Assembly: GCA_963746335.1 (NCBI GenBank)
Contig: CAVVAK010000009.1
Span: 244,157 to 308,156, forward strand
Source of the DNA: an uncultured Actinomycetota bacterium
GTDB taxonomy: Bacteria; Actinomycetota; UBA4738; HRBIN12
Direction: 5' to 3'
Length of the DNA: 64,000 nt
Shown here: positions 1-64,000 of the stretch, piece after piece
Layout of the letters: every line of letters starts with the position of its first letter
How positions within the stretch are numbered: the stretch's first letter is position 1
The notes under the pieces: model-generated
The model's input: only the letters and a program-made list of their open reading frames with translations
The model's database searches: none
Told to the model about the DNA's origin: nothing
Made by a program: the position numbers and the translations under genes

Positions 1-123
1 CCACCCACCAGCGCGCCCGCGATCCCGCACCCGACGACCACGATGGCGGTCTGCCGCAGCGCCGCGGCCACTGAGCTCGTCAGCCACCGGGGAGGAGCTG
101 CGGCGGTCGCGGCGGCGCTCATG
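1..123 (-). CDS. N-terminal fragment of an FAD/NAD(P)-binding oxidoreductase; the rest of the gene lies beyond the window start
   Basis: ATG at 123..121 (minus) reads MSAAATAAAPPRWLTSSVAAALRQTAIVVVGCGIAGALVG. VVVGCGIAG is a Rossmann GxGxxG motif. It is too short to appear in the ORF track. Confidence 0.35.
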
Positions 124-228
124 TCTTGATGTTCGGCCGTGGGACGGGTCCCGCGCAAGGGGGCGGCTACGCGGGCGTCGTGGGTGCTGGCACCCGCGAG
201 AGCGGGCCGAGCCCGGCGGAAACCCCCC

Positions 229-1899
229 TTAGAAGAGGCCCACGGTTCGACCGTCTTCGTCGAGGTCGACCTTCGTGAACGCGGGTGTCTTCCCGAGGCC
301 CGGCATCCGTTGCATGTCGCCGCAGAGGACCACCACGAACCCGGCGCCGGCGCTCGGGACCACGCCTCGAACGGGGAGCCGGTAGCCGGTCGGCCGGTTC
401 AGCATCGACGGGTCGTGGCTGAGCGACAGGTGGGTCTTCGCCATGCAGACCGGCACCTCGCCGAACCCGAGCTGCTCCATCCGAGCGAGGTCCTTCTCCG
501 CCTGTGGTTGGTAGTCCACGCCTTCGGCGCCGTAGATCTTCGTGGCGATCGCCTCGATCTGCTCCTTGAGGGGCGTTCCGTCCGGCGTGAGGAGCCGGAA
601 CGAGCTGGGCTGTTCGCACGCCGTGACGACCGCCTCGGCGAGCTCCACAGCGCCGGCGCCGCCCTCGGCGAACGCCCGGTTCACGACGACGGTCTCGGCA
701 CCCGCACCGCCCGCGAGCTCTCGGATCGTGTCGATCTCTTTCTCCGTGTCGGTGGGGAAGTTGTTGATCGAGACGACACAGGGCAGCCCGTAGGTCTTGA
801 CGATGCCGATGTGAGCCGCGAGGTTGTCGATCCCCTTGCGAAGGGCGTCCACGTCCTCGTTCACGAGCTGATCGAACGGCATCCCACCGTGGGACTTCGT
901 CGCGCGCACCGTGGTGACGAGCACGCCGGCGGAGGGAGCGAAGCCTCCCATCCGGCAAACGATGTCGCAGAACTTCTGGAACCCGAGGTCGGACGCGAAT
1001 CCCGCCTCGGTCACGACGTAGTCCGCGAGCTTCAGGGCGATCCGGTCTTCGATGATGGAGTTGTTCGCGTGGGCGATGTTGCCGAACGGGCCGGCGTGGA
1101 TCAGCGTGGGCTGCCCTTCGAGCGTCTGGACCAGGTTGGGCTTGATGGCTTCCTTCATGATCACGGCCATCGCGCCGGCGACCTTCAGGTCTCCGGCCGT
1201 GACCGGGGTCCCGTCGTACGTGGAGGCAACGACGACGCGACCGAGCCTCGCCCGGAGATCGGCGAGGTCGTTCGCGAGCGCCAGGACGGCCATGATCTCC
1301 GAGGCCGCGACGATCACGAACTGGTTCTCGCGGGGGACCCCGTGTGCCTTCCCGCCGAGGCCGACGACGTTGTAGCGCAGCTCGCGATCGTTCACGTCGA
1401 GCGTCCGCGGCCAGCTCACCGAGACCGGGTCGATGCCCAGCGGGTTCCCGTGGTAGATGGATGCGTCCATCGCGGCGGCCAGGAGGTTGTGCGCGGCCTG
1501 CACGGCGTGGAAGTCCCCGTTGAAATGGAGGTTGATCTCCTCCATCGGCACGACCTGCGCGTACCCGCCGCCGTTGCCGCCGCCCTTGATCCCGAAGACC
1601 GGGCCCATCGAAGGCTCGCGGAGGCAGAGCATCACGTCCTTACCGATCCGTCCCATGCCCTGTGCGAGGGAGATCGAGGTCGTGGTCTTGCCCTCGCCGG
1701 CCTTCGTCGGGGTGATCGCGGTCGTGATGACGAGCTTGCCGTCGGGTCGGTCGGCCAGCCGCTCGAGGATCGAGAGGGAGATCTTGCCCTTGAAGCGACC
1801 GTACTGCTCGAACTCGTCCTCGAGGATCCCGGCGTCCACCGCGATGTCCGTGATGGGGCGAAGGACTGCTTCTTGCGCGATCTCCAGCCCGCTCTTCAC
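229..1899 (-). CDS. fhs: formate--tetrahydrofolate ligase
   Basis: 556-aa ORF with a GTG start. It has the PTKAGEGKTTT P-loop and blocks such as GGGNGGGYAQVVPMEEINLHFNGDFHAV and is collinear with the Fhs family over its full length. Confidence 0.95.
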   Translation of the reverse strand: MKSGLEIAQEAVLRPITDIAVDAGILEDEFEQYGRFKGKISLSILERLADRPDGKLVITTAITPTKAGEGKTTTSISLAQGMGRIGKDVMLCLREPSMGPVFGIKGGGNGGGYAQVVPMEEINLHFNGDFHAVQAAHNLLAAAMDASIYHGNPLGIDPVSVSWPRTLDVNDRELRYNVVGLGGKAHGVPRENQFVIVAASEIMAVLALANDLADLRARLGRVVVASTYDGTPVTAGDLKVAGAMAVIMKEAIKPNLVQTLEGQPTLIHAGPFGNIAHANNSIIEDRIALKLADYVVTEAGFASDLGFQKFCDIVCRMGGFAPSAGVLVTTVRATKSHGGMPFDQLVNEDVDALRKGIDNLAAHIGIVKTYGLPCVVSINNFPTDTEKEIDTIRELAGGAGAETVVVNRAFAEGGAGAVELAEAVVTACEQPSSFRLLTPDGTPLKEQIEAIATKIYGAEGVDYQPQAEKDLARMEQLGFGEVPVCMAKTHLSLSHDPSMLNRPTGYRLPVRGVVPSAGAGFVVVLCGDMQRMPGLGKTPAFTKVDLDEDGRTVGLF

Positions 1900-2102
1900 G
1901 GCGTCGCCTCCCGGTCGGCACCCGACGGTGCTCGCAGCTTCTCTCGGCTTCTTGTCGGCTTTTGGGGTCGCGAGAGGATACCCGTTCCGTTCTCGGCGCG
2001 CGACGTCCGTCGGTGACCGTCAGGCCGTAGCGCGCGCCACCGCGCTCGGCGTAGGATGCGCCCAGCCGGCCCGCGGGAGGGCCGCTCGAAGGGAGGCGTC
2101 AG

Positions 2103-3500
2103 TTGGCCACCGACATCGAGGAGTTCGTGGAGCGGTCCGGGCGTGACGACGCGATCAAGGAGGTCCGCCGACAGATCGACGCCGAAGGCGTGACCTACAT
2201 GTACTACCAGTTCGTCTCGGTGACCGGACGCATCATGGGCAAGGGCATCCCGGCCAAGCACTGGGAGACGATCGCTCGCAAGGGCTTCCAGCTGGTGTAT
2301 GGGTCCACCGCCAACCTGTTCGTCGACCGTCTCGGGAACTACATCGGCTACGGCCCGGAGGCTCGGGAGCTCGTCGGGATCCCGGACGTCGAGACCTTCT
2401 GCGTGCTCCCCTGGGATCGGAAGACGGCAAGGGTCTTCTGCACGCTGTTCCGTGGACGCGAGGAGGAGGTCGACGGCGGAGCGTTCCTGACGTCGGACTG
2501 TCGCGGCAACCTCAGGCGGATCCATGACGAGTTCACGGAGGAGACCGGACTGCACCTGCGGGCCGGCACCGAGCCCGAGATGATGTGGCTGAAGACCAAC
2601 CCCGACGGGACGCCGTCGGTCGAAGGCAAGACCAAGCCGTACTGCTATCACATCGATCAGTTCTCGGAGCTCCAGCCGATCATCCACAAGGTGATGGAGT
2701 ACGGGAACGCGATGGGCCTCGACATGATCCAGGGCGACCACGAGGACGCGCCGGGACAGCTCGAGCTCAACTTCATGTTCGACAAGGCCGAGGCGACCGC
2801 CGACCGGCTCACGACCTATCGGCAGATCTGCCGTCAGGTGGGCCGGGAGATGGACGCGTTCGCGTGCTTCATGCCCAAGCCGTTCATGGGTGTCTCCGCG
2901 AACGGCTGTCACCACAACATCTCGCTCTGGCAGGGTGAGGAGAACATGTTCATGCCAGACGGCGACGATCCCCGTGTGCCGGGCAAGATCGGCTTGCACG
3001 CGATCGGCGGGGTGCTCGAGCATCTCCGGGCGCTCACGTGCATCACCTCGCCGACGGTGAACTCCTACCGGCGTTTCGCGGACGCCGGATTCTGGGCGCC
3101 GATCTTCGCGGACTGGGGCTTCCAGAACCGGACGACCGCGCTGCGGATCTCGGCTCCGGGACGATACGAGTACCGGTCCGTGGACTCGGCAGTGAATCCC
3201 TACCTGTCCTTCGCGGCTCTCCTCATGGCGATGAAGGACGGATTGTCCCGGAACCTCGACCCCGGTCCGCCGGAAGAGCGGAACATCTACGAAGCCATCG
3301 CCGAGGGCAAGGACGTGCAGAGGATCCCCGAGACGCTCGGCGAGGCCCTCGAGGCCCTCGAGGCGGACGACGTCGTGAAGGCGGCGCTGCCGGGGGACAT
3401 GTACCGGGTGTTCATGCACTACAAGACGGACGAATGGAAGCGATTCATCGGGACGGTCAGCGACTGGGACGTCAACGAGTATCTGGACATCCTTCCGTAG
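2103..3500 (+). CDS. gmaS: glutamine-synthetase-fold enzyme, most likely gamma-glutamylmethylamide synthetase
   Basis: 465 aa with a TTG start preceded by GAAGGGAGG. The sequence is GS-like (TEPEMMWLK, HHNISLW, SYRRF). It is immediately followed by mgsABC-type genes, the canonical gmaS context. Confidence 0.75.
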   Translation: MATDIEEFVERSGRDDAIKEVRRQIDAEGVTYMYYQFVSVTGRIMGKGIPAKHWETIARKGFQLVYGSTANLFVDRLGNYIGYGPEARELVGIPDVETFCVLPWDRKTARVFCTLFRGREEEVDGGAFLTSDCRGNLRRIHDEFTEETGLHLRAGTEPEMMWLKTNPDGTPSVEGKTKPYCYHIDQFSELQPIIHKVMEYGNAMGLDMIQGDHEDAPGQLELNFMFDKAEATADRLTTYRQICRQVGREMDAFACFMPKPFMGVSANGCHHNISLWQGEENMFMPDGDDPRVPGKIGLHAIGGVLEHLRALTCITSPTVNSYRRFADAGFWAPIFADWGFQNRTTALRISAPGRYEYRSVDSAVNPYLSFAALLMAMKDGLSRNLDPGPPEERNIYEAIAEGKDVQRIPETLGEALEALEADDVVKAALPGDMYRVFMHYKTDEWKRFIGTVSDWDVNEYLDILP

Positions 3501-3579
3501 TTCTTAGCCTTCTCTGGCCGTAGGATTCCGGTCGCGGAGTTCGGCTCGAGGACTCGAGGAAAGGAGCGGCGCCCTTCCC

Positions 3580-4509
3580 ATGTGCGGCATCGCAGGCATC
3601 ATCCACCGTGACGGCTCGGCCGACGTCGGGACCGAGATGACCCAGATGCTCCAGGCGATGAAGCACCGGGGACCGGACTCGTCCGGCTACGCGCTCTTCG
3701 GTGAGCCGTCGGACCTGGTCGTCATCCGGTTCAAGCTCGCCGACGCCAACGACCCTCGGGATTTCGATTTCAAGGAGCGCCTGGATCGGAACCGCCAGGA
3801 AGTGGAGTCGCGCCTCCACAAGATCGGTGCCTCGGTCGACCGGGTCGAGAGCGAGACGGAATACGCCTACCGAGCCACCGTGCGATACGACGGGGACATG
3901 AAGGCCCTCGCCGACTATCTCGAGGACGTCCCCGGATGCGAGGTCCTCTCGTTGGGGCATTCCCTGGAGATCGTGAAGGACCTGGGCGACGCGCAGGAGG
4001 TTTCGGATCTGTATCGCTTGGGCGGGTTCACGGGCACCCACGCGATCGGGCACGTCCGCATGGCGACCGAGTCCGACGTGGATATCTCCGGGGCGCACCC
4101 GTACTGGGCGTATCCGTTCTCCGATGTCGCCGTGGTGCACAACGGGCAGCTGACGAACTACTTCCAATGGAAGCGACGACTCGAGTCCAACGGGGAGCGG
4201 TTCCAGTCGGAATGCGACTCCGAGATCATCGCGGTGTACCTCGCAGAGAAGATGTCCGAAGGCGACTCCCTCGAGGACGCGATGCACAAGAGTCTCGAGG
4301 ACCTGGACGGCGTCTTCACGTACATGGCGGTCACGAAGGATGCCCTCGGCGTCGCGAAGGACGAGATGGCCGCGAAGCCGTTGGTCCTCTACGAGTCCGA
4401 CGGACTGGTCGCGATGGCGTCGGAAGAGATCGCGATCCGGGCGGTGCTCAACCGCGAGATCGATACCTCGGATCCGTACGAAGGGCAGGTGCTCGTGTGG
4501 ACACGATGA
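3580..4509 (+). CDS. mgsA: N-methylglutamate synthase subunit A (class-II glutamine amidotransferase, GlxB-like)
   Basis: 309 aa. The N-terminal MCGIAG carries the Cys2 nucleophile of Ntn amidotransferases. The stop overlaps the next start (ATGA at 4506-4509). Confidence 0.85.
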   Translation: MCGIAGIIHRDGSADVGTEMTQMLQAMKHRGPDSSGYALFGEPSDLVVIRFKLADANDPRDFDFKERLDRNRQEVESRLHKIGASVDRVESETEYAYRATVRYDGDMKALADYLEDVPGCEVLSLGHSLEIVKDLGDAQEVSDLYRLGGFTGTHAIGHVRMATESDVDISGAHPYWAYPFSDVAVVHNGQLTNYFQWKRRLESNGERFQSECDSEIIAVYLAEKMSEGDSLEDAMHKSLEDLDGVFTYMAVTKDALGVAKDEMAAKPLVLYESDGLVAMASEEIAIRAVLNREIDTSDPYEGQVLVWTR

Positions 4510-5288
4510 GCGGATCGAGGCGCACCACCTACGACGCCCGGGGCCTCGCGGAGCCGCATGCCGAGATCCCCAAGGTCTCCGACATCGACGGCGTCACGGC
4601 CGGCTTCGATGCGACGGATCTGACCACCCGGGAGATCAACCTCGAGCTGCGCTGGCTGATCTACGAGCAGGGGATCCGCGACGTCACGGTGCGCAACCCC
4701 GGGGCGAAGCATTCGATCGGTGTCGGGATCCTGCAGCGCTGCCGGATCCGGTTCGAGGGCTCCCTGGGCTACTTCGGGCTCGGGCTGAACGACGGCCCCG
4801 AGATCACCGTGACCGGCCGCGTCGGCTGGTCATCCTGCGAGAACATGATGTCCGGGGTCGTCGTGATCGAGAAGAACGCCGGCTCCCTCACCGGAGCGGC
4901 CATGCGAGGCGGAGACCTCATCGTCAAGGGCAGCGTCGGCGCCCGCACCGGGATCGACCAGAAGGGCGGGACGATCATCGTCGGGGGCGACGCCGGCACG
5001 ATGACCGCCTTCATGATGCAGCGAGGCAGGCAGATCATCCTCGGAGATGTCGGTCCCGGGCTCGGTGACTCGATGTACGAGGGTTCGATCTACGTGGCCG
5101 GGAAGGTCAAGTCGCTCGGGATCGACTGCGTCGAGGAAGCGTGGACGGATGCGGACACAGAGATGATCGAACGGAAGTTCCGGATCTACGGACTCGGAAG
5201 CCCGCCCGCGTTCCAGAAGTTCGGCTGCGGCAAGATGCTCTACAACTACGACAACCTCGAGCCGAGCGAGAAGAAGTACGTCATCTGA
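4506..5288 (+). CDS. mgsB: N-methylglutamate synthase subunit B (GXGXG-repeat domain, GlxC-like)
   Basis: In-frame ATG at 4506 inside track ORF 3936..5288; the upstream part is Arg-rich shadow sequence. The 260-aa product has repeated Gly-rich beta-helix repeats (GSLGYFGLG, GRVGWSSCENM, GAAMRGGDLIV, GTIIVGGDAG) typical of the GltB C-terminal domain. Confidence 0.85.
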   Translation: MSGSRRTTYDARGLAEPHAEIPKVSDIDGVTAGFDATDLTTREINLELRWLIYEQGIRDVTVRNPGAKHSIGVGILQRCRIRFEGSLGYFGLGLNDGPEITVTGRVGWSSCENMMSGVVVIEKNAGSLTGAAMRGGDLIVKGSVGARTGIDQKGGTIIVGGDAGTMTAFMMQRGRQIILGDVGPGLGDSMYEGSIYVAGKVKSLGIDCVEEAWTDADTEMIERKFRIYGLGSPPAFQKFGCGKMLYNYDNLEPSEKKYVI

Positions 5289-5345
5289 ACGGCCGAGGGG
5301 CTCGATGCCAGGAAGAGCGAACCCAAGAAGAGTGAACAAGGAGAC

Positions 5346-6752
5346 GTGATGGCAGAGGTCTCGTCCCAGAAGGACGTGCTCGGACGGAGTCCGATCTTCA
5401 CGGAGGAGGTCATCAACGACATCCATGTGAAGTCGGAGCTCGGCCGATACCGCATGCGCGGGTTCTCGATGTTCAAGCCGATCCCGCACTGGGACCAGCT
5501 GATGTTCCTGCCCGGGACGCTGACGCGCTTCGTCATCGAGGGCTACCGCGAGAAGTGTGAGACCAAGACGGTGCTCGGCGCCCGCTTCGCGAAGGACCCG
5601 ATCGAGTTGGAGATCCCGATCTACATCACGGGGATGTCGTTCGGGGCGCTCTCGCTCGAGGCGAAGATGGCGCTCGCGAAGGGTGCGTCGATGGCCGGGA
5701 CGGCCACATGCTCGGGCGAAGGGGGCATGATCCCGCCGGAACGAGACCTCTCGACGAAGTGGTACTACCAGAACATCCAGTCCCGGTACGGGTTCAACCC
5801 GCATCACCTGATGCTGGCCGACGCCTGCGAGTTCTTCATCGGCCAGGGCTGCAAGGTCGGCCTCGGCGGGCACCTGATGGGCCAGAAGGTCACGGAGCAG
5901 GTCGCGGAGATGCGCTCCCTGCCTGCGGGGATCGACCAGCGCTCCCCGGCGCGGCACCCCGACTGGCTCGGGCCCGACGACCTATCGCTGAAGGTCCAGG
6001 AGGTCCGCGAGGCGACGGACTATCGGATCCCGATCCAGCTGAAGCTGGGAGCCGCGCGCGTCTACGACGACATCCGCATGGCCGCCAAGTGCGGGCCGGA
6101 CATCATCTACCTGGACGGCGCCGAGGGATCCACGGGCGCCGGCCCCCACATCGCCACCGAGGAGACCGGGATCCCGCTCATGGCCGCGATCCCCGAAGCT
6201 CGCCGGGCGCTGGAGGACGTGGGGCTGGCGGACGACGTCGACCTGGTCGTGGCGGGGGGGATCCGCAACGGCGCCGACGTCGCGAAGTGCATCGCGCTCG
6301 GCGCGGACGCCGTCGCGATCGGGACCGCCGCGCTGATGGCCCTGAACTGCAACAAGGAGATCCCCGGGGTCACGGACTACGAAGGGACCGTCGGGGTGCC
6401 CGCGGGCCAGTGCTATCACTGCCACACGGGTCGTTGCCCGGTGGGGATCACCACGCAAGACCCGGAGCTCCGGAAGCGCCTGGAAGTGGACTCCGCCGCG
6501 ACGCGCGTGTACAACCTGCTGACCGCGATGACCATGGAGCTCCAGATGCTCGCGCGGGCATGCGGGAAGACCGACGTGCACTCGCTCGAGCCCGAAGACC
6601 TCTGTGCACTCACGGTCGAGGCCGCCGCGATGGCCAAGGTGCCGCTTGCCGGCACGAACTACGTCCCGGGAGTTACCGAGCAGGGGACGTTGGACGAGAT
6701 CAAGACCCTGATGCAGAAGTACATGGCCGACACCGGGCAGTTCCCCACGTAG
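5346..6752 (+). CDS. mgsC: N-methylglutamate synthase subunit C (FMN-binding glutamate-synthase central domain, GlxD-like)
   Basis: 468 aa with CSGEGGM, LDGAEGSTGAGP, VAGGIRNGADVAK and the Cys cluster CYHCHTGRCPVGITTQ. An AAGGAG RBS lies upstream. ATG at 5349 is an equally good start. Confidence 0.88.
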   Translation: MMAEVSSQKDVLGRSPIFTEEVINDIHVKSELGRYRMRGFSMFKPIPHWDQLMFLPGTLTRFVIEGYREKCETKTVLGARFAKDPIELEIPIYITGMSFGALSLEAKMALAKGASMAGTATCSGEGGMIPPERDLSTKWYYQNIQSRYGFNPHHLMLADACEFFIGQGCKVGLGGHLMGQKVTEQVAEMRSLPAGIDQRSPARHPDWLGPDDLSLKVQEVREATDYRIPIQLKLGAARVYDDIRMAAKCGPDIIYLDGAEGSTGAGPHIATEETGIPLMAAIPEARRALEDVGLADDVDLVVAGGIRNGADVAKCIALGADAVAIGTAALMALNCNKEIPGVTDYEGTVGVPAGQCYHCHTGRCPVGITTQDPELRKRLEVDSAATRVYNLLTAMTMELQMLARACGKTDVHSLEPEDLCALTVEAAAMAKVPLAGTNYVPGVTEQGTLDEIKTLMQKYMADTGQFPT

Positions 6753-6774
6753 AGGCCAGAGAACGGAGAAGACG

Positions 6775-7209
6775 ATGGACGAACCGCAGCTGTCGACGAA
6801 GATCGGGATCGATGCGGAGGAGCTCGCCGGCCGGCGATTCCCCTATCAGGAGGACATGTCACTCGTGGAGGACATCGACCTCGATGCGCTGACTCCGGGA
6901 GAGGATCTGAACTGGCTCGAGGACGTCACGCTCCTTCAAGAGGACGGCGTCGCCGCGGTTTTCGATCGCTACTCGAACTCCTTCCTGAAGATCTATTTCG
7001 AGATCCCCGCCGGTCGAGAGGACGAGTTCGCCCGCAAGGTGCTGATGAAGCACCTGATCGAAGGCGATTCGTACGGGATCCAGCTGAAGACCAAGCACGC
7101 GAAGTTCCCGCAGCCGATGCTCGGGCCATGGGTGGAGAACTCGGAGATCGTCGGTGCGGACTGGAAGCCGGCGGTGATGGAGGGCTGGGAACGGCCCGCC
7201 GGCCACTGA
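6775..7209 (+). CDS. hypothetical acidic protein, no family recognised
   Basis: 144-aa ORF with normal GC3-rich codon usage and a GGAGAAG RBS. It starts 22 nt after mgsC and ends 22 nt before the next gene on the same strand. Confidence 0.7.
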   Translation: MDEPQLSTKIGIDAEELAGRRFPYQEDMSLVEDIDLDALTPGEDLNWLEDVTLLQEDGVAAVFDRYSNSFLKIYFEIPAGREDEFARKVLMKHLIEGDSYGIQLKTKHAKFPQPMLGPWVENSEIVGADWKPAVMEGWERPAGH

Positions 7210-7231
7210 TCACCGTGCAGAGCTCCGATCC

Positions 7232-8041
7232 ATGCCAGGCCCTGATCGGATGACGGACCGACGCCCATTGGTCGCGATCTCGGAAGGCTTCGCCGACTAC
7301 GGCGACTACTACGGATACGGGTACGGGCGCCCGCTGCTCGCAGCGGACGCCCTCCCCGTCCTCCTCCCGTACTACGAACGGGAGGAGGATCGAGTTGGCT
7401 TGATCGAGCAGATCGACGGCCTCGTCCTCGCCGGGGGCAGGGACATCGAGGCCTGGCGCTACGGGCGTGAGGAGCCCCATCCCAAGCACCTACCCGGGCA
7501 GCCCTTCCTGGACGAGATCGACATCTCCTACGCGCTGCTCGCGGTCGAGCTGGAGGTGCCCGTCCTGGGCGTATGCCGGGGGTGTCAGGTGCTGAACGTC
7601 GCCCTCGGCGGGACGCTCTACGGAGATCTCGACGAGTTCCCGGAGGGTGGTGCGGATCATCCCGGTGCCAAGTGGGACGAGTGGCGAGCCTTGGTCGCCG
7701 CGACGCTCGAGGGGACGGAGCGCCCTCCGCACCCCAGCCATCCCGTCGATCTGAAGCCGGGGTCGCTCCTCGCTTCCCATCTCGGGGAGCGCTATGAGGT
7801 GGACAGCTACCACCATCAAGCGGTGAAGGATCTGGGGACCGGCCTCGAAGCGGTCGCCTGGGCGCCGCACGGGACCATCGAGGCTATCGAGATGCCCGGT
7901 GCACCCGTGTTCGTTCTCGGTGTCCAGTGGGAGCTCCATGAGGAGTGGCAGGACGACGAGCGTTCGCTCGCCATCTGGCGCACGTTCGTCGACGACGCCC
8001 GGCGCCGGATGGAGGCGCGTGAGGAGGTCTGGGTTCCCTGA
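7232..8041 (+). CDS. peptidase C26 / class-I glutamine amidotransferase-type gamma-glutamyl hydrolase (PuuD-like)
   Basis: 269 aa with GVCRGCQVLNVALGG (nucleophile Cys) and YHHQAV (catalytic His), the layout of gamma-glutamyl-GABA hydrolase family proteins. Confidence 0.8.
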   Translation: MPGPDRMTDRRPLVAISEGFADYGDYYGYGYGRPLLAADALPVLLPYYEREEDRVGLIEQIDGLVLAGGRDIEAWRYGREEPHPKHLPGQPFLDEIDISYALLAVELEVPVLGVCRGCQVLNVALGGTLYGDLDEFPEGGADHPGAKWDEWRALVAATLEGTERPPHPSHPVDLKPGSLLASHLGERYEVDSYHHQAVKDLGTGLEAVAWAPHGTIEAIEMPGAPVFVLGVQWELHEEWQDDERSLAIWRTFVDDARRRMEAREEVWVP

Positions 8042-8105
8042 CCGGCTCCACGCAGGGAAGACCCTAGAATCCTCTCGGAACCGACCTCGAAAGGTGGTCG
8101 TTGGG

Positions 8106-9440
8106 ATGACGCTTCCGGAGCATGCGCGGGTCGTCGTGATCGGTGCCGGCGTCCACGGCCTCTCCACTGCCTGGCATCTGGCGAACGAACTCCGAGCTCG
8201 CGGCGTCGGAGACGGAAGGGACGTCGTCATCCTCGACAAGGAAGGGGTCGGCGCCGGCCCGTCGGGCATCGCCTGCGGCGTGATCCGGAACAACTACTTC
8301 CAGCCCGCGATGCGCGAGCTGATGGCGCACTCGGTGCAGGTCTGGGAGTCGGACCCCGAGGCCTTCCACTACCACCCGATCGGCTATCTCCAGATCGGCC
8401 CGGAGGTGATGCGCGCCGACGTGGCGCAGATCCACGAGGAGCAACAGGCGATCGGGTATCCGTCGGAGCTGATCGAGGGCGACGACGATTGCCGGACCTA
8501 CATGGAGTCGATCTTCTCGGATTGGCAGGCCAAGAACATCTCGGTGGTCCTGCACGAGAAGAAGGGCGGATACGCCGAGAACATGCCGTCGATGCGCGGC
8601 CTCCGCGGGAAGAGTGAGGCGCTCGATGTCGAGCTCCACACGCCGGTGACGGTGACGGGGCTCGCGGTCGACGGCGGGGCGGTGACCGCCGTGGAGACCG
8701 ACAGGGGAACGATCGCCTGCGAGCAGCTCGTGGTGGCGGCCGGTCCCTGGGTCCGGGATTTCTGGCACATGCTCGACCTGCCCGGCGTCGTCGACGTGAA
8801 GGGCCGCGACGGCACGGTGTACGAGCGTCCGATGTGGACGTACTGGTGCCTCCAGGAGGGAACCCTCGGGGTCGATCCCACCTACCTCGTGGACAACGAG
8901 GGGAACATGCCGCCCGTGGTCCATCTGGACACGGATGCGCCCCTGCTCGACGACATGGACGGCTCGACCGTGAGCGAAGACCTCTGGGGCATCTACTACA
9001 AGCCCGACTTCAACTTCGGCGGCGTCCAGGGGGGGGCGATGCCGTGGGTGGTCGAGCAACCGGCAGACGATGTCGCGGTCGACCCGTACGGGGAGAGGAG
9101 CACGGAGTTCCTCGTGACGCCGGAGTTCGAGCGTATGTGGACGTCCGCGCTGGCGCACTGTCAGAAGCGCTTCGAGGGCAAGCGGCCGCTCTACCGGAAG
9201 GCGCCCACCGGAGGCATCGGCGCGTTCACGCCGGACAGCTTCCCTGTGTTCGACCTGTTCCGCGAGAACGCCTACGTGATCGCCGACTCGAACCACGGCT
9301 ACAAGATGATCGGGATCGGAGCGCTCGTCGCGAAGGAGCTCCTCGGAGAGAACCAGTCGCTGCTCGAACCCTTCCGGTTCTCCCGCTTCGCGGAGGGTCG
9401 GCTGCACCCGGTCAGTCATTCCCCGTACCCCTGGAGCTAG
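8106..9440 (+). CDS. FAD-dependent oxidoreductase of the DAO / sarcosine-oxidase-beta-like family
   Basis: ATG at 8106 (track ORF 7899..9440 trimmed). The N-terminal VVVIGAGVHGLSTAWHLA is an FAD Rossmann motif. It is 444 aa and has no adjacent alpha/gamma/delta subunit genes. Confidence 0.8.
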   Translation: MTLPEHARVVVIGAGVHGLSTAWHLANELRARGVGDGRDVVILDKEGVGAGPSGIACGVIRNNYFQPAMRELMAHSVQVWESDPEAFHYHPIGYLQIGPEVMRADVAQIHEEQQAIGYPSELIEGDDDCRTYMESIFSDWQAKNISVVLHEKKGGYAENMPSMRGLRGKSEALDVELHTPVTVTGLAVDGGAVTAVETDRGTIACEQLVVAAGPWVRDFWHMLDLPGVVDVKGRDGTVYERPMWTYWCLQEGTLGVDPTYLVDNEGNMPPVVHLDTDAPLLDDMDGSTVSEDLWGIYYKPDFNFGGVQGGAMPWVVEQPADDVAVDPYGERSTEFLVTPEFERMWTSALAHCQKRFEGKRPLYRKAPTGGIGAFTPDSFPVFDLFRENAYVIADSNHGYKMIGIGALVAKELLGENQSLLEPFRFSRFAEGRLHPVSHSPYPWS

Positions 9441-9443
9441 CCG

Positions 9444-10424
9444 ATGGCGGAGCGCCGCGTCGCGGGGGCACCGCCGCTCGAGTTCGACCTGCCGGTCCAC
9501 GGCGGGTTCGCGCCGATCGGGATCGGCGAGACGTTCCCGGAGGAGACGACCGAGTCCGACGAGCTGGAGATCGCGGGCGAACCGGGGCAGGATCCAGCCG
9601 TCGCGTTCCGTCGCACGCTGGGCATGTTCGCGACGGGCGTCACCGTGATCACCACGCAGGCGGGGGACCAGGTGCACGGGATGACCGCCAACGCGTTCAT
9701 GTCCGTGTCGCTCCGCCCCCCGCTCGTCGTGATCTCGGTCGACCGGCGCGCCAAGATGCATGCCCTCCTGCACGAGGGCCGGCGGTACGGGATCAGCGTG
9801 CTCGCGGACGAGCAGCGGGCGCTCTCCGACCGCTTCGCCGGCCGCACCGGCGAGGGAACGGAGGAGGTCGAGTTCGACATCGTTCACGAGACACCGCTCT
9901 TGCGGGGGGCGCTCGCCCATCTGGTGTCCAGGGTGGTGCGCTCCAACTGGGGAGGCGACCACTCGCTGTTCGTGGGGCAGGTCGAGTACGCACGCTACGG
10001 GGAAGGGCAGCCGCTCCTGTTCCACGGCGGTCGGTACGAGCATCTGGTGGAGCGCGTCCCCGTGTTCTCCTCGCTGCCGCCCGAGATCCTCGACGCGATC
10101 ACATCCCAGGGTGACGAGCGCACCTTCGAGGCCGGGGAGTTCGTCGTTCGGGATGGTGATCCCGGCGATGAGCTCTTCGTGATCCTGGACGGGGAGGCCC
10201 GCGTCGAACGGAAGGGGAGCGCGCTCGCGACGTTCGGCACGGGCGACTTCTTCGGGGAGATCGCCGTGTTCGACGGCCGCCCCCGGAGCGCCGACGTCGT
10301 GGCCGCGACACGCCTGCGGACGCTGTCGATCTCGCGCGACCTGATCCGCGAGGCGCTCATGCGCGAGCCTCGGGCGGCCTGGGCGATGCTCGAGGTTCTG
10401 GCCGCTCGCTTCCGCGACGACTGA
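9444..10424 (+). CDS. fusion protein: flavin reductase-like domain plus C-terminal cyclic-nucleotide-binding domain
   Basis: The N-terminal half (FRRTLGMFATGVTVITT, GMTANAFMSVSLRPPLVVISV, HSLFVGQV) is the flavin reductase fold. The C-terminal half (FEAGEFVVRDGDPGDELFVILDGEARV, FFGEIAVFDGRPRSADVVA) is a cNMP-binding cassette. It starts 3 nt after the previous stop. Confidence 0.85.
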   Translation: MAERRVAGAPPLEFDLPVHGGFAPIGIGETFPEETTESDELEIAGEPGQDPAVAFRRTLGMFATGVTVITTQAGDQVHGMTANAFMSVSLRPPLVVISVDRRAKMHALLHEGRRYGISVLADEQRALSDRFAGRTGEGTEEVEFDIVHETPLLRGALAHLVSRVVRSNWGGDHSLFVGQVEYARYGEGQPLLFHGGRYEHLVERVPVFSSLPPEILDAITSQGDERTFEAGEFVVRDGDPGDELFVILDGEARVERKGSALATFGTGDFFGEIAVFDGRPRSADVVAATRLRTLSISRDLIREALMREPRAAWAMLEVLAARFRDD

Positions 10425-10425
10425 G

Positions 10426-11295
10426 TCAGTCGATCTCCGGCAGCTCGTCGAGCCAGGCCGTCCGGTAGCCGGTCTCGTCCCACATCACGGGGAAGAACGA
10501 CTCGTCCATCGAGACGTCGCCACGGCGCCGGTACCGCGAGTAGATGAGATCGACGTTGCGGTGGTGGAAACGTGCGTGGGACGGAAGCATGTGGGACACC
10601 AGCGCCATGCGAGCCACCGTGCCGCTCCTGTTCGGCTCGGAACCGTGCCACGTCAGGTTGTGGTGGAAGGCGCCGCCGCCGGGCTTCACGACGACCGGCA
10701 CGACCTCCATCTCGGCGTCGACCGGTTTCGCCGCCCTGACGCCCTCGAGCCAGTCCTCGGGCGCGTGGAACTGCGAGCGCTCCGGGGGTGTCCACGGCCA
10801 GTGGTTGGAGCCGCGAACGTAGGCGATCGGGCCGGCGTCGGCCTGCGTCTCATGGAGCGACATCCAGCAGGTGACCATCTCCGGCGGCACGAGGTAGTCG
10901 GCGTACGAGCCGTCCTGGTGGAAGCCGATCGCCTTCGTCCCCGGGGGCTTCCACAGGACGTTGTCCTGGAGGATCCGCACGCCTGGGTAGCTCATCAGCT
11001 GTGCGGCGAGCCGTCCGATCCTCGCGGACAGGACCTGCGCCGCGATCACGGTGTCCGCGCGCCACGCGTTGCAGAGCTGCCGGGTGCGGTCCTCGGGATC
11101 CCGGCCCTTGACCCAATTGACCTCGTCCGGCTTGATCCCCGTCTCGTACTCGCCGTCGAAGAGGCGGAGGTAGCGCTCCTCCAGCAGCTCCCGTGCCTTG
11201 TCGGAGATCAGGCCCTCCTCCACGACGAGGAACCCGTCCCGTTGGAAGGTCTCCACCTGCTCGGGTGTGAAGGATTCGACGAGGCGGCCCATCAC
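10426..11295 (-). CDS. phytanoyl-CoA dioxygenase (PhyH) family Fe(II)/2-oxoglutarate dioxygenase
   Basis: 289 aa with F..DGFLVV at the N-terminus, the FHQDGSY His-x-Asp motif and a distal HxxW/HGS region. The start (GTG 11295 or ATG 11292) overlaps the stop of the upstream gene. Confidence 0.8.
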   Translation of the reverse strand: MMGRLVESFTPEQVETFQRDGFLVVEEGLISDKARELLEERYLRLFDGEYETGIKPDEVNWVKGRDPEDRTRQLCNAWRADTVIAAQVLSARIGRLAAQLMSYPGVRILQDNVLWKPPGTKAIGFHQDGSYADYLVPPEMVTCWMSLHETQADAGPIAYVRGSNHWPWTPPERSQFHAPEDWLEGVRAAKPVDAEMEVVPVVVKPGGGAFHHNLTWHGSEPNRSGTVARMALVSHMLPSHARFHHRNVDLIYSRYRRRGDVSMDESFFPVMWDETGYRTAWLDELPEID

Positions 11296-13640
11296 GACGA
11301 GCGGGGCCGCGTCTTGTCCGGGTCGTAGAAGGGGAAGCGGACGACCTGTGCGCCGATGCGCTTCTGGTGCCCGTCGAGCTTGCCGACCTCCAGGGCGGTG
11401 CCCGAGTCGCGGTGCTGCACCGCGACACGGGCGAGTGCGATGTTCTTCTTCAGAGTCGGGGAGCGGGTGCCGCTCGTCACGACCCCCACCTGCTGCCGGT
11501 CGGCGTACACGCCGTCGCCGTGTCCGGCCGTCTCGTTGCCCTCGAGCTCGAGCCCGACCAAGGTCCTTTGCGGGTGGTCCCGGCGCTCGAGCAGGGCCTC
11601 ACGCCCGACGTAGTCCTCGTCCTTGTCCCTGGGCACCGTGAAGCCGATCCCGGCCTCGAACGGGTCGACCTGATCGTCGAACTCGGAGCCCGCGAAGATC
11701 AGGCCGGCCTCGATGCGCAGGATGTCCAGCGCATCCAGGCCGACGGGCGCGAGGCCGTGTTCCTCGCCGGCCTCCCACACCGCGTCCCACACCACAGGAG
11801 CGTCCTTCGGATGGCAGAAGATCTCGTAGCCGAGCTCGCCCGTGTAGCCCGTTCGGGAGATCACGGCGGGCACGCCCGTCGGCCCGCCGATCCGCCCCAC
11901 CGAGAATCGGAACCATCCAAGCCCTTCGAAGGGCGTCTGGGCCGGCGGGACCCATACGACCTCCTTCAACAGGTCGCGGCTCGCCGGACCCTGAACGGCC
12001 ACGTTGTGGAGGTGGTCGGTCGACTCCTTCACGAACGCGTTCAAGCCCAGGCGCGCGGCCTGCTCCCGGAGCCAGACGCCGTCGTACTCGCTGCCGCCCA
12101 CGAACCGGAAGTTCGTGTCCGCGATCCGGAAGATCGTGGCGTCGTCGATCATCCCGCCGGCCTCGTTGCACATCGCCGTGTAGACGACGTGCCCGTCGGC
12201 CAGGCGCCGGACGTCGCGGGTGACGGTCGCCTGCATCAGCGCCTCCGCGTCGGGACCGAGCACTTCGAACTTCCGGAGCGGCGAGAGGTCCATGATCGCC
12301 GCGCGCTCGCGGCAGGCCCAGTACTCGTCGGTGGCGCCGTGGTTGTCGAAACTCGTCGGCAGCCAATAGCCGTTGTACTCCGTCATCCGGCTCGTCAGCT
12401 GCGAGATCCGCGGGTGGAAGCCGGTCTCCGTCGTGAGGGACGGCTCCGCGTCGGGCGTGACGCGGTGCGCGATCGCCGCCGAGAAGGTGTGCTCGGGGGG
12501 ATACACACGCACGTGCACCTCGGTCGGATCCCAGCCGTTCGCGGGGTCGACGTCGTCGGGACAGGCGCTGGAGGCGCACACCAGGTCGGTCGCCGCTCGC
12601 AGCAGCACGTAGTCCCCGGGGCGGGACCAGGGCTCGTCGAACACGAGCAGGTTGTCCGTCGCGAACATCGTGTTGTAGAAGAAGTTCAGCGCCTGCCAGC
12701 CCTTCCTCGGCGCGATCGCGTAGGTCTCGAGCTGCCGGTTGAAGTTGTCGGTGCAGTTCGTGTGGCCGAAGTACCCGAGGTTCTCGTAGTACCGAGAGGT
12801 GCACGCGAGCAGGAACGAGTCGTGCCGCCCGACCGTGTCCCGGATCACTTCGACCAGCACGTCCATGTCGAGATCGAAGAACTTCGAGTACAGGCCAGGT
12901 TGGGGGAACGCATTCCCCATCAAGGTGCGGGTGATCGTGGGATCGAAGCCACGCTCGACGCCGTCCTCGAGCTTCCGGCGATGGAACGCCAGGAAGTCCG
13001 AGCACTGCTTGCCCTCGACGTCGATGATCTGGATGTACTCCCCGGCCTTGACCTCGTAGGACAGGGCGGTCGCGCGATCGACCCGGAAGTCGAGGCGCGG
13101 CTCGGCGAGCGGGGGAGGGAGCTCGAGCTCGTCGTGGGTCCGAGGGCGCGTCCGACGAACCTCCACGTCGAGGTCCGACGCAGGGACACCGCCCTCCAGC
13201 AGGGACGCGCCCTCGGGCGCCGCGATCACGACGACGACCGGCCGTTCCGCGGTGAACGTGTGGGAGGTCCCCGGCGGCGACCACTCGCCGAACAGCCGGA
13301 CGGCCATCGCCGCCGAGGGGTCCAGGCCACGACCGGCCAGGGACGCCACCACGTCCCTCGCGCCGACCGCGTCGGATCCGATCAGCGAGCGCAGCACCGA
13401 TGCGGGGGCGTCGGCCCGACCGCCCAGCGCATCGGCGTCATCGGAGCCGTCCGGCGCGAGGGCCGTGACCTCCGCCACCTGACCGCCGTCCGGATCGTGC
13501 ACCGTGAGCTGGTCGTCGCCTTCGAGGGTTATCACGGTGGCACCACCGGGTCGGACCCAGTACCGCTCGAGGAACGGGTCCGAGGCGATCAGTCCGGGGA
13601 CGGTGAGGCCTCGGCGTCCGGTCGAGATCGCCATCCGCAT
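11292..13640 (-). CDS. tdm: DUF1989 + GcvT (THF-binding aminomethyltransferase) fusion, the architecture of trimethylamine-N-oxide demethylase
   Basis: 782 aa. The N-terminal part is a Cys-rich DUF1989-type block (VEGKQCSDFLAF, LLACTSRYYENLGYFGHTNCTDNF, LVCASSACPDD). The C-terminal 400 aa is GcvT-like (AIMDLSPLRKFEV, TGYTGELGYEIF, PVGLDALDILRIEAG). The start overlaps the upstream stop (TGATG). Confidence 0.65.
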   Translation of the reverse strand: MRMAISTGRRGLTVPGLIASDPFLERYWVRPGGATVITLEGDDQLTVHDPDGGQVAEVTALAPDGSDDADALGGRADAPASVLRSLIGSDAVGARDVVASLAGRGLDPSAAMAVRLFGEWSPPGTSHTFTAERPVVVVIAAPEGASLLEGGVPASDLDVEVRRTRPRTHDELELPPPLAEPRLDFRVDRATALSYEVKAGEYIQIIDVEGKQCSDFLAFHRRKLEDGVERGFDPTITRTLMGNAFPQPGLYSKFFDLDMDVLVEVIRDTVGRHDSFLLACTSRYYENLGYFGHTNCTDNFNRQLETYAIAPRKGWQALNFFYNTMFATDNLLVFDEPWSRPGDYVLLRAATDLVCASSACPDDVDPANGWDPTEVHVRVYPPEHTFSAAIAHRVTPDAEPSLTTETGFHPRISQLTSRMTEYNGYWLPTSFDNHGATDEYWACRERAAIMDLSPLRKFEVLGPDAEALMQATVTRDVRRLADGHVVYTAMCNEAGGMIDDATIFRIADTNFRFVGGSEYDGVWLREQAARLGLNAFVKESTDHLHNVAVQGPASRDLLKEVVWVPPAQTPFEGLGWFRFSVGRIGGPTGVPAVISRTGYTGELGYEIFCHPKDAPVVWDAVWEAGEEHGLAPVGLDALDILRIEAGLIFAGSEFDDQVDPFEAGIGFTVPRDKDEDYVGREALLERRDHPQRTLVGLELEGNETAGHGDGVYADRQQVGVVTSGTRSPTLKKNIALARVAVQHRDSGTALEVGKLDGHQKRIGAQVVRFPFYDPDKTRPRSS

Positions 13641-15043
13641 CAGCCTTTGGCCGCGGGCTCCTTGGACACCTGCTCGTCCGCCTCCTTGAAGAGCTGCTCG
13701 GCGAGCTCGCGCTTGCCCGCCGCGTCGAGCTTCTTGACCTCGTTCTCCACGGCCCGTCGGTTGTAGGACTGGTTCCAGTAGTCGAGCGACTCGAAGCCGA
13801 GGAGCACGGCTTTCCCGACGAATTGCCGCAGCACCTCGTTGGTCGGTCCCATCACCCAGCCGGCCTTGGCGTCACGCAGGTAGCGCTCGAGCTCCATGTC
13901 GCGCTTGTAGCCGGAACCGCCGCACGCGTGGAGCATCTTGTCGACGACGTGCGCGGTGTTCTTCGCAGCCACGAACTTGATCTGCCACGCCCAGTGGAGG
14001 AAGGTGCCGCGCGCGAGCTCGCCGGGGCCTGGGTTCACCGTGTTGTGCTCGGTCGCGCCGTCCATCGCCTGGGCGACGGAGAGCGTGAACAGCCGCGAGG
14101 CGTTGGTGTCCATGACGGCCTCGCCGACGTAATCCTGGATCGTGGGGTAGTCGGCGACCCGCAGCCCGACGTCCACGTGCTTCTTGCGGGTGGTGTGCCG
14201 CTTGGCGATGTCGATCGCCCCGAGGGCGAGCCCGTTCCACACCGACGAGGAGCCGACCAGGAACCAGGGATCGACGGATTCGTCGTTGGAGTTGGCGCCG
14301 TCGCCCGTCGGGCCGACGAGCTGCTCGGCGGGGATCTCGATGTTGTCGATCTCGATCGGCCCCGACTGGTTCCCTCGCAGCCCGAGCGCGTCCCACAGCG
14401 ACGGGTGCGCCTGGATGTGCTCGCCGTCCACGACGAACACGGAGAGATCGTCGTACCCGGTGAAATCGGGACTCGTCGTCTGTACGACGTAGAAGTCGGC
14501 GAACCCACCCGACGTCGTCCATGAGGCCTTCTTCCGGACCTTGAATCCGCCGTTGGAGCGCTCCGCGCCCGACGAGATCGGGTACCAGAAGTGGGAGCCC
14601 GTCTCGGGGTCGGAATAGGAGAGGGTGCCGATCTTGCCGGAGTTCAGCGGTCGGATGTACTTGTCGACGAGCTCGGGGGTGGCGCGAAGCATGATCGCGT
14701 TCACGGCGCCGATGTGCATCACGTAGCACATCGCGGTGGAGGCGCAGCCGTAGCGTGCGATCGTCTCGCAGACCATCGAGTAGGCGACGTGGTCCTCGCC
14801 GAGGCCACCGTACTCCTCCGGCACGGTCAACCCAAGGAACCCGTGCTCGCCGAGGAGCTCCAGGTTGCGGCGAGGGAACATGAGCTCGTCGTCGAAACGC
14901 TTGGCGTTCGCGCGGAGCTCCTTCTCGCAGAGCTCGATCAGCGTGGCGCGGAGCTCCTTCTGCTTGTCGGTGTAGACCCAGTCCGGATCCCAGTCGTAGC
15001 CGAGTCCCCAGAAGGGCTCGGCACCCCACATCTTCTCGGTCAT
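13640..15043 (-). CDS. acyl-CoA dehydrogenase-fold flavoprotein with a non-canonical active site; possible flavin-dependent monooxygenase/oxidase
   Basis: ATG at 15043 with a GGAGG RBS (track ORF extended to 15124). It has the ACAD fold throughout. The usual IYEGT catalytic-Glu block reads VMGPT, and there is a C-terminal extension of about 60 aa. Confidence 0.75.
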   Translation of the reverse strand: MTEKMWGAEPFWGLGYDWDPDWVYTDKQKELRATLIELCEKELRANAKRFDDELMFPRRNLELLGEHGFLGLTVPEEYGGLGEDHVAYSMVCETIARYGCASTAMCYVMHIGAVNAIMLRATPELVDKYIRPLNSGKIGTLSYSDPETGSHFWYPISSGAERSNGGFKVRKKASWTTSGGFADFYVVQTTSPDFTGYDDLSVFVVDGEHIQAHPSLWDALGLRGNQSGPIEIDNIEIPAEQLVGPTGDGANSNDESVDPWFLVGSSSVWNGLALGAIDIAKRHTTRKKHVDVGLRVADYPTIQDYVGEAVMDTNASRLFTLSVAQAMDGATEHNTVNPGPGELARGTFLHWAWQIKFVAAKNTAHVVDKMLHACGGSGYKRDMELERYLRDAKAGWVMGPTNEVLRQFVGKAVLLGFESLDYWNQSYNRRAVENEVKKLDAAGKRELAEQLFKEADEQVSKEPAAKG

Positions 15044-15138
15044 CTCGCCTCCATCGGGCCGCGGTCCTGGGCGGGTTTCGGCGCCCATGCTAGGCGGGCT
15101 CCGCGAGCCGGGCAACGCGGTCACTCGTGGCCCGGAAC

Positions 15139-15168
15139 GGCAACGGGGCGGCGAACCGCCCCGTTGCC
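15139..15168 (-). terminator. GC-rich hairpin, probable intrinsic terminator after the permease gene
   Basis: GGCAACGGGGCGG-CGAA-CCGCCCCGTTGCC forms a perfect 13-bp stem with a 4-nt loop, 22 nt downstream of the permease stop. There is no clear U-tract on the minus strand. Confidence 0.55.
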
Positions 15169-15190
15169 TCTCCCTCTGTTTCCTGTCGAT

Positions 15191-16717
15191 CTACGAGGAC
15201 CTGTCCGGCATGACCTCCTCGCGCAGCAGCCTCATCTGGTCCTCGCTCGGCACGCTCGGGACGTCCAGGTCTCGGAAGGTGATGGGCTTCCTGTCCTGAA
15301 CGGCGCGTCGATAGAAGAACAGGAGTACCGACGCCACGAGCACCCCGAGTCCGATCCACAGCGGCGCCCCCGCGAACTCGTAGAACCCCACGAAGGCAGC
15401 GACGTCGCTCTGCGTCACACCGAAGATCACGAGGAAGAGGTTGAAGGCTGCCAGCAGCCAGGCGAGACCGATCCAGGCGGGGCCGACCTTGATCGGCCTC
15501 GGCCAGTCCGGACGGTCTCGACGGAGCAGGAGGAACCCGGTGAGGGCGAAGACATGTGCGAGCACGTATCCGATGTTCGACATGTAGAGGATCGCCAGGT
15601 TGCTCGCCCCGAGGAGCAGGATGAGGGCCACGTTCACGACCATGTCGACGGTCATCCCACGCGCGGGGACGTGGAACTTGTTCAGGTGGTAGAGCCACTT
15701 GATCGTCATGTCGTCGCGGGCGATCCCGTAGAGCGCACGGCCGCCGTCGGCCGTGGCAGAGTTCATCGAAAGGACCAGGCTCGCGAGCAGGGAGATGATG
15801 GCGACCCCGCCGATCGTGTCGCCCACGATCGACTTGAACGCCTCGACGTAGTACGGCCCGAAGTCACCGGTGCTTCCCACCACGCCTCCCAGTCCGAGAG
15901 GGAGCAGGATGTACACGGCAAGCGAGAACGCGGCGGCGGATCGGAGGGCAAGCGCGGTGTCTCGTTTCGTGTCGTGGTACTCGGGAGCGAAGCTGGCACA
16001 GACCTCGATCCCGTATGCGGACCAGCACATGATGAACAGCCACATCACCGAGATCGAGAAGAGGCTGAACTCGCCTCCCGAAGCGACGTCCTCGAACTTC
16101 ACGTTCGAGCTCGACCAGTCGCCCGTGAAGTAGGGGACCACGATGAAGATCGCGAGCGGGATCATCAGCAAGACGCCGGTCACGTACCCGACGGCGAGCG
16201 AGGGCTTGACGCCGAACACGTTGAAGAGCCAGACGGCGATCACGACACCGATGCCGATGATGTTCGCCGGCCCGATGGCCGCGTCGAAGGGGGTGGTGAA
16301 GAAGACGGTCTCAGCCGAACCGGGGAACCATTCGGCGACGACGAGTGAACCGATGAGGTTGCCGAAGATCGAGAGGACCACGGACCATCCGATCCAGTAG
16401 CCGAAGGCGGAGATCGGGCCGGCGAGGTTGAAGTACTTGCGCCAGCCCTCGTGCGCGTAGAGCGCGATCCCGCCGGGCTTGTCCGGGAACATCGCCGCGG
16501 TCTCCGAGTAGATCCAGTTCTGGAGGAGACCGACCACTGCTGAGATGCCCCAGAGAACCACCGAGCCGAGGGCCCCGACGGTGGCCAGGGTGAAGCCGAG
16601 TGATGCGATCAAGAACCCCGGGTTGCACAGGGCGATGACGAAACCGTCCCACCAATTGAGCGACTTCAGGAGTTGACGCTCCTCGATGGTCGCCTGCGCC
16701 GTGACCTCGTCAGCCAC
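15191..16717 (-). CDS. APC-superfamily permease; candidate TMAO/methylated-amine importer
   Basis: Polytopic protein with about 12 TM segments and APC-type blocks. GTG at 16717 is preceded by GAGGGAGGGG; the track start at 16807 is less likely. It sits directly upstream of the ACAD-like/tdm-like operon. Confidence 0.8.
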   Translation of the reverse strand: MADEVTAQATIEERQLLKSLNWWDGFVIALCNPGFLIASLGFTLATVGALGSVVLWGISAVVGLLQNWIYSETAAMFPDKPGGIALYAHEGWRKYFNLAGPISAFGYWIGWSVVLSIFGNLIGSLVVAEWFPGSAETVFFTTPFDAAIGPANIIGIGVVIAVWLFNVFGVKPSLAVGYVTGVLLMIPLAIFIVVPYFTGDWSSSNVKFEDVASGGEFSLFSISVMWLFIMCWSAYGIEVCASFAPEYHDTKRDTALALRSAAAFSLAVYILLPLGLGGVVGSTGDFGPYYVEAFKSIVGDTIGGVAIISLLASLVLSMNSATADGGRALYGIARDDMTIKWLYHLNKFHVPARGMTVDMVVNVALILLLGASNLAILYMSNIGYVLAHVFALTGFLLLRRDRPDWPRPIKVGPAWIGLAWLLAAFNLFLVIFGVTQSDVAAFVGFYEFAGAPLWIGLGVLVASVLLFFYRRAVQDRKPITFRDLDVPSVPSEDQMRLLREEVMPDRSS

Positions 16718-16864
16718 TTGCCCCTCCCTCTCTTGACTCTTGGCCTGGCTCTGGGCCCTCTCGGGGCCCCCGAAGGCCTTCCGCACTCGCTGGCGGCGGT
16801 ATAGCACGGTGGTCCGGCGCGTTCAATCCGAGGAGGTTGCGTCCGACGGCATGCGAAGGCCCCC

Positions 16865-17233
16865 GTGTACCATCGCGACGTGAAGGGTCCCCCGATCACG
16901 GTGACATGCGACTGCGGGGTGATGCAGCACATCCCCTACGGCGAGGCGTGGACGTGTCCGTCGTGCGGCCGGCGCTGGGATACCGCCCAGATCCCGGCGG
17001 AGGAATACGAGGGCGTGATGCGGGACATGCGCCGCTATCGGGTTCAGGCGATGGTGCTGGGAAGCTCGATCGGTCTGGGGGTGGTGGCGCTTGCGGTTCT
17101 CACCGATCGTCCGCTCTTCCCTCTCGCCCTGATCGCGATGGCGGGGTGGTGGCTGGTCTACATGCCCCAGTGGCGTCGGAAGGTCCGGGCTCGGGCACGC
17201 AACCTCCCGACCTGGAACCTCCGGGCGAGCTGA
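16865..17233 (+). CDS. hypothetical zinc-ribbon membrane protein
   Basis: 122 aa. CDC...CPSC Cys pairs are followed by two hydrophobic helices. Codon usage is coding-like. It lies upstream of the delta subunit gene on the same strand. Confidence 0.55.
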   Translation: MYHRDVKGPPITVTCDCGVMQHIPYGEAWTCPSCGRRWDTAQIPAEEYEGVMRDMRRYRVQAMVLGSSIGLGVVALAVLTDRPLFPLALIAMAGWWLVYMPQWRRKVRARARNLPTWNLRAS

Positions 17234-17303
17234 GGTCTCGTTCGATAGTGTCACGCCCGTTCCGGGCGGCTCGGGTGGCCCCGGAGATCGAAGGAGCGGC
17301 GGG

Positions 17304-17576
17304 GTGACCTTCCTGATCACGTGTCCCAACTGCGGGCCGCGAGAGGCCCTGGAGTTCGCCTTCGGCGGCGAGACGACGAGGCGCGCCGGACCGGCAGCGA
17401 CCGACCGTGAACTTGCCGCCTCCCTGTACTTCCGTCGCAACGTGGACGGATGGCAGATCGAATGGTGGGTGCACCAGAGCGGATGCCGCGCCTGGTTCCT
17501 CGCCGAGCGTCACACGACCACGAACGAGATCAGGCGCACCTATCGACCCGAGGATCGAGAGGCCGCGCCCGCGTGA
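17304..17576 (+). CDS. soxD: sarcosine oxidase delta-subunit family protein (N-methylglutamate dehydrogenase small subunit)
   Basis: 90 aa with a GTG start after a GAAGGAG RBS. CPNCGPR...EF and WWVHQSGCRAWF are typical SoxD blocks. The stop overlaps the next start (GTGA). Confidence 0.85.
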   Translation: MTFLITCPNCGPREALEFAFGGETTRRAGPAATDRELAASLYFRRNVDGWQIEWWVHQSGCRAWFLAERHTTTNEIRRTYRPEDREAAPA

Positions 17577-20383
17577 GTAGGCGGCTTCCGGAGCGCCTGG
17601 GCGAAGCGATCCGGCGCGACCGGCCGATCAGGTTCCGATTCGAACGCCGGACGATCCCCGCCTTCGAGGGGGACACGGTGGGATCGGCGCTCGCCGCCGC
17701 CGGGGTGTCGATCACGAGCCGCTCGTTCAAGTATCACCGGCCGCGCGGGCTGCACTGCATGACGGGCTCGTGCCCCAACTGCTTGATGCAGATCGACGGG
17801 ATCCCCAACGTCCGCGCGTGCACCGAGCCCGTGTGCGAGGGGATGCGGGTCGAGCGGCAGAACGCCTGGCCCTCGGTCGACCGTGACATCCACGGATGGC
17901 TCAACACGTTCTCGTTCATGATGCCGCCGGGCTTCTATTACAAGGTCTTCCAGCGACCTCGCTGGGCGTGGCCCTTCGTCGAGCCGTTCATCAGATCGAA
18001 GGCCGGGCTCGGCACGGTGCCGCACGAGCCCGATCACCGCCGCAGACGGAGGATCAACCTGCATCCGGATGTCCTGGTGATCGGCGCCGGTGCCGCCGGC
18101 CTCGCGGCCGCGACGGCGGCGGCGGATGCCGGAGCGACGGTCGTCCAGCTCGAGCAGGGCCGCGAGGCCGGCGGCCACCTCCTCGGCGATCCGAATGCAA
18201 GTCTCCGATCGCGGCTCGCGCGGGAAGCGCTCGAGTCGGGAGTCCGTCTCCTCCCGAACACGGCGGCGTTCGGGGTCTTCGGCGGGATGCTCGTGGCGGC
18301 CGCCGGTCCCGACGCCCTGTACCGGATCCGAGCGAAGCATCTGATCTTCGCGACGGGCGCCGTCGAGCAGTCCGCCGTCTTCCCCGGGAACGACCTTCCG
18401 GGGGTCATGTTGTCCTCCGGGGTGGAGCTGCTCCTCCATCGCTTCGGTGTGCTGCCCGGGCGACGCGCGGTCGTGCTCACCGCCGATAACGCCGGCTACT
18501 CGACCGCCTGGGCGCTGCGCGACGCAGGAGCCGAGGTGACCGTCGTCGACCTTCGCTCCGAGGGAGGCTGGCCGGAGGGGTTCCCCGTGGTGCCCGGCTC
18601 GACGATCGTCGCCGCGCACGGTCGCCGGCGGGTGACGGGGATCACCGCGGGGCCGCCGGGCGCCTCGTCCGGTCACAGGATCCGCTGCGACCTCGTCGTG
18701 ATCGCCTCCGTGCAGATGCCCTCGACCAACCTGTTGGCTCAGGCCGGTGCGCGGCTGGCCTTCAACGATACGAGGCAGGCCTTCCTCCCCGTCGACATGC
18801 CGGACCGGATGCATGCCGTGGGCGCCGTCGCGGGGACCGGGACACCGGAGGCGGCGATCGCGCAAGGGAAGCTCGCGGGGCTCGAGTCCGCCGCCGCGCT
18901 CGGCCACCATGTCGACCAGGCTGAGGTGACGGAGCTCCGCGCCGAAGCCGGTGCGGCCGGGGACCCGGTCGTCCTTCCGCCGGAGGCCTCGGCCGCCTCG
19001 GGGAAGCAGTTCGCGTGCCTGTGCATGGACGTCACGTCGAAGGAGCTGAAGACGGCCGCCGCCGAGGGGTTCGATTCGATGGAGCTCCTCAAGCGCTACA
19101 CGACGATCACGATGGGCCCGTGCCAGGGGAAGTCCTGCATGCTGTCATCACAGCGGCTGTGCGGCCAGGCGACCGGACGGTCCTTCGGGGAGACGAAGCC
19201 CACGACGGCGCGACCACCCTGGGTTCCCGTGGAGATGGGCACGCTGGCCGGCTCCCGCTTGACGCCTCGCAAGCAGACGACGATGCACGATCGGCATGCG
19301 GCGGCCGGAGCCGAGTTCATGTGGGCGGGGGATTGGCGAAGGCCGCACCACTACACGACCCCGGAGGCCGAGGTCGATGCGGTCCGGAACCGGGTCGGGC
19401 TGATCGACGTGAGCACCCTGGGCAAGTTCCGGATCAAGGGGCCCGAGTCGGTCGAGCTGCTAGAGCGCCTGTACCCGAGCCGATTCTCGGACCTCGCGGT
19501 GGGGAGGGTCCGCTACGGGGCGATGCTCAACGACGAGGGGGTGATCCTCGACGACGGCGCGGTCGTCCGACTGGCGGACGACGAGTTCTTCGTGACCGTG
19601 ACGACGGGCAACACGGCGGCGCTCGAGCGATGGATCACCTGGTGGAACGCCGACTGGCAGCTCGACGCCCGCGTGCTGAACGTGACCGGTGCCTTCGGCG
19701 CCCTCAACCTGGCTGGCCCCCGAGCGAGGAGCGTCATGGCCGCGCTCACCGACGCCGACGTGTCCGGGGACGCCTTGCCGTACATGTCCGCCACGAAGAT
19801 GGACGTCGCCGGTGTGCCGTCTCTGGTGCTGCGGATCGGCTTCGTGGGCGAGATGGGCTACGAGATCCATTTCCCCTCGGCGTACGGCGAGCACCTGTGG
19901 GACACCATCATCGACACGGGGCGCGTCGGCGGGATCGCCGCGTTCGGCCTCGAGGCCCAGCGGATCTTGCGTCTCGAGAAGCAGCACATCCTCGTGGGCC
20001 AGGACACCGATGCCGAATCGGATCCGTTCGAGGTCGGACTCGGCTGGATGGTGAAGGAGGACAAGGAGGACTTCCTGGGCCTGCGCGCGTTGCGGGACCT
20101 GAAGCAACGGGGACCAGAAGAGCGCCTGGTGGGGTTCACGGCCCCCGACCGGTGGCTCCCGCCGGAAGGAGCGTCGGTGGTTCGTGACGGCGCCTGGGTC
20201 GGTCGGGTGACGTCGGCGAGACGGAGCGCGGCGGTCGGGAGCGTCATCGGCCTCGCCTGGGTCCCCGCAGACACGGCCTCCGATGGGAGCACGTTCGAGA
20301 TCCAGTTCGGGGGCAGCCACACGACGGGAACGGTGCGCACCGCTCCGTTCTACGACCCTCGCGGCCAGAGGTTGCGGTCATGA
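17573..20383 (+). CDS. soxA: sarcosine oxidase alpha-subunit family protein (N-methylglutamate dehydrogenase large subunit, with THF-binding GcvT-like C-terminus)
   Basis: GTG at 17573 (track ORF 17450 trimmed). The N-terminal F.G...DTVGSALAAAG 2Fe-2S-like region is followed by the VLVIGAGAAGLAAA Rossmann motif. The C-terminus is GcvT-like (GLIDVSTLGKFRIKG, GFVGEMGYEIHF). Confidence 0.9.
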   Translation: MSRRLPERLGEAIRRDRPIRFRFERRTIPAFEGDTVGSALAAAGVSITSRSFKYHRPRGLHCMTGSCPNCLMQIDGIPNVRACTEPVCEGMRVERQNAWPSVDRDIHGWLNTFSFMMPPGFYYKVFQRPRWAWPFVEPFIRSKAGLGTVPHEPDHRRRRRINLHPDVLVIGAGAAGLAAATAAADAGATVVQLEQGREAGGHLLGDPNASLRSRLAREALESGVRLLPNTAAFGVFGGMLVAAAGPDALYRIRAKHLIFATGAVEQSAVFPGNDLPGVMLSSGVELLLHRFGVLPGRRAVVLTADNAGYSTAWALRDAGAEVTVVDLRSEGGWPEGFPVVPGSTIVAAHGRRRVTGITAGPPGASSGHRIRCDLVVIASVQMPSTNLLAQAGARLAFNDTRQAFLPVDMPDRMHAVGAVAGTGTPEAAIAQGKLAGLESAAALGHHVDQAEVTELRAEAGAAGDPVVLPPEASAASGKQFACLCMDVTSKELKTAAAEGFDSMELLKRYTTITMGPCQGKSCMLSSQRLCGQATGRSFGETKPTTARPPWVPVEMGTLAGSRLTPRKQTTMHDRHAAAGAEFMWAGDWRRPHHYTTPEAEVDAVRNRVGLIDVSTLGKFRIKGPESVELLERLYPSRFSDLAVGRVRYGAMLNDEGVILDDGAVVRLADDEFFVTVTTGNTAALERWITWWNADWQLDARVLNVTGAFGALNLAGPRARSVMAALTDADVSGDALPYMSATKMDVAGVPSLVLRIGFVGEMGYEIHFPSAYGEHLWDTIIDTGRVGGIAAFGLEAQRILRLEKQHILVGQDTDAESDPFEVGLGWMVKEDKEDFLGLRALRDLKQRGPEERLVGFTAPDRWLPPEGASVVRDGAWVGRVTSARRSAAVGSVIGLAWVPADTASDGSTFEIQFGGSHTTGTVRTAPFYDPRGQRLRS

Positions 20384-21006
20384 GGACGTCGATCAGGCGC
20401 TCGCCCGCCGCCCGACTGTCGGCGCTCCGCGGGGCGGTGTTCGTGGAGGAGGCCGGGTGGGAGATCCCGGCCTCCTACGGGGACGACGCCGCCGAGCGCG
20501 CTGCCATCCGCGATCGCGTGGCGATCGCGGACGTCACCGCGCGCGCGAAGGTGGACGTGCGCGGCCGACTGCCGCAGGCGCTTCCCCTGCCGGCGGCGAC
20601 CGTCATCGCTCGCATCTCGGCGGAATGGGTCGTGGTGTTCGGAGGGCCGGATGCGGAGACGAGGCTGCTCCGGGCGATCGAACCCGTGGCCGGTTCCGGC
20701 GCGATGGTGACGGACGTGACCCACCTGTTCGCGGGGTTCGCACTGCTCGGGCCCGAGGTGCCCGCCGTGCTGGAGAGGACCACCTCGTGGGATCCCACGA
20801 CCCTCGCTCCCGGGGAAGCGACGGGAGCGCCGATCGCGGAGGTCCGGGCGTTGATGGTCCGCCGGGATCTCGAGGTGCCCGTGATCGAGATGTACGTCGC
20901 CACCGAGTTCGCGCGCTACGTCTGGGAGACCCTCTCGGGCGTCGTCACGGGGCTCGGCGGTGCACCGGTGGGATGGCAGGCGCTGCGCATGGAGGGCTGG
21001 AGCTGA
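20380..21006 (+). CDS. soxG: sarcosine oxidase gamma-subunit family protein
   Basis: 208 aa, in the position and of the size of SoxG. Its start overlaps the alpha stop (ATGA) and its stop overlaps the next start. Confidence 0.75.
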   Translation: MRTSIRRSPAARLSALRGAVFVEEAGWEIPASYGDDAAERAAIRDRVAIADVTARAKVDVRGRLPQALPLPAATVIARISAEWVVVFGGPDAETRLLRAIEPVAGSGAMVTDVTHLFAGFALLGPEVPAVLERTTSWDPTTLAPGEATGAPIAEVRALMVRRDLEVPVIEMYVATEFARYVWETLSGVVTGLGGAPVGWQALRMEGWS

Positions 21007-22220
21007 TGCACCCGATCCGCTACTTCCGGCCCTGGCGCATGTGGCGCCATCACGAGCTCAAGGACTCCTACGACGTCGTGATCGTCGGTGGTGGCGCCCA
21101 CGGGCTCGCGATCGCGTACGAGCTCGCGAAGCGTGGCATCCGCGACGTCGCCGTTCTGGACAAGAGCTACATGGGCGCCGGTGGATCCGGCCGCAACACG
21201 ACGATCGTTCGTGCGAACTACCGGACGCCCGAAGGCGTGGCCTTCTACAAGGAGGCGCTCAGGCTCTACGAGCAGCTCGCGCAGGAGCTCGACTACAACC
21301 TCCTGCTCTCGCAACAGGGTCACCTGACGCTGGCACACGCCGAGCGCGCCGTGATCGTCGCCCACGAGCGCGCGGAGGTGAACAGACTCCTCGGCGTCGA
21401 CTCCCGGGTGATCTACCCCGACGAGATCGCGAAGCTCTGTCCGGAGCTCGATCTCTCGACCCATCCCGATTTCCCGATCATGGCAGCCCTCTACCACCCG
21501 CCCGGGGGCGTGATCCGCCACGACGCCGTCGTGTGGGCGTACGCGCGGATGGCCGACCGCCTGGGCGTGCATGTGCACCAGGGCACCGAGGTGACCGGTG
21601 TGAACGTCCAGAGCGGCCGGGTCACCGGCGTCCGAACGAACCGGGGTGACATCGCGACCGGCACCGTGATCTCCGCCGTCGCGGGGTGGACGAGCGAGGT
21701 CTGTCGGATGGCGGGCGTCGAGACGCCGATCGTCACCCACCCGCTGCAGGCGTTCGTGACGGAAGCGCTGAAGCCCTTCCTGGATGTGATCCTGGTCTCC
21801 GCCACCCTGCACGTCTACATCTCGCAGACGGACCGGGGGGAGGTGCTGATCGGGTCGGAGATCGAGCCGTACACGTCGTACTCGCAAGACTCCACGCTGG
21901 ACTTCCTCGAGGTCACGGCGGCCCATTCGCTCGAGCTCCTCCCGGTGCTCGGACGCGTGAAGCTGATGCGCGCGTGGGGCGGTCTCTGCGACGTGACGCC
22001 CGACTACTCGCCGATCATGGGGCTCACCGATGTCGAGGGGTTCCTGATCGACGGGGGTTGGGGTACCTACGGGTTCAAAGCCACGCCGATCGTCGGCGTC
22101 ACGATGGCCGACCTGGTCAACGACAGCCAGGTGCCGGACCTGATCGCGCCGTTCGCGCTGGAGCGGTTCTGGACGCGGCAGCTCGTCTCGGAGATCGCCG
22201 CCGCCGCCGTGTCCCACTGA
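21006..22220 (+). CDS. soxB: sarcosine oxidase beta-subunit family flavoprotein (N-methylglutamate dehydrogenase catalytic subunit)
   Basis: ATG at 21006 (track ORF 20283 trimmed). It has YDVVIVGGGAHGLAIAYELA and GGSGRNTTIVRANY, and is 404 aa. Confidence 0.9.
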   Translation: MHPIRYFRPWRMWRHHELKDSYDVVIVGGGAHGLAIAYELAKRGIRDVAVLDKSYMGAGGSGRNTTIVRANYRTPEGVAFYKEALRLYEQLAQELDYNLLLSQQGHLTLAHAERAVIVAHERAEVNRLLGVDSRVIYPDEIAKLCPELDLSTHPDFPIMAALYHPPGGVIRHDAVVWAYARMADRLGVHVHQGTEVTGVNVQSGRVTGVRTNRGDIATGTVISAVAGWTSEVCRMAGVETPIVTHPLQAFVTEALKPFLDVILVSATLHVYISQTDRGEVLIGSEIEPYTSYSQDSTLDFLEVTAAHSLELLPVLGRVKLMRAWGGLCDVTPDYSPIMGLTDVEGFLIDGGWGTYGFKATPIVGVTMADLVNDSQVPDLIAPFALERFWTRQLVSEIAAAAVSH

Positions 22221-22254
22221 GCGCTCCCGGCTCCTGGGAAGGACCATAATCGTC

Positions 22255-23112
22255 GTGATGGCCACCGCCGCGCAGCCGCTCCGTCGGAACACCTCGAGCG
22301 TGCACGTCGTCGCGCTGAACGACGGCGTCCGGTCCGAGCGGACGGACACCCTTGCCGCGGAGGAGCCCCTCGAGATCCGGGTACAGGGTCCGGGGCAGGA
22401 GCTGGCGTCGGTGGCCGTGACGATGCGGACGCCGGGGGGTGACTTCGAGCTCGCCGTGGGATTCCTCTTCACCGAGGGCTTGATAGTCCCCGGGGACGTC
22501 AGCCGGGTCGCCTACTGCGACACCCTGCCGGGTGAAGACCAGCAGTACAACATCGTGTCGGTCACGCTGAACCGTCCGTTCGACTTCGACCGGTTGAAGC
22601 GGAACTTCTACGCCACGTCGTCGTGCGGCGTGTGTGGGAAGGCGGCGCTGGACGACATCGAGGTGCGATGCGCTCCCGTCGCGACGGGCACCAGGGTGGC
22701 CGGAGCGACACTCCTCGCGCTTCCGGCGGCTCTCCGCAAGGCGCAGAAGGTCTTCGAGCGGACGGGCGGCCTGCACGCGGCGGGGCTCTTCTCCGCCGAA
22801 GGGGAACTCGTCTCCGTCCGCGAGGACGTCGGTCGTCACAACGCGGTCGACAAGGTCGTCGGGGAGCAAGTGCTGGCCGGCCACGTGCCGCTCGCCGACC
22901 ACGTCCTCCAGGTGAGTGGGCGCCTCTCGTTCGAGATCGTGCAGAAAGCCGCCGTGGCAGGTATCCCGATCGTGAGCGCCGTGAGCGCGCCGTCATCCCT
23001 CGCGGTCGAGGCCGGCGAGCGGTTCGGCATGACGCTGGTCGGTTTCGTCCGCGACGAGCGTCTGAACGTCTACACGCATCCGGAGCGCCTGATCACGCCC
23101 TCGCTCAGTTGA
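22255..23112 (+). CDS. fdhD: formate dehydrogenase accessory sulfurtransferase FdhD
   Basis: 285 aa with TPGGDFELAVGFLFTEG, SSCGVCGK, GGLHAAG, EDVGRHNAVDKV and SGRLSFEIVQKA. Confidence 0.9.
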   Translation: MMATAAQPLRRNTSSVHVVALNDGVRSERTDTLAAEEPLEIRVQGPGQELASVAVTMRTPGGDFELAVGFLFTEGLIVPGDVSRVAYCDTLPGEDQQYNIVSVTLNRPFDFDRLKRNFYATSSCGVCGKAALDDIEVRCAPVATGTRVAGATLLALPAALRKAQKVFERTGGLHAAGLFSAEGELVSVREDVGRHNAVDKVVGEQVLAGHVPLADHVLQVSGRLSFEIVQKAAVAGIPIVSAVSAPSSLAVEAGERFGMTLVGFVRDERLNVYTHPERLITPSLS

Positions 23113-23839
23113 CCGCGACGCCGACGAGGCTGCCGACCCCGTACGTGATGGCCGCCGCCACCACGCCGATCCCGAGCATCCTCGCTCCCGAGAACAGCAC
23201 GCCTCGGCCGGTGAGGATGGTCATCGCGCCTCCCACGGCGAACAACGTCAACGCCGAGATGCCCGCCGACACGACGACCGCCGTGTCACCCGAGGTGAAC
23301 AGGAACGGAAGCAGGGGGACGATCGCCCCGATCGAGAACATCACGAAGGAAGAGCCGGCCGCCGCCCAGGGCGAGCCGAGTCCCCCTTCGATATCGATCC
23401 CGAGCTCCTCTCGTGCGTGCGTCGCGAGGGCGACCTGGGGATCCTTCATCAGCGCCACCGAGATCTGCTCCGCGGTCTTCGGATCGATGCCCTTCGCCTC
23501 GTAGAGCCGCGCCAGCTCGCGCTGCTCTTCCTCCGGCAGCGTCGCGATCTCGTGCGCTTCCTTGTGGATCAGCTGTTCGTAGACCTCGCGCTGCACCTTC
23601 ATCGAGACGTACTCGCCCGCCCCCATCGAGAACGCGCCGGCGAGCAGGCCGGCGAACCCGGCGATCACGACCACCTTGCCGGCGACCCCGGAGCCCGCGA
23701 CGCCGAAGATCAACGAGAGGTTGGAGACCAGGCCGTCGTTCATCCCGAAGATCGCGGCGCGGAGCGCGCCGGACTTGCTGCTCGACGCGTCCTGTTCGCC
23801 ACCGACCGGTCCCGGGTGAGGCACGATCCGTGACGTCAT
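23105..23839 (-). CDS. VIT1/CCC1-family metal (Fe/Mn) transporter
   Basis: LRAAIFGMNDGLVSNLSLIFGVAG and five hydrophobic helices. The start is uncertain: ATG 23839, ATG 23875 or GTG 23911. Confidence 0.75.
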   Translation of the reverse strand: MTSRIVPHPGPVGGEQDASSSKSGALRAAIFGMNDGLVSNLSLIFGVAGSGVAGKVVVIAGFAGLLAGAFSMGAGEYVSMKVQREVYEQLIHKEAHEIATLPEEEQRELARLYEAKGIDPKTAEQISVALMKDPQVALATHAREELGIDIEGGLGSPWAAAGSSFVMFSIGAIVPLLPFLFTSGDTAVVVSAGISALTLFAVGGAMTILTGRGVLFSGARMLGIGVVAAAITYGVGSLVGVAVN

Positions 23840-23955
23840 CCCGCACACAGTAGACCGAGGCGGCTCGACGCCCATCCCGTGGCTCTTCGCGCCGCCTACA
23901 ATCGCTCCCACGGTCGGAGGGTCCGATCGGCCATGGAACGGGAAAAGGAGCGCCG

Positions 23956-25893
23956 ATGCCGAACGGGCTCACGCGACTCACCGAGCCGATGGTGCGCGAG
24001 GACGGGGAGCTGCGCGTCGCGACCTGGGAGGAGGCCCTCGACCGGGCCGCCGAGGGGCTGCGCGCCGCCACGGACCGCCACGGCGGCAAGGGGGTCGGCC
24101 TGTTCAGCTGCTCCAAGGCCACGAACGAGATGAACTTCGCGGCACAGAAGTTCATCCGCCAGGCCCTGGGCAGCAACAACATCGACAGCTGCAACCGCAC
24201 CTGACACGCACCGAGCGTGGTCGGTCTGGCCACGGTCTTCGGTGCCGGAGGCGGCACCAGCTCATACGAAGAGGCGGAGCACACGGACCTCATGCTGCTG
24301 TGGGGTTCGAACGCTCGGGCTGCTCACCCGATCTTCTTCCACCATGTCCTGAAGGGGATCCATGACGGCATGCGCTTGATCGTGGTCGACCCTCGCCGAA
24401 CGGAGTCGGCCGAGTGGGGCGATCTCTGGCTCGGGCTCGACGTCGGGACCGACATCGCCCTGTCCAACGCGATGGCTCGCGAGATCATCGTGAGCGACCT
24501 GCACCACCACGCGTTCATCGATCTCGCCACGACCGGCTTCGAGGATTACGCGGCCTCGGTCATGGACTGGACGCTCGAGCGAGGTGAGGAGGTCACCGGC
24601 GTGCCGGCCGAGGTGATCCGCGAGGTGGCGCACGCCTACGCCAAGGCCGATCGCGCGATGATCTGCTGGACCCTCGGGATCACGGAGCACCACAACGCCG
24701 CCGACAACGTGCTCGCGTTGATCAACCTGGGGCTGCTGACGGGGCACGTGGGGACGTACGGATCCGGGATGAACCCGCTCCGCGGCCAGAACAACGTCCA
24801 GGGCGGCGGCGATATGGGGGCGATCCCCAACAAGCTCACCGGGTTCCAGGACATCGAGACCGACACCGAAGCCCGCGAGCGCTTCGAGCACGAATGGGGC
24901 GTGTCGATCGAGCCCAAGAGGGGCTGGCACCTCTCCCAGATGTTCGAGGCGATGGAGGAGGGCGACCTCACCGCGCTGTACGTCATCGGAGAGAACCCGG
25001 CTGCCTCCGAGGCCGACAACCAGAAGACCCACAAGCTGCTGGCGAACCTCGACATCTTGATCGTGCAGGACATCTTCATGACACAGACAGCGAAGATGGC
25101 CGACGTGGTGCTGCCCGCCGCGAACTCAGCCTTCGAGTCCGAAGGGACCGTGACGAACAGCGAACGACGTGTGCAGCGCGTGCGTCCGGCGCTGGTGCCT
25201 CCGGGGAACGCGAAGGACGACATCTGGATCATCGGCGAGATCGCGAAGCGGCTCGGCCACGACTGGGGACATCCCACGGCGCACGACGTGTGGGAGGAGG
25301 TCCGCAGGCTCTCACCGATGCACGCCGGGATGTCGTGGGAACGGATCGAGGAGCTCGGCGGGATCCAATGGCCCTGCCCGGACGAGTCGCACCCAGGGAC
25401 GAAGTTCCTCCATGCCCGCCTGTGGTCGGAGGATCCGGCGGAGCAAGGGATGAAGGCGCCGTTCTCCGTCGTGCTCTACGAGCCTCCGGTGGACGAGTTG
25501 GATGAGGACTATCCGTTCCGCCTGACCACTGGTCGGCGGCTCGACTCGTACAACACGGGCGTGCAGACGGGCGGGTACACGTCGCCGCTCCGTCGGGAGG
25601 AGACGCTCGACATCTCTCCCGAGGACGCCGAACGGCTGGGCGTGCGTGAGGGGGAGCGGGTACGGATCGCGTCTCGCCGGGGCGAGGTCGAGGCCCCCGT
25701 CCGGCTGGCGCTCGGCCTGCGGCCCGGCCTCCTGTTCATGACGTTGCACTTCCCGGACCAGGTCGACATCAACAACCTGACGATCGACGCGTGGGACCCG
25801 AAGTCGGGGACCGCGGAGTTCAAAGCCACGGCGGTGCAGGTGGAGAAGCTGCCGGCGGCGGCCATCGCGACCGGTCACGGGGACCGCGAGTGA
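23956..25893 (+). CDS. fdhA: formate dehydrogenase catalytic Mo/W-bis-PGD subunit (C-terminal two-thirds of a split FdhA), with selenocysteine encoded by UGA at 24202..24204
   Basis: Track ORFs 23956..24204 and 24217..25893 are in the same frame. Read through, the sequence is NIDSCNRT-U-HAPSVVGLATVFG, which matches the FdhF active-site block (U/C)H.PSV.GL. An AAGGAG RBS precedes 23956. Confidence 0.85.
24208..24245 (+). promoter_or_regulatory. putative bacterial SECIS hairpin
   Basis: The lower stem GCACCGA (24208-24214) pairs with UCGGUGC (24239-24245). The upper stem CGUGGUC (24216-24222) pairs with GGCCACG (24228-24234), including one G-U pair. The apical loop is GGUCU. The GGUCUG Gly-Leu codons are at the same offset from UGA as in the E. 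coli fdhF SECIS. Confidence 0.7.
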
Positions 25894-25903
25894 CGGAGGT
25901 GGC

Positions 25904-27766
25904 GTGGACCTCCATCTGATGGACGCCGCCCCGACGGACGCGGAGCGGTCCGCGGTCGACGGGTTCCTGGGGCTCCCGGAGACCGGCTGGGAGGGAGGTC
26001 TCGAGCGATCCGCACGAGACCTCCGGGTCGTGCGAGGCGGTCGCGAGGCACGCGACCAGCGTCACCTCCTGCTGCCGGCGCTGCACGCCCTCCAATCGAG
26101 CGTGGGATGGATCAGCCGCGGAGGCCTCAACTACGTGTCCCAGCGGCTCTCGGTGCCGCCGGCGGACGCGTACGGCGTGGCCACGTTCTACGCGATGTTC
26201 AGCGTCGAGGAACGCCCGGCGAACGTCGTCCACGTCTGCGACGACCTCGCATGCCGCGGGGCGGGTGGGCTGGCGCTCGTCGAGGAGCTGGCGCGCGACG
26301 CCGCGCCGGAGGGCGCCGATGCAGGCGGGTGGACCTGGGTACGGTCGCCCTGTCTCGGCATGTGCGAGCAGGCGCCGGCCGTCTTCGCGCAACGAGCGGG
26401 ACGGCCTGAGGTGGCCCTCGGCGAGGCGACCCGCGCGACCGTGGACGCGATCGTGGCGCCTGACTCCGACGTGGCCTGCGCCGGCGGGGTCGGGGCGCCG
26501 CAGACGGTCGCGCCCGAAGGGCGCGACCGTCTGCGGCTCCTGCGACGGGCCGGCGTCGTCGATCCGTCATCGATCGACGACTATCGCGCCCACGGCGGGT
26601 ACGAGGCTCTCCGAACCGCGATCCAGATGGGACCGGAGGCCACGATCCAGGCCGTGACGGACGCGAAGCTCCTGGGGCGGGGGGGCGCCGCGTTCCCGAC
26701 CGGGGTGAAGTGGCAGGCGGTCACCACCCAGCCGGTGCGGCCCCACTTCGTGATCTGCAACGCCGACGAATCCGAGCCGGGGACGTTCAAGGATCGGGTC
26801 GTGATGGAGCAGGATCCGTTCGCCGTCGTCGAGGCACTGACCGTGGCGGGGTTCGCGTGCGGGGCGGAGAAGGGATTCGTCTACATCCGAGGCGAATATC
26901 CGCTGGCGACCGAGCGGCTCGAGCACGCGATCGCCGAGGCGAGGCATCACGGCTTCCTCGGCGAGGATGTCATGGGCCACGGGGTCGCGTTCGACATCGA
27001 GCTCCGTCGTGGGGCCGGCGCCTACATCTGTGGCGAGGAGACCGCGCTGTTCAACTCGATCGAGGGCAAGCGCGGGGAGCCGCGCAACAAGCCGCCGTTC
27101 CCGGTGACCCACGGGGTCTTCGGCAAGCCGACGGCGATCAACAACGTCGAGACACTGATCAACGTGCTGGAGGTGCTCCGGCACGGCGCGGAGGCGTACG
27201 CCGCGATCGGAAGCGAGGGATCCACGGGTCCTCGGTTGTTCTGCCTGTCCGGGCAGGTGGAGCGGCCCGGCGTCTACGAGGTGGAGCACGGCGCCACCCT
27301 CGGAGAGCTGATCGAGCTCGCCGGCGGCATCCGAGCGGGCGGATCTCTCAAGACGGTGCTCCTCGGCGGCGCAGCGGGCGGCTTCGTCGGGCCGGACATG
27401 CTCGACGCGAAGCTCACGTTCGAGGACGCTCGGGAGGGCGGATACACGCTCGGATCGGGCGTGATCATGGTCTTCGACGAGAGCGCGGATCTGGTGGATC
27501 TCTGTCTTCGCATCGCTCGTTTCTTCCGCGACGAGAGCTGCGGTCAATGCGTCCCGTGCCGGGTCGGCACGGTCCGGCAGGAAGAGGCGCTCCACCGGCT
27601 CGTCGCCGGCACGACGATCGGCTCGGCGCGAGACGAGCTCGCCCTGATCGACGAGGTGGCCCAGGTGATGCGGGACGCCTCGATCTGCGGGCTCGGCCAG
27701 ACGGCGGCGAACGCCGTGCAGTCGGCGATCTCGCGGCTCGGCGTCTTCGATGGAGGTGCCGCGTGA
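25904..27766 (+). CDS. NAD-linked formate dehydrogenase diaphorase subunit, a NuoE-like / NuoF-like fusion
   Basis: 620 aa with a GTG start after GGAGGTGG. The N-terminus has CDDLAC...CLGMC (NuoE 2Fe-2S). The remainder has GGAAFPTGVKW, CNADESEPGTFKDR, GAGAYICGEETAL and ESCGQCVPCR...ICGLGQ (NuoF FMN/NADH/4Fe-4S). Confidence 0.9.
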   Translation: MDLHLMDAAPTDAERSAVDGFLGLPETGWEGGLERSARDLRVVRGGREARDQRHLLLPALHALQSSVGWISRGGLNYVSQRLSVPPADAYGVATFYAMFSVEERPANVVHVCDDLACRGAGGLALVEELARDAAPEGADAGGWTWVRSPCLGMCEQAPAVFAQRAGRPEVALGEATRATVDAIVAPDSDVACAGGVGAPQTVAPEGRDRLRLLRRAGVVDPSSIDDYRAHGGYEALRTAIQMGPEATIQAVTDAKLLGRGGAAFPTGVKWQAVTTQPVRPHFVICNADESEPGTFKDRVVMEQDPFAVVEALTVAGFACGAEKGFVYIRGEYPLATERLEHAIAEARHHGFLGEDVMGHGVAFDIELRRGAGAYICGEETALFNSIEGKRGEPRNKPPFPVTHGVFGKPTAINNVETLINVLEVLRHGAEAYAAIGSEGSTGPRLFCLSGQVERPGVYEVEHGATLGELIELAGGIRAGGSLKTVLLGGAAGGFVGPDMLDAKLTFEDAREGGYTLGSGVIMVFDESADLVDLCLRIARFFRDESCGQCVPCRVGTVRQEEALHRLVAGTTIGSARDELALIDEVAQVMRDASICGLGQTAANAVQSAISRLGVFDGGAA

Positions 27767-28722
27767 GCCAGGCGGTGCCGCTCGACGCACCGAAGCGGCT
27801 GATCGACGTCGAGATCGACGGGCGAGTTGTCCGCGTGCCGGAGGGTGCCACGATCCTGGATGCGTGCCGGGCCGAGGGCGTGGACACGCCCACGATGTGC
27901 TACGCGGACAATCTCACGCCGATCAATGCCTGCCGGGTGTGCGTCGTGGAGGTCGAGGGCTCTCGCGTCCTCGTGCCGGCATGCTCCCGCCGCGCCGAGC
28001 CGGAGATGAAGGTGAAGACCGACACGGAACGGGTGCGGCACTCGCGCAAGCTCGTGATGGAGTTCCTCGACTCGACCGTCGACATCACGCTCGCATCGAC
28101 GGACTGGCGTCGATGGGCGGGCGAGTATGGAGCGGACCCGTCCCGGTTCGGCGTCGCGATGGAACCGATGGAGGCAGGGGAGCGCGACGAGCGACCGCCC
28201 GGGCACCACCACGACCCCGACCCTGCGGTGGCGGAGACCGTGGCGCAGCCGGTGAAGGTCGACAACGACCTGTACGTCCGTGACTACGAGCGGTGCGTGC
28301 TCTGCTACAAGTGCGTCGAAGCGTGCGGGGTGGACGCGCAGAACACGTTCGCGATCGCCGTCGCGGGGCGCGGATTCGACGCGAGGATCTCCACCGAGTT
28401 CGCGGTGCCGCTGGACGAGTCGGCGTGCGTGTACTGCGGGAACTGCATCGGGGTCTGCCCGACCGGGGCGCTGATGTTCAAGTCGGAGCACGACATGCGC
28501 GCCGAGGGGACGTGGGACGAGGACGCGCAGTCGGTCACGAACACGATCTGTCCGTATTGCGGGGTGGGTTGTGAGCTCGAGGTCCACGTCCAGGACAACG
28601 AGATCGTGAAGGTGTCGTCTCCGGAGGACCACTCCGTCACGAGTGGCCACCTCTGCATCAAGGGCCGGTTCGGGTTCGCCTACGTGCAGCGCCGAGGGGA
28701 ACGCGACGGCCGGGGGCGGTAG
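27763..28722 (+). CDS. Fe-S subunit corresponding to the N-terminal third of FdhA/NuoG (2Fe-2S, 4Fe-4S ferredoxin motifs and the Molybdop_Fe4S4 CxxCxxxC cluster)
   Basis: GTG at 27763 overlaps the previous stop (GTGA). It has IDGRVVRVPEGATILDA, CRVCVVEV, CVLCYKCVEAC and CVYCGNCIGVCP, then CPYCGVGCELEV and HLCIKGRFGF. It ends exactly where the 23956 product begins in full-length FdhA. Confidence 0.85.
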   Translation: MSQAVPLDAPKRLIDVEIDGRVVRVPEGATILDACRAEGVDTPTMCYADNLTPINACRVCVVEVEGSRVLVPACSRRAEPEMKVKTDTERVRHSRKLVMEFLDSTVDITLASTDWRRWAGEYGADPSRFGVAMEPMEAGERDERPPGHHHDPDPAVAETVAQPVKVDNDLYVRDYERCVLCYKCVEACGVDAQNTFAIAVAGRGFDARISTEFAVPLDESACVYCGNCIGVCPTGALMFKSEHDMRAEGTWDEDAQSVTNTICPYCGVGCELEVHVQDNEIVKVSSPEDHSVTSGHLCIKGRFGFAYVQRRGERDGRGR

Positions 28723-28738
28723 CGAGGTCGCGGGCGTC

Positions 28739-29305
28739 GTGCTCGCGGGTGGACGGTCCCGTCGATTCGGTCGCGACAAGCTCGCGGAGGAGTACCGAGG
28801 CACACCCCTCCTCCACCATCCGGTCTCGCGTCTGTTCGAGGTCTGTGATCGCGTGGTCGTGGTGCTCTCACCGGACGCGGAGGAGCCTCCCATGCCGGCG
28901 GGGACATCGGTGGTGTTCGCTCGCGATGCGATCGAGGATGAGGGACCGCTCCGCGGCCTGTCGGCCGGACTCGAGGTCGCGGACGCGGAGTGGACCGTCC
29001 TCGTCGGCGGCGACATGCCGGATCTGCAACCCCCTGTGCTCTTGGAGATGCTTCGCGCCGGGCTGGAGACGGGGGTCGTCGCCGTCTCGCTCTCGGACGG
29101 AGGGCAGGAGAGGCCGCTCCCGTGTGTGCTCCGCACCACGCCGGCGGCCGAGGCGGTCCGTGCGCTCCTCGAGGCCGGGCGCCGGAGCCTGCGGGAGCTG
29201 CTCGGGGCCGTCTCGGCCACCGTGATCGACGAACCGACCTGGACCGCCCTGGACCCCGAGCGACGCACGCTGATCGACGTCGATGCGCCCTCCGACCTGC
29301 CGTAG
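28739..29305 (+). CDS. mobA: molybdenum cofactor guanylyltransferase
   Basis: LAGGRSRRFG..DK, PLRGL and VLVGGDMP motifs. The start is uncertain: GTG 28739, or ATG 28643, which would overlap the upstream gene by 80 nt. Confidence 0.75.
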   Translation: MLAGGRSRRFGRDKLAEEYRGTPLLHHPVSRLFEVCDRVVVVLSPDAEEPPMPAGTSVVFARDAIEDEGPLRGLSAGLEVADAEWTVLVGGDMPDLQPPVLLEMLRAGLETGVVAVSLSDGGQERPLPCVLRTTPAAEAVRALLEAGRRSLRELLGAVSATVIDEPTWTALDPERRTLIDVDAPSDLP

Positions 29306-29327
29306 TCACCACCGATAGGCTCGCTCG

Positions 29328-30164
29328 GTGCCGCATGAGCCCTACATGCTCGGGTCGCTCGAGGTCGTGCCGCTGTGCGACGGGTGGGCGCCGTTGCCCC
29401 TCGACGACGAGATGCCCGGGCGCGACGTCGACTGGGATGAGGAGCGCGCACGGTTCCCGTGGGCGTTCCCGTCCGACGATGCGAGCAGCTGGGCGTGGCA
29501 CGTGCACTCGTTCCTGGTTCGCCACCGGGACGGGCTCGTGATGGTCGATACCGGCATCGGGCGCTTCGGACGCCCGCCGTACGACGTCTCGAGCGCGATC
29601 GACGAGGAGCTCCGCGCGGCTGCCGTATCGCCCGGCGATATCGGTCACGTCGTGTTGACCCATCTGCACGCCGATCATTCCGGAGGCGCATGCCTGCCCG
29701 ACGGGACCCCGAGGTTCCCGAACGCCCGCTACCACGTCCATCCGGACGACTGGTCGTTCTTCGCGGAGCACCGAACGCCGGACGACTTCACCGGGCGCTC
29801 CGCGATGACCGTCATCGAGGAGCTCGGGATGCTCGACCTCGACGCACCGGACCATGAAGTGCTGCGCGGGGTGTCCCTCCGGCACGCACCGGGTCATACG
29901 CCCGGGCACCGCGTGGTGCAGCTCGACGACGAGAACGCAACGTTGCTCCTGACGGGCGACCTCCTCCACGTGCCGCCGCAGGTGGCGGATCCGGACTCGC
30001 CTTCGAACCACGACGAGGACCCGGAGGTCGCGGCTCGGGCGCGATCCCGCCTCGTCGATCAAGCCCGGACGGCGGGATGGGCCGTCGGCGTCTCGCACTT
30101 CGCACGACCCTTCGGGCGCGTCGAGACCGACGGCTGGGCCCCAAGAGAGGGCGGTCTCCGCTAG
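29328..30164 (+). CDS. MBL-fold metallo-hydrolase
   Basis: 278 aa with VLTHLHADHSGG (HxHxDH) and a distal HAPGHTPGH. Confidence 0.8.
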   Translation: MPHEPYMLGSLEVVPLCDGWAPLPLDDEMPGRDVDWDEERARFPWAFPSDDASSWAWHVHSFLVRHRDGLVMVDTGIGRFGRPPYDVSSAIDEELRAAAVSPGDIGHVVLTHLHADHSGGACLPDGTPRFPNARYHVHPDDWSFFAEHRTPDDFTGRSAMTVIEELGMLDLDAPDHEVLRGVSLRHAPGHTPGHRVVQLDDENATLLLTGDLLHVPPQVADPDSPSNHDEDPEVAARARSRLVDQARTAGWAVGVSHFARPFGRVETDGWAPREGGLR

Positions 30165-31873
30165 CCGTCCCGGTGGGACTCCAGCTCGTCGAGCCGCTCC
30201 GTGGCCACGCCGTGGGCGGCGTCGGATGCGGCCTCGTGGCCGGTGATGGCGCGGAGGAACTCGTCGCGGTCCAGCGCCAGGAGCCTGCTCTCGATCGTGG
30301 TGACGACGGTCGCCGTCCTCGGGACGTCGCGGATCAGGGCGATCTCCCCGAACGATCCGCCCGGGCCGAGCGTCGTGACACTTCGCCCACCTTCCCGGAC
30401 TTCCAGCGAACCTTCGACGATCGCGTAGAAGCGATCGCCCGCCTCGCCCTGCCTGATCACGACGGTTCCTTCCGGCACCGAGACCGGGATGAGGTTCCTC
30501 GCGAGACGCTCGAGCATCGGTGCGGGGAGCGGCGCGAACATCCGCGTCGATCGCAGGAGCGCCATCTCCTCCGACGGGATCCGCACCCCGACGTCGAGCG
30601 CGATGAGGGCTCGGCGACCCAGCAGGGCCACCGACGGCAGGAGCACGCCGGCGATCAACAGGGTCCACCGAGGGCCGATCGCCACGACGAGGAGCGAGGC
30701 AAGGAGCGACCCGACACCTTCGCCGGCCATGTAGAGCGACTCCAGCACGCCGAACGCTCTCGAGAGCTGCTTGTCCGGTATCAGCCGCTGCAGCATCACG
30801 CGTCCGTTGACGTCGGCGAGCGCAGCACCCGCTCCACTCATCGCCAGGAAGACTCCGGCCGCGGCGGGTTGGGCGGCGATCCCGGCGATCGAGAGCCCGC
30901 TCCACGAGACCCCCCACCGGAACGAGCGGGACGATCGCCACCGCGCCGCGACGCCGATCGCGAGCGCCGCTCCCACCACGGCACCGATGCCGATCGAGGC
31001 GGTCAGGAAACCGACACCGGCGTCGCCGGTACCGACGACGTCGAAGGCCAGGATCACGATCAGCACGTCGACGAAGCCCATTTGGACCATCGCGAGCCCC
31101 ATCGTTGCGACCAGGAGCAGCGACCGGCGGTCGCGCGCGACGGCTCGGACCCCGCCCACCGCCTCGGATGCGACCACGCGGACGCCGGAGATCCCGCCAT
31201 CGTGCGCGGGCTCGGTGCGGACCCGGATCGAGATCACGCTCACGGTGCCGAGGATGAGCATCACGGCGAGTGCGGCATCCACCACACCCGGCCCCGAGAG
31301 GGAACCGGGAGCGAGACCCATCAGTCCTCCCGCGAGGAGTGGACCGAGCAGAGAGCTGAAGCTCTCGAGGACGCTGCTCGCGGCGTAGGCACTCGAGAGC
31401 TCCTCCGGCGTTCGAGCCAGGCGGGGAAGGAGAGAGGCGTGCGTGGGACGGACGAGCGTGATCGCCCATCCGGCCGAGGTGGCCGATGCGTAGACGAACG
31501 GAGCTGGTGCGTCGATGAGCAGGGCGACGGCGGCCACGGCCGTCATCGCGGCGAGCGAGGCATAGGCGAAGACGAGGACTCGCTCGCGGCGGTGCCGATC
31601 CCCGAGCACGGATCCGATCGGCGCGAGGATCGCGGCGGGGATCAGCTGGAGGAGGCTCACCAAGCCGACCATGACGCTGCCGCCGTCCTGGTAGGCGTAC
31701 ACGATCAGCGCGATGAACGCCGCCCATTCGGTGATGGTGAACGCGAGGTAGGCGGCGAGCGCCTTCGCGATATCGGGCGATCGGAACGAGCTCCCGAGCG
31801 CCGTCAGCGACGTCCGGACGTCGGCGAGGACACTCCTGACCGCCGATCCCTTCTTCGGTCGTTCCTCCGCCAC
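30161..31873 (-). CDS. MFS transporter fused to a C-terminal cyclic-nucleotide-binding domain
   Basis: 570 aa. About 12 TM helices are followed by VPEGTVVIRQGEAGDRFYAIVEGSLEV...FGEIALIRDVPRTATVV. Confidence 0.85.
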   Translation of the reverse strand: MAEERPKKGSAVRSVLADVRTSLTALGSSFRSPDIAKALAAYLAFTITEWAAFIALIVYAYQDGGSVMVGLVSLLQLIPAAILAPIGSVLGDRHRRERVLVFAYASLAAMTAVAAVALLIDAPAPFVYASATSAGWAITLVRPTHASLLPRLARTPEELSSAYAASSVLESFSSLLGPLLAGGLMGLAPGSLSGPGVVDAALAVMLILGTVSVISIRVRTEPAHDGGISGVRVVASEAVGGVRAVARDRRSLLLVATMGLAMVQMGFVDVLIVILAFDVVGTGDAGVGFLTASIGIGAVVGAALAIGVAARWRSSRSFRWGVSWSGLSIAGIAAQPAAAGVFLAMSGAGAALADVNGRVMLQRLIPDKQLSRAFGVLESLYMAGEGVGSLLASLLVVAIGPRWTLLIAGVLLPSVALLGRRALIALDVGVRIPSEEMALLRSTRMFAPLPAPMLERLARNLIPVSVPEGTVVIRQGEAGDRFYAIVEGSLEVREGGRSVTTLGPGGSFGEIALIRDVPRTATVVTTIESRLLALDRDEFLRAITGHEAASDAAHGVATERLDELESHRDG

Positions 31874-32006
31874 GAGGGCAGGAGTCTAGGTCAGCGTGCT
31901 CCGGCGGGGTCGTCCCAGCCCCGGTTGGGCTACAGTCGCTCCTGAAGAGCGGGCGTTCGGCTTCTACCCGCGCATCACATCACCCTCTCCTGAAAGGACC
32001 CCGGCC

Positions 32007-33320
32007 ATGCCGCGTCGTGTCCTGATCATGGGAGCCGCAGGCCGCGACTTCCACAACTTCAATGTCGTCTTCCGAGACGACCCCGAGACCGAGGTCGTGG
32101 CGTTCACCGCGACGCAGATCCCGTACATCGACGACCGGACGTATCCGGCCGCGCTCGCCGGCGATCGATACCCCGAGGGCATCCGGATCCATGAGGAGGA
32201 CGAGCTCCCGCGGCTCATCCGCCAGCTCGACGTGGACGACGTGGTGTTCGCCTATTCCGACGTCTCGCACGAGTACGTGATGCACAAGGCGAGCGAGGCA
32301 CTCGCGGCCGGCGCGAACTTCCTGCTGTTGGGCCCGAACGCGACGATGCTGAAGCCGGACATCCCCACCGTGGCCGTCACGGCCGTGCGGACCGGCGTCG
32401 GGAAGTCCCAGACGACCCGCGCGGTCGCCGCGACGCTGAAAGAGGCGGGGAAGAAGGTGGTGGCCGTGCGTCACCCGATGCCGTACGGGGATCTCACCGC
32501 CCAGCGCGTCCAGCGGTTCGCGGAGCTCGAGGACCTCGATCGGCACCACTGCACGATCGAGGAGCGAGAAGAGTACGAGCCGCACATCACGAGCGGGACC
32601 GTGATCTACGCAGGCGTGGACTACGCCGCGATCCTCGAGCAGGCACAGGCCGAGGCCGACGTCCTCCTGTGGGACGGGGGCAACAACGACCTGCCGTTCT
32701 ATCTCCCGGACGTCCACATCGCGCTCGTCGACCCCCTGCGGGTCGGTCACGAGACGAGGTACCACCCGGGGGAGGCCAACCTCCGTCGCGCCGACGTCAT
32801 CCTGATCAACAAGATGGACTCCTCGACGCCGGAGCAGGTCGCCCAGCTCGAAGCGACGATCGCGGATACGAATCCGATGGCGACGGTCGTCAAGGCGAAC
32901 TCCAAGGTGACGGTGGACGACCCCGACGCGATCGCGGGCAAGCGGGTCCTCGTGATCGAGGACGGGCCGACGCTCACGCACGGTGAGATGAAGATCGGCG
33001 CCGGAGTGGTCGCCGCGCAGCGGGGGGGCGCGGCCGAGATCGTGGATCCGCGGCCGTGGGCGGTGGGGACGATCGCCGAGACGTTCGAGCAGTATGACGT
33101 GGGGGCCGTCTTGCCTGCGATGGGCTACAGCCAGGGGCAGCTCGACGAGATGGCGAAGATCATCGACGACGCCGACGTCGACCTCGTCGTGATCGGCACC
33201 CCGATCGATCTCCGCCACGTGATCGACATCAGCAAGCCGGCCGTCCGGGTGCGCTACGACCTCGAGGTGCTCCCGGAGTCCCCGCAGCTGCTCGACGTGC
33301 TGAAGCCTGTGCTCTCGTAG
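32007..33320 (+). CDS. COG2403-type P-loop protein (annotated in databases as predicted GTPase or cyclic 2,3-diphosphoglycerate synthetase-like)
   Basis: ATG at 32007 after GAAAGGA (track ORF 31896 trimmed). It has VLIMGAAGRDFHNFN and a Walker-A-like RTGVGKSQTT, and is 437 aa. Confidence 0.6.
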   Translation: MPRRVLIMGAAGRDFHNFNVVFRDDPETEVVAFTATQIPYIDDRTYPAALAGDRYPEGIRIHEEDELPRLIRQLDVDDVVFAYSDVSHEYVMHKASEALAAGANFLLLGPNATMLKPDIPTVAVTAVRTGVGKSQTTRAVAATLKEAGKKVVAVRHPMPYGDLTAQRVQRFAELEDLDRHHCTIEEREEYEPHITSGTVIYAGVDYAAILEQAQAEADVLLWDGGNNDLPFYLPDVHIALVDPLRVGHETRYHPGEANLRRADVILINKMDSSTPEQVAQLEATIADTNPMATVVKANSKVTVDDPDAIAGKRVLVIEDGPTLTHGEMKIGAGVVAAQRGGAAEIVDPRPWAVGTIAETFEQYDVGAVLPAMGYSQGQLDEMAKIIDDADVDLVVIGTPIDLRHVIDISKPAVRVRYDLEVLPESPQLLDVLKPVLS

Positions 33321-33361
33321 CGGGTTCAGCCCGACCGCATCGGTGAAGGGAGCCGCCGAAC

Positions 33362-34300
33362 ATGGAACGTGTTGTCGTCGCCCTCGGCGGCAACGCCCTG
33401 CTCCGCCGCGGCGCGGAGGACACGTTCGAGGAGATGTACCGGGCGGCCCGGGCCGCGGCGGAGCGGATCGCCGACATCGCGGTGGACGGCTGGGAGGTCG
33501 TGGTCACCCACGGCAACGGTCCGCAGGTCGGCCGGATCCTCATCCAGCAGGAGGCCGCGGCCAAGACGGTCTCGCCGATGCCGCTCGACGTGTGCGGCGC
33601 CGAGAGCCAGGGACTGATCGGATACTTGCTCCAGGTCACGATCGGGGACGTGTTCTTCGAGCGCGAGATGGAACGTCCGGTGGCGACCGTGCTCACGTTG
33701 ACCAGGGTCCGTCCGAACGACCCCGCGTTCCGCACGCCCACGAAATTCATCGGCCCCTTCTACTCGGCCGCCCGAGCCCGGAAGCTCGAGGAGCAACGAG
33801 GCTGGGTGATGAAGGAGGATCCGCACGGGGGGTGGCGCCGGGTCGTTCCCTCACCCCGGCCGTATTCGATCGTCGAGACACCGGTCCTGAAGAAGCTCGT
33901 CGCGGACGGCGTGATCGTGATCGCGGGAGGCGGCGGGGGCGTACCGGTGATCGAGAAGGGCCCACGGCTGATCGGCAAGGAGGGCGTGGTGGACAAGGAT
34001 CTCGCCGCCGCGATCCTCGCAGCCGAAGTCGAGGCCAGCACGCTCCTGATCCTCACCGACGTGAAGAAGGTGCAACGAGGGTTCGGCACCCTGTACCCCG
34101 AAGAGATCGATCGGATGACCGTCGAGGAGGCGGCAGCCCTGCTCAAGGGTGGGGAGTTCGGCGCCGGCTCGATGGGACCGAAGATCCAGGCCGCGATCGA
34201 CTTCCTCGAAGCAGGCGGGCGCCGAGTGATGATCGGTGAGCTCGAGGACGCCACGATGATCCTTCGGGGCGAGGCGGGCACCGCGATCGTGCCGGGATGA
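33362..34300 (+). CDS. arcC: carbamate kinase
   Basis: 312 aa with VVALGGNALL, VVTHGNGPQVG and GGGGVPV. The stop overlaps the next start (ATGA). Confidence 0.9.
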   Translation: MERVVVALGGNALLRRGAEDTFEEMYRAARAAAERIADIAVDGWEVVVTHGNGPQVGRILIQQEAAAKTVSPMPLDVCGAESQGLIGYLLQVTIGDVFFEREMERPVATVLTLTRVRPNDPAFRTPTKFIGPFYSAARARKLEEQRGWVMKEDPHGGWRRVVPSPRPYSIVETPVLKKLVADGVIVIAGGGGGVPVIEKGPRLIGKEGVVDKDLAAAILAAEVEASTLLILTDVKKVQRGFGTLYPEEIDRMTVEEAAALLKGGEFGAGSMGPKIQAAIDFLEAGGRRVMIGELEDATMILRGEAGTAIVPG

Positions 34301-34974
34301 CCACTCGGAACCTGCGGGTCGCCACCTGGAACGTCCACGGGTTACGGGGCGGTGTGAGGGACATCGCGTCGGCGATCCACGCGGAAGAGATCGATGTCCT
34401 GGTGCTGCAGGAATCCGGACCCCGCCGGCGTCTCCAAGCGCTCGGTGAGACCCTCGGCATGATGGTGTGCGCGGACCCGCGGGCGTTCCCACACCGACGG
34501 GTCCAGAACGCGGTTCTCGTCCGCGGAGGATTGGCCACCACCGTCCACCACGAGCTCCGGCGCTTCTCCCAAGGTTCGTTCCTCCATCCGAGAGGCGTGT
34601 TGTTCGCCGACGTCGACGAGCGGCTCTCCGTGATGTCCGTCCACCTCGGCCTGAGCAGGAGCGAGCGGGAGCGCCACACGGAACAGCTCCTCGAGCACAT
34701 CGAGGGGTCGGAGGGACGTTCCGTGATCGGCGGTGACCTCAACGCCCTTCCCGGCGACCCGGCACCTCGGATGCTTGCCGCTCGGACGACCGATTGCTGG
34801 CACGAGGTGGGCGAAGGGGACGGGTACACGTTCCCGTCGCATGCCCCGACGGCTCGGATCGACTACCTCTTCGCGGGCCCGGCGGTCCAGCCGCTCCGCG
34901 CCTGGACCGCCGGCGGGACGGTCTCCGACCACCTCATGGTGGTCGCCGACCTCAGGATCGACGGTGAGGACTAG
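34297..34974 (+). CDS. endonuclease/exonuclease/phosphatase (EEP) family protein
   Basis: 225 aa with LRVATWNVHGLRGG at the N-terminus, GDLN, and a C-terminal SDH block. Confidence 0.75.
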   Translation: MTTRNLRVATWNVHGLRGGVRDIASAIHAEEIDVLVLQESGPRRRLQALGETLGMMVCADPRAFPHRRVQNAVLVRGGLATTVHHELRRFSQGSFLHPRGVLFADVDERLSVMSVHLGLSRSERERHTEQLLEHIEGSEGRSVIGGDLNALPGDPAPRMLAARTTDCWHEVGEGDGYTFPSHAPTARIDYLFAGPAVQPLRAWTAGGTVSDHLMVVADLRIDGED

Positions 34975-35120
34975 CTTCGGGGACGGCGCGCACGCAATGG
35001 GTTCCGGAAGAGCTGGATCGCCGCGAAGAGGCCGAAGAGGCTGACGGCGGCCACGAGCAACGACAGCAGCCCGATGAAGAACCACTCGAGGAATCCGTTG
35101 ATCGCCAGCATCGTTCGCAT
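34971..35120 (-). CDS. possible small single-pass membrane protein
   Basis: The 49 C-terminal residues of track ORF 34971..35384, starting from MRTMLAINGFLEWFFIGLLSLLVAAVSLFGLFAAIQLF, are strongly hydrophobic. The upstream part of the ORF is Arg/Pro shadow sequence. Confidence 0.3.
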   Translation of the reverse strand: MRTMLAINGFLEWFFIGLLSLLVAAVSLFGLFAAIQLFRNPLRARRPRS

Positions 35121-35163
35121 CCTACCGAGCAGGAGCGTCTCGATCGTTCGGTAGGGTGGCCTC

Positions 35164-36192
35164 ATGCGTCTCGGCGTCCTGACCGGCGGCGGAGACTGCC
35201 CCGGACTGAACGCGGTGATCCGCGCGGTCGTCCGTCGGGGCGTCCGTGCGCACGGCATGGAGTTCGTCGGGTTCCAGGACGGGTGGCGTGGACTCCTCGA
35301 CGACGCGACCCAGCCTCTCGGCATCGCGGAGACGACCGGGATCCTCCCGCGCGGCGGCACGATCCTCGGATCGTCCGGCGCCAATCCCTATCGGTTCGAG
35401 GACGGGCCGGAGAAGGTCGTCGCGACGCTCGAGCGACACGACCTCGACGGCCTCGTCGCGATCGGCGGTGAGGGGACGCTCGGAGCCGCGGCGCGCCTGG
35501 CGGACGCGGGGGTGAGGATCGTGGGGGTTCCCAAGACGATCGACAACGACCTCGGAGGGACCGACGTCACGGTGGGCTTCCACACCGCCGTGCAGGTGGC
35601 GACCGATGCGATCGACCGCCTGCACTCGACCGCGGAGAGCCACGACCGCGTGATGCTCGTCGAGGTGATGGGTCGGAGTGCGGGCTGGATCGCGGTGTAC
35701 GCGGGCATGGCCGGCGGTGCGGATGCGATCTTGATCCCGGAGCAACCCTTCGACCTCGACCATGGATGCGATCACCTTCGACGCCGGCATGCGAGCCGGA
35801 GCTCCTTCTCGATCGTCGTGGTGGCGGAGGGCGCCGTTCCCAAGGAGGGGACCCTGGAGCTGCCGGAGCCGCCTCTGGACGAGAACGGCTTCCCCCGGCT
35901 CGGCGGTCTCGCCAACCACCTCGCACCCGAGATCGAGAAGCGGACGGGATTCCAGACTCGCGTGACGATCCTCGGGCACCTCCAGCGAGGGGGTTCCCCG
36001 GTGGCGTTCGACCGGGTCCTCGGGACACGTTTCGGCCTCGCCGCTGCGGATCTGGCAGCGGCGGGCGGTTGGGGACGGATGGTCGCGAGACAGGCGCAAG
36101 ACATCGGAGACGTCTCGCTCGCGGACGCGGTCGCCCAGCGGAACCTGCTCCCACCCGAGCTGTACCGTGAAGCGGAGGTGTTCTTCGGGTAA
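35164..36192 (+). CDS. pfkA: 6-phosphofructokinase, actinomycete ATP-type signature
   Basis: 342 aa with GVLTGGGDCPGLNAVIR, IGGEGT and VPKTIDND. Confidence 0.88.
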   Translation: MRLGVLTGGGDCPGLNAVIRAVVRRGVRAHGMEFVGFQDGWRGLLDDATQPLGIAETTGILPRGGTILGSSGANPYRFEDGPEKVVATLERHDLDGLVAIGGEGTLGAAARLADAGVRIVGVPKTIDNDLGGTDVTVGFHTAVQVATDAIDRLHSTAESHDRVMLVEVMGRSAGWIAVYAGMAGGADAILIPEQPFDLDHGCDHLRRRHASRSSFSIVVVAEGAVPKEGTLELPEPPLDENGFPRLGGLANHLAPEIEKRTGFQTRVTILGHLQRGGSPVAFDRVLGTRFGLAAADLAAAGGWGRMVARQAQDIGDVSLADAVAQRNLLPPELYREAEVFFG

Positions 36193-36222
36193 AGAGCCAG
36201 GGACCGGTTGTAGGGTCGGCGC

Positions 36223-37371
36223 ATGCGTATCGGCATCCTCACCGGTGGCGGCGACGTCCCCGGACTGAACGCCTGCATCAAGGCCGCGACCAACCGTGCC
36301 GTCGCCGACGGGCACGAGATGGTCGGGATCCGCCGCGGTTGGGCGGGGCTCCTCGAGCTCGACCCGGCTGATCCCGAGACGGTCCGAACCCACACGGTCC
36401 CGCTGGACCCGGATGCGGTACGGACGATCGATCGCACGGGGGGCACGATCCTGCACACCTCGCGGACGAACCCCGCGAAGGTCCGCGCGTCCGACGAGCC
36501 CGACTTCCTGAAGGCCGGTCGCGTCGACGATGAGTCACGGGACCACACCCCGCACGTGCTGAACGTGCTGGACCATCTCGGGATCGACGCGCTGATCCCG
36601 ATCGGCGGCGACGACACGCTTTCGTTCGCACTTCGCCTGCACGATGAGGGCGTCCCGGTCGTCGCCGTTCCGAAGACGATGGACAACGACGTCCACGGCA
36701 CGGACTACTGCATCGGTTTCTCGACCGCGGTCACCCGGACCGTGATCTTCATCCATCAGCTGCGGACGAGCGCCGGCTCGCACGAGCGTCTCGCGGTCGT
36801 CGAGGTCTTCGGCCGGTACAGCGGCGAAACGTCGCTCGTGTCCGCCTATCTCTCGGGGATGGATCGCGCGATCATCAGCGAGGTCCCGTTCGACGTCGAG
36901 AAGCTCGCCACGTTCCTGATGGACGACAAGCGGAAGAACCCCTCGCGGTATGCGATGACCACGATCTCCGAGGGCGCCCATTTCGTCGGCGGCGAGATGG
37001 TGATGGGCGGGAGCGCCGACGCCTACGGGCACCGGAAGCTGGGAGGGATCGGAGCGCAGACCGGCGAGGCGCTGAAGGAGATCACCGGCGAGGGGATCAT
37101 CTATCAGCAGATCGGCTATCTCATGCGTTCGGGCCAGCCGGACTCGCTCGATCTGATGGTCGCCATCAACTACGCGGTGATGGCGGCAGACCTGCTGCTC
37201 GAGGGGACGAACGGGCGGCTGGTCGCGCTCCGGAACGGGAGCTACGTGAACGTGCCGCTCGAGGTCGTCCGGCAGGGCGTGAAGCGAGCCGACGTCGACG
37301 CGCTCTACGACGTCGACGAGTATCGGCCCAAGATCCGCCACGTCGACGGCAAGCCGATGTTCCTGTACTGA
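36223..37371 (+). CDS. 6-phosphofructokinase paralogue with the pyrophosphate-dependent signature
   Basis: 382 aa with [23 protein letters not shown] and VPKTMDND. Confidence 0.85.
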
Positions 37372-37466
37372 GGCCGCGGAGGATGCTCTTGACCGGCTTC
37401 GGCTGTGGAGAGCATGCTTCGAGGTGCAACCCGCATGCCGGAACCATTGTTGCGAAGAGAGGGCGG

Positions 37467-38039
37467 ATGTCGATACGCAAGTCACGTCATTCGAAGTCGC
37501 ACGTCGTCTTCCATTGCCCGGCGTGTTTCGCCGACCGCGTCGGCACCCTTCGACGAGGACCGTGGCATGCATGGCCGGACGATCGACCCGACGTCGGCGA
37601 TCACATCACGTGCACGGGCTGCGGTAGTCAGATCCATCCCTGCAACGTCGTCGACTCCGTCACGGCAACCGCGTTCAGCACCCGGTTGTTCTCCGGCGTG
37701 CGGAGCCTGATGGCGAGCATCGTGTCCGCCGGTCCTTCGGGTGAAGGCCTCCACGAGTCCGCCGTGGAGGCCGTTCGAACTTTCAGCTCGCTGCCGTACT
37801 CCTGCGATCGGCTCAAGGAGGATCTCGCTGCCCCGGGTCTCCCGACTCGGCTGCGCGGGGATCTGATCCTGCTGGCCGAGCAGCTGGACGCGAAGGCTGC
37901 CGAGGTATTGCTGGCCCGGGCCTCGCACCTGGCGTCCCTGCTCGGTGGGGCGAGCGAACCGCAACGAGCGATCCTCGAAGAAGCGGCGACCTACCTGCGA
38001 CGACGACCGCTCCGCCGCGCCGAACGGTCGACGGCCTGA
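37467..38039 (+). CDS. hypothetical protein with an N-terminal zinc-ribbon (CPAC...CTGC)
   Basis: In-frame ATG at 37467 inside track ORF 37383..38039. The C-terminal half is helical. No family was recognised. Confidence 0.5.
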   Translation: MSIRKSRHSKSHVVFHCPACFADRVGTLRRGPWHAWPDDRPDVGDHITCTGCGSQIHPCNVVDSVTATAFSTRLFSGVRSLMASIVSAGPSGEGLHESAVEAVRTFSSLPYSCDRLKEDLAAPGLPTRLRGDLILLAEQLDAKAAEVLLARASHLASLLGGASEPQRAILEEAATYLRRRPLRRAERSTA

Positions 38040-38079
38040 GCGCCGATCCTCGGTCCGGGTCCCGATAGACTCGCGCCCC

Positions 38080-39162
38080 ATGAAACCCTTCCGGGTCGAC
38101 CTGCGCTCCGACACGGTCACGAAGCCGTCCGAGGCGATGCGCCGAGCGATGGCCGAGGCCGAGGTCGGCGACGACTGGTACGACGACGACCCGACCGTGA
38201 ACCTCCTGCAGGAACGCTGTGCGGAGGCCCTCGGCAAGGAGGCCGGCGCGTTCGTCCCGACGGGCACCATGGCGAACCAGATCGGGCTGCGCCTGCACTT
38301 CAAGGGTCCCGGCCATCTGGTCGCGGCGGCCGCCGGACTCCACGTGACGAGCGTGGAGGTGATGACCGCGGCGGCCCTCGCCGGCATCGCGTACCGGACC
38401 GTCGATGCAGGACCGCGCGGCTGGATCGACGCCGACCAGGCCGCCCAACTCCTCGAACCCGACGAGTTCTACGACGTCGAGGTCGTGGATCTCTTGTCGG
38501 TGGAGAACACCGTCGGCGGGGCCGGCGGGCGGGTCATGCCGCTCGAGGAGCTCCGTGCCGTTCGGAAGGTGGCGAACGACGCCGCCGTCCCGATCCACCT
38601 CGACGGGGCACGGATCTTCAACGCGGCTGCCGCTGCCGAGGTCGACGCCTCCGACATCGCCGCGGAGGTCGACACCGTGATGTTCTGCCTCTCGAAGGGG
38701 CTGGGCGCACCGATCGGCTCGGTCCTGTGCGGGCCGGCGGAGATGGCGCGTGAAGCTCGCCGACTGAAGATCCTGTACGGCGGCGCGTGGCGGCAGGCGG
38801 GGATCGTGGCGGCGGGAGGACTGATCGCGCTCGAAGAAGGCCCGAAGCGCCTCCACGAAGACCACGAGCGTGCTCGCCACCTGGCCGAGGGCGTCGCCGA
38901 AGCCCTCCCCGGGTCCGTGGATCTCGAACAGGTCGAAACGAACATGGTGTTCGTCGACACCGAAGCCGTGGGGTTACCGATGCTCGACACGATCGAACGG
39001 CTGAGGGCTCTCGGGGTCGGCGTGACCCACTCCGGCGGCGCGATCCGGATGGTCACGCATCGCGACATCGACGACGCCGGCATCGGGGTCGCGCTGGACG
39101 CCTGGCGGGAGCTCGCTGCCGAAACGACGAGGGCCAAGAACGAGGAAGGGCAGGGCTCCTGA
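38080..39162 (+). CDS. ltaE: low-specificity L-threonine aldolase (PLP-dependent)
   Basis: ATG at 38080 (track ORF 37945 trimmed). It has DLRSDTVTKPS, GDDWYDDDPTVN, PTGTMANQ and FCLSKGLGAP (PLP Lys). Confidence 0.88.
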   Translation: MKPFRVDLRSDTVTKPSEAMRRAMAEAEVGDDWYDDDPTVNLLQERCAEALGKEAGAFVPTGTMANQIGLRLHFKGPGHLVAAAAGLHVTSVEVMTAAALAGIAYRTVDAGPRGWIDADQAAQLLEPDEFYDVEVVDLLSVENTVGGAGGRVMPLEELRAVRKVANDAAVPIHLDGARIFNAAAAAEVDASDIAAEVDTVMFCLSKGLGAPIGSVLCGPAEMAREARRLKILYGGAWRQAGIVAAGGLIALEEGPKRLHEDHERARHLAEGVAEALPGSVDLEQVETNMVFVDTEAVGLPMLDTIERLRALGVGVTHSGGAIRMVTHRDIDDAGIGVALDAWRELAAETTRAKNEEGQGS

Positions 39163-39785
39163 TGGCGCTGTTCTCGAAGAACTATCCGCCCGAGATCGCG
39201 GGACGCATCCCACCGGGCCAGCGGCTCGTGAAGACCTGGCCGGTCCTGCACTACGGGCCGATCCCGACGTTCGACGGGCAGAACTGGGACCTGGAGCTCA
39301 CGGGGCTGGTCGAGAACCCGGTCACGCTCTCGTATCAGGAGCTCCGCGCGCTGCCGAACGTGGACGTCCCCGCGGACATGCATTGCGTGACCGGCTGGAC
39401 GACGCTCGACAACACGTGGCACGGCGTGTCGTTCCGGACCCTCAAGGAGCTCGTGAAGCCGACGCCCGAAGCCAAGTGGGTCATCACCCACTGCGAGTAC
39501 GGCTACACGTCGAACCTCTCGCTCCAGGCGATGGACGACGATGACGTCCTCGTCGCATGGGCGAACGGGGGACAGGACCTCGAGCCGGAGCACGGCTGGC
39601 CGCTCCGGCTCGTGGTGCCCAAGCGCTACGCGTGGAAGAGCGCGAAGTGGCTCACGGGCCTGGAGTTCGTGGACAAGAACAAGCGGGGGTTCTGGGAGGT
39701 GCGCGGCTACCACACGCACGCCGAGCCGTTCGGGGAGGAGCGCTACTCCTATCAGGAGGGCCCGAGGGCGGAGCTCGAGCCCTAA
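39162..39785 (+). CDS. sulfite-oxidase-fold molybdopterin-binding domain protein (YedY/MsrP-like catalytic domain only)
   Basis: ATG at 39162 overlaps the ltaE stop (TGATG). It has HCVTGWT, GWPLRLVVP..YAWKSAKW, and is 207 aa. Confidence 0.75.
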   Translation: MALFSKNYPPEIAGRIPPGQRLVKTWPVLHYGPIPTFDGQNWDLELTGLVENPVTLSYQELRALPNVDVPADMHCVTGWTTLDNTWHGVSFRTLKELVKPTPEAKWVITHCEYGYTSNLSLQAMDDDDVLVAWANGGQDLEPEHGWPLRLVVPKRYAWKSAKWLTGLEFVDKNKRGFWEVRGYHTHAEPFGEERYSYQEGPRAELEP

Positions 39786-40618
39786 GCCTCGCGGAGACCC
39801 CGTAGGTGCGCGATGTCGGCCCGCTGACGGTCGACATCGCCGGGCGTCTCCAGCATCCACGGGACCGAGCCGATCGAGGGGTCGTTGACCAGGGCTCGCC
39901 AGCCGTCCGGGCCGATCATCCCCTCGCCGATGTCGGCGTGACGGTCCCGCCGGGCGCCGCGTTCGAAGACAGAGTCGTTGGCGTGGACGAGGGCGAGCCT
40001 GGAGGCGAGTCCACGTTCACCGAGTTCGTCGGAGAGGCGGGCGACCCCCGCCGGGTCGTCGAGCTCGACGCCCGCTGCGAAGAGATGCGCGGTGTCGAGC
40101 ACGAGTCCCAGGCGATCGTCGGCGACCTGCGTGAACAACTCCTCGGCCTCGTGGGGGAGCGACGCCACCGAGCCTCTCGTTCCCGCCATCAGCTCCGCGA
40201 GCACGTGGACCTGGCCCGCTTCCTCCACCCCCATCCGGAAGCTCTCGGCGGCGGTCCGGAGGGCTGCTTTTCGTTCCTGCGGACCGCCCGCGCCCGCGTG
40301 CACCACCAACAGCTCGACACCAAGTGCATCACACGCGTGGATGGTCTCCGTCAGGAGCGCGCGGGTCCGGCCGAGCGTCGTCGGATCCCACGACGCGACG
40401 TTCCCGACGTAGGACAGGTGGGCTACACACGGTCGGAGCCCCGAGCCGGCGAGCGCGACACGGAACCGATCGATCTCCGCTTCGTCGTATCTCGGGCCGG
40501 CCCAGGACCTCGGGTTCGAGATGAAGATCTGGAGGCAGTCGGCGCCCCGCGCGGATGCTTCCTCGATGGCCCCCGAGATGCCTGTGTGCCGGCGCCGGAC
40601 GTGGGCGCCGAGGATCAC
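39782..40618 (-). CDS. nfo: endonuclease IV / AP-endonuclease family 2 (TIM-barrel)
   Basis: 278 aa with GAHV...QIF..NPR.W, VAHLSY..N, LVVHAG, LDTAH and HANDS blocks. Confidence 0.8.
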   Translation of the reverse strand: MILGAHVRRRHTGISGAIEEASARGADCLQIFISNPRSWAGPRYDEAEIDRFRVALAGSGLRPCVAHLSYVGNVASWDPTTLGRTRALLTETIHACDALGVELLVVHAGAGGPQERKAALRTAAESFRMGVEEAGQVHVLAELMAGTRGSVASLPHEAEELFTQVADDRLGLVLDTAHLFAAGVELDDPAGVARLSDELGERGLASRLALVHANDSVFERGARRDRHADIGEGMIGPDGWRALVNDPSIGSVPWMLETPGDVDRQRADIAHLRGLREA

Positions 40619-42549
40619 GCGTGATAGACGGTGACCGTGGAGCCGTAGCGGATCCTGGTGCCCGCACCAGGGATCTGGCTCACCACGCTGTTGCCGCTGC
40701 TTCCCGGGACCGGCAAGGCCGTGAGCTCCAGACCGTGCTGCTCCGCGAGGGCCCTCGCCCCTTCCACGCTCATCCCGAAGAAGTCGGGGCAGTCGAAGTA
40801 TTCGGGTCCGATCGACACGGTGAGCACGACCGTGCCGCCGGGCTGGAACTCCGTCCCGGCGGTCGGATCCGAGTCGACCACGTCGCCACGAGCGACCTGC
40901 TTGGAGAAGGTCTCCTCGATCAGGACCTCGAAGCCCCTCGCGCCGAGCACCCTCACCGCCCTGTCCTGGGTCATGCCCCGGACGTCAGGGATCGGGACGG
41001 GCCGCGGTCCGTCGCTCACGACGAGCGAGACGGTCGAGCCCTTGGGGATCCGACCGTCCCCGGGCTGCTGAGAGATCACGTGATCGAGCGGGACCCGGTC
41101 GTCGTACCGTCGGTCCACCTCGCCGACGCGAAGGCCGGCGTCCTTCAGAGACTGTTTCGCCTTCTTCACCGGCTTCCCTTCCACGGAGGGGACGGCGACC
41201 GGGGGAGGTCCCTTCGACGGGACGATCGTCACCTGCGTGCCCTGCTCGCGAGTAGCGCCTGCCGACGGATCCACGGCCCAGACCCGGCCGGCGGGGATCT
41301 GCATGTCGAATCTGCCGTTGGCGACGACGACCTCGAAGCCGAGCGCCGTCAAGCGGTCACGAGCGGCGTCGACCGTCTCGCCGGTCAGCGCCGGGATGAC
41401 CGCGTTGTGCGGGATCGCGTACGTCCACGTCCCCCAGGCGACGCCCGATAGCAGTCCGACGAGGAGGATGGCGCCGACGATGCGTTTGAGGATCCGGCGG
41501 CGTCTCCGGTGCCGCTCCATCCGAGGGATCGAGCCGGTCTCCAGACGGACGCCCACCTCGGTGGTCTCGCCTCCCTCGACCGTGACCGAAGGGATGTGCT
41601 GGACGATCGAGGAGAGCCGGGGAGCCGCGGGGAGCTGGTGGGCGATCGCGTCGAGATCCATGCGCATGACATCCGCTGACTCGGGCCGGAGCTCACGGTC
41701 TCGGTCCGTCGCGGCCGCCACGAAGCCGTCGAGCTCTTCCGGGAGATCCGGCAGGAGCGAGGAGGGGGCGGGCACGCGATCGGACAGGTGCTTGTACGCG
41801 ACCGCCATCGCCGTCTCGCCCGTGAACGGGAGCTTCCCGGTGAGCAGCTCGTAGGCCACGATCCCCAGCGAGTACAGGTCGCTCCGTGGGTCGGCCGGCT
41901 CCCCCCGGATCTGTTCGGGCGCGAGGTACTGCACGGTTCCCGTGACGGCGCCGGCCTGCGTCACCCGGCCGTCCGCGTAGGCCCGCGCCAGCCCGAAGTC
42001 GGCGACCTTGACCACCCCGTCCTGTGTCACCAGCAGGTTCTCGGGCTTCATGTCTCGATGGACGAACCCCTCGTGGTGGGCATGACCCAATGCGAGGAGC
42101 GTCTGGCGGAGGATCTCGGCTGCCTGCGCCGGCTCCATCCGTCCCTGCTCGTTCAGGAGGTGCCGGACGCTCGGCCCGCGCACGTACTCCATGACCATGT
42201 AGTAGACGCCGTCGACGGCGCCCCAGTCGTAGACGTTGACGATGTTGGGATGGGCGAGGCTCGCGGCGGCGCGGGCCTCGCGCCGGAACCGGTCCACGAA
42301 CGCGGGATCGCCTGCCAGCGACCGATGGAGCACCTTGATCGCCACCTCGCGGGCGAGGACGGCGTCGTGGGCGCGGAAGACCTCGCCCATGCCGCCGGCG
42401 GCGATGCGTTCCACCATGTGGTAACGGCCGTCGAGGGTGACGAACGCCTGCCCTCCATGCGAGGGCGCCGATTGCGTGATACTCCTTGCGATGGTGCTCT
42501 CCTCCCTAGGGAAGCGCTCAGGGGGCAGGTCGGAGCGCGTCCGGCGCAT
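40615..42549 (-). CDS. pknB: Ser/Thr protein kinase with four extracellular PASTA domains
   Basis: The nearest canonical start upstream of the Gly-rich loop is ATG 42549 (track ORF 42963 trimmed). It has AAGGMGEVF, AIKVL, HRDMKPEN, DFGLA and APE, then one TM segment and 4 PASTA repeats. Confidence 0.88.
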   Translation of the reverse strand: MRRTRSDLPPERFPREESTIARSITQSAPSHGGQAFVTLDGRYHMVERIAAGGMGEVFRAHDAVLAREVAIKVLHRSLAGDPAFVDRFRREARAAASLAHPNIVNVYDWGAVDGVYYMVMEYVRGPSVRHLLNEQGRMEPAQAAEILRQTLLALGHAHHEGFVHRDMKPENLLVTQDGVVKVADFGLARAYADGRVTQAGAVTGTVQYLAPEQIRGEPADPRSDLYSLGIVAYELLTGKLPFTGETAMAVAYKHLSDRVPAPSSLLPDLPEELDGFVAAATDRDRELRPESADVMRMDLDAIAHQLPAAPRLSSIVQHIPSVTVEGGETTEVGVRLETGSIPRMERHRRRRRILKRIVGAILLVGLLSGVAWGTWTYAIPHNAVIPALTGETVDAARDRLTALGFEVVVANGRFDMQIPAGRVWAVDPSAGATREQGTQVTIVPSKGPPPVAVPSVEGKPVKKAKQSLKDAGLRVGEVDRRYDDRVPLDHVISQQPGDGRIPKGSTVSLVVSDGPRPVPIPDVRGMTQDRAVRVLGARGFEVLIEETFSKQVARGDVVDSDPTAGTEFQPGGTVVLTVSIGPEYFDCPDFFGMSVEGARALAEQHGLELTALPVPGSSGNSVVSQIPGAGTRIRYGSTVTVYHA

Positions 42550-42574
42550 CGTACCGCCGGAGGGGGATCCAACC

Positions 42575-43318
42575 GTGGAAGCTGGGGAAACTCCGTCCGG
42601 CGGGCTCGGAGCGGAGCTCGATCGCATCGAGGCTGCCGTCGACGCCGGAGACGCCGATCTCCGCCGCCTCGGCTTCTGGCGGGTCGTCGCCCTGATCAAG
42701 CGCGACGACGAGCTGATCGAGCGGCACGCCGAGCAGGTCGGCAGGATCGATACGAAGGCGTTCCGCGCCCGGGTCCGCTGGCGTGCGCCGGTATGGGTCG
42801 GCAATGCTGTCCTGCTCGCGCTCGGGGCGGCCGGGGCGGTGATCGCGGCGCTCGCGTTCGCGTGGTCCGCATCTCGACCTCGACCGTTGCTCACGGGAGT
42901 CGGTCTGTTGGCCGCGGCTGGGTGCTGGGCGGTCGCGGTCCACTCGCCGACGCACTGGGTCATCGGCCGGATCTACGGGATCCGATTCACCGACTACTTC
43001 CTCGGAGGACCGCCGCCCCCCAGGCCGGGGTTGAAGATCGACTACGCGACCTACCTCCGAGCCGCGCCTGAGCACCGCGCGGCTATGCACGCGTCCGGAG
43101 CGATCCTCACGAAGCTCGCTCCGTTCCTGCCGATCCTCTACGCACCCTTCCTACCGAACGCGACCGTTCCCGACTGGGCACGGATCGCCCTCCTCACGCT
43201 GGCCGGCGTCATGATCGTGACGGACATCTTGTTCAGCACGAAGACGGGCGACTGGTCGAAGGTCCGTCGCGAACTTCGGATCGGGTGGGAACGGACACGA
43301 CGAGCGGCCGGGCTCTGA
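42575..43318 (+). CDS. hypothetical polytopic membrane protein
   Basis: GTG at 42575 after GGAGGGGGA (track ORF 42437 overlaps the kinase N-terminus). It has several hydrophobic helices. No family was recognised. Confidence 0.55.
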   Translation: MEAGETPSGGLGAELDRIEAAVDAGDADLRRLGFWRVVALIKRDDELIERHAEQVGRIDTKAFRARVRWRAPVWVGNAVLLALGAAGAVIAALAFAWSASRPRPLLTGVGLLAAAGCWAVAVHSPTHWVIGRIYGIRFTDYFLGGPPPPRPGLKIDYATYLRAAPEHRAAMHASGAILTKLAPFLPILYAPFLPNATVPDWARIALLTLAGVMIVTDILFSTKTGDWSKVRRELRIGWERTRRAAGL

Positions 43319-43324
43319 CCTATC

Positions 43325-43423
43325 CTGTCGAGTGCACCGGGGAGCTCGGAGATGGCCGGGCTGAGAGGCGGGACCGTTCCCGCGACCCGCAGGACCTGAA
43401 CCGGACAATGCCGGCGGAGGGAG
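43325..43423 (+). promoter_or_regulatory. TPP (THI-box) riboswitch
   Basis: CCGGGGAGC ... GCUGAGA ... ACCC ... ACCUGAACCGGACAAUGCCGGCGGAGGGA matches the conserved TPP aptamer core. Its 3' end contains the thiE RBS (GGAGGGAG) directly before ATG 43425. Confidence 0.9.
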
Positions 43424-43424
43424 C

Positions 43425-44072
43425 ATGGCCAGACTGGATCCCAGAGCGCTCGGCGTCTACGTCGTCACCTCCGGCACCTCCGTGGCCGGTCGCAGCCACC
43501 GAGCGATCGTGTCCGCCGCCGTCGAGGGCGGCGCGACCGCGGTGCAGCTCCGGGCGCCCGAGCTCGCCGACGACGAGCTCCTGCCCCTGGCGTCTTCTTC
43601 GGCCGAGACGTGCGAAGCGGCGGGTATCCCGCTCCTCGTGAACGACCGCATCGAGGTCGCGGTGGGCGCCGGAGCCGCCGGCGCCCACGTCGGCCAGGGC
43701 GACGACCCCGGCACCGCTCGAGCACGCCTCGGAGCCGAGCGCATACTCGGGGTGAGCGTGCGGAACGCGGAGGACGTGTGGGTGGCCGAGATGGCGGGGG
43801 CCGATTACCTCGGCGTGACCGTGTGGGCGACCGGGACGAAGCCGGATGCCGTCCCGATCGGATTGGACGGGCTCCGCGACGTCGCGGCCGCGACGGCGCT
43901 CCCGGTGGTCGGGATCGGGGGGATCCACCGGGGGAACGCTCGTGACGTGCTCGCGGCGGGTGCCACGGGTATCGCGGTGATCGGCGCCGTCGCGGCCGCG
44001 CAGGATCCGGTCGAGGCGGTTCGCGAGCTGCGGACGCTGGTGGACGCCTTCCAGGAGGAGCGATCCAGATGA
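43425..44072 (+). CDS. thiE: thiamine-phosphate synthase
   Basis: 215 aa with LGVYVVT, VQLR, LLVNDR, GAHVGQ.D, GVS and GIGGI blocks. Confidence 0.9.
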   Translation: MARLDPRALGVYVVTSGTSVAGRSHRAIVSAAVEGGATAVQLRAPELADDELLPLASSSAETCEAAGIPLLVNDRIEVAVGAGAAGAHVGQGDDPGTARARLGAERILGVSVRNAEDVWVAEMAGADYLGVTVWATGTKPDAVPIGLDGLRDVAAATALPVVGIGGIHRGNARDVLAAGATGIAVIGAVAAAQDPVEAVRELRTLVDAFQEERSR

Positions 44073-45157
44073 GCGATGAGCGTCCCGAGCAGCGGACAGG
44101 GAAGGCGACCGCCGACCTGTTCGAGCAGGTCATCCTCCGGCGCCTGGGGGCGCAAGACGACGACGTCCTGGTCGGTCCGCAACACGGTGTCGACGTGGGC
44201 GTCGTCCGGGTCGCGGGGGGGATCGCCATGGCGCTCACGGCGGATCCGGTCTTCATCGTGCCCGCGTACGGCTGGGAGCGAGCCGCATGGTTCGCGGTGC
44301 ACATCCTGGCCTCCGACGCCTCGACGAGCGGACTGCCCCTTCGTTGGATGTCGGTCGACCTCAACCTGCCCCCGGGGACCTCGGATGAGGATCTCACGGC
44401 TCTCTGGGATTCCTTCCATGCGTCCTGCGCGGATCTCGGCATCGCGATCGTGACCGGACACACTGGGCGGTACGACGGATGTGAGTGGCCGATGGTGGGC
44501 GGGGCGACCTGCATGGCGCTCGGACCGTCGGACGCCTACGTGACGCCGACGATGGCTCGTCCCGGAGACGCGGTCGTGGTCACGAAAGGCGCCGCGATCG
44601 AGACGACCGCGCTGTTCGCGGCGACGTTCCCCGACCGACTCGCCTCCGGTGTCGGAGAGGAGACCGTGAAGGCGGCCGACGCCTTGTTCGAGTCGATGAC
44701 CGTGGTTCCCGAGGCCGTCCTCGCCCGCGAGTTCGGACTGCGCGACGCGGGCGTCACCTCGATGCACGACGCGACGGAGGGCGGTGTGGTCGGTGGGTTG
44801 CTCGAGGTCGCCGCCGCCTCGAACAGAGGGATCCGGATCGACCGAGACGCGATCCCGATCCGACCGGAGGTGATCGTGGTCTGCGACCACGTCGGGATCG
44901 ATCCGTACACGGCGATCAGCGAAGGCACGCTCATCGCCACCGTCGTCCCCGGCCGTGCCGATGCCTTCGTGGCGGCCCTCGCCGGTGTGGGGATCGACGC
45001 CGCCGTGGTCGGAGAGATCCTGCCGCGCGAGGAGGACCGGATCGTCGTGGCCGGAGGTCATGAGGAGCCGCTGATCCACCCGGGGCTCGATCCGTTCTGG
45101 GGCGCCTTCGGAGCATGGGCGGCGGATGCGGCCTCCGGCAGCGCCGCCGGTCCCTGA
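44069..45157 (+). CDS. AIR-synthase-related (PurM-superfamily) protein of unknown specificity
   Basis: 362 aa with the PurM-fold blocks HGVDVGVV and MHDATEGGVVGGLLE. The start overlaps the thiE stop (ATGA). Confidence 0.75.
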   Translation: MSDERPEQRTGKATADLFEQVILRRLGAQDDDVLVGPQHGVDVGVVRVAGGIAMALTADPVFIVPAYGWERAAWFAVHILASDASTSGLPLRWMSVDLNLPPGTSDEDLTALWDSFHASCADLGIAIVTGHTGRYDGCEWPMVGGATCMALGPSDAYVTPTMARPGDAVVVTKGAAIETTALFAATFPDRLASGVGEETVKAADALFESMTVVPEAVLAREFGLRDAGVTSMHDATEGGVVGGLLEVAAASNRGIRIDRDAIPIRPEVIVVCDHVGIDPYTAISEGTLIATVVPGRADAFVAALAGVGIDAAVVGEILPREEDRIVVAGGHEEPLIHPGLDPFWGAFGAWAADAASGSAAGP

Positions 45158-45181
45158 GCCGCCCGTTACGCTCTGGCGCCG

Positions 45182-46057
45182 ATGGACCTGATCTGCGTCG
45201 GCGACGTGATGCTCGATGTGCGTGTGGACGCGGGCGAGCTCGCACGGGGAGGCGACGTCCACGGGCGGGTCGCCCTCCAGCCCGGGGGAACGTCGGCCAA
45301 TGCGGCCGTGTGGGCCGCCGAGTCGGGCGCGACGACCCGCGTGCACGGCCGTGTGGGCGCCGACGTCGTGGGGAGGCTCCTTCGCACCGAGCTCGAGGTT
45401 CGCGGCGTCGAGACGTCACTGGTCGAGGACCCGGACGCTCCTTCCGGCACGATGCTCGTCGTGTTCGAAGCGGGTGAGCGCTCGATGGTGGCCGATCGAG
45501 GAGCGAACGCTCGATTGGCGCCGTCGGATCTGCCGCTCGAGCTCGAGGCGGGTGCCGTGCTCGTGTCGGGGTACCTGCTCCTCCAGGGTGGGGCCCGTGC
45601 GGCGGGCCTCGAGGCGATCCATCGGTCCCGATCCGAGTGGATCGGGGTGGAGGCCGCCTCGTGGCCGCTGGTCGAAGCCCTCGGCCGTGAGGCGTTCGAC
45701 GAGCTCGCCGCGGGTGCGACGGTCATCCTCGCCAACGAGCGCGAGGCGGAGGCGCTGACGTCGATGGAGGCGATCCCCGCCGCGCGCGCGCTCGGCGAAC
45801 GCTACCGGGCGGCATGCGTCAAGCGAGGTGCCGCCGGGGCCGTGATGGTCATCGACGGGCAGATCTACGAGTCGACGGCCGAAGCCGTGGAGGAGCGCGA
45901 TCCCACGGGGGCGGGCGACGCCTTCGATGGCGTCGTCCTCGCCTCGCTCGCCCGTGGCGTCGCGCCCGAGGAAGCGCTCGACCGGGCATGTCGGGCCGGC
46001 GCACGTGTGGCGGCCAGCGCATCCGTGTGGCCGCCGGTGGCGGTGATGCCGTCCTGA
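45182..46057 (+). CDS. psuK: PfkB-family carbohydrate kinase, probable pseudouridine kinase
   Basis: 291 aa with GGTSANAA and DPTGAGDAF motifs. It is directly followed by psuG. Confidence 0.7.
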   Translation: MDLICVGDVMLDVRVDAGELARGGDVHGRVALQPGGTSANAAVWAAESGATTRVHGRVGADVVGRLLRTELEVRGVETSLVEDPDAPSGTMLVVFEAGERSMVADRGANARLAPSDLPLELEAGAVLVSGYLLLQGGARAAGLEAIHRSRSEWIGVEAASWPLVEALGREAFDELAAGATVILANEREAEALTSMEAIPAARALGERYRAACVKRGAAGAVMVIDGQIYESTAEAVEERDPTGAGDAFDGVVLASLARGVAPEEALDRACRAGARVAASASVWPPVAVMPS

Positions 46058-46059
46058 CC

Positions 46060-46980
46060 GTGCGGCTCCGCGTCGGCGACGAGGTCGCATCCGCGCTCGC
46101 GGGTCGAGGCGCGTTGGTCGGTGTGGAGACGAGCGTGATCGGCCAGGGGCTGCCTCACCCTCGCAACGTCGAGTGCCTCGCTCGGATGACGGACGCGATC
46201 AGAGGCGCGGGAGCGATCCCGGCGTGGGTCGGCGTGCTCGGAGGGGAGGTGGTGGTCGGGCTCTCCGACGAGGAGCTCGGCCCGTTCACCGAGCCCGGCA
46301 GGGCGGACAAGGTGGCGCGCCGCGACCTCCCGGGGGCGTGCGCGCGCGGCCGCCTCGGCGCGACCACGGTGTCCGCGACGATCTGGGCCGCCGCGCGCGC
46401 CGGGATCGACGTGAGTGCGACCGGTGGCATCGGGGGTGTGCATGCGGGCGACCATCTCGACGTCAGCGCCGACCTCGTCGAGCTCTCGCGCACCCGTGGG
46501 TTGTTGGTCTGCAGCGGTCCGAAGTCGATCGTCGACCCGGTGGCGACGTCGGAGCGCCTCGAGGAGCTCGGCGTGACCATGGTCGGCTACGGGGTGAGCC
46601 GCCTGCCCTTCTTCCTGACGCGGGAAGCACCGATCGACCTGGAGCATCGCGTCGATAGCCCCGACGAAGCAGCCGCGATCCTCGCCGCAGCGATCGAACT
46701 GGACACCCGCTCAACGATCCTCCTCTGCAACCCGATCGTCCCCGCGATGGCGATGGATGCCGATGAGGTCGCGGGCGCCACACGGCGCGCGGGGGAGCGA
46801 GCCGCGACGGAGGGCATCCGGGGGAGGGCGAGCACGCCGTACCTGCTCACCGTCATCGCCGAGCTGACCGAAGGGCGCTCGATGGAGGCGAATCTCGCTC
46901 TACTTGCTTCGAACGCCGCGCTCGCCGGTCAGGTGGCGGCCGCCGCTGCCGGCCTCGGCCGATCCGACCGTCGTGGGTGA
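46060..46980 (+). CDS. psuG: pseudouridine-5'-phosphate glycosidase
   Basis: GTG at 46060 (track ORF 45814 trimmed). It has VALETSVI-like GVETSVIGQGLPHP, TTVSATI and ATGGIGGVH. Confidence 0.85.
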   Translation: MRLRVGDEVASALAGRGALVGVETSVIGQGLPHPRNVECLARMTDAIRGAGAIPAWVGVLGGEVVVGLSDEELGPFTEPGRADKVARRDLPGACARGRLGATTVSATIWAAARAGIDVSATGGIGGVHAGDHLDVSADLVELSRTRGLLVCSGPKSIVDPVATSERLEELGVTMVGYGVSRLPFFLTREAPIDLEHRVDSPDEAAAILAAAIELDTRSTILLCNPIVPAMAMDADEVAGATRRAGERAATEGIRGRASTPYLLTVIAELTEGRSMEANLALLASNAALAGQVAAAAAGLGRSDRRG

Positions 46981-48852
46981 GGAAGCGTCGAGGTCCTCCC
47001 CGCGACCCTGGGCTCTCTTCCAGGAACCGACCGCGAACGCGAGCCACCCCAGGGTTCCGATCGCGAGGGCGGTGATCACCCCGCCGCCACGCCCCAGCGG
47101 GAAGCCCAACCGGCCTGCGACGAGGCCGCCGATGGACAGCACCGCGATCCCCATCGCCGGTGAGAGACAGACGGCGGCGAACGCGGGGAGCCCGGTCATG
47201 AACAGGGTCCACCCGAGGCCGATGAGCAGCGCCGTCACCACCGAGACGGCCGTCAAGCGGATCAGCTCGCTGCTCTCGCTCGGCTCGATCGGTGCGACGG
47301 TCAACCGAGCGGGAGGCTTGGGGCCCGCGAGCAACGTGACCCCGGGTCCGAGGGCGGTGCCCTTGAGCGGTGCCTGGTCGCTGTACCCGGCGAGGTGCAC
47401 GGCGATCGTGTCCGGAGGATAGCGGGAGGCGAGCCTCCGCCGGAACTCGCGGGTGTCCCCGAAGAAGTCCACTCGCCAGGTCTTCACGGACAGGAAGCGT
47501 TCTACGGGCAGGGTGACCTGGAGGGCCCTGAGGGGACGGAATATCCCCGGCCGCATCGGCACGACCACTCGCGTCCCCGGGGGGATCCGCTCGAGGTACG
47601 CGGCCACGGTCGAGGCCTGCCCCAGCTGCGCCGGGGTGAATCCGGCCCGTTGATCCGACCACGTGTCGGCACCGGCCATCGAGAGCCATGAGGCTGCCGC
47701 GAGCACCAACACGGCGCTCGCGATCGCGCCCGCGGCTCCCCACGCGGCTCCCCCTGGACGCGACGCTCTCGCGTCGGTCCACAGACGGGTCGCCCCCGCC
47801 CCGAGCACGATGAGCGCGGGGACGCCGAGCGCGAACGGGACGATGCGATGCGGGATCGTCATGTCCAAGACCTTCCACGCGAGCAGGCCGGCGGGAGCCG
47901 CGAGGGCCCACATCGCCAATGGGACGGCCGTGCGCCTCGACGCCGACTTCCCGGAGAGCAGCATGATCGCCGCCCCGGCGGCAGCCAGCGGGATCGTGAT
48001 CGCCAGCATCATCTCCGGCAGGCGCTGCGCGATCTTGACGGCCGCGTCCTGCTTGGTCGACGGGACCCCGTGGGGCAGTTCGGGGGACGCGAGGAGCGCG
48101 AGGGCGCCGACCACCACGCCGAGCCCGACGACGACGAGGAGGCGCGCCGGGTGCGGTGTTCGTCCTTCGCTCGATGGTCCGCGACTCCGCTCGAACACGA
48201 ACACGCCGGCCGCGTAGGCCACGAGCAGCGCGGCGAGGCCGATCGCGAAGAGCCAATGCGCGATCGCCGCGGCGCCGAGCAGGAGGACGAGCGCTGCTGC
48301 CCCTTTGTGACCGGTGCCCACGCGCACCGCGAGGGCGATCGCAGCGACCGCGAACACGTCGAGGAGGAGGTTCGAGGCGTACCCGATCGCGGTGAGCGCT
48401 ACGAACGGCGAGCCGGCCAGTCCCACGCCCACGGCGACGGCGACCCATCGCCGTTCACCGGCTACGCCCGCGGCCAGGGCCGCCCCCGCGGAACCGATCG
48501 CGATCGCGAACAACGCGGGCCAGATCCGTGCCAGATCGAGGGGCGTGCCGCCGCTGATATCGCGAAGCACGCTGGTCACGATGGGATGGGCGGGCCGTTC
48601 TCCGAACGGATCGAGCTCGTTCAGGCCGAGGTCGTGCACGATCCGCGACCGGATGATGTACACCGAGGTGTCGACACCGTGCGGGAATCGATCAGGATCC
48701 TCGATGAACGGACGGAGGTAGATCCAGCCGAGGACCACGGCCAGTGCCAGGGCGAGGATCGTCGCCCAGCCGACCCTGACGATCGTCTCGGCTCGTACCG
48801 GGGGCGTCCGTGCCGCGTGTCGCCCGTGCGGCTCGGACATCACCGCAGCCAA
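46900..48852 (-). CDS. large polytopic membrane protein, putative lipid-carrier-dependent (GT-C-like) glycosyltransferase; paralogue of 55648..57618
   Basis: 650 aa with more than 10 TM helices, a first-loop PHGVDTSVY block, a soluble domain and extra C-terminal helices. The start overlaps the GT2 stop by 13 nt. Confidence 0.7.
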   Translation of the reverse strand: MAAVMSEPHGRHAARTPPVRAETIVRVGWATILALALAVVLGWIYLRPFIEDPDRFPHGVDTSVYIIRSRIVHDLGLNELDPFGERPAHPIVTSVLRDISGGTPLDLARIWPALFAIAIGSAGAALAAGVAGERRWVAVAVGVGLAGSPFVALTAIGYASNLLLDVFAVAAIALAVRVGTGHKGAAALVLLLGAAAIAHWLFAIGLAALLVAYAAGVFVFERSRGPSSEGRTPHPARLLVVVGLGVVVGALALLASPELPHGVPSTKQDAAVKIAQRLPEMMLAITIPLAAAGAAIMLLSGKSASRRTAVPLAMWALAAPAGLLAWKVLDMTIPHRIVPFALGVPALIVLGAGATRLWTDARASRPGGAAWGAAGAIASAVLVLAAASWLSMAGADTWSDQRAGFTPAQLGQASTVAAYLERIPPGTRVVVPMRPGIFRPLRALQVTLPVERFLSVKTWRVDFFGDTREFRRRLASRYPPDTIAVHLAGYSDQAPLKGTALGPGVTLLAGPKPPARLTVAPIEPSESSELIRLTAVSVVTALLIGLGWTLFMTGLPAFAAVCLSPAMGIAVLSIGGLVAGRLGFPLGRGGGVITALAIGTLGWLAFAVGSWKRAQGRGEDLDASSPTTVGSAEAGSGGRHLTGERGVRSK

Positions 48853-49883
48853 GTCTGGATGATCACTTTGAGGAAGTTCCAGCCGTAGCGGAACGACTTG
48901 GGCTTCTTCGACTCCCCACCGGCTCGCGCGAGGAAGGTGACCGGCACCTCGACCACGCGGGCCCGGTGTCGGAGCGCCTCGATCAAGATCTCGCTCGTCC
49001 AGAACTGATCCTGCTTCAGGACCACCTTCTCCAGGAGTTCGGTCTTGGCCGCTCGATATCCCGACGACGGATCCGTGATCCGCTGTCCCGTCAGGATCGT
49101 GATGATCCGCGAGAAGAGGTGCACGCCGAGATGGCGGATGAGGCTCTCACGCTCGAAGGTGCCGAGCAGGCGCGATCCGTTGACGTAGTCGGCCTCGCCG
49201 GCGAGGATCGGCGCGATCACGATCGGGATCTCCTCCGGCAGGTGCTGTCCGTCCGAGTCCAGCGTGACGATCACCTCCGCACCGAGGCGGAGCGCGATCT
49301 CGTAGCCGACGCGCAGAGCCAGCCCTCCCCCCCGCCGGATCGGCAGTTCGGCCACGAACGCCCCGGCCTCACGGGCCACGGCCGCGGTGCGATCGGTGGA
49401 TCCGTCGCTCACGACCACCGGCACGACGTGATGGCCCTCGACCATCGCCGGGATCTGCTTGACCACGGCTGCGACGTTCTCTGCTTCGTTGAACGCGGGC
49501 GAGATCGTGACCAGCCGAGGGCCGTCCGGGAGACTTCGCGCCCGATCCCAATCGAACCGTTCCTGGCCGAGCGCCTCGACGAGCAGCCGGATGCTGCGCT
49601 CGTTCGTATCGGCCGAGGTCTGTGCCCGCAGGTAGAGGAAGAAGAGCACCCCGACGGCGACCAGCAGGGCGAAGATCACGCCGTCGGTTCCCCGTTCGAA
49701 GTCGAAGGTTCGCAGGAGCGGGTCGAACAGAGGCGGATAGATCGCGAGCGCGAACACGGAGGTGCACAGTGCGAACAAGATGATCAGGTTCAGCCGGCTG
49801 ATCTGACGTCGGTCGTATCCGCGGACGACCATCACGAACAGCCCGACCGCCGCGAGACCGGCGAGGATCCTGATCGCAGGCAT
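48840..49883 (-). CDS. family-2 glycosyltransferase of polyprenyl-phosphate-sugar synthase type with a fused N-terminal 3-4 helix membrane module (DUF2304-like)
   Basis: 347 aa. The N-terminal 100 aa are hydrophobic. These are followed by VTISPAFNEAENV, VVVSDGSTD, LDSDGQH and DPSSGYRA GT2/Dpm1-like blocks. It starts 3 nt after the sqdB stop. Confidence 0.8.
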   Translation of the reverse strand: MPAIRILAGLAAVGLFVMVVRGYDRRQISRLNLIILFALCTSVFALAIYPPLFDPLLRTFDFERGTDGVIFALLVAVGVLFFLYLRAQTSADTNERSIRLLVEALGQERFDWDRARSLPDGPRLVTISPAFNEAENVAAVVKQIPAMVEGHHVVPVVVSDGSTDRTAAVAREAGAFVAELPIRRGGGLALRVGYEIALRLGAEVIVTLDSDGQHLPEEIPIVIAPILAGEADYVNGSRLLGTFERESLIRHLGVHLFSRIITILTGQRITDPSSGYRAAKTELLEKVVLKQDQFWTSEILIEALRHRARVVEVPVTFLARAGGESKKPKSFRYGWNFLKVIIQTWLR

Positions 49884-49886
49884 GTG

Positions 49887-51062
49887 CTAGCTCGAGGAAG
49901 CCTCGAGCCCTGGCCGCCACCGATCCCGGGGCAGGATGGCGTCCGCGATCACGCGATCCTTGTGACGCTCGATCACGCCGAACATCGACTCGACGAGCGT
50001 CTCCGAAAGGAAATGTGGCTGGAGTCCGAGGTCCATGAGCTTCGTGTGCTTCGCGTTGTAGTAGTGCTCTTCCAGCTCGATCCGCGGATTCTCGATCGGT
50101 TCGATCCCGATGGTGAGTCCGTGTTCCTTGCCCGCTCGTTGCACGATCTCCGCGAGCTCCATCACGGAGAATTGCTCGGTGAATTGATTGAACACGCGGA
50201 ACTCGCCCCGATCGGCAGGGTGCAGCACCGCGAGCTCCACGCACTGCAAGGTGTCCACGATGTTGAGGTAGCCGCGTGTCTGGCCGCCCTTCCCGTAGAC
50301 CGTGAGCGGATGGCCGATCATCGCTTGCACGCAGAAGCGGTTGAGCGCCGTTCCGAAGACGTCGTCGTAGTCGAAGCGGGTTGCGAGACGCTCGTCGAGC
50401 CTGGTCTCGTCCGTCTCGATCCCGTACACGACGCCCTGGTTCAGGTCCGTCGCGCGGGTCCCCCACATGCGGCACGCGAAGTGGATGTTGTTGGAGTCGT
50501 GCACCTTCGAGAGGTGATAGATGCTGCCCGGGAGCTTGGGATACAGGATCGTCTCTTTCCGCCCGTTGTGCTCGACGTCGAGATAGCCCTCCTCGATGTC
50601 GATGTTCGGCGTCCCGTACTCGCCCATCGTGCCGAGCTTCACGAGATGGGAATCGGGCGCGAACTCGCGCATCGCCCACAAGACGTTCAGGGTGTTGACG
50701 ACGTTGTTCTGTTGGGTGAACACGGCATGGTCCCGATCACGCATCGAGTAGGGCGCGGAGGGCATCTCGCCGTAGTGGACGATCGCCTCCGGTCGGAAGT
50801 CGCGGAACAGATCCGCGGTGAGGTCCCACTCCACGAGGTCACCCTCGGTGACCGTGATCTCCTTGCCCGAGATCTCGTTCCAGACCGCTGCCCGGTCCGG
50901 CAACGACGGGAGGATGGGGACCAGGGTGTCGGTGCCCACCTCCTCGTGCGCCCTGCGCCGTAGGTAGTTGTCGACGACGTGCACCTCGTGACCGCGATCC
51001 GAGAAGCGCATCGCGGTCGGCCATCCGAGGTATCCGTCGCCACCGAGGATCAATATCCGCAT
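49887..51062 (-). CDS. sqdB: UDP-sulfoquinovose synthase
   Basis: 391 aa. It has long blocks that match plant SQD1 as I remember it: GGDGYLGW, HLVKLGTMGEYGTPNIDIEEGY, YHLSKVHDS, RATDLNQGVVYG, FGTALNRFCVQA, GHPLTVYGKGGQTRGYL, FRVFNQFTEQFSV and EEHYYNAKHTKL. Confidence 0.92.
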   Translation of the reverse strand: MRILILGGDGYLGWPTAMRFSDRGHEVHVVDNYLRRRAHEEVGTDTLVPILPSLPDRAAVWNEISGKEITVTEGDLVEWDLTADLFRDFRPEAIVHYGEMPSAPYSMRDRDHAVFTQQNNVVNTLNVLWAMREFAPDSHLVKLGTMGEYGTPNIDIEEGYLDVEHNGRKETILYPKLPGSIYHLSKVHDSNNIHFACRMWGTRATDLNQGVVYGIETDETRLDERLATRFDYDDVFGTALNRFCVQAMIGHPLTVYGKGGQTRGYLNIVDTLQCVELAVLHPADRGEFRVFNQFTEQFSVMELAEIVQRAGKEHGLTIGIEPIENPRIELEEHYYNAKHTKLMDLGLQPHFLSETLVESMFGVIERHKDRVIADAILPRDRWRPGLEASSS

Positions 51063-51198
51063 GGAGCGGTCCTTTCGCAGTCAGGGATCGTCGAAGGTCT
51101 GGGATCGCCGGATTCTACAATGCGGGATCGAACGGACTCGCAGCTGCGAGCGCGCACGACCCTCCGCTCCGGCCCCCTTGGTAGCATCCCGCCCCGCG

Positions 51199-52648
51199 AT
51201 GCCCATCCTCCGAGTCCTCCGGAACACCACGCTCGCGCTCACCCTGGTCCTGGCGGTGCTCGCCGCCTGTACGGGATCTCCCGAGCCACCCGGCCCGGGG
51301 CCCGATCGTCAGGACCCCACGCCCACGTCGCTGACGGAGGACGAGCTGCGACAGGTCGAGGGCGTGCCGAGGTTCCTGGTCGACCGGCTCCAGAGGCACC
51401 TCGCCGAAGAGCTCTCGCGGCCCGATCAGATCACGCTGGCACGCCGGAAGATCGAACACATCGTGTTCATCGTGAAAGAGAACCGCACGTTCGACCACAT
51501 GTTCGGTCGCTTCCCCGGAGCGGACGGTGTGACGTCGGGGTGGACGTGTGACGGTCGGCGGGTGCCGCTCCGACCCGCCGGAGACCGCGTCCCGGAGATC
51601 GACCACGGATTCGTCGAAGGTCTCGTCGCGATCAACGGGGGCCGCATGGACTGCTTCGATCGCCTGGGCGGAGGTGAGGACCTCGACTCCTACCTGACGT
51701 ACGACCGGGAGGGGATCCCGAACTACTGGGCCCTGGCGGACCATTACACCCTGGCGGATCGATTCTTCAGCTCGATCTACGGCCCGACGGGGGTCGAGCA
51801 CATGTGGGTGATCGCCTCGCAATCCGACCGGTTCGTGGACATGGAACGCAAAGGACAGTACGGGGTCCGAGAGCCGCGGGAGCGGTGTCTGGACCCGGCC
51901 GAACGCGCGTACTCGTTCAAGGTGCTCACCGAGGAGGAGGAGGATGACGCCTTCCGGCTGGAAGAGATCCCCGCGATCGTCCCGCTCACGACGAAGTATT
52001 GGACGGAGCGGTGGCCGTGCAGCGACATCAAGATCCTGCCGGACCTCCTGGAGGAGCGGGACATCTCCTGGAGGTACTACCAGGGCGGCCACTCACAGAT
52101 GAAGGTGATGGATGGGATCAGGCACGTTCGGTTCGGACCGATGTGGGAGAAGGTCGTCGACAACGAGGATTTCCTTCCCGACCTCGAGAACGCCGAGCTT
52201 CCCCAGGTCTCCTGGCTCGATCCCTCCCGACGGACTCAACGACCACCCTCGTGGTGGCAGGGCGAGCATGTGCGAGGGAGAGAACTGGACCGTGGAGATC
52301 CTGAACGCGCTCCAGCAGAGCCCGTACTGGGACGAGACGGCGGTCGTCCTCACGTGGGACGACTTCGGCGGGTTCTACGATCACGTCGCCCCGCCACACG
52401 TCGACCTGTACGGGCTCGGGCCCCGCGTCCCCACGATCGTCATCTCGCCGTGGGCACGACCCGGCTACGTCGATAGCCGGACCTACGAGTTCTCCTCCGT
52501 GCTGAAGTTCATCGAGACGGTGTTCGATCTCCCCGCGTTGACCGAGCGGGATCGCCGGTCGAGCGACATGCTCGACGCCTTCGACTTCCTCCAGCGCCCG
52601 TTGGACCCGTTGATCCTCGAGCCACGCGAGTGTCCTGAAGCGGAGTGA
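51199..52648 (+). pseudogene. phospholipase C / acid phosphatase (phosphoesterase) family lipoprotein gene interrupted by a +1 frameshift near 52219
   Basis: It has a lipobox (LAVLAAC) and IVKENRTFDHMFG. Frame 1 carries LPQVSWL up to 52218. The family sequence then continues in frame 2 as [10 protein letters not shown]...[15 protein letters not shown] to 52648, while frame 1 becomes Arg-rich junk. Confidence 0.8.
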
Positions 52649-52681
52649 CCGACGGCCGAGACGGGCGCGCCGCCGACATCG

Positions 52682-54154
52682 ATGACCGCGCCGACAGCGG
52701 CCGACCCGGCGGGACCGTCGGAGGGATCACCTTTCCCGCCTCGAGAGCGGTCGCTCGCGTGGCGACTCCTGATCGTCGTCGGGGTCGCGTACGTGGTCGC
52801 GCAGGTCGCGTTGCTCTCGCTTGCCCGGCCCCCCGGCTGGGACGAAGCCGTCTACCTGTCCCAGGTGACACCGGGGACCGACGCGCTGGAGTTCCTCGCG
52901 TGGCGAGCGAGAGGGATCACGCTCCTGGTGGCTCCCGTGACCTGGTTGGGCGGATCGGTCCGAGACGTCCGGATCTTCCTGATGGTCGCCTCGGCGCTCA
53001 CGATGACGGCGACGTTCCGGTTGTGGATCCCGTTGATCGGCCTGGCGGCGCCGGCTGCCGCCGTGGCGTTCTCCTTCTCGTGGCTGGGGCTCCTCAGCGG
53101 GACCGAGGTGATGCCGAACCTGTGGGCGGCGCTGCCCGGGCTCGCGACGGCCGGGCTGATCGCCCGGCGCCTCGGAGGTGGGAAGACATGGCATGCGGTG
53201 CTCGCCTCCGGGACGCTCGCCGCCACAGCGCTCGTCCGGCCGACGGAAGCCACGGTGGTTGCCGGTGCGATAGCCCTCTACATCGTGGTGTGCAGGAGGA
53301 CGGAGTGGCGCCTGCTGTTCGCGATCGGACTCGGTCTCGTGCTCGGCTGGCTTCCCTGGTTCGTCGAGATGTCGGCACGGTTCGGCGGCCCGGTGGACGC
53401 CCTTCGCGAGGCCGCCACGGGCCATTTCGCGACCGCTCCCGTCGCGCAGAACGTCGTCAATCACCTCGCGTTCACGGATGGGAGACCCCCGGATTCACCT
53501 GTTCCTCTCGGAGGGGTGCTCTGGTGGGTCCTCCTCGCGATCCTCACGATCGTGGCGATCGCGGGAGCGATGAGGCCGACGGAGCGAGCCGCGGCGATCC
53601 TGGCCGGCTTCGGGGCGTCCGCGCTGGCGACGGAATACCTCGTGTTCGCCCCGGGGATGGCACCCCGGTTCTTGCTCCCCGCATACGCGTTCGCCTCGGT
53701 CCCGGCCGCGATCGGCATCCTCACGCTGCTCCGGGGCGGCGCGATCGTTCCCCGGGTTGCCGGCGCCGCGATCCTCATCCTCGTGCTCCCGTGGGCGATC
53801 TGGCAAGGCACCGTTGCGCGTCGGTTCCAGGAAGGGAGAACCGTCTCCACCGTCGCGTTCCGTGACATCGGGCTGACGCTTCGGGAGCTGGCGGGTGGCC
53901 GTCCCTGTTCGTTCGTGAGTCCGAACGGCTACCCGTCGATCGCGCTCGCCTCGGGGTGCGACGGATCTGCCCTCATCCGGCCCGGAGGCCCGACCGCTTC
54001 AGAGCTGGAGGAGCTCCGGAGCGCCGAGGAGGAGTTGTTCGTGATCCTCAAGCGGGAGGCACGCCTGTCTTCACCTCTCGGCTCGCTGACTCCCGTGCCG
54101 GTCGCGGGTCCTGGCAAGACATGGTTCGTCTATCACGTGTCTGGGTCGACCTGA
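52682..54154 (+). CDS. polytopic membrane protein, putative GT-C-type glycosyltransferase (tandem copy 1)
   Basis: 490 aa with PPGWDEAVYLSQV in the first loop (the DE..Y motif of ArnT/PMT-like enzymes), about 11 TM helices and a C-terminal soluble domain with two Cys. Confidence 0.75.
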   Translation: MTAPTAADPAGPSEGSPFPPRERSLAWRLLIVVGVAYVVAQVALLSLARPPGWDEAVYLSQVTPGTDALEFLAWRARGITLLVAPVTWLGGSVRDVRIFLMVASALTMTATFRLWIPLIGLAAPAAAVAFSFSWLGLLSGTEVMPNLWAALPGLATAGLIARRLGGGKTWHAVLASGTLAATALVRPTEATVVAGAIALYIVVCRRTEWRLLFAIGLGLVLGWLPWFVEMSARFGGPVDALREAATGHFATAPVAQNVVNHLAFTDGRPPDSPVPLGGVLWWVLLAILTIVAIAGAMRPTERAAAILAGFGASALATEYLVFAPGMAPRFLLPAYAFASVPAAIGILTLLRGGAIVPRVAGAAILILVLPWAIWQGTVARRFQEGRTVSTVAFRDIGLTLRELAGGRPCSFVSPNGYPSIALASGCDGSALIRPGGPTASELEELRSAEEELFVILKREARLSSPLGSLTPVPVAGPGKTWFVYHVSGST

Positions 54155-55618
54155 CGAGGCGATACGATGAGATCGGCGGATCTTGGGACATCTGAGGGCG
54201 CCCGGGAGCGAGCGCTCGCGTGGCGCCTCCTGATCGCCGTCGGCATCGGGTACCTGATCGTCCAGCTCGCCACCGTCCCAACCTCACGCCCACCCGGCTG
54301 GGACGAGTCGATCTACCTCTCGCAGGTGATGCCGGGCGTGGACCCGATGTTCTTCCTGGCTTCGCGCGCCCGGGGGATCACCTTCCTGGTCGCTCCGGTC
54401 GCGTGGCTGGGAGGGTCGGTGCGGGACGTACGGCTGTTCCTGATGGTCGCGTCCGCCGTCGCGATGACCGTGACGTTCCGGTTGTGGATCCCGTTGGTCG
54501 GCCTGGCAGCTCCCCTCGCCGCCCTCCTCTTCTGCGGCACGTGGCAGAGTCTGGTCAACGGATCCGAGGTGATGCCGAACCTCTGGGCGGCGATCCTCGG
54601 GCTCGCGACGGCCGGGCTGACCGCGCGGGCACTCGAGAGCGGGACCACATCGCATGCCGTCCTTGCCGCGGCGGCGCTGGGAGCGACGGCGCTCGTCCGT
54701 CCGACCGACGCCACGGTGGTTGCCGCCGCACTCGGTCTCTACGTGCTCTCGTGCAGGAGGTCCCACTGGCGCCTGCTCTTCGTGCTCGGCGCCGGTCTGA
54801 TCGTCGGGTGGTTGCCATGGTTCATCGAGATGTCCGTTCGGTTCGGTGGGCCGGTCGAGGCTCTCCGAGAGGCCGCGGCGGCCGGGCGCGTCATGACGAC
54901 CTCCGTCGGGCACAACCTGTTCGTCCATCTGGCCGCCACGGGAGGGGAGCTCACTCCCACTCGCGTTCCGGTCCCGGGAGCGATCTCGTGGGGGCTCCTC
55001 GCGATCCTCGCGGGTGTCGGGATCGTGAGAGCGGTGAGGCCGACGGAACGGGCGGTCGCGATCCTCGCCTCGATCGGGGCGCTTGCGCTCGGAGCCGCAT
55101 ACGTCATCTTCGTGTGGGGGACGTCTCCCCGCTTCTTCCTCCCGGTGTACGCGTTCGCGTCGCTTCCGGCCGCGGTCGGCCTGGTCGCGCTCCTCCGCGC
55201 AACGACCTGGTCTCGGGTCGCCGGCGCGGGGCTGCTCGCGCTCGTGATCCCCTGGGCGATCTGGCAGGGCGCGATGCCGAACCGCTTCCTGGAGCGGAGG
55301 ATGACGTCGACCGTCGCCCTCCGTGACATCGGACTGAGGCTGCGCGAGCTGGCCGATCACCGCCCCTGTTCGTTCATGAGCCCGCACGGATACCCGATGA
55401 TCGAGTTCGCCGCCGGGTGCCACGGGGCCGATCTCCTGCGACCTCGCGGCCCCACGGCCTCAGAGCTGGCGGAGTTCGGGGCCGATGGGCGAGAAGTCTT
55501 CGTCATCCTCAAGCGGGAAGCCCGGCCCGCCTCGCCTCTCGGCTCGATCGTTCCGGTGCCGGTTCCCGGACCGGGGAGAACGTGGTTGATCTACCACGTC
55601 TCCGGAACGACCGACTGA
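52700..55618. repeat. diverged tandem duplication (two units of about 1.46 kb)
   Basis: The DNA of 52.73-54.15 kb aligns with 54.21-55.61 kb, including identical runs such as GACGTTCCGGTTGTGGATCCCGTT. Even the antisense shadow ORFs 52852..53253 and 54313..54714 mirror each other. Confidence 0.85.
54167..55618 (+). CDS. polytopic membrane protein, putative GT-C-type glycosyltransferase (tandem copy 2)
   Basis: 483 aa, collinear with the previous gene over the full length (PPGWDESIYLSQV, TFRLWIPL, EVMPNLWAA, LVRPT.ATVVA, GWLPWF.EMS.RFGGPV.ALREAA). Confidence 0.75.
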   Translation: MRSADLGTSEGARERALAWRLLIAVGIGYLIVQLATVPTSRPPGWDESIYLSQVMPGVDPMFFLASRARGITFLVAPVAWLGGSVRDVRLFLMVASAVAMTVTFRLWIPLVGLAAPLAALLFCGTWQSLVNGSEVMPNLWAAILGLATAGLTARALESGTTSHAVLAAAALGATALVRPTDATVVAAALGLYVLSCRRSHWRLLFVLGAGLIVGWLPWFIEMSVRFGGPVEALREAAAAGRVMTTSVGHNLFVHLAATGGELTPTRVPVPGAISWGLLAILAGVGIVRAVRPTERAVAILASIGALALGAAYVIFVWGTSPRFFLPVYAFASLPAAVGLVALLRATTWSRVAGAGLLALVIPWAIWQGAMPNRFLERRMTSTVALRDIGLRLRELADHRPCSFMSPHGYPMIEFAAGCHGADLLRPRGPTASELAEFGADGREVFVILKREARPASPLGSIVPVPVPGPGRTWLIYHVSGTTD

Positions 55619-55647
55619 GCCGAGGACACAGGTCGTGGTCCCGGTGG

Positions 55648-57618
55648 TCAGCGATCGTCCTTCGGCCCGAGCGGCGACCGAAGAGGGCGATCCCTCCGAA
55701 CGAGCGCGAACAAGCCGCCGATCGCAGCGACCGAGCTGAGGAGGAGCACGCCGCCACCGCCTCCCAGAGGGACCCCTGCCAGTCCCGAGACCGTGCCCAC
55801 GAGGAGCACGCCGGCGAGGCCGAGGCTCGGAGCGAGCGCGAAACGAACATCCAGGGGTGCCGGAACGAATGCGAGGGCCCATCCGATGCCGGCGACGAGC
55901 AGCGCGACGAATGCCGTCACGAGATCTCGGATCAGTCCGCCCGCGGGCGGCGGTGAGATCGGTCCGATCACGGGGCCCGAGGTCTCGCTCGGCGACGCAC
56001 CACGATGACCGTCGCCGAGGAGGAACACGCCGTCCGCGATCTCCTCATGGGCGGGATCGGAGGCAACCGAAGCGGGGTCGTCCAGGAACGGGCGGAGCGC
56101 GAGCGCGACGGCTCCCGGTGATCGCATCCGCGCGACCGCGTCCGCGGAGATCAGCGCGTTCTTCAGTTCGGCGCCCTCGAGCCCCTGCGGCGGCTCGGTT
56201 CCGTCGACGGCGTCCGCCCGCTCGAACAAGTCCTCCGGTGTTCCCATGAACACGCCCGTTCGTGGGATCAGTCCGACGGATGCCAGCATCCGAACGCGGC
56301 GGAAGGCCCGACCCGGGTCGTCGGATACCACGATCACGAGTGCCGAGGCATCCACCTGCTTCGCATACGCCACCGCGGATCGGATCGGAGCCAGCTCGTC
56401 GGGGCTGATCGAGGGCCGGGAGCTGTCGATCAGGTCCTCGGAGACAGCTGCCAACCCGGCGAGGGAGGCGATCACGAGCGCCGCCGCGACCGCGATCAGC
56501 GGGATGCGCCTCCTGCCTCCGGTCCGCGAAGCGGCCGCCACGATCGTGGTGAGCAGGGCCGCCGTGAGCAGCGGAAGGGGGAACGTGATCCCGAGGAAAC
56601 GCATGAGCGGGAGATCCGCTCCGGCGACGTAGAGCGCGGCGGCGAGCGAAGGTGGGAGGAGCCATGCAGCCATGAGAAGGAGCCCATGACGGCGACGCTC
56701 GACCTTCCTGCCGATCCCCACTGCGAGGGTCACGAGACCGACCGCTGCAACCGAGAGCGTGAGCCGGTAGTGGGGGAAGAGCCGTCTCACGTTGCCATGG
56801 AAATGCCTGCCCGTCCCCGTGTCGGGGATGTTCCCGCCCGGCGTCGCGAGCAGGGGCAGGGCTCCCATCGCGAGTCCTCCTCCCACCGCGGCGGACACCC
56901 GCCCTGCCGGCGTCGTCGACCACGGAGATCCGGTGCGACGTCGCGAGATCGACTCCGGTAGGAGGAACAGGGCGAACACGAGTCCGATCGCGGCGAACAC
57001 CCCTCCGACGGCCCAATGCATCAGGATCGCGGCCGCGAGGAGGAACGCCGTCGTCACGCCCGAACCTGGACCGGCCGCGACCAAGAGCAGCCCGGCAGCG
57101 GCGGCGACGATCGGTCCGTCGGCGAGGGCATTGTCGAGGTAGCTCTTCGTCGTCAACGCGAACGGGACGGACATCACCACCGCGATCGCGTAGATCGGCG
57201 CCGCCCAGCGAGGTTCACCGAGCGCTCGGGCGAATGCCCATCCCGAGGACGCGAGCAGGGCGGCCGCGAGCGCGGGGATGATGAACATGAGCCGCCACGG
57301 TGTGACGCCGACACCGGACAGCACGGAAGCCAACACCGGGAGCCCCACGCGGTCGGGATTGATCTGGAAATCGTGAGGGGTCGATTCGAAGAGCGATGTG
57401 AGGTCTGTGGCAGCGACCAGCTTCGCCCTCCACAGGTGTGCCGGCGTATCGACGCCGGGCGGCACGACGAGACCACGATCGATGGGAGCGCGCAGGAAGA
57501 GGCCGGCTCCGAGGAGCACCGAGACGAACAAGCCGGCGCCGAGACCCACCCCTCTGTTCAACCGATCGCGACGCGACGCCGGTGTGCCTTCGGTTCCTCG
57601 TCGGGGAGGGTCAACCAT
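55648..57618 (-). CDS. large polytopic membrane protein, paralogue of 46900..48852
   Basis: 656 aa with the same layout as 46900..48852: a PPGVDTPAH first-loop block, a HW block, a soluble domain and C-terminal helices. The start overlaps the upstream gene by 8 nt. Confidence 0.7.
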   Translation of the reverse strand: MVDPPRRGTEGTPASRRDRLNRGVGLGAGLFVSVLLGAGLFLRAPIDRGLVVPPGVDTPAHLWRAKLVAATDLTSLFESTPHDFQINPDRVGLPVLASVLSGVGVTPWRLMFIIPALAAALLASSGWAFARALGEPRWAAPIYAIAVVMSVPFALTTKSYLDNALADGPIVAAAAGLLLVAAGPGSGVTTAFLLAAAILMHWAVGGVFAAIGLVFALFLLPESISRRRTGSPWSTTPAGRVSAAVGGGLAMGALPLLATPGGNIPDTGTGRHFHGNVRRLFPHYRLTLSVAAVGLVTLAVGIGRKVERRRHGLLLMAAWLLPPSLAAALYVAGADLPLMRFLGITFPLPLLTAALLTTIVAAASRTGGRRRIPLIAVAAALVIASLAGLAAVSEDLIDSSRPSISPDELAPIRSAVAYAKQVDASALVIVVSDDPGRAFRRVRMLASVGLIPRTGVFMGTPEDLFERADAVDGTEPPQGLEGAELKNALISADAVARMRSPGAVALALRPFLDDPASVASDPAHEEIADGVFLLGDGHRGASPSETSGPVIGPISPPPAGGLIRDLVTAFVALLVAGIGWALAFVPAPLDVRFALAPSLGLAGVLLVGTVSGLAGVPLGGGGGVLLLSSVAAIGGLFALVRRDRPLRSPLGPKDDR

Positions 57619-59233
57619 CGACGGGTCCTGAGAGCACCCAGACGAGGCCCTTGGGGCTCACCTGGACGACGCGGAGGGCTTCCTTGAGGCGGGGGATGCT
57701 GAACGGCGCGCACTCCTTGGATCGCCGGAACACGATCACCTGGCGCGGCCGATCCCTGAGGCTGCGGCCGAGCTCGTCGAGCTCGGAGTCGAACGTCGGG
57801 TTGGGGAGAACGCGTCCCCCTCGACACGATCGGGGGAGGCTGTGTACCGCCCGATCGAGGAGGAACCACGCGACGTTGGGACGGGTCGCGAAGAGCACGG
57901 TTCCTGGAGCGATCGGCCCGTCCAGTGTCTGGGTGAGCTCGTCGTATTCGGCCGCGGAACCGATCCGGGTTCCGTAGATCGCCGGCATCGAGACGGAGGC
58001 CGACGAGATCGCGAGGGCGGCGAGGGAGGCGGCCGCCACCCCGACCGCCCCCCGGAGCGCGGGTCCGCGAGGAGCTGCTCTCCAGATCGCATCACCGAGG
58101 GCGACGACGGCGATCACGAGCGGCGCGAAGGCGGGACCGAGGAGACGATCATTGAACGGGGGAGCGCGAGTGGAGAAGGCGTTCGCCGCCGCGATGAAGG
58201 CGAAGTGGACCGCCGCGAACGCGACGCACACCGTGACGACCGTCGGCACGTGAAGCATGCCGGGGAACCTGGAGTGGAACGCGGACCAGATCAAAAGGAT
58301 CAGCGCGGTGAGGGATGCGAGGGCGGCGAGCAGGATGAGCGCGTCGTGTGCCAAGCCGGTCGGACGATCCGGGATGAACCACCTCCCGATCCGTTGGAAC
58401 CCGCCCACCACGTCGGCCAGGGTCAGATCGTGCACCAGCTGGTTGTCACCGGTGAGGGTGCCCGACACATCCAGGTTCCTGAGCGACCAGAGCACGCTGA
58501 GGGGCAGCGAGATGCCTACGAACAGCCCCACCGCGCGCGCTCGACCCAGCACTCGGCGACCCGGCCAGAGCACGAGGAGCAGGCACGAGGTGGCGAAGAC
58601 GGACAATCCGGAGTACCTCGTGAGCATGGCGACGCTGGTCAGCGCGGCCGCCAGGATCAACGGCCCGGTCCGTCGCGTCGCGAGATGACGTGCGAGCGAT
58701 GCGAGTATCAGGACGATCAGCGGGAAGAAGAGCGTCTCGCTCCAGATGTGGGCGTACACCATCACCGTCGGTCGCCCGAGTTGCACGAGCAGGACCGCGA
58801 GCGCCGCAGGCAACGCTCGTTCCCGAGCATCTTCGGCGCTGGAGAGGGCGATCGCGATCGCGGATCCGAACGCGCAGAGGAGGACCACGTTCTGCCAGAT
58901 CACCCAGTCGAACACCCGCACATCCAGGACGCGAGGGATCGTCAGGAGCAGGGGATACAGCGGGGGGAACAGGGTCACCGGCGAGCCGACGTCTCCGAAG
59001 GGATAGGTCCAGCCCTCCCCCCGAGCCAGGCTGTTCGCCGCGCCGAGGTACGTGAACGAGTCGTTGCTCGCATGGACGCCTTCTCGGGAAAGGAAGAGAA
59101 GGAGGATCGGACCAACGAGCGACGACACCACCACCGCGCCGACCACCAACGCGCGACGAGGCCTCACGTGCTGCCGTCCTCTGACATCACGGCGAGTCGA
59201 CCTGATCTCCCGGTCGATGGACGTGGAGGCCAT
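57611..59233 (-). CDS. polytopic membrane protein, ArnT/PMT-like GT-C glycosyltransferase candidate
   Basis: 540 aa with the first-loop block NDSFTYLGAANSLARGEGW, about 12 TM helices and a C-terminal soluble domain. Confidence 0.7.
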   Translation of the reverse strand: MASTSIDREIRSTRRDVRGRQHVRPRRALVVGAVVVSSLVGPILLLFLSREGVHASNDSFTYLGAANSLARGEGWTYPFGDVGSPVTLFPPLYPLLLTIPRVLDVRVFDWVIWQNVVLLCAFGSAIAIALSSAEDARERALPAALAVLLVQLGRPTVMVYAHIWSETLFFPLIVLILASLARHLATRRTGPLILAAALTSVAMLTRYSGLSVFATSCLLLVLWPGRRVLGRARAVGLFVGISLPLSVLWSLRNLDVSGTLTGDNQLVHDLTLADVVGGFQRIGRWFIPDRPTGLAHDALILLAALASLTALILLIWSAFHSRFPGMLHVPTVVTVCVAFAAVHFAFIAAANAFSTRAPPFNDRLLGPAFAPLVIAVVALGDAIWRAAPRGPALRGAVGVAAASLAALAISSASVSMPAIYGTRIGSAAEYDELTQTLDGPIAPGTVLFATRPNVAWFLLDRAVHSLPRSCRGGRVLPNPTFDSELDELGRSLRDRPRQVIVFRRSKECAPFSIPRLKEALRVVQVSPKGLVWVLSGPVDG

Positions 59234-59289
59234 CGGAGCGAAGACTACCTTGGCGTTCTCGCGACTGGTCTCGCTCGGAGTCGGCGGCG

Positions 59290-60753
59290 GTGCATCGACC
59301 GCCGTCTATCATCCACGCGATGTCGTCGGACACGGGTGGCGAAGTGACGTCTGACAGCCATCCGGTCCGGCCATTCATCATCGCCTCCCTCCTGATCCTC
59401 ACGGTCGTGTCGGCGGCCATCTTCGCGCCGCGTCTTGGGTCGGAGGGGGAGCGCGGCGCGCCCAGCTTCGTGCTGATCGTCACGGATGACCAACGGTGGG
59501 ACACCTTGGACGCCATGCCGTCCGTCCGGCGCTATCTCGTTGACGGCGGGATCAGATTCGAGAATGCGTTCGCCACCACGCCGTCCTGCTGTCCCTCGCG
59601 CGTGAGCCTCCTCACCGGCCAGTACTCACACACGACGGGCGTTCTCGATGGTTCCGCGGACAACGCCCCCGGTGGTGCTCCCTCCTTCGAGGATGGGTCC
59701 TCGCTGGCGACATGGCTCGACGATGCGGGATACCGAACGGGGCTGGTCGGGAAGTACCTGAACGACTACGCAGCGCTCCCGGCGGGATACGTTCCGCCGG
59801 GTTGGGACGAGTGGTTCGCGGTCGCCGACTCGAGGCCGCAGATCCGGTATTACGACTACCGAGTGAACGACAACGGCACGATCGTGCGATACGGGGACGA
59901 TCCGTCGGACTATTCCACCACGGTCCTCCAGGAGGAGGCGGTCCGCTTCGTCAGCGGCGAGGGGCCCTTCTTCCTTCTGTATGCCCCGCTCGCCCCGCAT
60001 CTGCCGGCCATCGCGGCGCCGCAGGATTCCGATGCGCCGCTGCCGCCGCGGGGAACACCGCCTCCCTCGTTCGACGAGGACGACGTTTCGGACAAGCCTG
60101 GACGCGCCAGGACGCGCCTCGACCTGGACAAGGTTGGCGCTGTGCGCGAGGACATGATCCGATCGCTGATCAGCCTCGACCGCTCGATCGAGGCGATCGT
60201 CCACGCGATCGAAGCGGCGGGAGCGTCGGAAGATACCTACATCCTGTTCACGTCCGATAACGGGTTCCTGTGGGGCGAGCATCGGATCACCGGGAAGGTG
60301 TGGCCGTATGAGGAATCGATCCGAGTGCCGCTGGTGATCCGTCCACCAGGCTCGCGTCCGACACGGACGCTCGGGCAGATGGTCCTCAACATCGACATCC
60401 CCCCGACGATCGCCGACCTCGCCGGGATCGATCCCGAGCTGCGGCAGGACGGAACCAGCCTGATGCCGCTGCTCAGGGGGACCGGAGGTTCGTGGCGCGA
60501 TGCGTTCATGGTCGAGTTCCTGGGCTTCGCTCCAGGCGTCCCCCCGTACATCGGCATCCGTACGGATCGACATATCTACGTCGAGTACCGGAACGGTTGG
60601 CGGGAGCTGTACGACCTCCGATCGGATCCCTTCCAGCTCACGAATCTGCTCGCGCAGACACCTTCCCCAAGATCCGCCGCGATCGCGCGAGACCTCCGAG
60701 CCGCTCTCGAGCGGATGGGAGCCGGCACCCGGCTCGGACGGTACGTGGGCTGA
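59290..60753 (+). CDS. membrane-anchored sulfatase (formylglycine-dependent type)
   Basis: IVTDDQRWD and TTPSCCPSRVSLLTGQ (the C-x-P-x-R FGly motif), plus FTSDNG. There is an N-terminal TM anchor. ATG 59320 is an alternative start. Confidence 0.88.
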   Translation: MHRPPSIIHAMSSDTGGEVTSDSHPVRPFIIASLLILTVVSAAIFAPRLGSEGERGAPSFVLIVTDDQRWDTLDAMPSVRRYLVDGGIRFENAFATTPSCCPSRVSLLTGQYSHTTGVLDGSADNAPGGAPSFEDGSSLATWLDDAGYRTGLVGKYLNDYAALPAGYVPPGWDEWFAVADSRPQIRYYDYRVNDNGTIVRYGDDPSDYSTTVLQEEAVRFVSGEGPFFLLYAPLAPHLPAIAAPQDSDAPLPPRGTPPPSFDEDDVSDKPGRARTRLDLDKVGAVREDMIRSLISLDRSIEAIVHAIEAAGASEDTYILFTSDNGFLWGEHRITGKVWPYEESIRVPLVIRPPGSRPTRTLGQMVLNIDIPPTIADLAGIDPELRQDGTSLMPLLRGTGGSWRDAFMVEFLGFAPGVPPYIGIRTDRHIYVEYRNGWRELYDLRSDPFQLTNLLAQTPSPRSAAIARDLRAALERMGAGTRLGRYVG

Positions 60754-60792
60754 GATGGCGAGGCCCGAGATGGACGACACGTAGGATCGCGG

Positions 60793-62898
60793 GTGCCTGC
60801 CGACCTCCTTCCCGAGGTGCTGCTCGCGTTCGCTTATGTGCTCGTGCCCGGCTCGGGCCTCTGTCTCGCGGTTCGGCTCGCGGCCGGCAGGTCCTTCGTC
60901 ACCTTCCTCGCGCTCTCGTTCGGGCTCGGATACGCGAGCGTGAGTCTCGCGGCATCGGTACTGGTCGTCCTCGGCGTCTTCCGCCCCGTGACCTTCGGGG
61001 TGGCGTGGTTCGCTCTGAGCGGCGTGGCATGGGTGGTCGCGTTCCGTGGCCGCTCTCTGGGCAGGCAGGTGGAAAGCTGGCTGCGTCACGCGCTCGCCGA
61101 TCCGTGGACGACGGCGGGGGTCTCGCTCACCTTGATCGGCGTGAGCATCGCGAGGCTGACGATCGACCCGCTCGCGAACCTCGCGCCGACGGTGCTTCGG
61201 TACTGGGCGGACGGACTCCAGATCGCCGATGCGGGGCAGATCCCAACCGGCACCCTGCAATGGGGGACCATCCTCCAGCCGACGGCCAGCAAGGTGGTCC
61301 TCGACGCGTTCAACGCCGGTGCTTCGCTGTTCCTGGGACGGGACCCGCTCACCGCATCCGGGGCACTGCTCGTGGTGGTCTCTCTCGGCCTCGTGATCGT
61401 CACGATCGGGTTGCTGGCCGAGCTGGGGATGAGGCGGCTCGCTGCGGCGGGAGCGCTGATCCTGTTCGTCGACCGAGTGATCCCGTTCGACCTGACCACC
61501 GATCTCGATGCCAACGTCGCGGAGAACTGGGGCCGGTTGGTTGTCCTCTCGGCGGTGCTCGCATCGGTGCTGGCGCTTCGGACCGCGCTCGGGCGCGAGG
61601 AGGGATCCAGGTCGGCAGGGGTTCCGGCGCCGGATCGGAACCACTCCGCTCCGATCGTGGCCGGGGTCCTTCTGGGAGCGGCAGCCGGCACACATCTGGT
61701 GGCGACATCGTTCGGGCTGGCCGCCCTGTGCGCTCTCGCGCTCGCATCCGTCGTGTTCGGGAGATCGATCAGGGACGTGGTCGCGCGGACGGGAGCGATC
61801 GTCGGGGTCGCGGTGATCATGGGAGGCACGATCCTGATCTCCGCTCCCGGCGACCTCGGGTTCGAAGGAGCGGTCGACCCCGGGGAGTACCAGAACCTCC
61901 TGGCGGAACTGAGGCTTCCGCCGACCTTCGACCCGACCCGTTTCATCGCAACCCATGATGTGCGGGCCGCGCAGACCCGGCATCCGCTCGGCACGGCTGA
62001 CGTCGCCGAACAATTCGCTTACAAGCTCTTGGGGCGCAGTGCCCTTCGCGTGCGAGCCGGGGAGGGGATCTCACCCTGGCTCCTGATCGGCCCGACGCTT
62101 CTCGCCCTGTCCCTCGCCATCAGCCTGCTGTTGTTCGGTCCTCGGCCGCTTCGCATGGTCTCCGCATGGGCCGTGCTGCTCGGAGGTGCGATCTTCGTCG
62201 TGGGTGTGCTCTTCGCGGTTCGGTACGACCTCTTCGCCCTCGAGTACTTCGGCAACCGACGCCTCTTCAGTTATGCGGCCATCCCGCTCGTCGTCATCGT
62301 GACGGCGGCGGGAGAGATGGCTCTCGGATGGTTGAGGGTGCTCGGGTCGGGGCGGCGCGGCGCATCAATCGTCGGATGCGCGATCGTCCTGACGGTGGCC
62401 GTGGCGCTGATCCCGGGATCCGTTCGAACCCAACACGGGCGGGCGGCAGAGGTCGCGCTGCTCGGATGGGTCGGGCGCACCGTGCCGTGTGAGGGACGCG
62501 TGCTGTCCGATCATCGGACGCTGGGGACGTTCCAGACGCTCACGGGGCACGCAGCCGTGCTGGAAGGGATGGGGCCACACGTCCGGCCGTCGGTGCTGAC
62601 CCTCGCGATCGAGGAGGTCTTCCTCGCCCGCCGGTTCTTCCGAGATCCTCGGAGGGGTCTCCCGTATCTCCGTGAACGGGGGGTGGCTGCGATCGTCGTG
62701 GGCGAGAAGCCAAGGGCCTTCGGCTTCGGCGGTTACTCGATCGCGGCCGACTCATCTGACCGTCTCGACCGCGTGGCGTTCCTTCGACGCGCTTTCGAGA
62801 ACGGTGCGGGCGTCGTGTACCTCGTCGAGGGGTACCGTCCCGATCCGGCGCTTCCCCCGGTCGTCGACCGACCGGGGTTCCGTTGTCACGAACCCTGA
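60793..62898 (+). CDS. large polytopic membrane protein of unknown family
   Basis: 701 aa with a GTG start and more than 12 hydrophobic helices followed by a C-terminal soluble domain. Codon usage is coding-like. Confidence 0.65.
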   Translation: MPADLLPEVLLAFAYVLVPGSGLCLAVRLAAGRSFVTFLALSFGLGYASVSLAASVLVVLGVFRPVTFGVAWFALSGVAWVVAFRGRSLGRQVESWLRHALADPWTTAGVSLTLIGVSIARLTIDPLANLAPTVLRYWADGLQIADAGQIPTGTLQWGTILQPTASKVVLDAFNAGASLFLGRDPLTASGALLVVVSLGLVIVTIGLLAELGMRRLAAAGALILFVDRVIPFDLTTDLDANVAENWGRLVVLSAVLASVLALRTALGREEGSRSAGVPAPDRNHSAPIVAGVLLGAAAGTHLVATSFGLAALCALALASVVFGRSIRDVVARTGAIVGVAVIMGGTILISAPGDLGFEGAVDPGEYQNLLAELRLPPTFDPTRFIATHDVRAAQTRHPLGTADVAEQFAYKLLGRSALRVRAGEGISPWLLIGPTLLALSLAISLLLFGPRPLRMVSAWAVLLGGAIFVVGVLFAVRYDLFALEYFGNRRLFSYAAIPLVVIVTAAGEMALGWLRVLGSGRRGASIVGCAIVLTVAVALIPGSVRTQHGRAAEVALLGWVGRTVPCEGRVLSDHRTLGTFQTLTGHAAVLEGMGPHVRPSVLTLAIEEVFLARRFFRDPRRGLPYLRERGVAAIVVGEKPRAFGFGGYSIAADSSDRLDRVAFLRRAFENGAGVVYLVEGYRPDPALPPVVDRPGFRCHEP

Positions 62899-64000
62899 GT
62901 CAGGGTGGCCAGGGCCTCGAGCACACGATCGACCTCGGCAGGGGTGTGGTAGTGGCAGAAGCCGATCCGGACGGCGCCCCCCGAGTCGAAGAGCCCCAGC
63001 CGGACCATGATCTCCCGCGCGTAGTAGTCGCCGTCCCACACGAAGATCCCCCGCGCCGCGAGGCGCTTCGCCGTCTGTGCCGGATGCTCGTCCTGGACCC
63101 GGATCGCGAACGTCGGCGTTCTCTCGTCCAGCCGAGCCCGATCGGAGATGCCCCAGAGCCGCACACCGGGGAGCCCGTCGATCCCGTCGAGGAAGCGATC
63201 GGCGAGGGTCCGCTCGTGGGTCGCGATCGCGTCGTAGGAGGTCGCGAGACGCTCCCGACGAGGCATGCCGGCCGCGCCCTCGATACCCGCGAGATACTCC
63301 ACGGCGGCCACCAGCCCCGCCAGGCCCTCGTGGTTCTGGGTGCCGGTTTCCCAGCGTTCCGGAGCTCCGTCGGACGCGGGGACCAGCTTGTACGGTGTCC
63401 ACGTTTCGAGGAGGTGGCGCCGCGCCGCGAGGATGCCGAGATGTGGCCCGAAGAACTTGTAGGGAGAGCAGACGAGGAGGTCGGCGCCGAGTCCGTGCAG
63501 ATCCGGGAGCCGGTGCTGTGTCAGATGCACGGCATCGACCGCCACGACGGCGCCGACCTCTTTGGCGAGTGCCACGAGGTCGGCCGCCGGTGGGATCGTG
63601 CCCACCGCGTTGGACGCGAGCGTGAACGCGACGAGCTTCGTCCGCGGCGACAGTGCGGCCGCGAACGAATCGATGTCGATCGTCACGTCGTCCTCGCGGA
63701 CGTCCACCCACCGGACGGTCGCGCCGGCGTCGGCGGCCGCCAGCACCCACGGGCGGACGTTCGCATCGTGATCCAGCCTGGTCACCACGAGCTCGTCGCC
63801 GGGCTGCAGCACCTTCGAGAAGGATCGGGACAGGTGGAAGAGAAGTGTCGTCGCGTTGGGGCCGAACACGATCTCGCCGGGGTCCGCGCCGGTGAGGTCG
63901 GCGGCCGCGCGTCGAGCCTCCGCGATGACGTCGTCCGTCTCCTCGCTCGTCGCGAACACGCCGTGCGTGTTGCTCATCCCTCGTCGGTAATGACCCGAGA
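62886..64000 (-). CDS. class-V aminotransferase / cysteine-desulfurase-like PLP enzyme (5' end beyond the window)
   Basis: NTHGVFATSEE, VVTRLDHDANV, AVDAVH and CSPYKFFGPHLG. The reading frame stays open upstream of the track ATG (..SGHYRRG-MSNTHG) to the window edge, consistent with the family N-terminus being missing. Confidence 0.8.
   Translation of the reverse strand, partial: SGHYRRGMSNTHGVFATSEETDDVIAEARRAAADLTGADPGEIVFGPNATTLLFHLSRSFSKVLQPGDELVVTRLDHDANVRPWVLAAADAGATVRWVDVREDDVTIDIDSFAAALSPRTKLVAFTLASNAVGTIPPAADLVALAKEVGAVVAVDAVHLTQHRLPDLHGLGADLLVCSPYKFFGPHLGILAARRHLLETWTPYKLVPASDGAPERWETGTQNHEGLAGLVAAVEYLAGIEGAAGMPRRERLATSYDAIATHERTLADRFLDGIDGLPGVRLWGISDRARLDERTPTFAIRVQDEHPAQTAKRLAARGIFVWDGDYYAREIMVRLGLFDSGGAVRIGFCHYHTPAEVDRVLEALATLTQGS

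Follow-up and report, generated by a model that had tools for sequence, protein, structure and literature searches.

A conserved actinobacterial island combining a trimethylamine N-oxide demethylase with candidate oxidative enzymes for methylated amines

Introduction

In the clusters of Methylocella and of marine bacteria, tmm adjoins tdm. Tmm converts trimethylamine (TMA) to trimethylamine N-oxide (TMAO), which Tdm demethylates to dimethylamine (DMA), and the canonical genes for the following step, to methylamine (MMA), are dmmDABC or a DMA dehydrogenase gene. The 64-kb stretch of DNA analyzed here (the window), from a soil actinobacterium, encodes a Tdm in different company. Domain searches of its called genes found no FMO-like, Dmm-type or Oxidored_FMN (TMADH/DMADH) domains, and no FMO-sized or Dmm-like protein recurs as a neighbor in about 20 kb around each of 81 related loci. 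The predicted absence of tmm and dmm thus holds over this range, and that of TMA or DMA dehydrogenase genes over the window. The original prediction left a single canonical step, that of DMA, unaccounted for. There are actually two: TMA to TMAO and DMA to MMA.

Gene content of the island

All the genes and domains named in the original prediction were found by Pfam and NCBIfam calls, including those for everything after DMA: a GmaS-like ligase, MgsABC, a SoxD/A/G/B-type Mgd, Fhs and FDH. The formate-tetrahydrofolate ligase gene fhs, involved in C1 handling, lies on the minus strand at 229..1899 and matches PF01268 over its full length (808.9 bits). It is followed on the plus strand by a type III glutamine-synthetase-family ligase (2103..3500; Gln-synt_C, 294 bits), whose best NCBIfam match, TIGR03105, reaches 320 bits, under the cut-off of 469.6. 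This GmaS-like protein would join MMA and glutamate into gamma-glutamylmethylamide, and its gene is kept beside mgsABC in related loci.

The three subunits of N-methylglutamate synthase are encoded next, also on the plus strand, in an mgsA-B-C order that is likewise kept in related loci. MgsA is the class-II amidotransferase subunit (3580..4509; GATase_6/7), MgsB the GXGXG-domain subunit (4506..5291) and MgsC the glutamate-synthase-domain subunit (5346..6752; PF01645, 310 bits). MgsB was recognized from its translation and a weak FwdC-like (GXGXG) match; its orthologues match PF01493 in locus L001 and, weakly, in L002. MgsC has a median identity of 89% across loci. A conserved 144-aa protein (6775..7209, plus strand) has no Pfam or NCBIfam match and follows mgsC in every related locus showing mgsC, with 65–97% identity. 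Further along, at 17304..22220 on the plus strand, is a four-subunit SoxD/SoxA/SoxG/SoxB-type operon that resembles N-methylglutamate dehydrogenase by its Pfam domains; the NCBIfam subfamily models soxD, soxA and soxB score 81, 759 and 450 bits, all under their cut-offs.

The peptidase C26/class-I amidotransferase-type hydrolase (7232..8041, plus strand; PF07722, 165 bits) is present as predicted but lies just outside the 8106–16717 region in which it was expected. It had been listed among candidates for the DMA step and is better read as a GmaS-linked enzyme. Its best NCBIfam match is the gamma-glutamyl-GABA hydrolase PuuD (73 bits, far under the cut-off), and together with PuuD, IpuF and AtdA2 provide analogues for a gamma-glutamyl-amide hydrolase working beside GmaS. 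By this analogy, the C26 protein is probably the hydrolase that partners GmaS.

The 8106–16717 region contains a SoxB-like FAD oxidoreductase and a flavin reductase-cNMP fusion, followed on the minus strand by genes for PhyH, Tdm, an ACAD-fold flavoprotein and an APC-superfamily permease. The three enzyme genes of the minus strand are tightly joined. The predicted translational coupling of Tdm and PhyH is seen in a stop/start overlap (GTGATGG), and the ACAD/Tdm junction is coupled as well, with an overlap of 1 nt (GGC-TGA-TG). A GC-rich hairpin with a perfect 13-bp stem (GGCAACGGGGCGG-TTCG-CCGCCCCGTTGCC; 15139..15168, minus strand), read directly from the sequence, separates the permease stop from the ACAD-like start. 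It is absent from the output of a terminator scan, which needs a T-run, and is possibly a terminator or attenuator.

The permease (15191..16717, minus strand; AA_permease_2, 134 bits) is distantly TmoP-like, with the TMAO permease model NF053774 as its best NCBIfam match (197 bits; cut-off 690). In some relatives, an OpuAC-type ABC or Amt-like transporter is found in its place.

The TMAO demethylase

The 782-aa product of 11292..13640 (minus strand) has a DUF1989+GCV_T+GCV_T_C architecture, with DUF1989 as the zinc-binding catalytic core and GcvT as the tetrahydrofolate domain. The test set for refuting its assignment was a failure to align with characterized Tdm over both domains; instead, residues 11–781 align with the Paracoccus TDM structure 9q59 (E=5e-266), and the protein scores 1163.8 bits against the NCBIfam equivalog NF053776 (cut-off 1100). 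Equivalents of D220 and D367, residues for substrate and product, are kept in the alignment, and the substrate-contact residue F327 is replaced by Tyr. Judged by sequence, it is an orthodox TMAO demethylase and an equivalog of characterized Tdm, although the cut-off is passed only narrowly and one contact residue differs. The TMAO oxygen coordinates the Tdm zinc (PMC13619132).

The ACAD-like protein and its reductase

The ACAD-fold flavoprotein (13640..15043, minus strand; ACAD N, M and C domains) has a true length of 467 aa within a maximal ORF of 494 aa. As predicted, it lacks the catalytic Glu, here the one at the MCAD-type position: the 'IYEGT(S/N)E(V/I)QR' motif of solved ACADs aligns to 'VMGPTNEVLR', with Gly in place of Glu here and in all family members examined. 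Presumably, the IVD-type base position lacks a Glu as well. Domain searches of the window revealed no ETF domain in any called gene and no CoA-ligase genes near the ACAD-like gene.

Homologues with 36–51% identity are found in crustaceans. In lobster, shrimps and an ostracod, they carry the family-specific N- and C-terminal motifs and are fused to an NADH-cytochrome-b5-reductase-type module (FAD_binding_6 + NAD_binding_1). The lobster gene has introns and resides on a scaffold of 13 Mb. A fragment of a homologue was also detected in a crab. Another homologue, P0127 (46% identity), sits in a different gene context without Tdm.

The flavin reductase of the island (9444..10424, plus strand) combines a PF01613 domain (126.5 bits; best NCBIfam matches StyB and HpaC) with a cNMP_binding domain (PF00027, 73.4 bits) containing 'FGEIAVFDGRPRSA', which we take to be the phosphate-binding cassette of the cyclic-nucleotide-binding domain. 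PF01613 flavin reductases are the classical partners of two-component monooxygenases, and the fusion protein is proposed to serve the ACAD-like protein in this way. Since the catalytic Glu is lost, ETF is absent, a flavin reductase is nearby and the crustacean homologues are fused to reductases, the ACAD-like protein appears to be an oxygenase component rather than a dehydrogenase. However, in sequence and predicted structure it is closer to genuine acyl-CoA dehydrogenases than to characterized ACAD-fold monooxygenases. Among NCBIfam models, FadE16 scores 226 bits, compared with 68 for SfnB, 55 for HsaA and 42 for DszC. The AF2 model (pLDDT 86.7) has an ACAD fold, and its best 50 Foldseek matches are ACADs throughout (TM about 0.9, 21–28% identity).

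PhyH and DAO

The PhyH-family Fe(II)/2-oxoglutarate oxygenase (10426..11295, minus strand; PF05721, 80 bits) has an 'HQD' motif and a distal His/Arg that are invariant among orthologues. Its nearest solved relative is MysH (E=2.5e-11), for which hydroxylation at the carbon in the alpha position to a nitrogen has been proposed, followed by hydrolytic removal of the N-substituent (PMC10666671). PhyH is a candidate DMA N-demethylase.

DAO (8106..9440, plus strand) is an orphan FAD amine oxidoreductase related to SoxB and DMGDH. It matches PF01266 over the N-terminal 225 positions (110 bits) and the soxB model TIGR01373 at 67 bits (cut-off 529). Its solved relatives in a profile search (1y56_B, E=7e-25; SoxB; DMGDH; DMGO) are exclusively flavoenzymes that oxidize N-alkyl amines or amino acids, mostly with N-methyl substrates. 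The same search revealed an insert of roughly 120 aa that is specific to the family. DAO is a second candidate for the DMA step, as an N-methyl dehydrogenase or oxidase.

Conservation of the module

At least 563 species-level genomes carry the ACAD-like gene, and nearly all of them belong to uncultured soil Actinomycetota. Co-occurrence with tdm was predicted and is indeed observed: across several actinobacterial classes, 70 of 71 loci have Tdm encoded immediately downstream in the same orientation. The ACAD-like protein, flavin reductase and Tdm form the sole universally co-located trio (100%, 98% and 100%, respectively), and in 54 of 55 loci a PF01613 reductase is encoded no more than 10 kb from the ACAD-like gene. 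Within the same distance, PhyH is found in 91% of loci and DAO in 80%, and at least one of the two is present in all 55 full-flank loci. The APC permease occurs in 76% of loci, and C26 in 35% of full-flank loci.

The ACAD-like, flavin reductase, PhyH and DAO genes remain with tdm, gmaS and mgs despite shuffled gene order, and PhyH and DAO are both retained in the rearranged versions L086 and L002. This tracking strongly supports the prediction that the uncharacterized genes belong to a methylated-amine pathway. An OpuAC ABC transporter adjoins both the 64% homologue of the ACAD-like protein in L086 and a 34% homologue in Sporosarcina. Together with the TmoP-like APC permease of the island, this makes three separate contexts that link the family to transport of the trimethylammonium type.

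A proposed route and its alternatives

We tentatively favor, at somewhat less than an even chance, a reading in which this conserved island of uncultured soil Actinomycetota joins an orthodox Tdm and the N-methylglutamate pathway to non-orthologous oxidative enzymes. A methylated amine would enter through the APC permease or, in some relatives, the OpuAC-type ABC or Amt-like transporter. The cNMP-regulated short-chain reductase would reduce flavin with NAD(P)H and hand it to the ACAD-fold protein. Lacking the acyl-CoA-dehydrogenase base, the latter would act as a group-D-type flavin-hydroperoxide oxygenase on TMA. A two-component amine N-oxygenase replacing Tmm is the most likely role for this pair. 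Tdm, made from the same message, would convert TMAO to DMA, with its GcvT domain transferring the formaldehyde to tetrahydrofolate. DMA would then be converted to MMA by PhyH, through hydroxylation of an N-methyl carbon and collapse of the carbinolamine, and/or by DAO, through dehydrogenation of the C–N bond. MMA would feed GmaS, MgsABC and the SoxABDG-type dehydrogenase, and C1 units would leave via Fhs and FDH. Gene content, Tdm identity, gene coupling, module conservation and reductase fusions are shown directly, and all substrates given for the ACAD-like protein, PhyH, DAO and C26 are inferred. Against this reading, the permease, at 197 bits, is no TmoP orthologue, and three candidate oxidative enzymes are set against two missing steps, so that at least one assignment must be wrong or redundant.

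A different division of labor, in which the permease imports TMAO, Tdm makes DMA and the ACAD-like/reductase pair is itself the DMA monooxygenase, is unlikely. The universal trio would then complete the path from TMAO to MMA without a further enzyme, and the best family match of the permease is indeed a TMAO permease model. However, hydroxylating DMA at its nitrogen is not enough to yield MMA. In flavoprotein monooxygenases of group D, DszC and the nitrososynthases among them, the flavin C4a-hydroperoxide oxygenates N or S and is not known to hydroxylate an unactivated N-methyl C–H. The frequently conserved PhyH and DAO would have to act on other substrates and be left without a role. Furthermore, the fused enzyme is kept by crustaceans, which accumulate TMAO and in which we know of no DMA-demethylating pathway.

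Rather improbable is that the genome has canonical genes at another place, either tmm and/or dmmDABC or one for a DMA dehydrogenase, and that the ACAD-like protein, PhyH and DAO work in a neighboring pathway that merely supplies methylated amines. Such a pathway might set TMA free from quaternary amines of the choline, carnitine or betaine type, or oxidize other tertiary amines. In locus L049, a GMC oxidoreductase and what by eye resembles a corrinoid methyltransferase system of the MttB type are encoded directly upstream, more distant homologues are accompanied by OpuAC-type transporters, and P0127 does without Tdm. However, no neighbor of the FMO or Dmm type recurs across the 81 loci, and the ACAD–Tdm–PhyH coupling favors consecutive or joint action on the substrate and product of Tdm. 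An Oxidored_FMN gene that adjoins Tdm in L086 was considered as a TMADH/DMADH and rejected, as it encodes a XenA-type ene-reductase.

Less probable again is an iterative cycle in which the ACAD-like protein oxidizes TMA, giving TMAO, and also DMA, giving N,N-dimethylhydroxylamine, and Tdm demethylates both products. The trio alone would then take TMA to MMA, with both formaldehydes delivered to tetrahydrofolate and PhyH and DAO as accessories. This would explain why exactly these three genes are universal, why ACAD-like and Tdm are coupled and why the DMA step comes without an additional GcvT/DmmD-like protein to capture formaldehyde. The hydroxylamine could bind the Tdm zinc as the oxygen of TMAO does, and the Tyr at F327 could suit it. 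However, the scheme is purely inferential, we know of no Tdm that accepts dimethylhydroxylamine, the TDM paper yielded nothing on it as a substrate, and the conservation of PhyH and DAO is too strong for dispensable genes. Finally, it is very improbable that the ACAD-fold protein is merely a common acyl-CoA dehydrogenase or related CoA-ester enzyme whose gene lies here by coincidence or for some unconnected cause: its nearest sequence and structure neighbors are true ACADs, but Glu is missing from the MCAD-type base position and presumably from the IVD-type one, ETF and CoA-ligase genes are missing nearby, NADH-dependent reductase domains are fused to homologues and the adjacency to Tdm spans several actinobacterial classes.

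Comparison with known systems

Our literature search found no paper describing such a module. The combination of tdm and a methylamine pathway with three uncharacterized oxidative enzymes probably constitutes a novel enzymatic path for these climate-relevant amines. Of the original suggestion that the ACAD-like protein and its reductase demethylate DMA, the two-component oxygenase is retained, but a replacement of Tmm by the pair is no less likely than one of Dmm, since flavin hydroperoxide chemistry suits N-oxygenation better than demethylation and since the pair occupies the position held by tmm in canonical clusters. The adjacency of the ACAD-like gene and Tdm in the island mirrors that of tmm and tdm in Methylocella and marine clusters.

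Organization of the island

The window has a G+C content of about 68%; its genes were predicted from the GC content at third codon positions, and their products were compared with Pfam and NCBIfam. The methylated-amine island extends from position 229 to about 28,700. Its plus-strand genes between 2103 and 10424 form one apparent operon, in which a GmaS-like ligase (2103–3500) is followed by mgsA (3580–4509), mgsB (4506–5291) and mgsC (5346–6752), these three being assigned from domains and gene order. Then come a 144-aa conserved protein with no Pfam or NCBIfam match (6775–7209), a C26 hydrolase (7232–8041), a SoxB-like FAD oxidoreductase, here called DAO (8106–9440), and a flavin reductase (PF01613) fused to a cNMP-binding domain (9444–10424). 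Convergent with this operon is a minus-strand unit encoding an APC permease (16717–15191), an ACAD-fold flavoprotein that lacks the catalytic Glu (“ACAD-like”, 15043–13640), the DUF1989+GcvT protein Tdm (13640–11292) and PhyH, an Fe(II)/2-oxoglutarate (2OG) oxygenase (11295–10426). The assignments draw on the Pfam and NCBIfam comparisons. In the window sequence, stop and start codons overlap by 1 nt (TGATG type) both from the ACAD-like gene to tdm and from tdm to PhyH. Between the permease stop and the ACAD-like start is a perfect GC-rich hairpin of 13 bp (15168–15139, minus strand; TTCG loop, no T-run), which may part the permease from the ACAD–Tdm–PhyH unit by termination, attenuation or mRNA processing. 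Rfam, promoter and terminator scans returned nothing relevant within the island.

Further along is a four-subunit dehydrogenase of the SoxD/A/G/B type (17304–22220), and fhs (229–1899) occupies the opposite flank of the island. Beyond the four-subunit dehydrogenase are genes, identified by Pfam and NCBIfam, for FdhD and for an NAD-linked formate dehydrogenase, the latter at 23956–25893 (plus strand), 25904–27766 and about 27790–28722. The formate dehydrogenase alpha gene (23956–25893) has an in-frame TGA at 24202–24204 in the context R-T-[TGA]-H-A-P-S-V, which we take to be the selenocysteine position of FdhF-type enzymes. The N-terminal Fe-S domains of this subunit (Fer2_4, Fer4, Molybdop_Fe4S4) are on a separate gene 3' of a NuoE/F-like gene, so that the gene arrangement is split and permuted.

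The other 35 kb of the window is housekeeping in character, with phosphofructokinases, a PknB-type kinase, thiamine genes and cell-envelope genes. The phosphofructokinase-family genes are in tandem (35164–36192 and 36223–37371, plus strand; PF00365, 346 and 229 bits). A TPP riboswitch (RF00059, 55.6 bits; 43328–43439, plus strand) directly precedes the thiamine-phosphate synthase gene (43425–44072). A phosphoesterase gene (PF04185; 51061–52648, plus strand) is split over two overlapping frames, with profile positions 1–248 in ORF 51061–52476 and 250–356 in ORF 52112–52648, which implies a frameshift near 52235 and hence a pseudogene or an assembly indel.

A module without Tmm or DmmDABC

In the window, no called gene gave an FMO-like Pfam match that could represent Tmm, and neither a Dmm subunit nor an Oxidored_FMN-type amine dehydrogenase (TMADH or DMADH) was found among the called genes. 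With the named genes found by Pfam and NCBIfam, and FMO-like, Dmm-type, Oxidored_FMN and ETF domains all absent from the called genes, the gene inventory of the original prediction was correct. Absence of dmmDABC from many carriers of tdm and gmaS is an acknowledged gap in a route from trimethylamine (TMA) to ammonia that is otherwise considered known (PMC5520151). Literature searches returned no description of TMA metabolism in Thermoleophilia or Gaiellales, nor of how methylated amines are metabolized in the actinobacterial lineages concerned.

A scan with a single genome for each GTDB species put the number of species-level genomes that encode the ACAD-like protein at 563 or more. Eighty loci were retained, and almost all belong to uncultured Actinomycetota (Thermoleophilia, Gaiellaceae, Acidimicrobiia and “Actinomycetes” MAGs), with many from a Danish soil survey. 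Among 81 non-redundant loci, 71 have enough sequence to show what follows the ACAD-like gene, and in 70 of these the gene immediately downstream, in the same orientation, is tdm. Where at least 9 kb was available on each side of the ACAD-like gene (55 loci), Tdm was present in 100%, the flavin reductase in 98%, PhyH in 91%, DAO in 80% and the APC permease in 76%. When the recurrent neighbors not explained by window genes were clustered across the 81 loci and read by eye, no FMO- or Dmm-like family was seen.

Membership of the module outlasts rearrangement. In three related loci (L002–L004), the gene coupled to PhyH is that of the reductase, and DAO is found past the mgs operon, while in locus L086, whose ACAD-like protein is 64% identical to that of the window, the order is DAO–gmaS–mgsABC–hypothetical–PhyH, followed at a distance by ACAD-like with an OpuAC ABC transporter and then by the reductase and Tdm. 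Across loci, the ACAD-like protein has a median identity of 87% to the window, compared with 69% (Tdm) and 59% (reductase), and is among the module’s most conserved parts; in the relatives L013, L028, L012, L016 and L019, it is 98% identical. Such unusual conservation, together with the gene coupling, suggests that the ACAD-like protein and Tdm may form a physical complex.

Some other genes near the module were considered as amine-oxidizing enzymes and rejected. Genes inserted between PhyH and the reductase in some relatives are two-component regulators, transporters and the like rather than amine oxygenases, and an Oxidored_FMN gene beside tdm in L086 is no DMA (dimethylamine) dehydrogenase but a XenA-type ene-reductase, its first 105 residues being XenA/OYE-like. 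By eye, an Actinomycetes MAG locus (L049:82-9969) carries, 5' of its ACAD–Tdm cluster, a GMC (choline-dehydrogenase-like) oxidoreductase, a B12-binding corrinoid protein, a pterin-binding methyltransferase, a RamA-like activase, an MttB-superfamily methyltransferase and a MetF-like reductase, which would amount to a quaternary-amine demethylation system beside the TMAO module. Small Cys-rich genes adjoin the module in a few loci: L086:6671-6994 carries PF04828, the glutathione-dependent formaldehyde-activating enzyme (GFA) family, and L044:9059-9508 and L054:1063-1467 are GFA-like by eye. Such neighbors are consistent with the release of free formaldehyde in one uncharacterized step.

Tdm and the permease

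Tdm has the architecture DUF1989 (PF09347, 154.5 bits), GCV_T (PF01571, 234.6 bits) and GCV_T_C (PF08669, 75.2 bits), and it passes the NCBIfam equivalog NF053776 with 1163.8 bits against a cut-off of 1100 over profile positions 11–762 of 763. Residues 11–781 align with the Paracoccus TMAO demethylase solved by cryo-EM (9q59, E = 5e-266), so the 782-aa protein matches a characterized Tdm over both domains, as had been expected of it. Substrate and product contacts in the Paracoccus enzyme are made by D220, F327 and D367 around a single Zn site (PMC13619132). The equivalents of D220 and D367 are kept in the window Tdm, while the position of F327, a substrate contact, aligns with Tyr, as it also does in the one other actinobacterial Tdm read (from locus L024). 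By equivalog score and alignment, the Tdm-like protein is a TMAO demethylase, predicted to turn TMAO into DMA (dimethylamine) and formaldehyde. The APC permease scored 197.1 bits with the TMAO permease (TmoP) model NF053774, not reaching the cut-off of 690, yet this was its top family; it is only distantly TmoP-like.

The ACAD-like protein: dehydrogenase or oxygenase?

The true length of the ACAD-like protein is 467 aa, from an ATG preceded by GGAGG, in agreement with the lengths of its homologues. It has the Pfam ACAD N, M and C domains of the three-domain fold, and its AF2 model (pLDDT 86.7) matches genuine acyl-CoA dehydrogenases by Foldseek with a TM of about 0.9 at 21–28% identity. At the catalytic base, the MCAD-type “YEGT” position, solved ACADs read IYEGT(S/N)E(V/I)QR. 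Here, IYEGTSEVQR and IYEGTNQIQR (4m9a and 3pfd) align with VMGPTNEVLR, and the catalytic Glu is thus missing; the same substitution was found in all relatives aligned, down to about 30% identity. An electron acceptor of the dehydrogenase type, namely an ETF domain, was not found among the called genes of the window. The ACAD-like protein appears, from these features, to be no standard dehydrogenase.

Neither fold nor sequence shows the protein to be an oxygenase, since its nearest neighbors by both are dehydrogenases. An attempt to group it with ACAD-fold monooxygenases by Foldseek of the AF2 model failed: the top 50 matches were all dehydrogenases, and structure thus gives the oxygenase reading no positive support. 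The top NCBIfam match is the uncharacterized Rv1679/FadE16 family (226 bits), and the scores with DszC, SfnB, HsaA and C2-HpaH (42.5, 68.5, 54.8 and 37.1 bits) all fall below the respective cut-offs (850, 431, 450 and 650). Full-text literature searches returned no account of an ACAD-fold TMA or DMA oxygenase or of the function of FadE16/Rv1679.

The argument for an oxygenase is made from the reductase partner nearby and from reductase gene fusions. PF01613 short-chain flavin reductases are the classical partners of two-component monooxygenases, and one is encoded within 10 kb of the ACAD-like gene in 54 of 55 loci with flanks of at least 9 kb on each side. The ACAD-like protein therefore has a dedicated NAD(P)H:flavin reductase partner of the kind that serves group D two-component monooxygenases. 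As the family is accompanied by a reductase in this lineage and fused to one in another, it is most simply read as a candidate oxygenase component that receives reducing equivalents.

The fusion of the reductase to a cNMP-binding domain is kept in those relatives whose domains or sequence were inspected. The window contains a second such fusion, an MFS transporter (30161–31873, minus strand). With cNMP-binding domains fused to two non-regulator proteins, direct control of enzyme and transporter activity by cAMP or cGMP is suggested for this lineage. More distant Glu-less relatives (about 34–35% identity) adjoin an OpuAC-type ABC transporter in Sporosarcina (L087/L088), and, in the L089/L090 lineage, a weak AurF-family (PF11583) match and a phosphonate-binding protein. 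There are hints here that the wider Glu-less clade works on small nitrogen compounds.

Fused homologues in crustaceans

An exhaustive homologue search over 1.8 billion cluster representatives uncovered relatives at 36–51% identity with C-terminal FAD_binding_6 and NAD_binding_1 domains, as in NADH-cytochrome-b5 reductase. The fused proteins are from Homarus americanus (P0125, XP_042236428.1), Penaeus vannamei (P0391, ROT69458.1), Penaeus japonicus (P0162 and P0421) and the ostracod Notodromas monacha (P0149), with L085 as the associated locus; a 235-aa homologue fragment comes from the crab Scylla paramamosain (P0192). The lobster gene spans 16 kb, which implies introns, and is located on a 13-Mb scaffold alongside cuticle-protein genes, and it is thus a real animal gene. 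Crustacean and bacterial proteins have in common the N-terminal motif WG..FWGLG..DP.W, the motifs ARYGC(P/A)STAM...MH and GWVMxP(S/T)NEV, and a C-terminal extension, YWNQ...NEVKKL. The crustacean fusion proteins carry no annotated function. Crustaceans accumulate TMAO, and lobsters reportedly synthesize it, according to work by Bilinski in the 1960s. The crustacean homologues are candidates for an animal TMA oxidase.

PhyH and DAO

PhyH is a clear member of its family (PF05721, 80.1 bits; cut-off 22). The HxD motif (H125-Q-D127), distal His (H216) and Arg (R228) are invariant in 20 orthologues; by analogy, H125, D127 and H216 would be putative metal ligands and R228 the 2OG-binding residue. 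An AF2 model from these orthologues reached a pLDDT of 33, the alignment probably being too uniform. The nearest solved relative, in a profile search of PDB sequences, is the distant MysH (E = 2.5e-11, 46 bits), for which hydroxylation of the carbon alpha to nitrogen, followed by hydrolysis that releases the N-substituent, has been proposed (PMC10666671).

DAO has solved relatives only among flavoenzymes for the oxidation of N-alkyl amines and amino acids, in most cases with N-methyl substrates; they are SoxB, the dehydrogenase and the oxidase of dimethylglycine, and monomeric sarcosine oxidase. An insert of about 120 residues is specific to the DAO family. With the soxB model TIGR01373, DAO scores 67.2 bits, not reaching the cut-off of 529. 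The SoxB-type subunit already in the island (21003–22220) scores 449.8 bits with the same model. In some relatives, DAO follows a membrane protein of 481–485 aa that is Amt-transporter-like by eye, or directly precedes gmaS.

PhyH and DAO are both credible candidates for a DMA demethylase. Of the full-flank loci, 39 have both, 10 have PhyH only and 5 have DAO only. None lacks both, where chance would predict about one such locus, and co-occurrence thus cannot tell the two apart.

The N-methylglutamate pathway

The domains and gene order of GmaS, MgsABC and MgdABCD fit the known pathway, and it is on these that the putative assignments rest. All NCBIfam scores are under the curated cut-offs, that of the GmaS-like ligase being 320 bits with TIGR03105 (cut-off 469.6), and specific Mgs or Mgd models matched nothing in the island. 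In the related loci, the 144-aa protein follows mgsC wherever mgsC was seen, at 65–97% identity (34% in L086), and may belong, as a part so far unrecognized, to the N-methylglutamate synthase system of actinobacteria. For the C26 hydrolase, the best reading, by analogy, is that of a gamma-glutamyl-amide hydrolase accompanying the GmaS-type ligase, because PuuD is its top NCBIfam match and because of the precedents of IpuF and AtdA2.

A proposed route and its alternatives

The most likely mechanism begins with the NAD(P)H-dependent reductase, possibly gated by cAMP or cGMP, which would hand reduced flavin to the ACAD-like protein for the oxygenation of TMA to TMAO. Tdm would convert TMAO to DMA and methylene-tetrahydrofolate, and PhyH and/or DAO would turn DMA into monomethylamine (MMA) and formaldehyde. 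MMA would then be processed by GmaS, Mgs and Mgd, and the C1 units disposed of by Fhs and formate dehydrogenase. With two missing steps and three oxidative enzymes to fill them, at least one of these assignments is incomplete.

TMA is preferred over DMA as the substrate of the ACAD-like protein for several reasons. The gene takes the position of tmm, being coupled to tdm and lying directly 5' of it. The chemistry of flavin hydroperoxides is the oxygenation of nitrogen atoms, not the hydroxylation of methyl C–H bonds. The family accompanies trimethylammonium-type transporters in three different contexts, and TMAO-accumulating crustaceans have retained it.

It is possible that the ACAD-like protein and its reductase are instead a DMA monooxygenase, one of the options in the original prediction: with Tdm, they are the universal trio of the module (100%, 98% and 100% of loci), although the position of the gene and the flavin chemistry favor TMA. 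Purely by inference, the ACAD-like protein might N-oxygenate TMA and DMA alike, with Tdm demethylating both N–O products. This would reconcile the two substrate readings and explain why no extra formaldehyde-capturing GcvT protein is found for the DMA step.

TMA oxygenation by the ACAD-like protein can be extended to a bolder and rather unlikely proposal, that the protein founds an as yet unrecognized class of amine N-oxygenases. This would be a TMA monooxygenase unrelated to the FMO-type Tmm, two-component and cNMP-regulated in hundreds of species of soil Actinomycetota, self-sufficient through its NADH-cytochrome-b5-reductase-type fusion and making osmolyte TMAO in crustaceans, and maybe iterative with Tdm, so that two methyls are taken off through N-oxygenation and rearrangement without a DMA monooxygenase.

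Methylated amines matter greatly as currencies of nitrogen and C1 units, and they are precursors of aerosols. The island is a variant of the known pathway, with a realistic chance of containing an enzyme activity new to a long-known fold. At the DMA gap, the module provides a concrete alternative, widespread in mostly uncultured soil Actinomycetota with no tmm or dmm nearby, and offers three cloneable candidates for the missing chemistry. If the ACAD-like protein and reductase oxygenate TMA or DMA, soil amine turnover is underestimated by surveys based on counts of tmm and dmm, the ACAD fold gains a new activity, and the fused crustacean homologues become candidates for animal TMAO synthesis.

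Comparison with known systems

The canonical aerobic TMA cluster of Methylocella silvestris, Ruegeria pomeroyi and SAR11 consists of tmm, tdm, tmoP or tmoXWV, dmmDABC, gmaS, mgsABC and mgdABCD. The island shares with it an orthologous Tdm, a GmaS-like ligase, a putative MgsABC, a SoxABDG-type dehydrogenase, an APC permease with TmoP as its top match and, as proposed here, an oxygenase gene directly upstream of tdm. However, it has no class-B FMO Tmm and no DmmDABC, either in the window or near the 81 loci, its permease is far under the TmoP cut-off, and it has instead the ACAD-fold protein with a PF01613 reductase, PhyH and an orphan SoxB-like flavoprotein.

With the Paracoccus TMAO demethylase (9q59; PMC13619132), the window Tdm has in common full-length alignment, all three Pfam domains and the D220 and D367 equivalents; it differs in the Tyr at F327 and in having the ACAD-like and PhyH genes, not tmm, as its coupled neighbors.

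The type of chemistry proposed for MysH, a PhyH-family enzyme of palythine biosynthesis, is the one needed to convert DMA to MMA and formaldehyde, but MysH and PhyH are only very distantly related (E about 1e-11, 46 bits) and the substrate is wholly different. DAO can be aligned with SoxB and with dimethylglycine dehydrogenase and oxidase in its FAD-binding N-terminal half and at its C-terminal end, but has the insert of about 120 residues and lacks partner subunits and a GcvT domain.

The ACAD-like protein shares with the group D ACAD-fold monooxygenases (DszC, the nitrososynthases ORF36 and KijD3, isobutylamine N-hydroxylase, SfnB, HsaA and C2-HpaH) an ACAD fold that lacks the dehydrogenase base, as well as a nearby gene for a dedicated flavin reductase of the HpaC/StyB type, and the N- or S-oxygenation chemistry of several members fits the conversion of TMA to TMAO. 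However, it is only remotely similar to the characterized members (37–68 bits) and closer to true ACADs, it has family-specific N- and C-terminal extensions, and its reductase carries a cNMP-binding domain. In the crustaceans, the partner is a fused cytochrome-b5-reductase-type module instead of PF01613.

Follow-up and report, generated by a model that had tools for sequence, protein, structure and literature searches.

The TMAO demethylases (Tdm) that we found characterised so far are all proteobacterial, from Methylocella and Paracoccus, as the preliminary description of this locus had supposed, and the zinc, substrate/product (D220, F327, D367) and folate-site residues have been defined for the Paracoccus enzyme, TDM (PMC13619132). 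On plasmids of Paracoccus aminovorans and Rhizobium etli, tdm belongs to a cluster of the form tmm-tdm-APC permease-dmmDABC together with mgsABC-gmaS, in which the FMO-type Tmm is a single-component class B flavoprotein. In the group D two-component flavin monooxygenases, a protein of the acyl-CoA dehydrogenase (ACAD) fold that lacks the catalytic base of the dehydrogenases is paired with a separate HpaC/StyB-type NADH:flavin reductase, and among them isobutylamine N-monooxygenase and the dibenzothiophene monooxygenase DszC oxygenate N or S heteroatoms (PMC6165268).

In this work, a stretch of 64,000 nucleotides from an uncultured actinobacterium (the window) was analysed. Its tdm locus shares with the proteobacterial cluster the tdm gene, a TMAO-permease-like APC permease, gmaS/mgs and a sarcosine-oxidase-like mgd operon. 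On the other hand, an ACAD-fold gene and a flavin reductase stand at the tmm position, and dmmDABC is absent, with no substitute identified. The features of the locus are as follows.

7899-9440: DAO-family protein
9444..10424, plus strand: fusion of an NADH:flavin reductase domain (Flavin_Reduct, PF01613, E 1.3e-36) with a cyclic-nucleotide-binding domain (PF00027, E 1.5e-20)
10426..11295, minus strand: PhyH-family Fe(II)/2-oxoglutarate dioxygenase, 289 aa (PF05721, E 3.6e-22), its start overlapping the tdm stop
11292..13640, minus strand: tdm, likely TMAO demethylase, 782 aa (open reading frame; Pfam, NF053776, PDB 9q59 and conserved residues)
13083-13640, minus strand: N-terminal domain of Tdm, residues 1-186
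12441-13082, minus strand: predicted Zn-binding DUF1989 core of Tdm, residues 187-400
11322-12416, minus strand: predicted folate-binding GcvT domains of Tdm, residues 409-773
13640..15043, minus strand: flavoprotein of the ACAD fold with 467 aa, a predicted oxygenase component and candidate trimethylamine (TMA) N-oxygenase (ACAD Pfam domains, AF2 model, locus conservation)
15139..15168, minus strand: G+C-rich hairpin with a perfect stem of 12 bp and a loop of 6 nt, lying after the stop of the permease gene and before the start of the ACAD gene, on opposite sides of it, as read from the sequence
15191..16807, minus strand: APC-family permease (AA_permease_2), distantly related to the TMAO permease of Methylocella

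The 782-aa frame at 11292-13640 is open on the minus strand and joins DUF1989 to a complete GcvT domain, as first described; the Pfam matches are DUF1989 (residues 187-354, E 2.6e-45), GCV_T (residues 409-667, E 1.5e-69) and GCV_T_C (residues 692-773, E 3.9e-21). The relation of DUF1989 to the urea-amidolyase-associated proteins was borne out by NCBIfam matches of UAAP2 (E 5e-24) and UAAP1 (E 9e-14) on the same stretch. The protein scores 1163.8 bits against the Tdm equivalog NF053776, a narrow margin over the cut-off of 1100, and the Paracoccus TDM structure 9Q59 aligns over its full length (residues 11-781, E 5e-266). With the described enzymes (TDM of Paracoccus sp. DMF, 9Q59, 9Q5L and 9Q5A; Msil_3603 of Methylocella silvestris) it shares the three-part architecture, the three-cysteine zinc site, the aspartates and the folate residues; it differs in its actinobacterial host and in having ACAD-fold and PhyH neighbours with no tmm or dmmDABC beside it. 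The metal ligands and substrate residues, which the preliminary description had left to be compared, are present and align with those of the solved Tdm. The zinc cysteines C280, C296 and C360 (Paracoccus C285, C301 and C365) are invariant in all 79 actinobacterial sequences, and the domain may be called Cys-rich only in the sense that its core holds five cysteines, three of which are these ligands. The query retains the substrate aspartates D215 and D362 (Paracoccus D220 and D367), as do 79/79 sequences. At the folate site R475, F577, F667 and K776 correspond to Paracoccus R480, F582, F672 and K782, of which the first three are kept in the query and all 79 sequences, and the last is Lys in 78 and Arg in one. 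Of the two residues named for the contact between the N- and C-terminal parts of Paracoccus TDM, W476 is not conserved in the actinobacterial sequences and P14 has no aligned residue there. Identity to proteobacterial Tdm is 52-56% over the full length. The best 80 related loci all come from MAGs of Actinomycetota, of which Gaiellales and other Thermoleophilia are the nearest that carry a name, and this agrees with the Gram-positive-type host read from the DNA at first.

The protein is thus an orthologue of TMAO demethylase, itself ordinary, with TMAO as the likely substrate. Judging from orthology and the conserved residues, it very probably splits TMAO and captures the formaldehyde on tetrahydrofolate (THF). 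The DUF1989 core would bind one structural and catalytic Zn via three cysteines and grip TMAO by its oxygen, releasing dimethylamine and formaldehyde, and the C-terminal GcvT-type domain would trap the formaldehyde on THF to give methylene-THF, which has been demonstrated for the enzyme of Paracoccus. The preliminary description had left the substrate as TMAO or some other N-methyl or N-oxide compound; TMAO stands as the likely one, and another is unlikely with the active site that proteobacterial Tdm has as well. It would be a specialised paralogue if the three-gene module handled a different tertiary amine or N-oxide, for which one could cite partners unlike those of every characterised Tdm, an equivalog score barely over the cut-off and Y322 in place of Paracoccus F327. 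However, the same Tyr occurs in the Tdm of Rhizobium and Acinetobacter, which adjoin tmm and dmm, and the cores of actinobacterial and proteobacterial sequences share 59 invariant positions with only three clade-specific substitutions. Moreover, in the tree the Tdm sequences of ACAD-linked loci are intermixed with Tmm-linked ones, among them those of Rhizobium and Paracoccus, and the island encodes the methylamine (N-methylglutamate) pathway. We therefore consider such a different substrate very unlikely.

The gene junctions are as first read: in TGATG one base belongs both to the ACAD stop and to the tdm start, and the tdm stop lies within GTGATG at the PhyH start. It was claimed that this implies stoichiometric co-expression, which overstates the case; such an overlap of stop and start codons points to translational coupling, and tdm would be co-transcribed with the upstream ACAD-fold gene. 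Stop-start gap statistics across the loci were noisy and served for rough use only. The hairpin at 15139..15168 probably separates two transcription units, although it lacks a following T tract and is not among the results of the terminator scan; the operon scan for consensus promoters and terminators gave nothing above chance. The permease beyond it has NF053774 (TMAO permease) as its best NCBIfam family, at 197 bits below a cut-off of 690, with the next family at 48 bits, and it is the only match of the genome to the tdm-linked APC permeases of Rhizobium and Paracoccus. Together with gmaS-mgsABC, the mgd-like operon and formate-THF ligase, this TMAO-permease-like transporter makes up a methylated-amine island around tdm.

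The two genes flanking tdm were named correctly at first: the downstream one is PhyH by its PF05721 match, and the upstream one carries the domains Acyl-CoA_dh_N, Acyl-CoA_dh_M and Acyl-CoA_dh_1. Neither is a known partner of Tdm, as had been stated, and both are conserved with tdm. The start of the ACAD-like gene is most likely the ATG at 15043, with GGAGG 6 nt upstream, which gives 467 aa and not 494 aa. An AF2 model built on a 48-row alignment (pLDDT 92.4) has the ACAD fold, with TM 0.9 to ACAD structures; the single-sequence version (pLDDT 38.8) was unusable. The top Foldseek matches of the model in the PDB were only canonical ACADs, and dehydrogenase and oxygenase are not separable by the fold. 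By sequence, the protein is nearer to real acyl-CoA dehydrogenases (E 1e-34, about 25% identity) than to the known group D monooxygenases, which counts against its reading as an oxygenase. It resembles the known group D members only slightly (42-69 bits, where the cut-offs are 430-850), the single families scoring 42.5 (DszC), 68.5 (SfnB), 54.8 (HsaA) and 37.1 bits (HpaH-type), and its best NCBIfam family, Rv1679/FadE16, gives 226 bits against a cut-off of 600. It belongs to a tight, separate family, with only 217 of 1.84 billion representatives at E <= 1e-30. In 29/29 rows of this family Gly stands at the position of the catalytic Glu, with VMGPT against YEGT of the ACADs. A sister family at 45-50% identity is found in the cultured Hyphomicrobium facile DSM 1565, again next to a flavin reductase gene (L198). 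A fusion to an FNR-like NAD(P)H reductase is seen in relatives at 37-47% identity, and such fused members occur in crustaceans, the American lobster and an ostracod; searches of genome contigs and metagenome contigs for lobster-type fusion loci returned nothing useful. No match was found on 72,556 plasmids, 139 of which carry tdm, and hence no cultured carrier there. Our literature search found neither a characterised member of the family nor a paper describing the TMA N-oxygenase proposed below.

The distribution of the gene was followed in the best 80 related loci, in 201 genomes of one class (36 with Tdm and 165 others) and in seven other genomes; species genomes that bear tdm number about 570. 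The ACAD-like gene lies directly upstream of tdm in 77 of the 80 loci, from different species, with a protein identity of 76-99% that exceeds that of Tdm, and it occurs in 35 of the 36 Tdm genomes and in five of the other 165. A homologue of the flavin reductase lies near tdm in 74/80 loci; in the window, its gene is convergent with the PhyH gene, and its best NCBIfam matches are the StyB and HpaC reductase subunits. Since a StyB/HpaC-type reductase, which the preliminary description had not noticed, is conserved nearby, the ACAD-like gene probably encodes a two-component oxygenase, and the product of 9444..10424 is its predicted reductase component. We counted the family-wide Gly for Glu, the conserved reductase and the fused relatives towards this oxygenase. 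That the gene is instead an ordinary acyl-CoA dehydrogenase, its place next to tdm being functionally meaningless, would fit its closest solved structures and sequences, which are canonical ACADs. But the whole family has Gly for the catalytic Glu, the gene accompanies tdm in both the loci and the class genomes, and its relatives are fused to a reductase, so we regard an ordinary dehydrogenase as highly improbable.

By comparing the occurrence of the gene with that of Tmm and Dmm, a function can be proposed. The window's own genome yielded no Tmm orthologue; it is only 78.9% complete, so that an absence there is weak evidence alone. An FMO-like match in it (38 bits, 22% identity over 296 aa) was rejected as Tmm. 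The Tdm genomes of the class sample gave no FMO match at E <= 1e-20, at which a true Tmm, the positive control, was detected (E 1e-30). Likewise, no homologue of DmmA, DmmB or DmmC was found in the own genome or the 201 class genomes (positive control 235 bits), the own genome has no DUF3445, DmmA or PDR homologue, and DUF3445 occurs in 0/201 class genomes. The canonical set of Tmm and DmmDABC accompanying tdm was thus not encountered in either. The two actinobacterial Tdm genomes that lack the ACAD gene each encode a true Tmm (57-60% identity), and neither has Dmm. The metagenomic locus L258 carries ACAD gene, reductase, tdm and permease with dmmABC and dmmD alongside and no tmm; its reductase lies between the ACAD gene and tdm, and ACAD gene and reductase stand at the usual tmm position. 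In the actinobacterial genomes examined, the ACAD gene is mutually exclusive with Tmm and not with Dmm. The ACAD-tdm genomes of Solirubrobacterales contain the reductase and the permease and no Dmm. All five of them have generic FMO-family proteins (E 1e-16 to 4e-94), four of which (L285-L288) were rejected as Tmm orthologues at 24-32% against 57-60% identity; these FMO-family proteins may act on TMA.

We hypothesize that the ACAD-fold protein and the nearby NADH:flavin reductase form a two-component flavin monooxygenase that would convert trimethylamine to TMAO, and we consider it reasonably probable that they are an undescribed TMA N-oxygenase replacing the FMO-type Tmm. The pair would have in common with Tmm the position next to tdm, the proposed reaction and, in actinobacterial Tdm genomes, a complementary distribution, whereas its predicted two-component ACAD fold is unrelated to Tmm. 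The absence of Tmm from the own and class genomes, its presence in genomes without the ACAD gene, L258, the interleaved tree and the absence from plasmids were counted for the replacement. Against it, the fate of dimethylamine is unexplained in Solirubrobacterales, and the ACAD enzyme could be a dimethylamine oxygenase instead. Imported TMAO would then feed Tdm, and the ACAD-fold enzyme and reductase would oxidise dimethylamine to methylamine and formaldehyde, replacing DmmDABC and not Tmm. A TMAO-permease-like gene does adjoin the module, DmmA, DmmB and DmmC are missing from the own and class genomes, and the Solirubrobacterales with ACAD gene, tdm, reductase and permease but without PhyH or Dmm need a dimethylamine step. 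However, L258 would then possess two dimethylamine oxygenases, the ACAD gene excludes Tmm and not Dmm, both Tmm-type genomes without it do without Dmm as well, and the known chemistry of ACAD-fold monooxygenases is heteroatom oxygenation (PMC6165268). A role on dimethylamine thus appears unlikely, and a TMA oxygenase is preferred.

The remaining gene of the module, PhyH, keeps H126, D128, H211/H212/H217 and R229 invariant in 31 homologues, which fits an HxD...H triad and a 2-oxoglutarate-binding Arg; the distal iron ligand is H211, H212 or H217. Each of the 36 Tdm genomes in the class sample has it, but of the best 80 related loci overall only 43 do. Its absence from many ACAD-tdm loci speaks against the reading of the module as a whole. 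As a universal substitute for Dmm it was weakened, being missing in four of the five Solirubrobacterales ACAD-tdm genomes and in both Tmm-type actinobacterial genomes. In some lineages this version of the module includes PhyH as an accessory, and that it oxidatively N-demethylates dimethylamine is a guess that we hold as doubtful, if conceivable.

Taken as a whole, the locus is with good probability best explained by a true Tdm in a methylated-amine island with a TMA oxygenase made of the ACAD-fold protein and the reductase. For a wider reading we see an even chance. It would mean that the pair is a non-homologous TMA monooxygenase, present instead of Tmm in some other bacteria and in Actinomycetota of soil, there in hundreds of species, that the crustacean fusions could be self-sufficient TMAO-linked amine oxygenases, and that conserved PhyH and DAO-family genes fill the dimethylamine step without DmmDABC. 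With no known dimethylamine enzyme in these lineages, this second step is still to be found. The tdm gene is ordinary, and the new part is its flavoenzyme partners. If the proposal is true, tertiary-amine N-oxygenation would be added to the ACAD-fold monooxygenases. In soil and sea, methylated amines make up a large pool of nitrogen and carbon, and surveys of the organisms that use them count tmm, tdm and dmm genes. The ACAD-fold gene is present in more than 560 species-level genomes, and if its product is the TMA oxygenase of Thermoleophilia and related groups, actinobacteria that are abundant in soil go uncounted in such surveys.

In the window, minus-strand positions 11292-13640 form an open frame of 782 aa, as the preliminary description had claimed, and the DUF1989-GcvT fusion reported there is confirmed: Pfam places DUF1989 at residues 187-354 (E 2.6e-45), so that the N-terminal part scores as this domain, GCV_T at 409-667 (E 1.5e-69) and GCV_T_C at 692-773 (E 3.9e-21). 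The suggested link to urea-amidolyase-associated proteins was also found, since UAAP2 and UAAP1 match the same N-terminal stretch. The protein scores 1163.8 bits against the NCBIfam equivalog for TMAO demethylase (Tdm), NF053776, with a cut-off of 1100, and its residues 11-781 align with Paracoccus TDM as solved by cryo-EM (9Q59; E 5e-266). In that enzyme the zinc ligands are C285, C301 and C365, the substrate or product residues are D220, F327 and D367, and the folate site includes R480, F582, F672 and K782 (PMC13619132). These positions were compared in an alignment of the query with 78 relatives from actinobacteria and three proteobacterial Tdm from annotated plasmids, in which the P. aminovorans sequence has numbering identical to that of the structure. 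The zinc cysteines, which the preliminary description had proposed to check, are kept in all 79 actinobacterial sequences, as are D220, D367, R480, F582 and F672, while K782 is Lys in 78 and Arg in one. The query and 60 of the 79 (the query counted) have Tyr at the F327 position, as do the Rhizobium and Acinetobacter Tdm, both of which adjoin tmm and dmm genes. A comparison of the actinobacterial with the proteobacterial cores shows 59 invariant positions and only three that are clade-specific. On the equivalog score, the structural alignment and the kept residues, the window Tdm is read as an orthologue that would act on TMAO, which supports the first reading of the gene. In Paracoccus, the oxygen of the N-oxide is bound by zinc and the core produces dimethylamine and formaldehyde, the latter reaching tetrahydrofolate via an internal tunnel (PMC13619132); by extension from that work, the window enzyme would follow the same course, from the zinc-held N-oxide oxygen through cleavage in the core to dimethylamine and formaldehyde and on by the tunnel to tetrahydrofolate. 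Close homologues in public records are named only 'DUF1989 domain-containing protein' or 'aminomethyltransferase'.

The N-terminal domain of Tdm (residues 1-186; 13083-13640, minus strand) is poorly conserved and carries no zinc cysteines. A profile-profile comparison (hhalign) of residues 20-186 with 187-400 gave a weak collinear match (E 9e-4, probability 23%, 128 columns), the cysteine motif of the second copy being AAP in place of ACP, and the domain may be a degenerate duplicate of the DUF1989 core. The window's own genome has 15 matches to the Tdm model, on contigs C2, C4, C6, C9 and C10; 13 of them besides tdm are strong matches to its GcvT part (E 6.5e-46 or better), which suggests an unusually broad range of folate-linked demethylases.

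The genes next to tdm are the following.
7899-9440, plus strand: DAO-family FAD oxidoreductase
9444-10424, plus strand: flavin reductase fused to a complete cyclic-nucleotide-binding domain
10426-11295, minus strand: PhyH gene
11292-13640, minus strand: tdm
13640-15043, minus strand: ACAD-like gene
15191-16807, minus strand: APC permease

The island around tdm further contains a formate-THF ligase, the GS-like gmaS, mgsABC, a C26 gamma-glutamyl hydrolase and a sarcosine-oxidase-like mgd operon. The gene overlaps described earlier hold: the ACAD stop and the tdm start have one base in common (TGATG), and GTGATG holds the PhyH start with the tdm stop inside. The identities of both flanking genes were likewise reproduced with Pfam, the upstream one having all three ACAD domains and the downstream one matching PhyH (E 3.6e-22). 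The most likely start of the ACAD gene is the ATG at 15043, which makes the protein 467 aa long and has GGAGG 6 nt upstream, with homologues aligning from there. Between the permease stop and this start lies a perfect 12-bp G+C hairpin (15139-15168, minus strand) with a 6-nt loop and no T tract. By far the top family of the permease is the Methylocella TMAO permease, at 197 bits (cut-off 690); the second family reaches 48 bits.

The 80 best related tdm loci are all from Actinomycetota MAGs, the nearest named being Gaiellaceae, Gaiellales, Solirubrobacterales and Thermoleophilaceae. In 77 of them tdm is immediately preceded by the ACAD-like gene (one exception is a truncated contig), and the identity of this gene across these loci (76-99%) is higher than that of tdm (64-94%). 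A flavin reductase homologue is nearby in 74 and PhyH in 43. In a second set of 79 loci, collected with the ACAD protein as query, tdm follows wherever the contig leaves room. Of 201 genomes sampled evenly from the window's class, 36 have Tdm, 40 have the ACAD-like protein and 35 have the two together; PhyH is encoded in 39, among them every one of the 36 Tdm genomes, where its gene mostly follows tdm directly. The sample includes unpublished G166 (Tdm, ACAD and PhyH positive), G197 (ACAD and PhyH positive) and G120 (FMO match), and the conclusions are independent of all three. Among 72,556 plasmids, 139 carry tdm and none the ACAD-like protein. In two genomes of the class sample, G122 (C6:194634-199076) and G190 (C4:245660-249923), ACAD and PhyH are spaced as if flanking tdm, with no Tdm match past E 1e-150; G122 has a PhyH gene split in two and only a partial ACAD match. 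Both genomes may show a module in decay.

The AF2 model of the ACAD-like protein (48-row alignment, pLDDT 92.4) has the classical ACAD fold, and the catalytic-glutamate block, YEGT in ACADs, is VMGPT or MAPS in every family member. The family is tight, with only 217 of 1.84 billion representatives at E <= 1e-30 and a steep score drop. Two more distant members, 47% and 37% identical, have an FNR-like NAD(P)H reductase module (FAD_binding_6 and NAD_binding_1) at the C-terminus, and the window flavin reductase belongs to the StyB/HpaC kind, which serves two-component monooxygenases as reductase subunit. The ACAD fold is also that of the group D two-component flavin monooxygenases, which include isobutylamine N-monooxygenase and dibenzothiophene monooxygenase (PMC6165268). 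From this combination of fold, lost glutamate block, tight family, reductase fusions, neighbouring reductase and group D likeness, the protein is far more likely to be an oxygenase fed with reduced flavin than a dehydrogenase. However, in sequence it resembles true ACADs more closely than it does any of the characterised group D enzymes. A literature search found no paper describing an enzyme of the proposed kind. The fusion of the window reductase could place the reduced-flavin supply under cNMP control; the reductase of the metagenomic locus L258 is a plain 180 aa.

The two reductase-fused members, the nearest fused relatives, are annotated as animal: P0128 of Homarus americanus, a lobster (XP_042236428.1, 770 aa, 47% identity, encoded on a 13-Mb scaffold), and P0152 of the ostracod Notodromas monacha (882 aa, 37%). 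A link of these proteins to TMAO is conceivable because TMAO accumulates in crustaceans. Gaiellales MAGs and cultured Hyphomicrobium (loci L176-L203) have a sister family, 45-50% identical to the ACAD-like protein, whose neighbours are a DMGDH-like DAO-GcvT protein, regulators of the AraC or cupin type and an aldehyde dehydrogenase, with no tdm; in Hyphomicrobium facile DSM 1565 (L198:7815-9913) a Flavin_Reduct gene follows. The family probably represents a two-component oxygenase that acts on a different methylated amine.

The Paracoccus aminovorans plasmid has mgsABC-gmaS, tmm, tdm, an APC permease, dmmDABC and then a sarcosine-oxidase-like operon, and the Rhizobium etli plasmid has an APC permease, tdm, tmm and dmmDABC. 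In the window's own genome (2.58 Mb, 10 contigs, 78.9% complete), no Tmm orthologue was found, the top FMO-like match reaching 38 bits and tblastn with three Tmm proteins 22% identity at best, and no DmmA, DmmB or DmmC homologues were found. An FMO match at E <= 1e-20 is present in three of the 201 class-sample genomes, none of these with Tdm, and DUF3445 (the Pfam HODM_asu-like family of the dmm cluster) in none; on two positive-control plasmids, DUF3445 scored 235 bits and true Tmm ~100 bits (E 1e-30).

Four observations place the ACAD-like protein at the Tmm step. The genomes of L052 and L027, which among the actinobacterial tdm loci are the two that lack the ACAD gene, contain no ACAD-like orthologue anywhere, and both encode a true Tmm (57-60% identity over the full length), in L052 directly after tdm. 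In L258 the order is dmmD, ACAD, flavin reductase, tdm, APC permease and dmmA/B/C without tmm; the ACAD-reductase pair occupies the tmm position of Paracoccus, with Dmm already there. A second ACAD-like clade, 59-66% identical to the query, occurs with tdm and flavin reductase in many metagenome contigs, and tmm in none of these loci. In a quick maximum-likelihood Tdm tree, ACAD-linked proteins interleave with Tmm-linked Rhizobium and Paracoccus ones, which argues that the demethylase is common to both pathway versions and the partner exchanged.

Dmm beside the pair in L258 speaks against the alternative that the ACAD-like enzyme oxidises dimethylamine instead. This alternative is kept alive by five Solirubrobacterales ACAD-tdm genomes, in which neither a DUF3445 homologue nor another known enzyme for the dimethylamine step was found. 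All five have generic FMO-family proteins (E 1e-16 to 4e-94); the four compared, L285-L288 (genomes G201, G202, G204 and G205), score 123-315 bits on the Pfam FMO-like model, higher than true Tmm, yet are only 24-32% identical to Tmm. PhyH was not found in four of the five, and the fifth has a homologue only 45% identical and far from the locus. The window PhyH has an intact iron triad, its nearest solved relative is only MysH (E 8e-10), and its public names are generic. Both Tmm-type actinobacterial genomes lack it, which makes it a component of the ACAD version of the module, and there only of certain lineages. The DAO-family protein is a further candidate for the missing conversion of dimethylamine, and its gene is conserved near tdm in ACAD-type, both Tmm-type actinobacterial and metagenome loci; it has no close characterised relative, with a SoxB-family score of 67 bits and no PDB match reaching E 1e-10. 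Taken with the C26 hydrolase and the GS-like ligase of the island, this gene resembles a Puu-like gamma-glutamylation route.

The tdm gene itself is a new member of an already known enzyme family, and the conserved module around it, with the ACAD-like protein and its reductase as candidate trimethylamine N-oxygenase, represents a new variant of the trimethylamine pathway, in which the function of the partner is proposed from sequence and gene context.

Follow-up and report, generated by a model that had tools for sequence, protein, structure and literature searches.

The alpha chain of the formate dehydrogenase (FDH) encoded in the analysed stretch of DNA (64,000 nucleotides from an uncultured Actinomycetota bacterium; hereafter, the window) is divided into two separately encoded halves, by which the metal active site and the first Fe–S cluster are assigned to different proteins. 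The division is confirmed at the level of genes and domains; the assembly of the two predicted proteins is inferred from sequence. One half, the catalytic C-part, is encoded upstream, and the other half, the Fe–S N-part, downstream of a gene for a NuoE–NuoF fusion protein (NuoEF; Table 1). An earlier note on this DNA had described an alpha subunit that is split and whose parts are permuted around the diaphorase gene, and both open reading frames and their order agree with that description. The three genes most likely specify a single cytoplasmic Mo/W-bis-PGD formate dehydrogenase that is NAD+-linked, belongs to the FdsABG/Fdh1AB type, and has an alpha chain made as two proteins. The features that speak for this explanation were observed directly: the domain content, the exact complementarity of the halves, the conservation of all cluster ligands and catalytic residues, the fixed gene order, the SECIS element, and the transcription of the genes in relatives. 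Physical assembly, formate and NAD+ as the substrates, and the path of the electrons are inferred only, without biochemical or structural evidence; formate oxidation or CO2 reduction by the window's enzyme is likewise an inference not backed by an enzyme assay. The split FDH belongs to a large, cross-phylum family and is not a peculiarity of one genome. It is a conserved design across hundreds of soil bacteria, cultured Streptomyces included. No description of it was found in the full-text literature searched, although absence there is not proof of absence.

Table 1. Features of the split formate dehydrogenase locus (positions within the window)
Feature	Positions	Strand	Evidence
fdhD, formate dehydrogenase accessory sulfurtransferase	22255..23112	+	Pfam FdhD-NarQ (E 7e-69); NF001943, 311 bits vs cutoff 269
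C-part, putative catalytic Mo/W-bis-PGD subunit	23956..25893	+	Pfam Molybdopterin and Molydop_binding; TIGR01591; FdsA/FdhF matches
UGA read as selenocysteine at the Mo/W ligand position, followed by His	24202..24204	+	Aligned to the Cys/Sec ligand in solved FDHs
SECIS-like hairpin	24208..24245	+	Apical stem 24217-24222 pairs with 24228-24233; loop GGUCU 24223-24227
NuoE–NuoF fusion, diaphorase	25904..27766	+	[2Fe-2S], FMN/NAD site, N3-type [4Fe-4S]; between C-part and N-part
N-part, Fe–S subunit, 319 aa	27763..28722	+	Pfam Fer2_4, Fer4 dicluster, Molybdop_Fe4S4; FdsA match
mobA-like molybdenum cofactor guanylyltransferase, start codon uncertain	28643..29305	+	Pfam NTP_transf_3 (E 1e-31); TIGR02665 best NCBIfam match

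Domain content of the three genes and the breakpoint

The C-part gene comprises 645 codons (645 amino acids including Sec83) with a single in-frame TGA, which lies in the motif DSCNRT-U-HAPSV. Pfam domains Molybdopterin (PF00384; residues 7–432, E 6e-68) and Molydop_binding (PF01568; residues 521–625, E 1e-27) were recognised in its product. No Fe–S domain was detected there by Pfam, and the translated sequence is devoid of any cluster motif, as expected from the claim that the catalytic polypeptide has no Fe–S cluster of its own. The domain that binds the proximal cluster FS0 (PF04879) is absent from the pterin-domain polypeptide and is found instead in the N-part, 1.9 kb downstream. The C-part scored 640.1 bits against the Fdh-alpha model TIGR01591. 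The equivalog cutoff of this model, 666.25 bits, is not passed by any single protein; the shortfall of the C-part is due to the missing first 51 profile positions, which are supplied by the N-part, and the scores of the two proteins (640.1 + 55.7) add up to 695.8 bits. The best solved relatives of the C-part are all formate dehydrogenases, and the match to Escherichia coli FdhF covers residues 61–689 of the latter. Scores against FdhA/FdhF-type chains (505 and 484 bits) are slightly higher than that against FdsA (425 bits), so that a chimeric origin is not excluded. The motifs CNRT-U-HAPSV and NPLRGQNNVQG, with the Sec–His and Arg residues, align with their counterparts in solved FDHs; the Sec/Cys–His dipeptide and the arginine motif RGQNNVQG are features that we take to be FDH signatures. 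The in-frame extension seen upstream of some C-parts was dismissed as random open frames in GC-rich DNA, with neither Fe–S motifs nor similarity to the N-part.

The N-part contains Fer2_4 (residues 12–88), a Fer4 dicluster (approximately 172–237), and Molybdop_Fe4S4 (257–309), after which the chain stops. Its predicted cofactors are one [2Fe-2S] cluster, two ferredoxin-type [4Fe-4S] clusters, and the [4Fe-4S] cluster FS0 with the conserved Lys300. Alignment of 123 N-parts of the family revealed 16 invariant cysteines, four of them assigned to [2Fe-2S], eight to the two [4Fe-4S], and four to FS0. The proteins end at a median of 15 residues past KGRF. K300 does not vary either; it is the equivalent of Lys44 in E. 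coli FDH-H, a residue required for cluster retention and activity (PMC12176258). The N-part also resembles HoxU (NF005745, 132 bits). The proposal of a HoxU/NuoG-like Fe–S partner thus holds on the evidence of Pfam, profiles, and the 123-sequence alignment, and it is this partner that carries the proximal cluster and the conserved Lys. None of the 123 aligned N-parts has the ligands of the A4 (His/Cys3) cluster, and PF10588 gave no match; the whole split family lacks this off-pathway, dimer-interface cluster of FdsA. The top matches retrieved with the N-part from a library of representative proteins were mostly fragments, and the nearest full-length proteins (at least 900 aa) were only 36–43% identical. 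An AlphaFold2 model of the N-part, calculated from a 54-sequence alignment, was too poor to use (mean pLDDT 52.7, below 50 in the Fe–S regions).

The two halves were placed on three references. In TIGR01591, residues 261–310 of the N-part correspond to profile positions 1–50 and residues 6–629 of the C-part to positions 52–672. In FdsA of Rhodobacter capsulatus (6tg9_A), N-part residues 14–310 match residues 25–305 (E 1e-42) and C-part residues 7–630 match residues 308–932. In a fused paralog encoded in the locus of a relative (L080), the N-part matches residues 20–293 and the C-part residues 293–921. None of these three alignments contained a missing or duplicated segment at the junction beyond short tails; the breakpoint is therefore exact against the profile, the FdsA structure sequence, and the fused paralog alike, as the earlier note had held. 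Rejoining of the halves by a split intein or protein trans-splicing was considered and rejected; the tail of the N-part (median 15 residues) and the head of the C-part (about 5 residues) are far too short.

The fusion protein encoded between the halves contains the Pfam domains 2Fe-2S_thioredx (residues 50–182), Complex1_51K, SLBB, and NADH_4Fe-4S and scored 455 bits against TIGR01959 (nuoF_fam). It matches FdsB (6tg9_B/6vw7_B) and Fdh1B (7e5z_B); its best PDB matches are NfnB/HydB/HoxF-type subunits of bifurcating enzymes. In the query, the PDB matches extend to about residue 610, and in the HydB-type chains, which are about 600 residues long, to about residue 515. The fusion therefore lacks the additional C-terminal 2x[4Fe-4S] ferredoxin domain found in bifurcating enzymes; it ends at residue 620, just past the NADH_4Fe-4S domain.

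An AGGAG/GGAGG ribosome-binding site precedes every one of the three genes. In the C-part gene, AAGGAG lies 6 nt before the ATG; the N-part gene has a GTG start with GGAGG. Overlapping stop and start codons, previously ascribed to the whole gene set, occur only between NuoEF and the N-part (GTGA, 27763–27766), a junction that is predicted to be translationally coupled, while 10 nt separate the stop of the C-part from the start of NuoEF. The fdhD gene is adjacent in nearly all loci; in close relatives (e.g., L001) it immediately precedes the C-part, and in Streptomyces it immediately follows the N-part. A mobA-like gene comes after the N-part in the closest relatives. Sarcosine oxidase subunits (17450–22220) and a GcvT fusion are also encoded in the window, a context supplying C1 units.

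Selenocysteine and conservation among relatives

The ligand position is occupied by Sec or Cys in all relatives. The corresponding codon is TGA in 65 of the 65 relatives of the first set and TGC or TGT in Streptomyces and allies (20 distinct Cys-type sequences, same alignment column). E. coli fdhF has a hairpin with a GGUC-type apical loop after its UGA. Over 33 sequences of the split family, the apical helix of the hairpin is 92% paired, and one pair swaps from CG to GC (24 versus 9 sequences, none unpaired). The GGUCU loop is present in all TGA genes (178/178), and all six stem pairs form in 176 of these 178. The loop was found in none of the 20 Cys genes, in which only 3–5 stem pairs form; the Cys versions of Streptomyces and allies have lost the SECIS hairpin. 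In one relative (L056), genes for tRNA-SeC and SelD (330 bits) are located directly upstream of the C-part. The reading of the TGA as Sec is thus supported by a covarying hairpin that is missing in the Cys versions and by the tRNA-Sec and SelD genes beside the operon of L056. A tRNA scan detected no tRNA in the window, and an Rfam search of the window returned nothing relevant to the operon.

The gene order C-part, NuoEF, N-part was found in 118 of 118 related loci holding all three parts and in 70 of 70 Streptomyces loci. The split loci span more than 10 phyla. Many are located on megabase-long contigs of independent assemblies, and long-read contigs and complete chromosomes are also represented. 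These independent assemblies of relatives served as the assembly control, and the order kept in all of them bears out the earlier view that the split is not a simple disruption. In relatives, all three genes are covered by metatranscriptome contigs, which extend across both the NuoEF/N-part junction and the UGA. Public soil and permafrost sequencing runs contained only 9–13% of the window's 31-mers; they represent related strains, not the source, and served solely as evidence that the family is common.

Aerobic soil actinomycetes, Acidobacteriota, and similar bacteria make up most of the hosts. The three genes co-occur wherever enough flanking sequence was fetched. In many Chloroflexota, the C-part gene is located 0.6–5 kb from NuoEF/N-part, with unrelated genes between them, including one on the opposite strand. 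Orphan N-parts were seen in two genomes, with C-part and NuoEF absent within 8 kb on either side (L034) or within 5 kb upstream (L329). In the cultured Actinoallomurus iriomotensis, a Sec and a Cys catalytic gene stand in tandem upstream of just one NuoEF/N-part pair, an arrangement that points to exchangeable catalytic subunits.

Proposed electron path and alternative readings

In the proposed enzyme, the C-part would act as the selenocysteine catalytic subunit, with the pterin cofactor and the Sec–His and Arg residues but without an Fe–S cluster. The N-part would be a HoxU-like Fe–S protein ending in a Fe4S4 mini-domain of about 55 residues that includes the conserved Lys. In every characterised relative known to us, this mini-domain forms the N-terminus of the catalytic domain. 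Here, it would dock non-covalently on the C-part and complete domain I of the latter. Electrons from formate would then cross the subunit interface from the Mo/W-pterin to FS0, move through the two ferredoxin-type [4Fe-4S] clusters to the [2Fe-2S] cluster of the N-part, and reach NAD+ via the N3-type [4Fe-4S] cluster and FMN of the NuoE–NuoF fusion. Maturation of the cofactor is assigned, putatively, to FdhD and MobA. In the R. capsulatus enzyme, the path comprises bis-MGD, A1, A2, A3, A5 [2Fe-2S], B6, and FMN, and A4 is off-pathway (PMC7171172). The clusters retained in the split family are exactly the on-pathway ones of that enzyme.

Could the split be no more than a pseudogenised or misassembled fdsA, disrupted or rearranged and functionless? 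A single genome may in principle be misassembled, and gene callers split the C-part on account of its TGA; the public database entries are fragments of about 555 aa. This reading can nevertheless be practically ruled out. It is already refuted by the conservation data: the identical split, breakpoint, and order recur in all 118 and all 70 independent loci, no cluster ligand or catalytic residue varies, every gene comes with a ribosome-binding site and a start codon of its own, the SECIS hairpin covaries, and the relatives' genes are transcribed. It is also quite improbable that two separate enzymes are encoded, the C-part standing alone or having some other partner and NuoEF with the N-part forming an independent HoxEFU-like diaphorase for another catalytic protein. 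HoxU-like modules are known to serve different catalytic partners in nature (HoxEFU, HydABC), and the detached C-part genes of Chloroflexota and the orphan N-parts of L034 and L329 would be in line with such independence. The N-part, however, ends in Molybdop_Fe4S4, a domain missing from HoxU, for which we know of no role except beside a pterin. Moreover, the C-part begins, to the residue, where the N-part leaves off; K300, which never varies, is the counterpart of the FDH-H Lys by which cluster and pterin are stabilised; electrons would have no obvious way out of a C-part lacking FS0; and all three genes are found together where the sequence fetched is long enough.

The nature of the reaction leaves room for two further explanations, each of them very unlikely in our estimation. 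An electron-bifurcating (Bfu/HydABC-type) or ferredoxin- or H2-coupled FDH, rather than a simple NAD+-linked one, is hinted at by the best PDB matches of NuoEF and by the JGI name of the N-part, 'HndD', but hardly agrees with a fusion that stops at the NuoF 4Fe-4S domain without the additional ferredoxin domain of HydB, with the absence of hydrogenase genes from the operon, or with the mostly aerobic hosts. The C-part might also possess another MopB activity, for instance one that is assimilatory nitrate reductase-like or YjgC-like, with a different substrate: its TIGR01591 score of 640 bits is below the cutoff of 666, it matches the NasC (408 bits) and NasA (357 bits) models, and its JGI label is 'YjgC'. 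This is just as hard to credit, given that the missing profile positions explain the low score and are present in the N-part, that the Sec/Cys–His and RGQNNVQG motifs, regarded as FDH signatures, are in place, that all of the best solved relatives are FDHs, and that the FDH-specific sulfurtransferase FdhD adjoins in nearly all loci.

For the NAD+-linked formate dehydrogenase with a divided alpha chain, the permuted gene order could be derived most simply, by inference, from a tandem duplication of an ancestral nuoEF–fdsA unit followed by loss of the outer pieces. In FdsA, a joint has been described at which HydA-like and FdhF parts are fused; the fission point is located about 55 residues further downstream. 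The division has the look of a secondary fission, not of a state that preceded the fusion. Whether it is adaptive is a more speculative matter. A modular design, in which the removal of FS0 from the catalytic chain lets catalytic subunits be swapped and a Sec-gene-first order couples expression of the module to selenium, is possible but doubtful. Different catalytic subunits would plug into one Fe–S/flavin module, as in A. iriomotensis. With the UGA at codon 83 of the first gene, failed Sec insertion would release only a harmless, cofactor-free peptide of 82 residues and would shut off synthesis of the Fe–S/flavin subunits by transcriptional polarity. The operon order would in this manner link expression of the electron-transfer module to the availability of selenium.

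Comparison with characterised enzymes

The split family and FdsABG(D) of R. capsulatus and Cupriavidus necator (6TG9/6TGA, 6VW7) have in common the HoxU/NuoG-like Fe–S region, the MopB domain, the NuoF- and NuoE-like diaphorase parts, and the on-pathway clusters FS0/A1, A2, A3, and [2Fe-2S] A5. An FdhD-type maturation factor (FdsC) occurs in both and is represented in the window by fdhD. FdsA, however, is a single chain, whereas the alpha chain of the split family consists of two polypeptides cut just past the Fe4S4 domain; the split family also lacks the A4 His/Cys3 cluster of FdsA and has NuoE and NuoF fused. No FdsD was seen with the split FDH. The usual fds gene order is fdsG-B-A, in contrast to C-part, NuoEF, N-part. 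Characterised NAD+-dependent FDHs use a Cys ligand (PMC13397495), in place of which the window has Sec.

The tungsten enzyme FDH1 of Methylorubrum extorquens (Fdh1AB; 7E5Z, 7VW6), a soluble NAD+-linked enzyme of an aerobe, also has a NuoE–NuoF fusion as its beta subunit (7e5z_B matches residues 224–610), and its alpha subunit matches both halves. The latter differs in being a single chain of 989 aa with a Cys ligand, and there is no gene permutation. In the menaquinone-linked ForCE of Bacillus subtilis (YjgC/YjgD; 8RQZ), a similar N-terminal Fe–S region of ForC is fused to MopB, and the name 'YjgC' in the public annotation of the split family is taken from this protein. ForC consists of one polypeptide and has a Cys ligand; its partners are ForE and menaquinone, and a NuoEF diaphorase is lacking (PMC8808070, PMC13397495). 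E. coli FDH-H (FdhF) shares the Sec–His active site but has its own FS0 domain (residues 1–60) and neither NuoG-like nor NuoEF partners.

The subunit logic of the split FDH is hydrogenase-like. HoxU of NAD+-reducing [NiFe] hydrogenases (HoxEFU) is likewise a small Fe–S subunit and connects a flavoprotein of the NuoEF type with a catalytic subunit that has its own gene. It lacks Molybdop_Fe4S4, whereas the N-part has this domain appended and must complete a molybdoenzyme fold. Formylmethanofuran dehydrogenase FwdB/FwdD provides a precedent, being a MopB enzyme in which the canonical chain is divided over two polypeptides. The separate piece there is the C-terminal cap domain and FS0 stays on the catalytic chain, while in the split FDH it is the N-terminal FS0 domain that is detached and fused to another Fe–S protein. 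For M. wolfeii, replacement of the C-terminus by a separate subunit is on record (PMC7171172).

A natural family with FS0 and pterin on different proteins would make the Fe4S4 mini-domain an autonomous, dockable unit. In the characterised Mo/W-bis-PGD members with FS0, to our knowledge, cluster and pterin are always on one chain, and models of cofactor insertion assume this arrangement. How the first electron-transfer step and the conserved Lys work across an interface could be tested on this natural family. It may also open a way to exchange catalytic modules on a shared NAD+-reducing chassis, a prospect of interest for CO2-to-formate biocatalysis. The family appears to be widespread in soil bacteria and Streptomyces and, in lineages considered aerobic, includes predicted NAD-linked enzymes that depend on Sec. 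In standard surveys, sequences are filtered by full-length coverage and by an Fe–S motif (PMC10100899). Such filters would discard the split FDH, and the formate-oxidising capacity of soils may therefore be under-counted.

Cys versions exist in cultured actinomycetes, and these hosts make the split FDH directly testable. A similarity search for isolates with the N-part of a member of the Bryobacteraceae retrieved metagenomic proteins only; the isolates were found via genome scans.

Gene order and breakpoint of the alpha chain

The genes of the putative formate dehydrogenase (FDH) are arranged in the order catalytic molybdopterin subunit (C-part), NuoE-NuoF fusion or diaphorase (NuoEF), and Fe-S subunit (N-part), which the earlier note had interpreted as an alpha subunit split into two parts in permuted order. 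The TGA codon of the C-part gene is set in the motif DSCNRT-U-HAPSVVG. Pfam analysis of C-part identified only Molybdopterin (7-432) and Molydop_binding (521-625) and no Fe-S domain, in agreement with the proposal that this polypeptide lacks an Fe-S cluster of its own. N-part was said to carry ferredoxin motifs together with the cluster that normally opens the molybdopterin domain, and then to stop. All three expected domains were confirmed; Molybdop_Fe4S4 closes with LCIKGRFGF and the protein ends 16 residues beyond. Overlapping stop and start codons, also claimed for this cluster, occur between the NuoEF and N-part genes, where the stop and the GTG start share bases in GTGA, but not between C-part and NuoEF: the latter begins 10 bases past the C-part stop and is preceded by GGAGG. 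In the closest relative (locus L001), fdhD is located immediately upstream of the C-part gene with no gene between; the VIT1-family gene is therefore a local insertion.

Features of the window and of related loci in other genomes (with locus handle)
Feature	Position	Strand	Remarks
GcvT-type aminomethyltransferase-DUF1989 fusion	11292-13640	minus	
Sarcosine oxidase alpha	17450-20383	plus	upstream of FDH genes
Sarcosine oxidase gamma-like	20380-21006	plus	
Sarcosine oxidase beta-like	end at 22220	plus	
fdhD	22255..23112		flanks gene cluster
VIT1-family gene (iron/manganese transporter-like)	23105-23911	minus	between fdhD and C-part gene
C-part gene	23956..25893	plus	single reading frame, 645 codons; sole interruption TGA 24202-24204
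NuoEF gene	25904..27766	plus	620 aa; NuoE-type [2Fe-2S] domain (50-182), NuoF-type FMN/NAD/[4Fe-4S] module
N-part gene	27763..28722	plus	319 aa; Fer2_4, two-cluster ferredoxin domain, Molybdop_Fe4S4 (257-309)
mobA-like gene	28643..29305		flanks gene cluster
Intervening genes, Chloroflexota	L039:3612-5995; L056:4260-5960		also in L053, L069, L063
N-part without nearby C-part or NuoEF	L034:8001-9011		Chthonomonadaceae MAG
N-part without nearby C-part or NuoEF	L329:5001-5849		Streptomyces aureus JCM 12605

The breakpoint is exact, as had been supposed. On the TIGR01591 (Fdh-alpha) profile, N-part occupies positions 1-50 and C-part positions 52-672; their summed scores (55.7 and 640.1 bits) exceed the cutoff of 666.25, below which C-part alone falls. 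Residues 25-305 of R. capsulatus FdsA (6tg9_A) are matched by N-part and residues 308-932 by C-part. The third reference was available from a Limnocylindrales MAG (L080), which possesses, besides the split operon, a canonical Sec-FdhA in fused form; N-part aligned to residues 20-293 and C-part to residues 293-921 of this fused protein. None of these alignments revealed a missing or duplicated segment at the junction, and beyond it the two proteins have only a short, basic tail and a head of five residues. The fused Sec-FdhA (L080:8473-14537, minus strand; 950 aa, UGA as codon 377) is adjoined by a 1071-aa protein with NuoE- and NuoF-like regions and a long C-terminal extension. These two would represent a different FDH, possibly of the NADPH or bifurcation type.

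Conservation and distribution of the split family

Genome scans (at least 560, 271, and 574 confirmed stretches per scan) revealed relatives in hundreds of species-level genomes. N-part was represented in more than 120 metagenomic clusters with 78-96% identity and a length of 308-342 aa throughout. The order C-part, NuoEF, N-part on one strand was retained in 118 of 118 loci from the first two sets (only fetched loci holding all three parts; a small number of contigs are included twice) and in 70 of 70 such Streptomyces loci. The earlier view that this is not a simple disruption is thus borne out by the survey, and the split FDH is a conserved family rather than gene damage.

According to record names, the hosts include Actinomycetota (Acidimicrobiia, Thermoleophilia, Streptosporangiales, and Streptomyces) as well as Acidobacteriota, Chloroflexota, Planctomycetota, Verrucomicrobiota, Gemmatimonadota, Eisenbacteria, Dormibacterota, Armatimonadota, Myxococcota, Gammaproteobacteria, and Spirochaetia. 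Many of the loci reside on contigs 0.5-10 Mb in length. Identity of the parts between family members is 52-97%. C-part displays 44-46% identity to the nearest proteins having the pterin domain and FS0, the [4Fe-4S] domain that normally opens the catalytic chain, on one polypeptide, namely the fused paralog of L080 and the products of FdhF-like genes from four genomes; for N-part, identity to the nearest full-length proteins is 36-43%. All three genes are covered by metatranscriptome contigs that come from soil, ice, and sediment and match the window at 88-99%; one (585 nt) crosses the NuoEF/N-part junction and another (634 nt) crosses the UGA. These contigs originate from relatives and not from this strain, and DNA carry-over cannot be ruled out. 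A complete operon (60-67% identity) was also present in a contig labelled Candidatus Micrarchaeaceae archaeon (L104), and a C-part fragment (70% identity) in Candidatus Saccharimonadales (L085). Both MAGs belong to lineages with very small genomes, which makes mis-binning of these contigs probable.

Numerous isolates carry the operon with a Cys codon and followed by fdhD: Streptomyces violaceusniger, S. iranensis, S. malaysiensis, S. canus, S. bluensis, and dozens of other Streptomyces, as well as Sphaerisporangium, Streptosporangium, Acrocarpospora, Herbidospora, Nonomuraea, Nocardiopsis, Streptomonospora, and Marinactinospora. In Ilumatobacter nonamiensis YM16-303, C-part is of the Sec type; the contig ends just downstream of this gene, and no Fe-S domain was found within ~6 kb upstream. 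In Actinoallomurus iriomotensis NBRC 103681 (L274:105-6879), two intact tandem C-part genes, the first with TGA and SECIS and the second with TGC and without SECIS, precede a single NuoEF, a single N-part, and fdhD. They look like a Sec/Cys isoenzyme pair on one electron-transfer module. This suggests that the split lets alternative catalytic subunits share such a module.

The compact operon is not universal. In many Chloroflexota, C-part and NuoEF are separated by 0.6-5 kb of unrelated genes (glyoxalase, DUF1304, methyltransferase, a DPBB-domain protein, and one opposite-strand ORF). Co-transcription of the two is therefore not obligatory, and the catalytic gene is a separate transcription unit there. 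No C-part or NuoEF was detected within 8 kb on either side of the N-part gene in L034, which is located among genes for a glycosyltransferase, a DinB-family protein, a 3-keto-disaccharide hydrolase, and an SBP56 selenium-binding protein, nor within 5 kb upstream of that in L329. These N-parts may be orphans or belong to dispersed operons.

Selenocysteine decoding, cofactors and inferred electron path

The metal-ligand codon of C-part was TGA in 65 of 65 relatives of the first set. Thirteen bases 3' of it, six base pairs form a stem capped by a GGUCU loop. In an alignment of 33 sequences, pairing within the apical helix was 92%, one apical pair being CG in 24 sequences, GC in 9, and unpaired in none; the paired-cell score exceeded those of all shuffles and slid controls. 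Across all loci, the GGUCU loop was present in 178 of 178 distinct TGA sequences and all six pairs in 176. In the 20 distinct Cys-codon sequences, the encoded peptide is nearly the same, but GGU is never used at this site and only 3-5 of the six pairs form; this contrast links the hairpin to decoding of the UGA. In an Anaerolineaceae MAG (L056:442-1840), a minus-strand tRNA-SeC and selD (TIGR00476, 330 bits) are located immediately upstream of C-part. A tRNA scan, limited to the window, found no tRNA.

Exactly 16 Cys residues are invariant in 123 aligned N-parts: C46, C57, C60, and C74 as ligands of the [2Fe-2S] cluster; C178, C181, C184, C188 and C222, C225, C228, C232 of two [4Fe-4S] clusters; and C263, C266, C270, and C298 of FS0. 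Lys300 is also invariant in this set. Its equivalent in E. coli FDH-H, Lys44, is needed for [4Fe-4S] retention and activity (PMC12176258); in the split family, this Lys is on N-part and the contacted pterin on C-part. The first electron transfer, from pterin to FS0, would cross a protein-protein interface. The His/Cys3 motif of the FdsA cluster A4 is absent from all 123 N-parts, and a Cys-free insert takes its place. A4 of R. capsulatus FDH is located at the dimer interface and does not lie on the path from bis-MGD to FMN (PMC7171172), so the split enzyme retains precisely the on-pathway clusters. The Cys-free insert (~95-165) contains His-His-His at residues 148-150 (window 28204-28212), kept in about three quarters of the 123 sequences and deleted from the others. 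Bifurcating HydB-type subunits carry an extra ferredoxin domain, which the NuoEF fusion lacks. Given this and the retained on-pathway clusters, the split enzyme is most likely a simple formate:NAD+ oxidoreductase, although its assembly, substrates, and electron path are inferred.

Inferred origin, known enzymes and genomic neighbourhood

According to published work, FdsA is a cytoplasmic FDH fused to an iron-only-hydrogenase-like Fe-S domain (PMC10100899), and the two separate parts might be taken for a relic of the state before this fusion. The cut, however, lies past the FDH's own Fe4S4 domain, ~55 residues beyond the published fusion joint, and is for this reason better read as a later fission, which remains an inference. 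The permuted order could have arisen by tandem duplication of [nuoEF-fdsA] and loss of the first nuoEF-N and last C segments; this would give C-part, nuoEF, N-part in one step, an inference without a phylogenetic test.

The literature searched contained no description of an FDH with the FS0 domain on a separate subunit. Such a split FDH is described neither in a 2026 review of metal-dependent FDHs, in which the NAD+-dependent enzymes given are Cys-type only (PMC13397495), nor in a survey of the MopB superfamily, whose inclusion criteria (coverage of at least 95% and an Fe-S motif) would have excluded this family (PMC10100899). In public annotations, the pieces appear as 'YjgC', 'HndD', '2Fe-2S iron-sulfur cluster-binding protein', or 'formate dehydrogenase'. 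By inferred function, the split enzyme works like FdsABG/Fdh1AB-type FDHs, but it has neither a single alpha chain nor the A4 cluster, two architectural features that define them. We classify it as a variant of this type, with assembly, substrates, and path deduced rather than demonstrated.

The sarcosine oxidase genes upstream (17450-22220) form a heterotetrameric-type set (alpha, gamma-like, beta-like, in this order). Together with the GcvT-DUF1989 fusion, they make up a C1-generating neighbourhood beside the FDH genes, consistent with formate derived from C1 units that demethylation releases. This speaks for a formate-oxidising role of the split enzyme without proving it. Elsewhere in the window, an MFS transporter with a fused C-terminal cyclic-nucleotide-binding domain is encoded at 30161-31873 (minus strand), and a TPP riboswitch (RF00059; 55.6 bits, barely over the gathering score) is located at 43328-43439 (plus strand).
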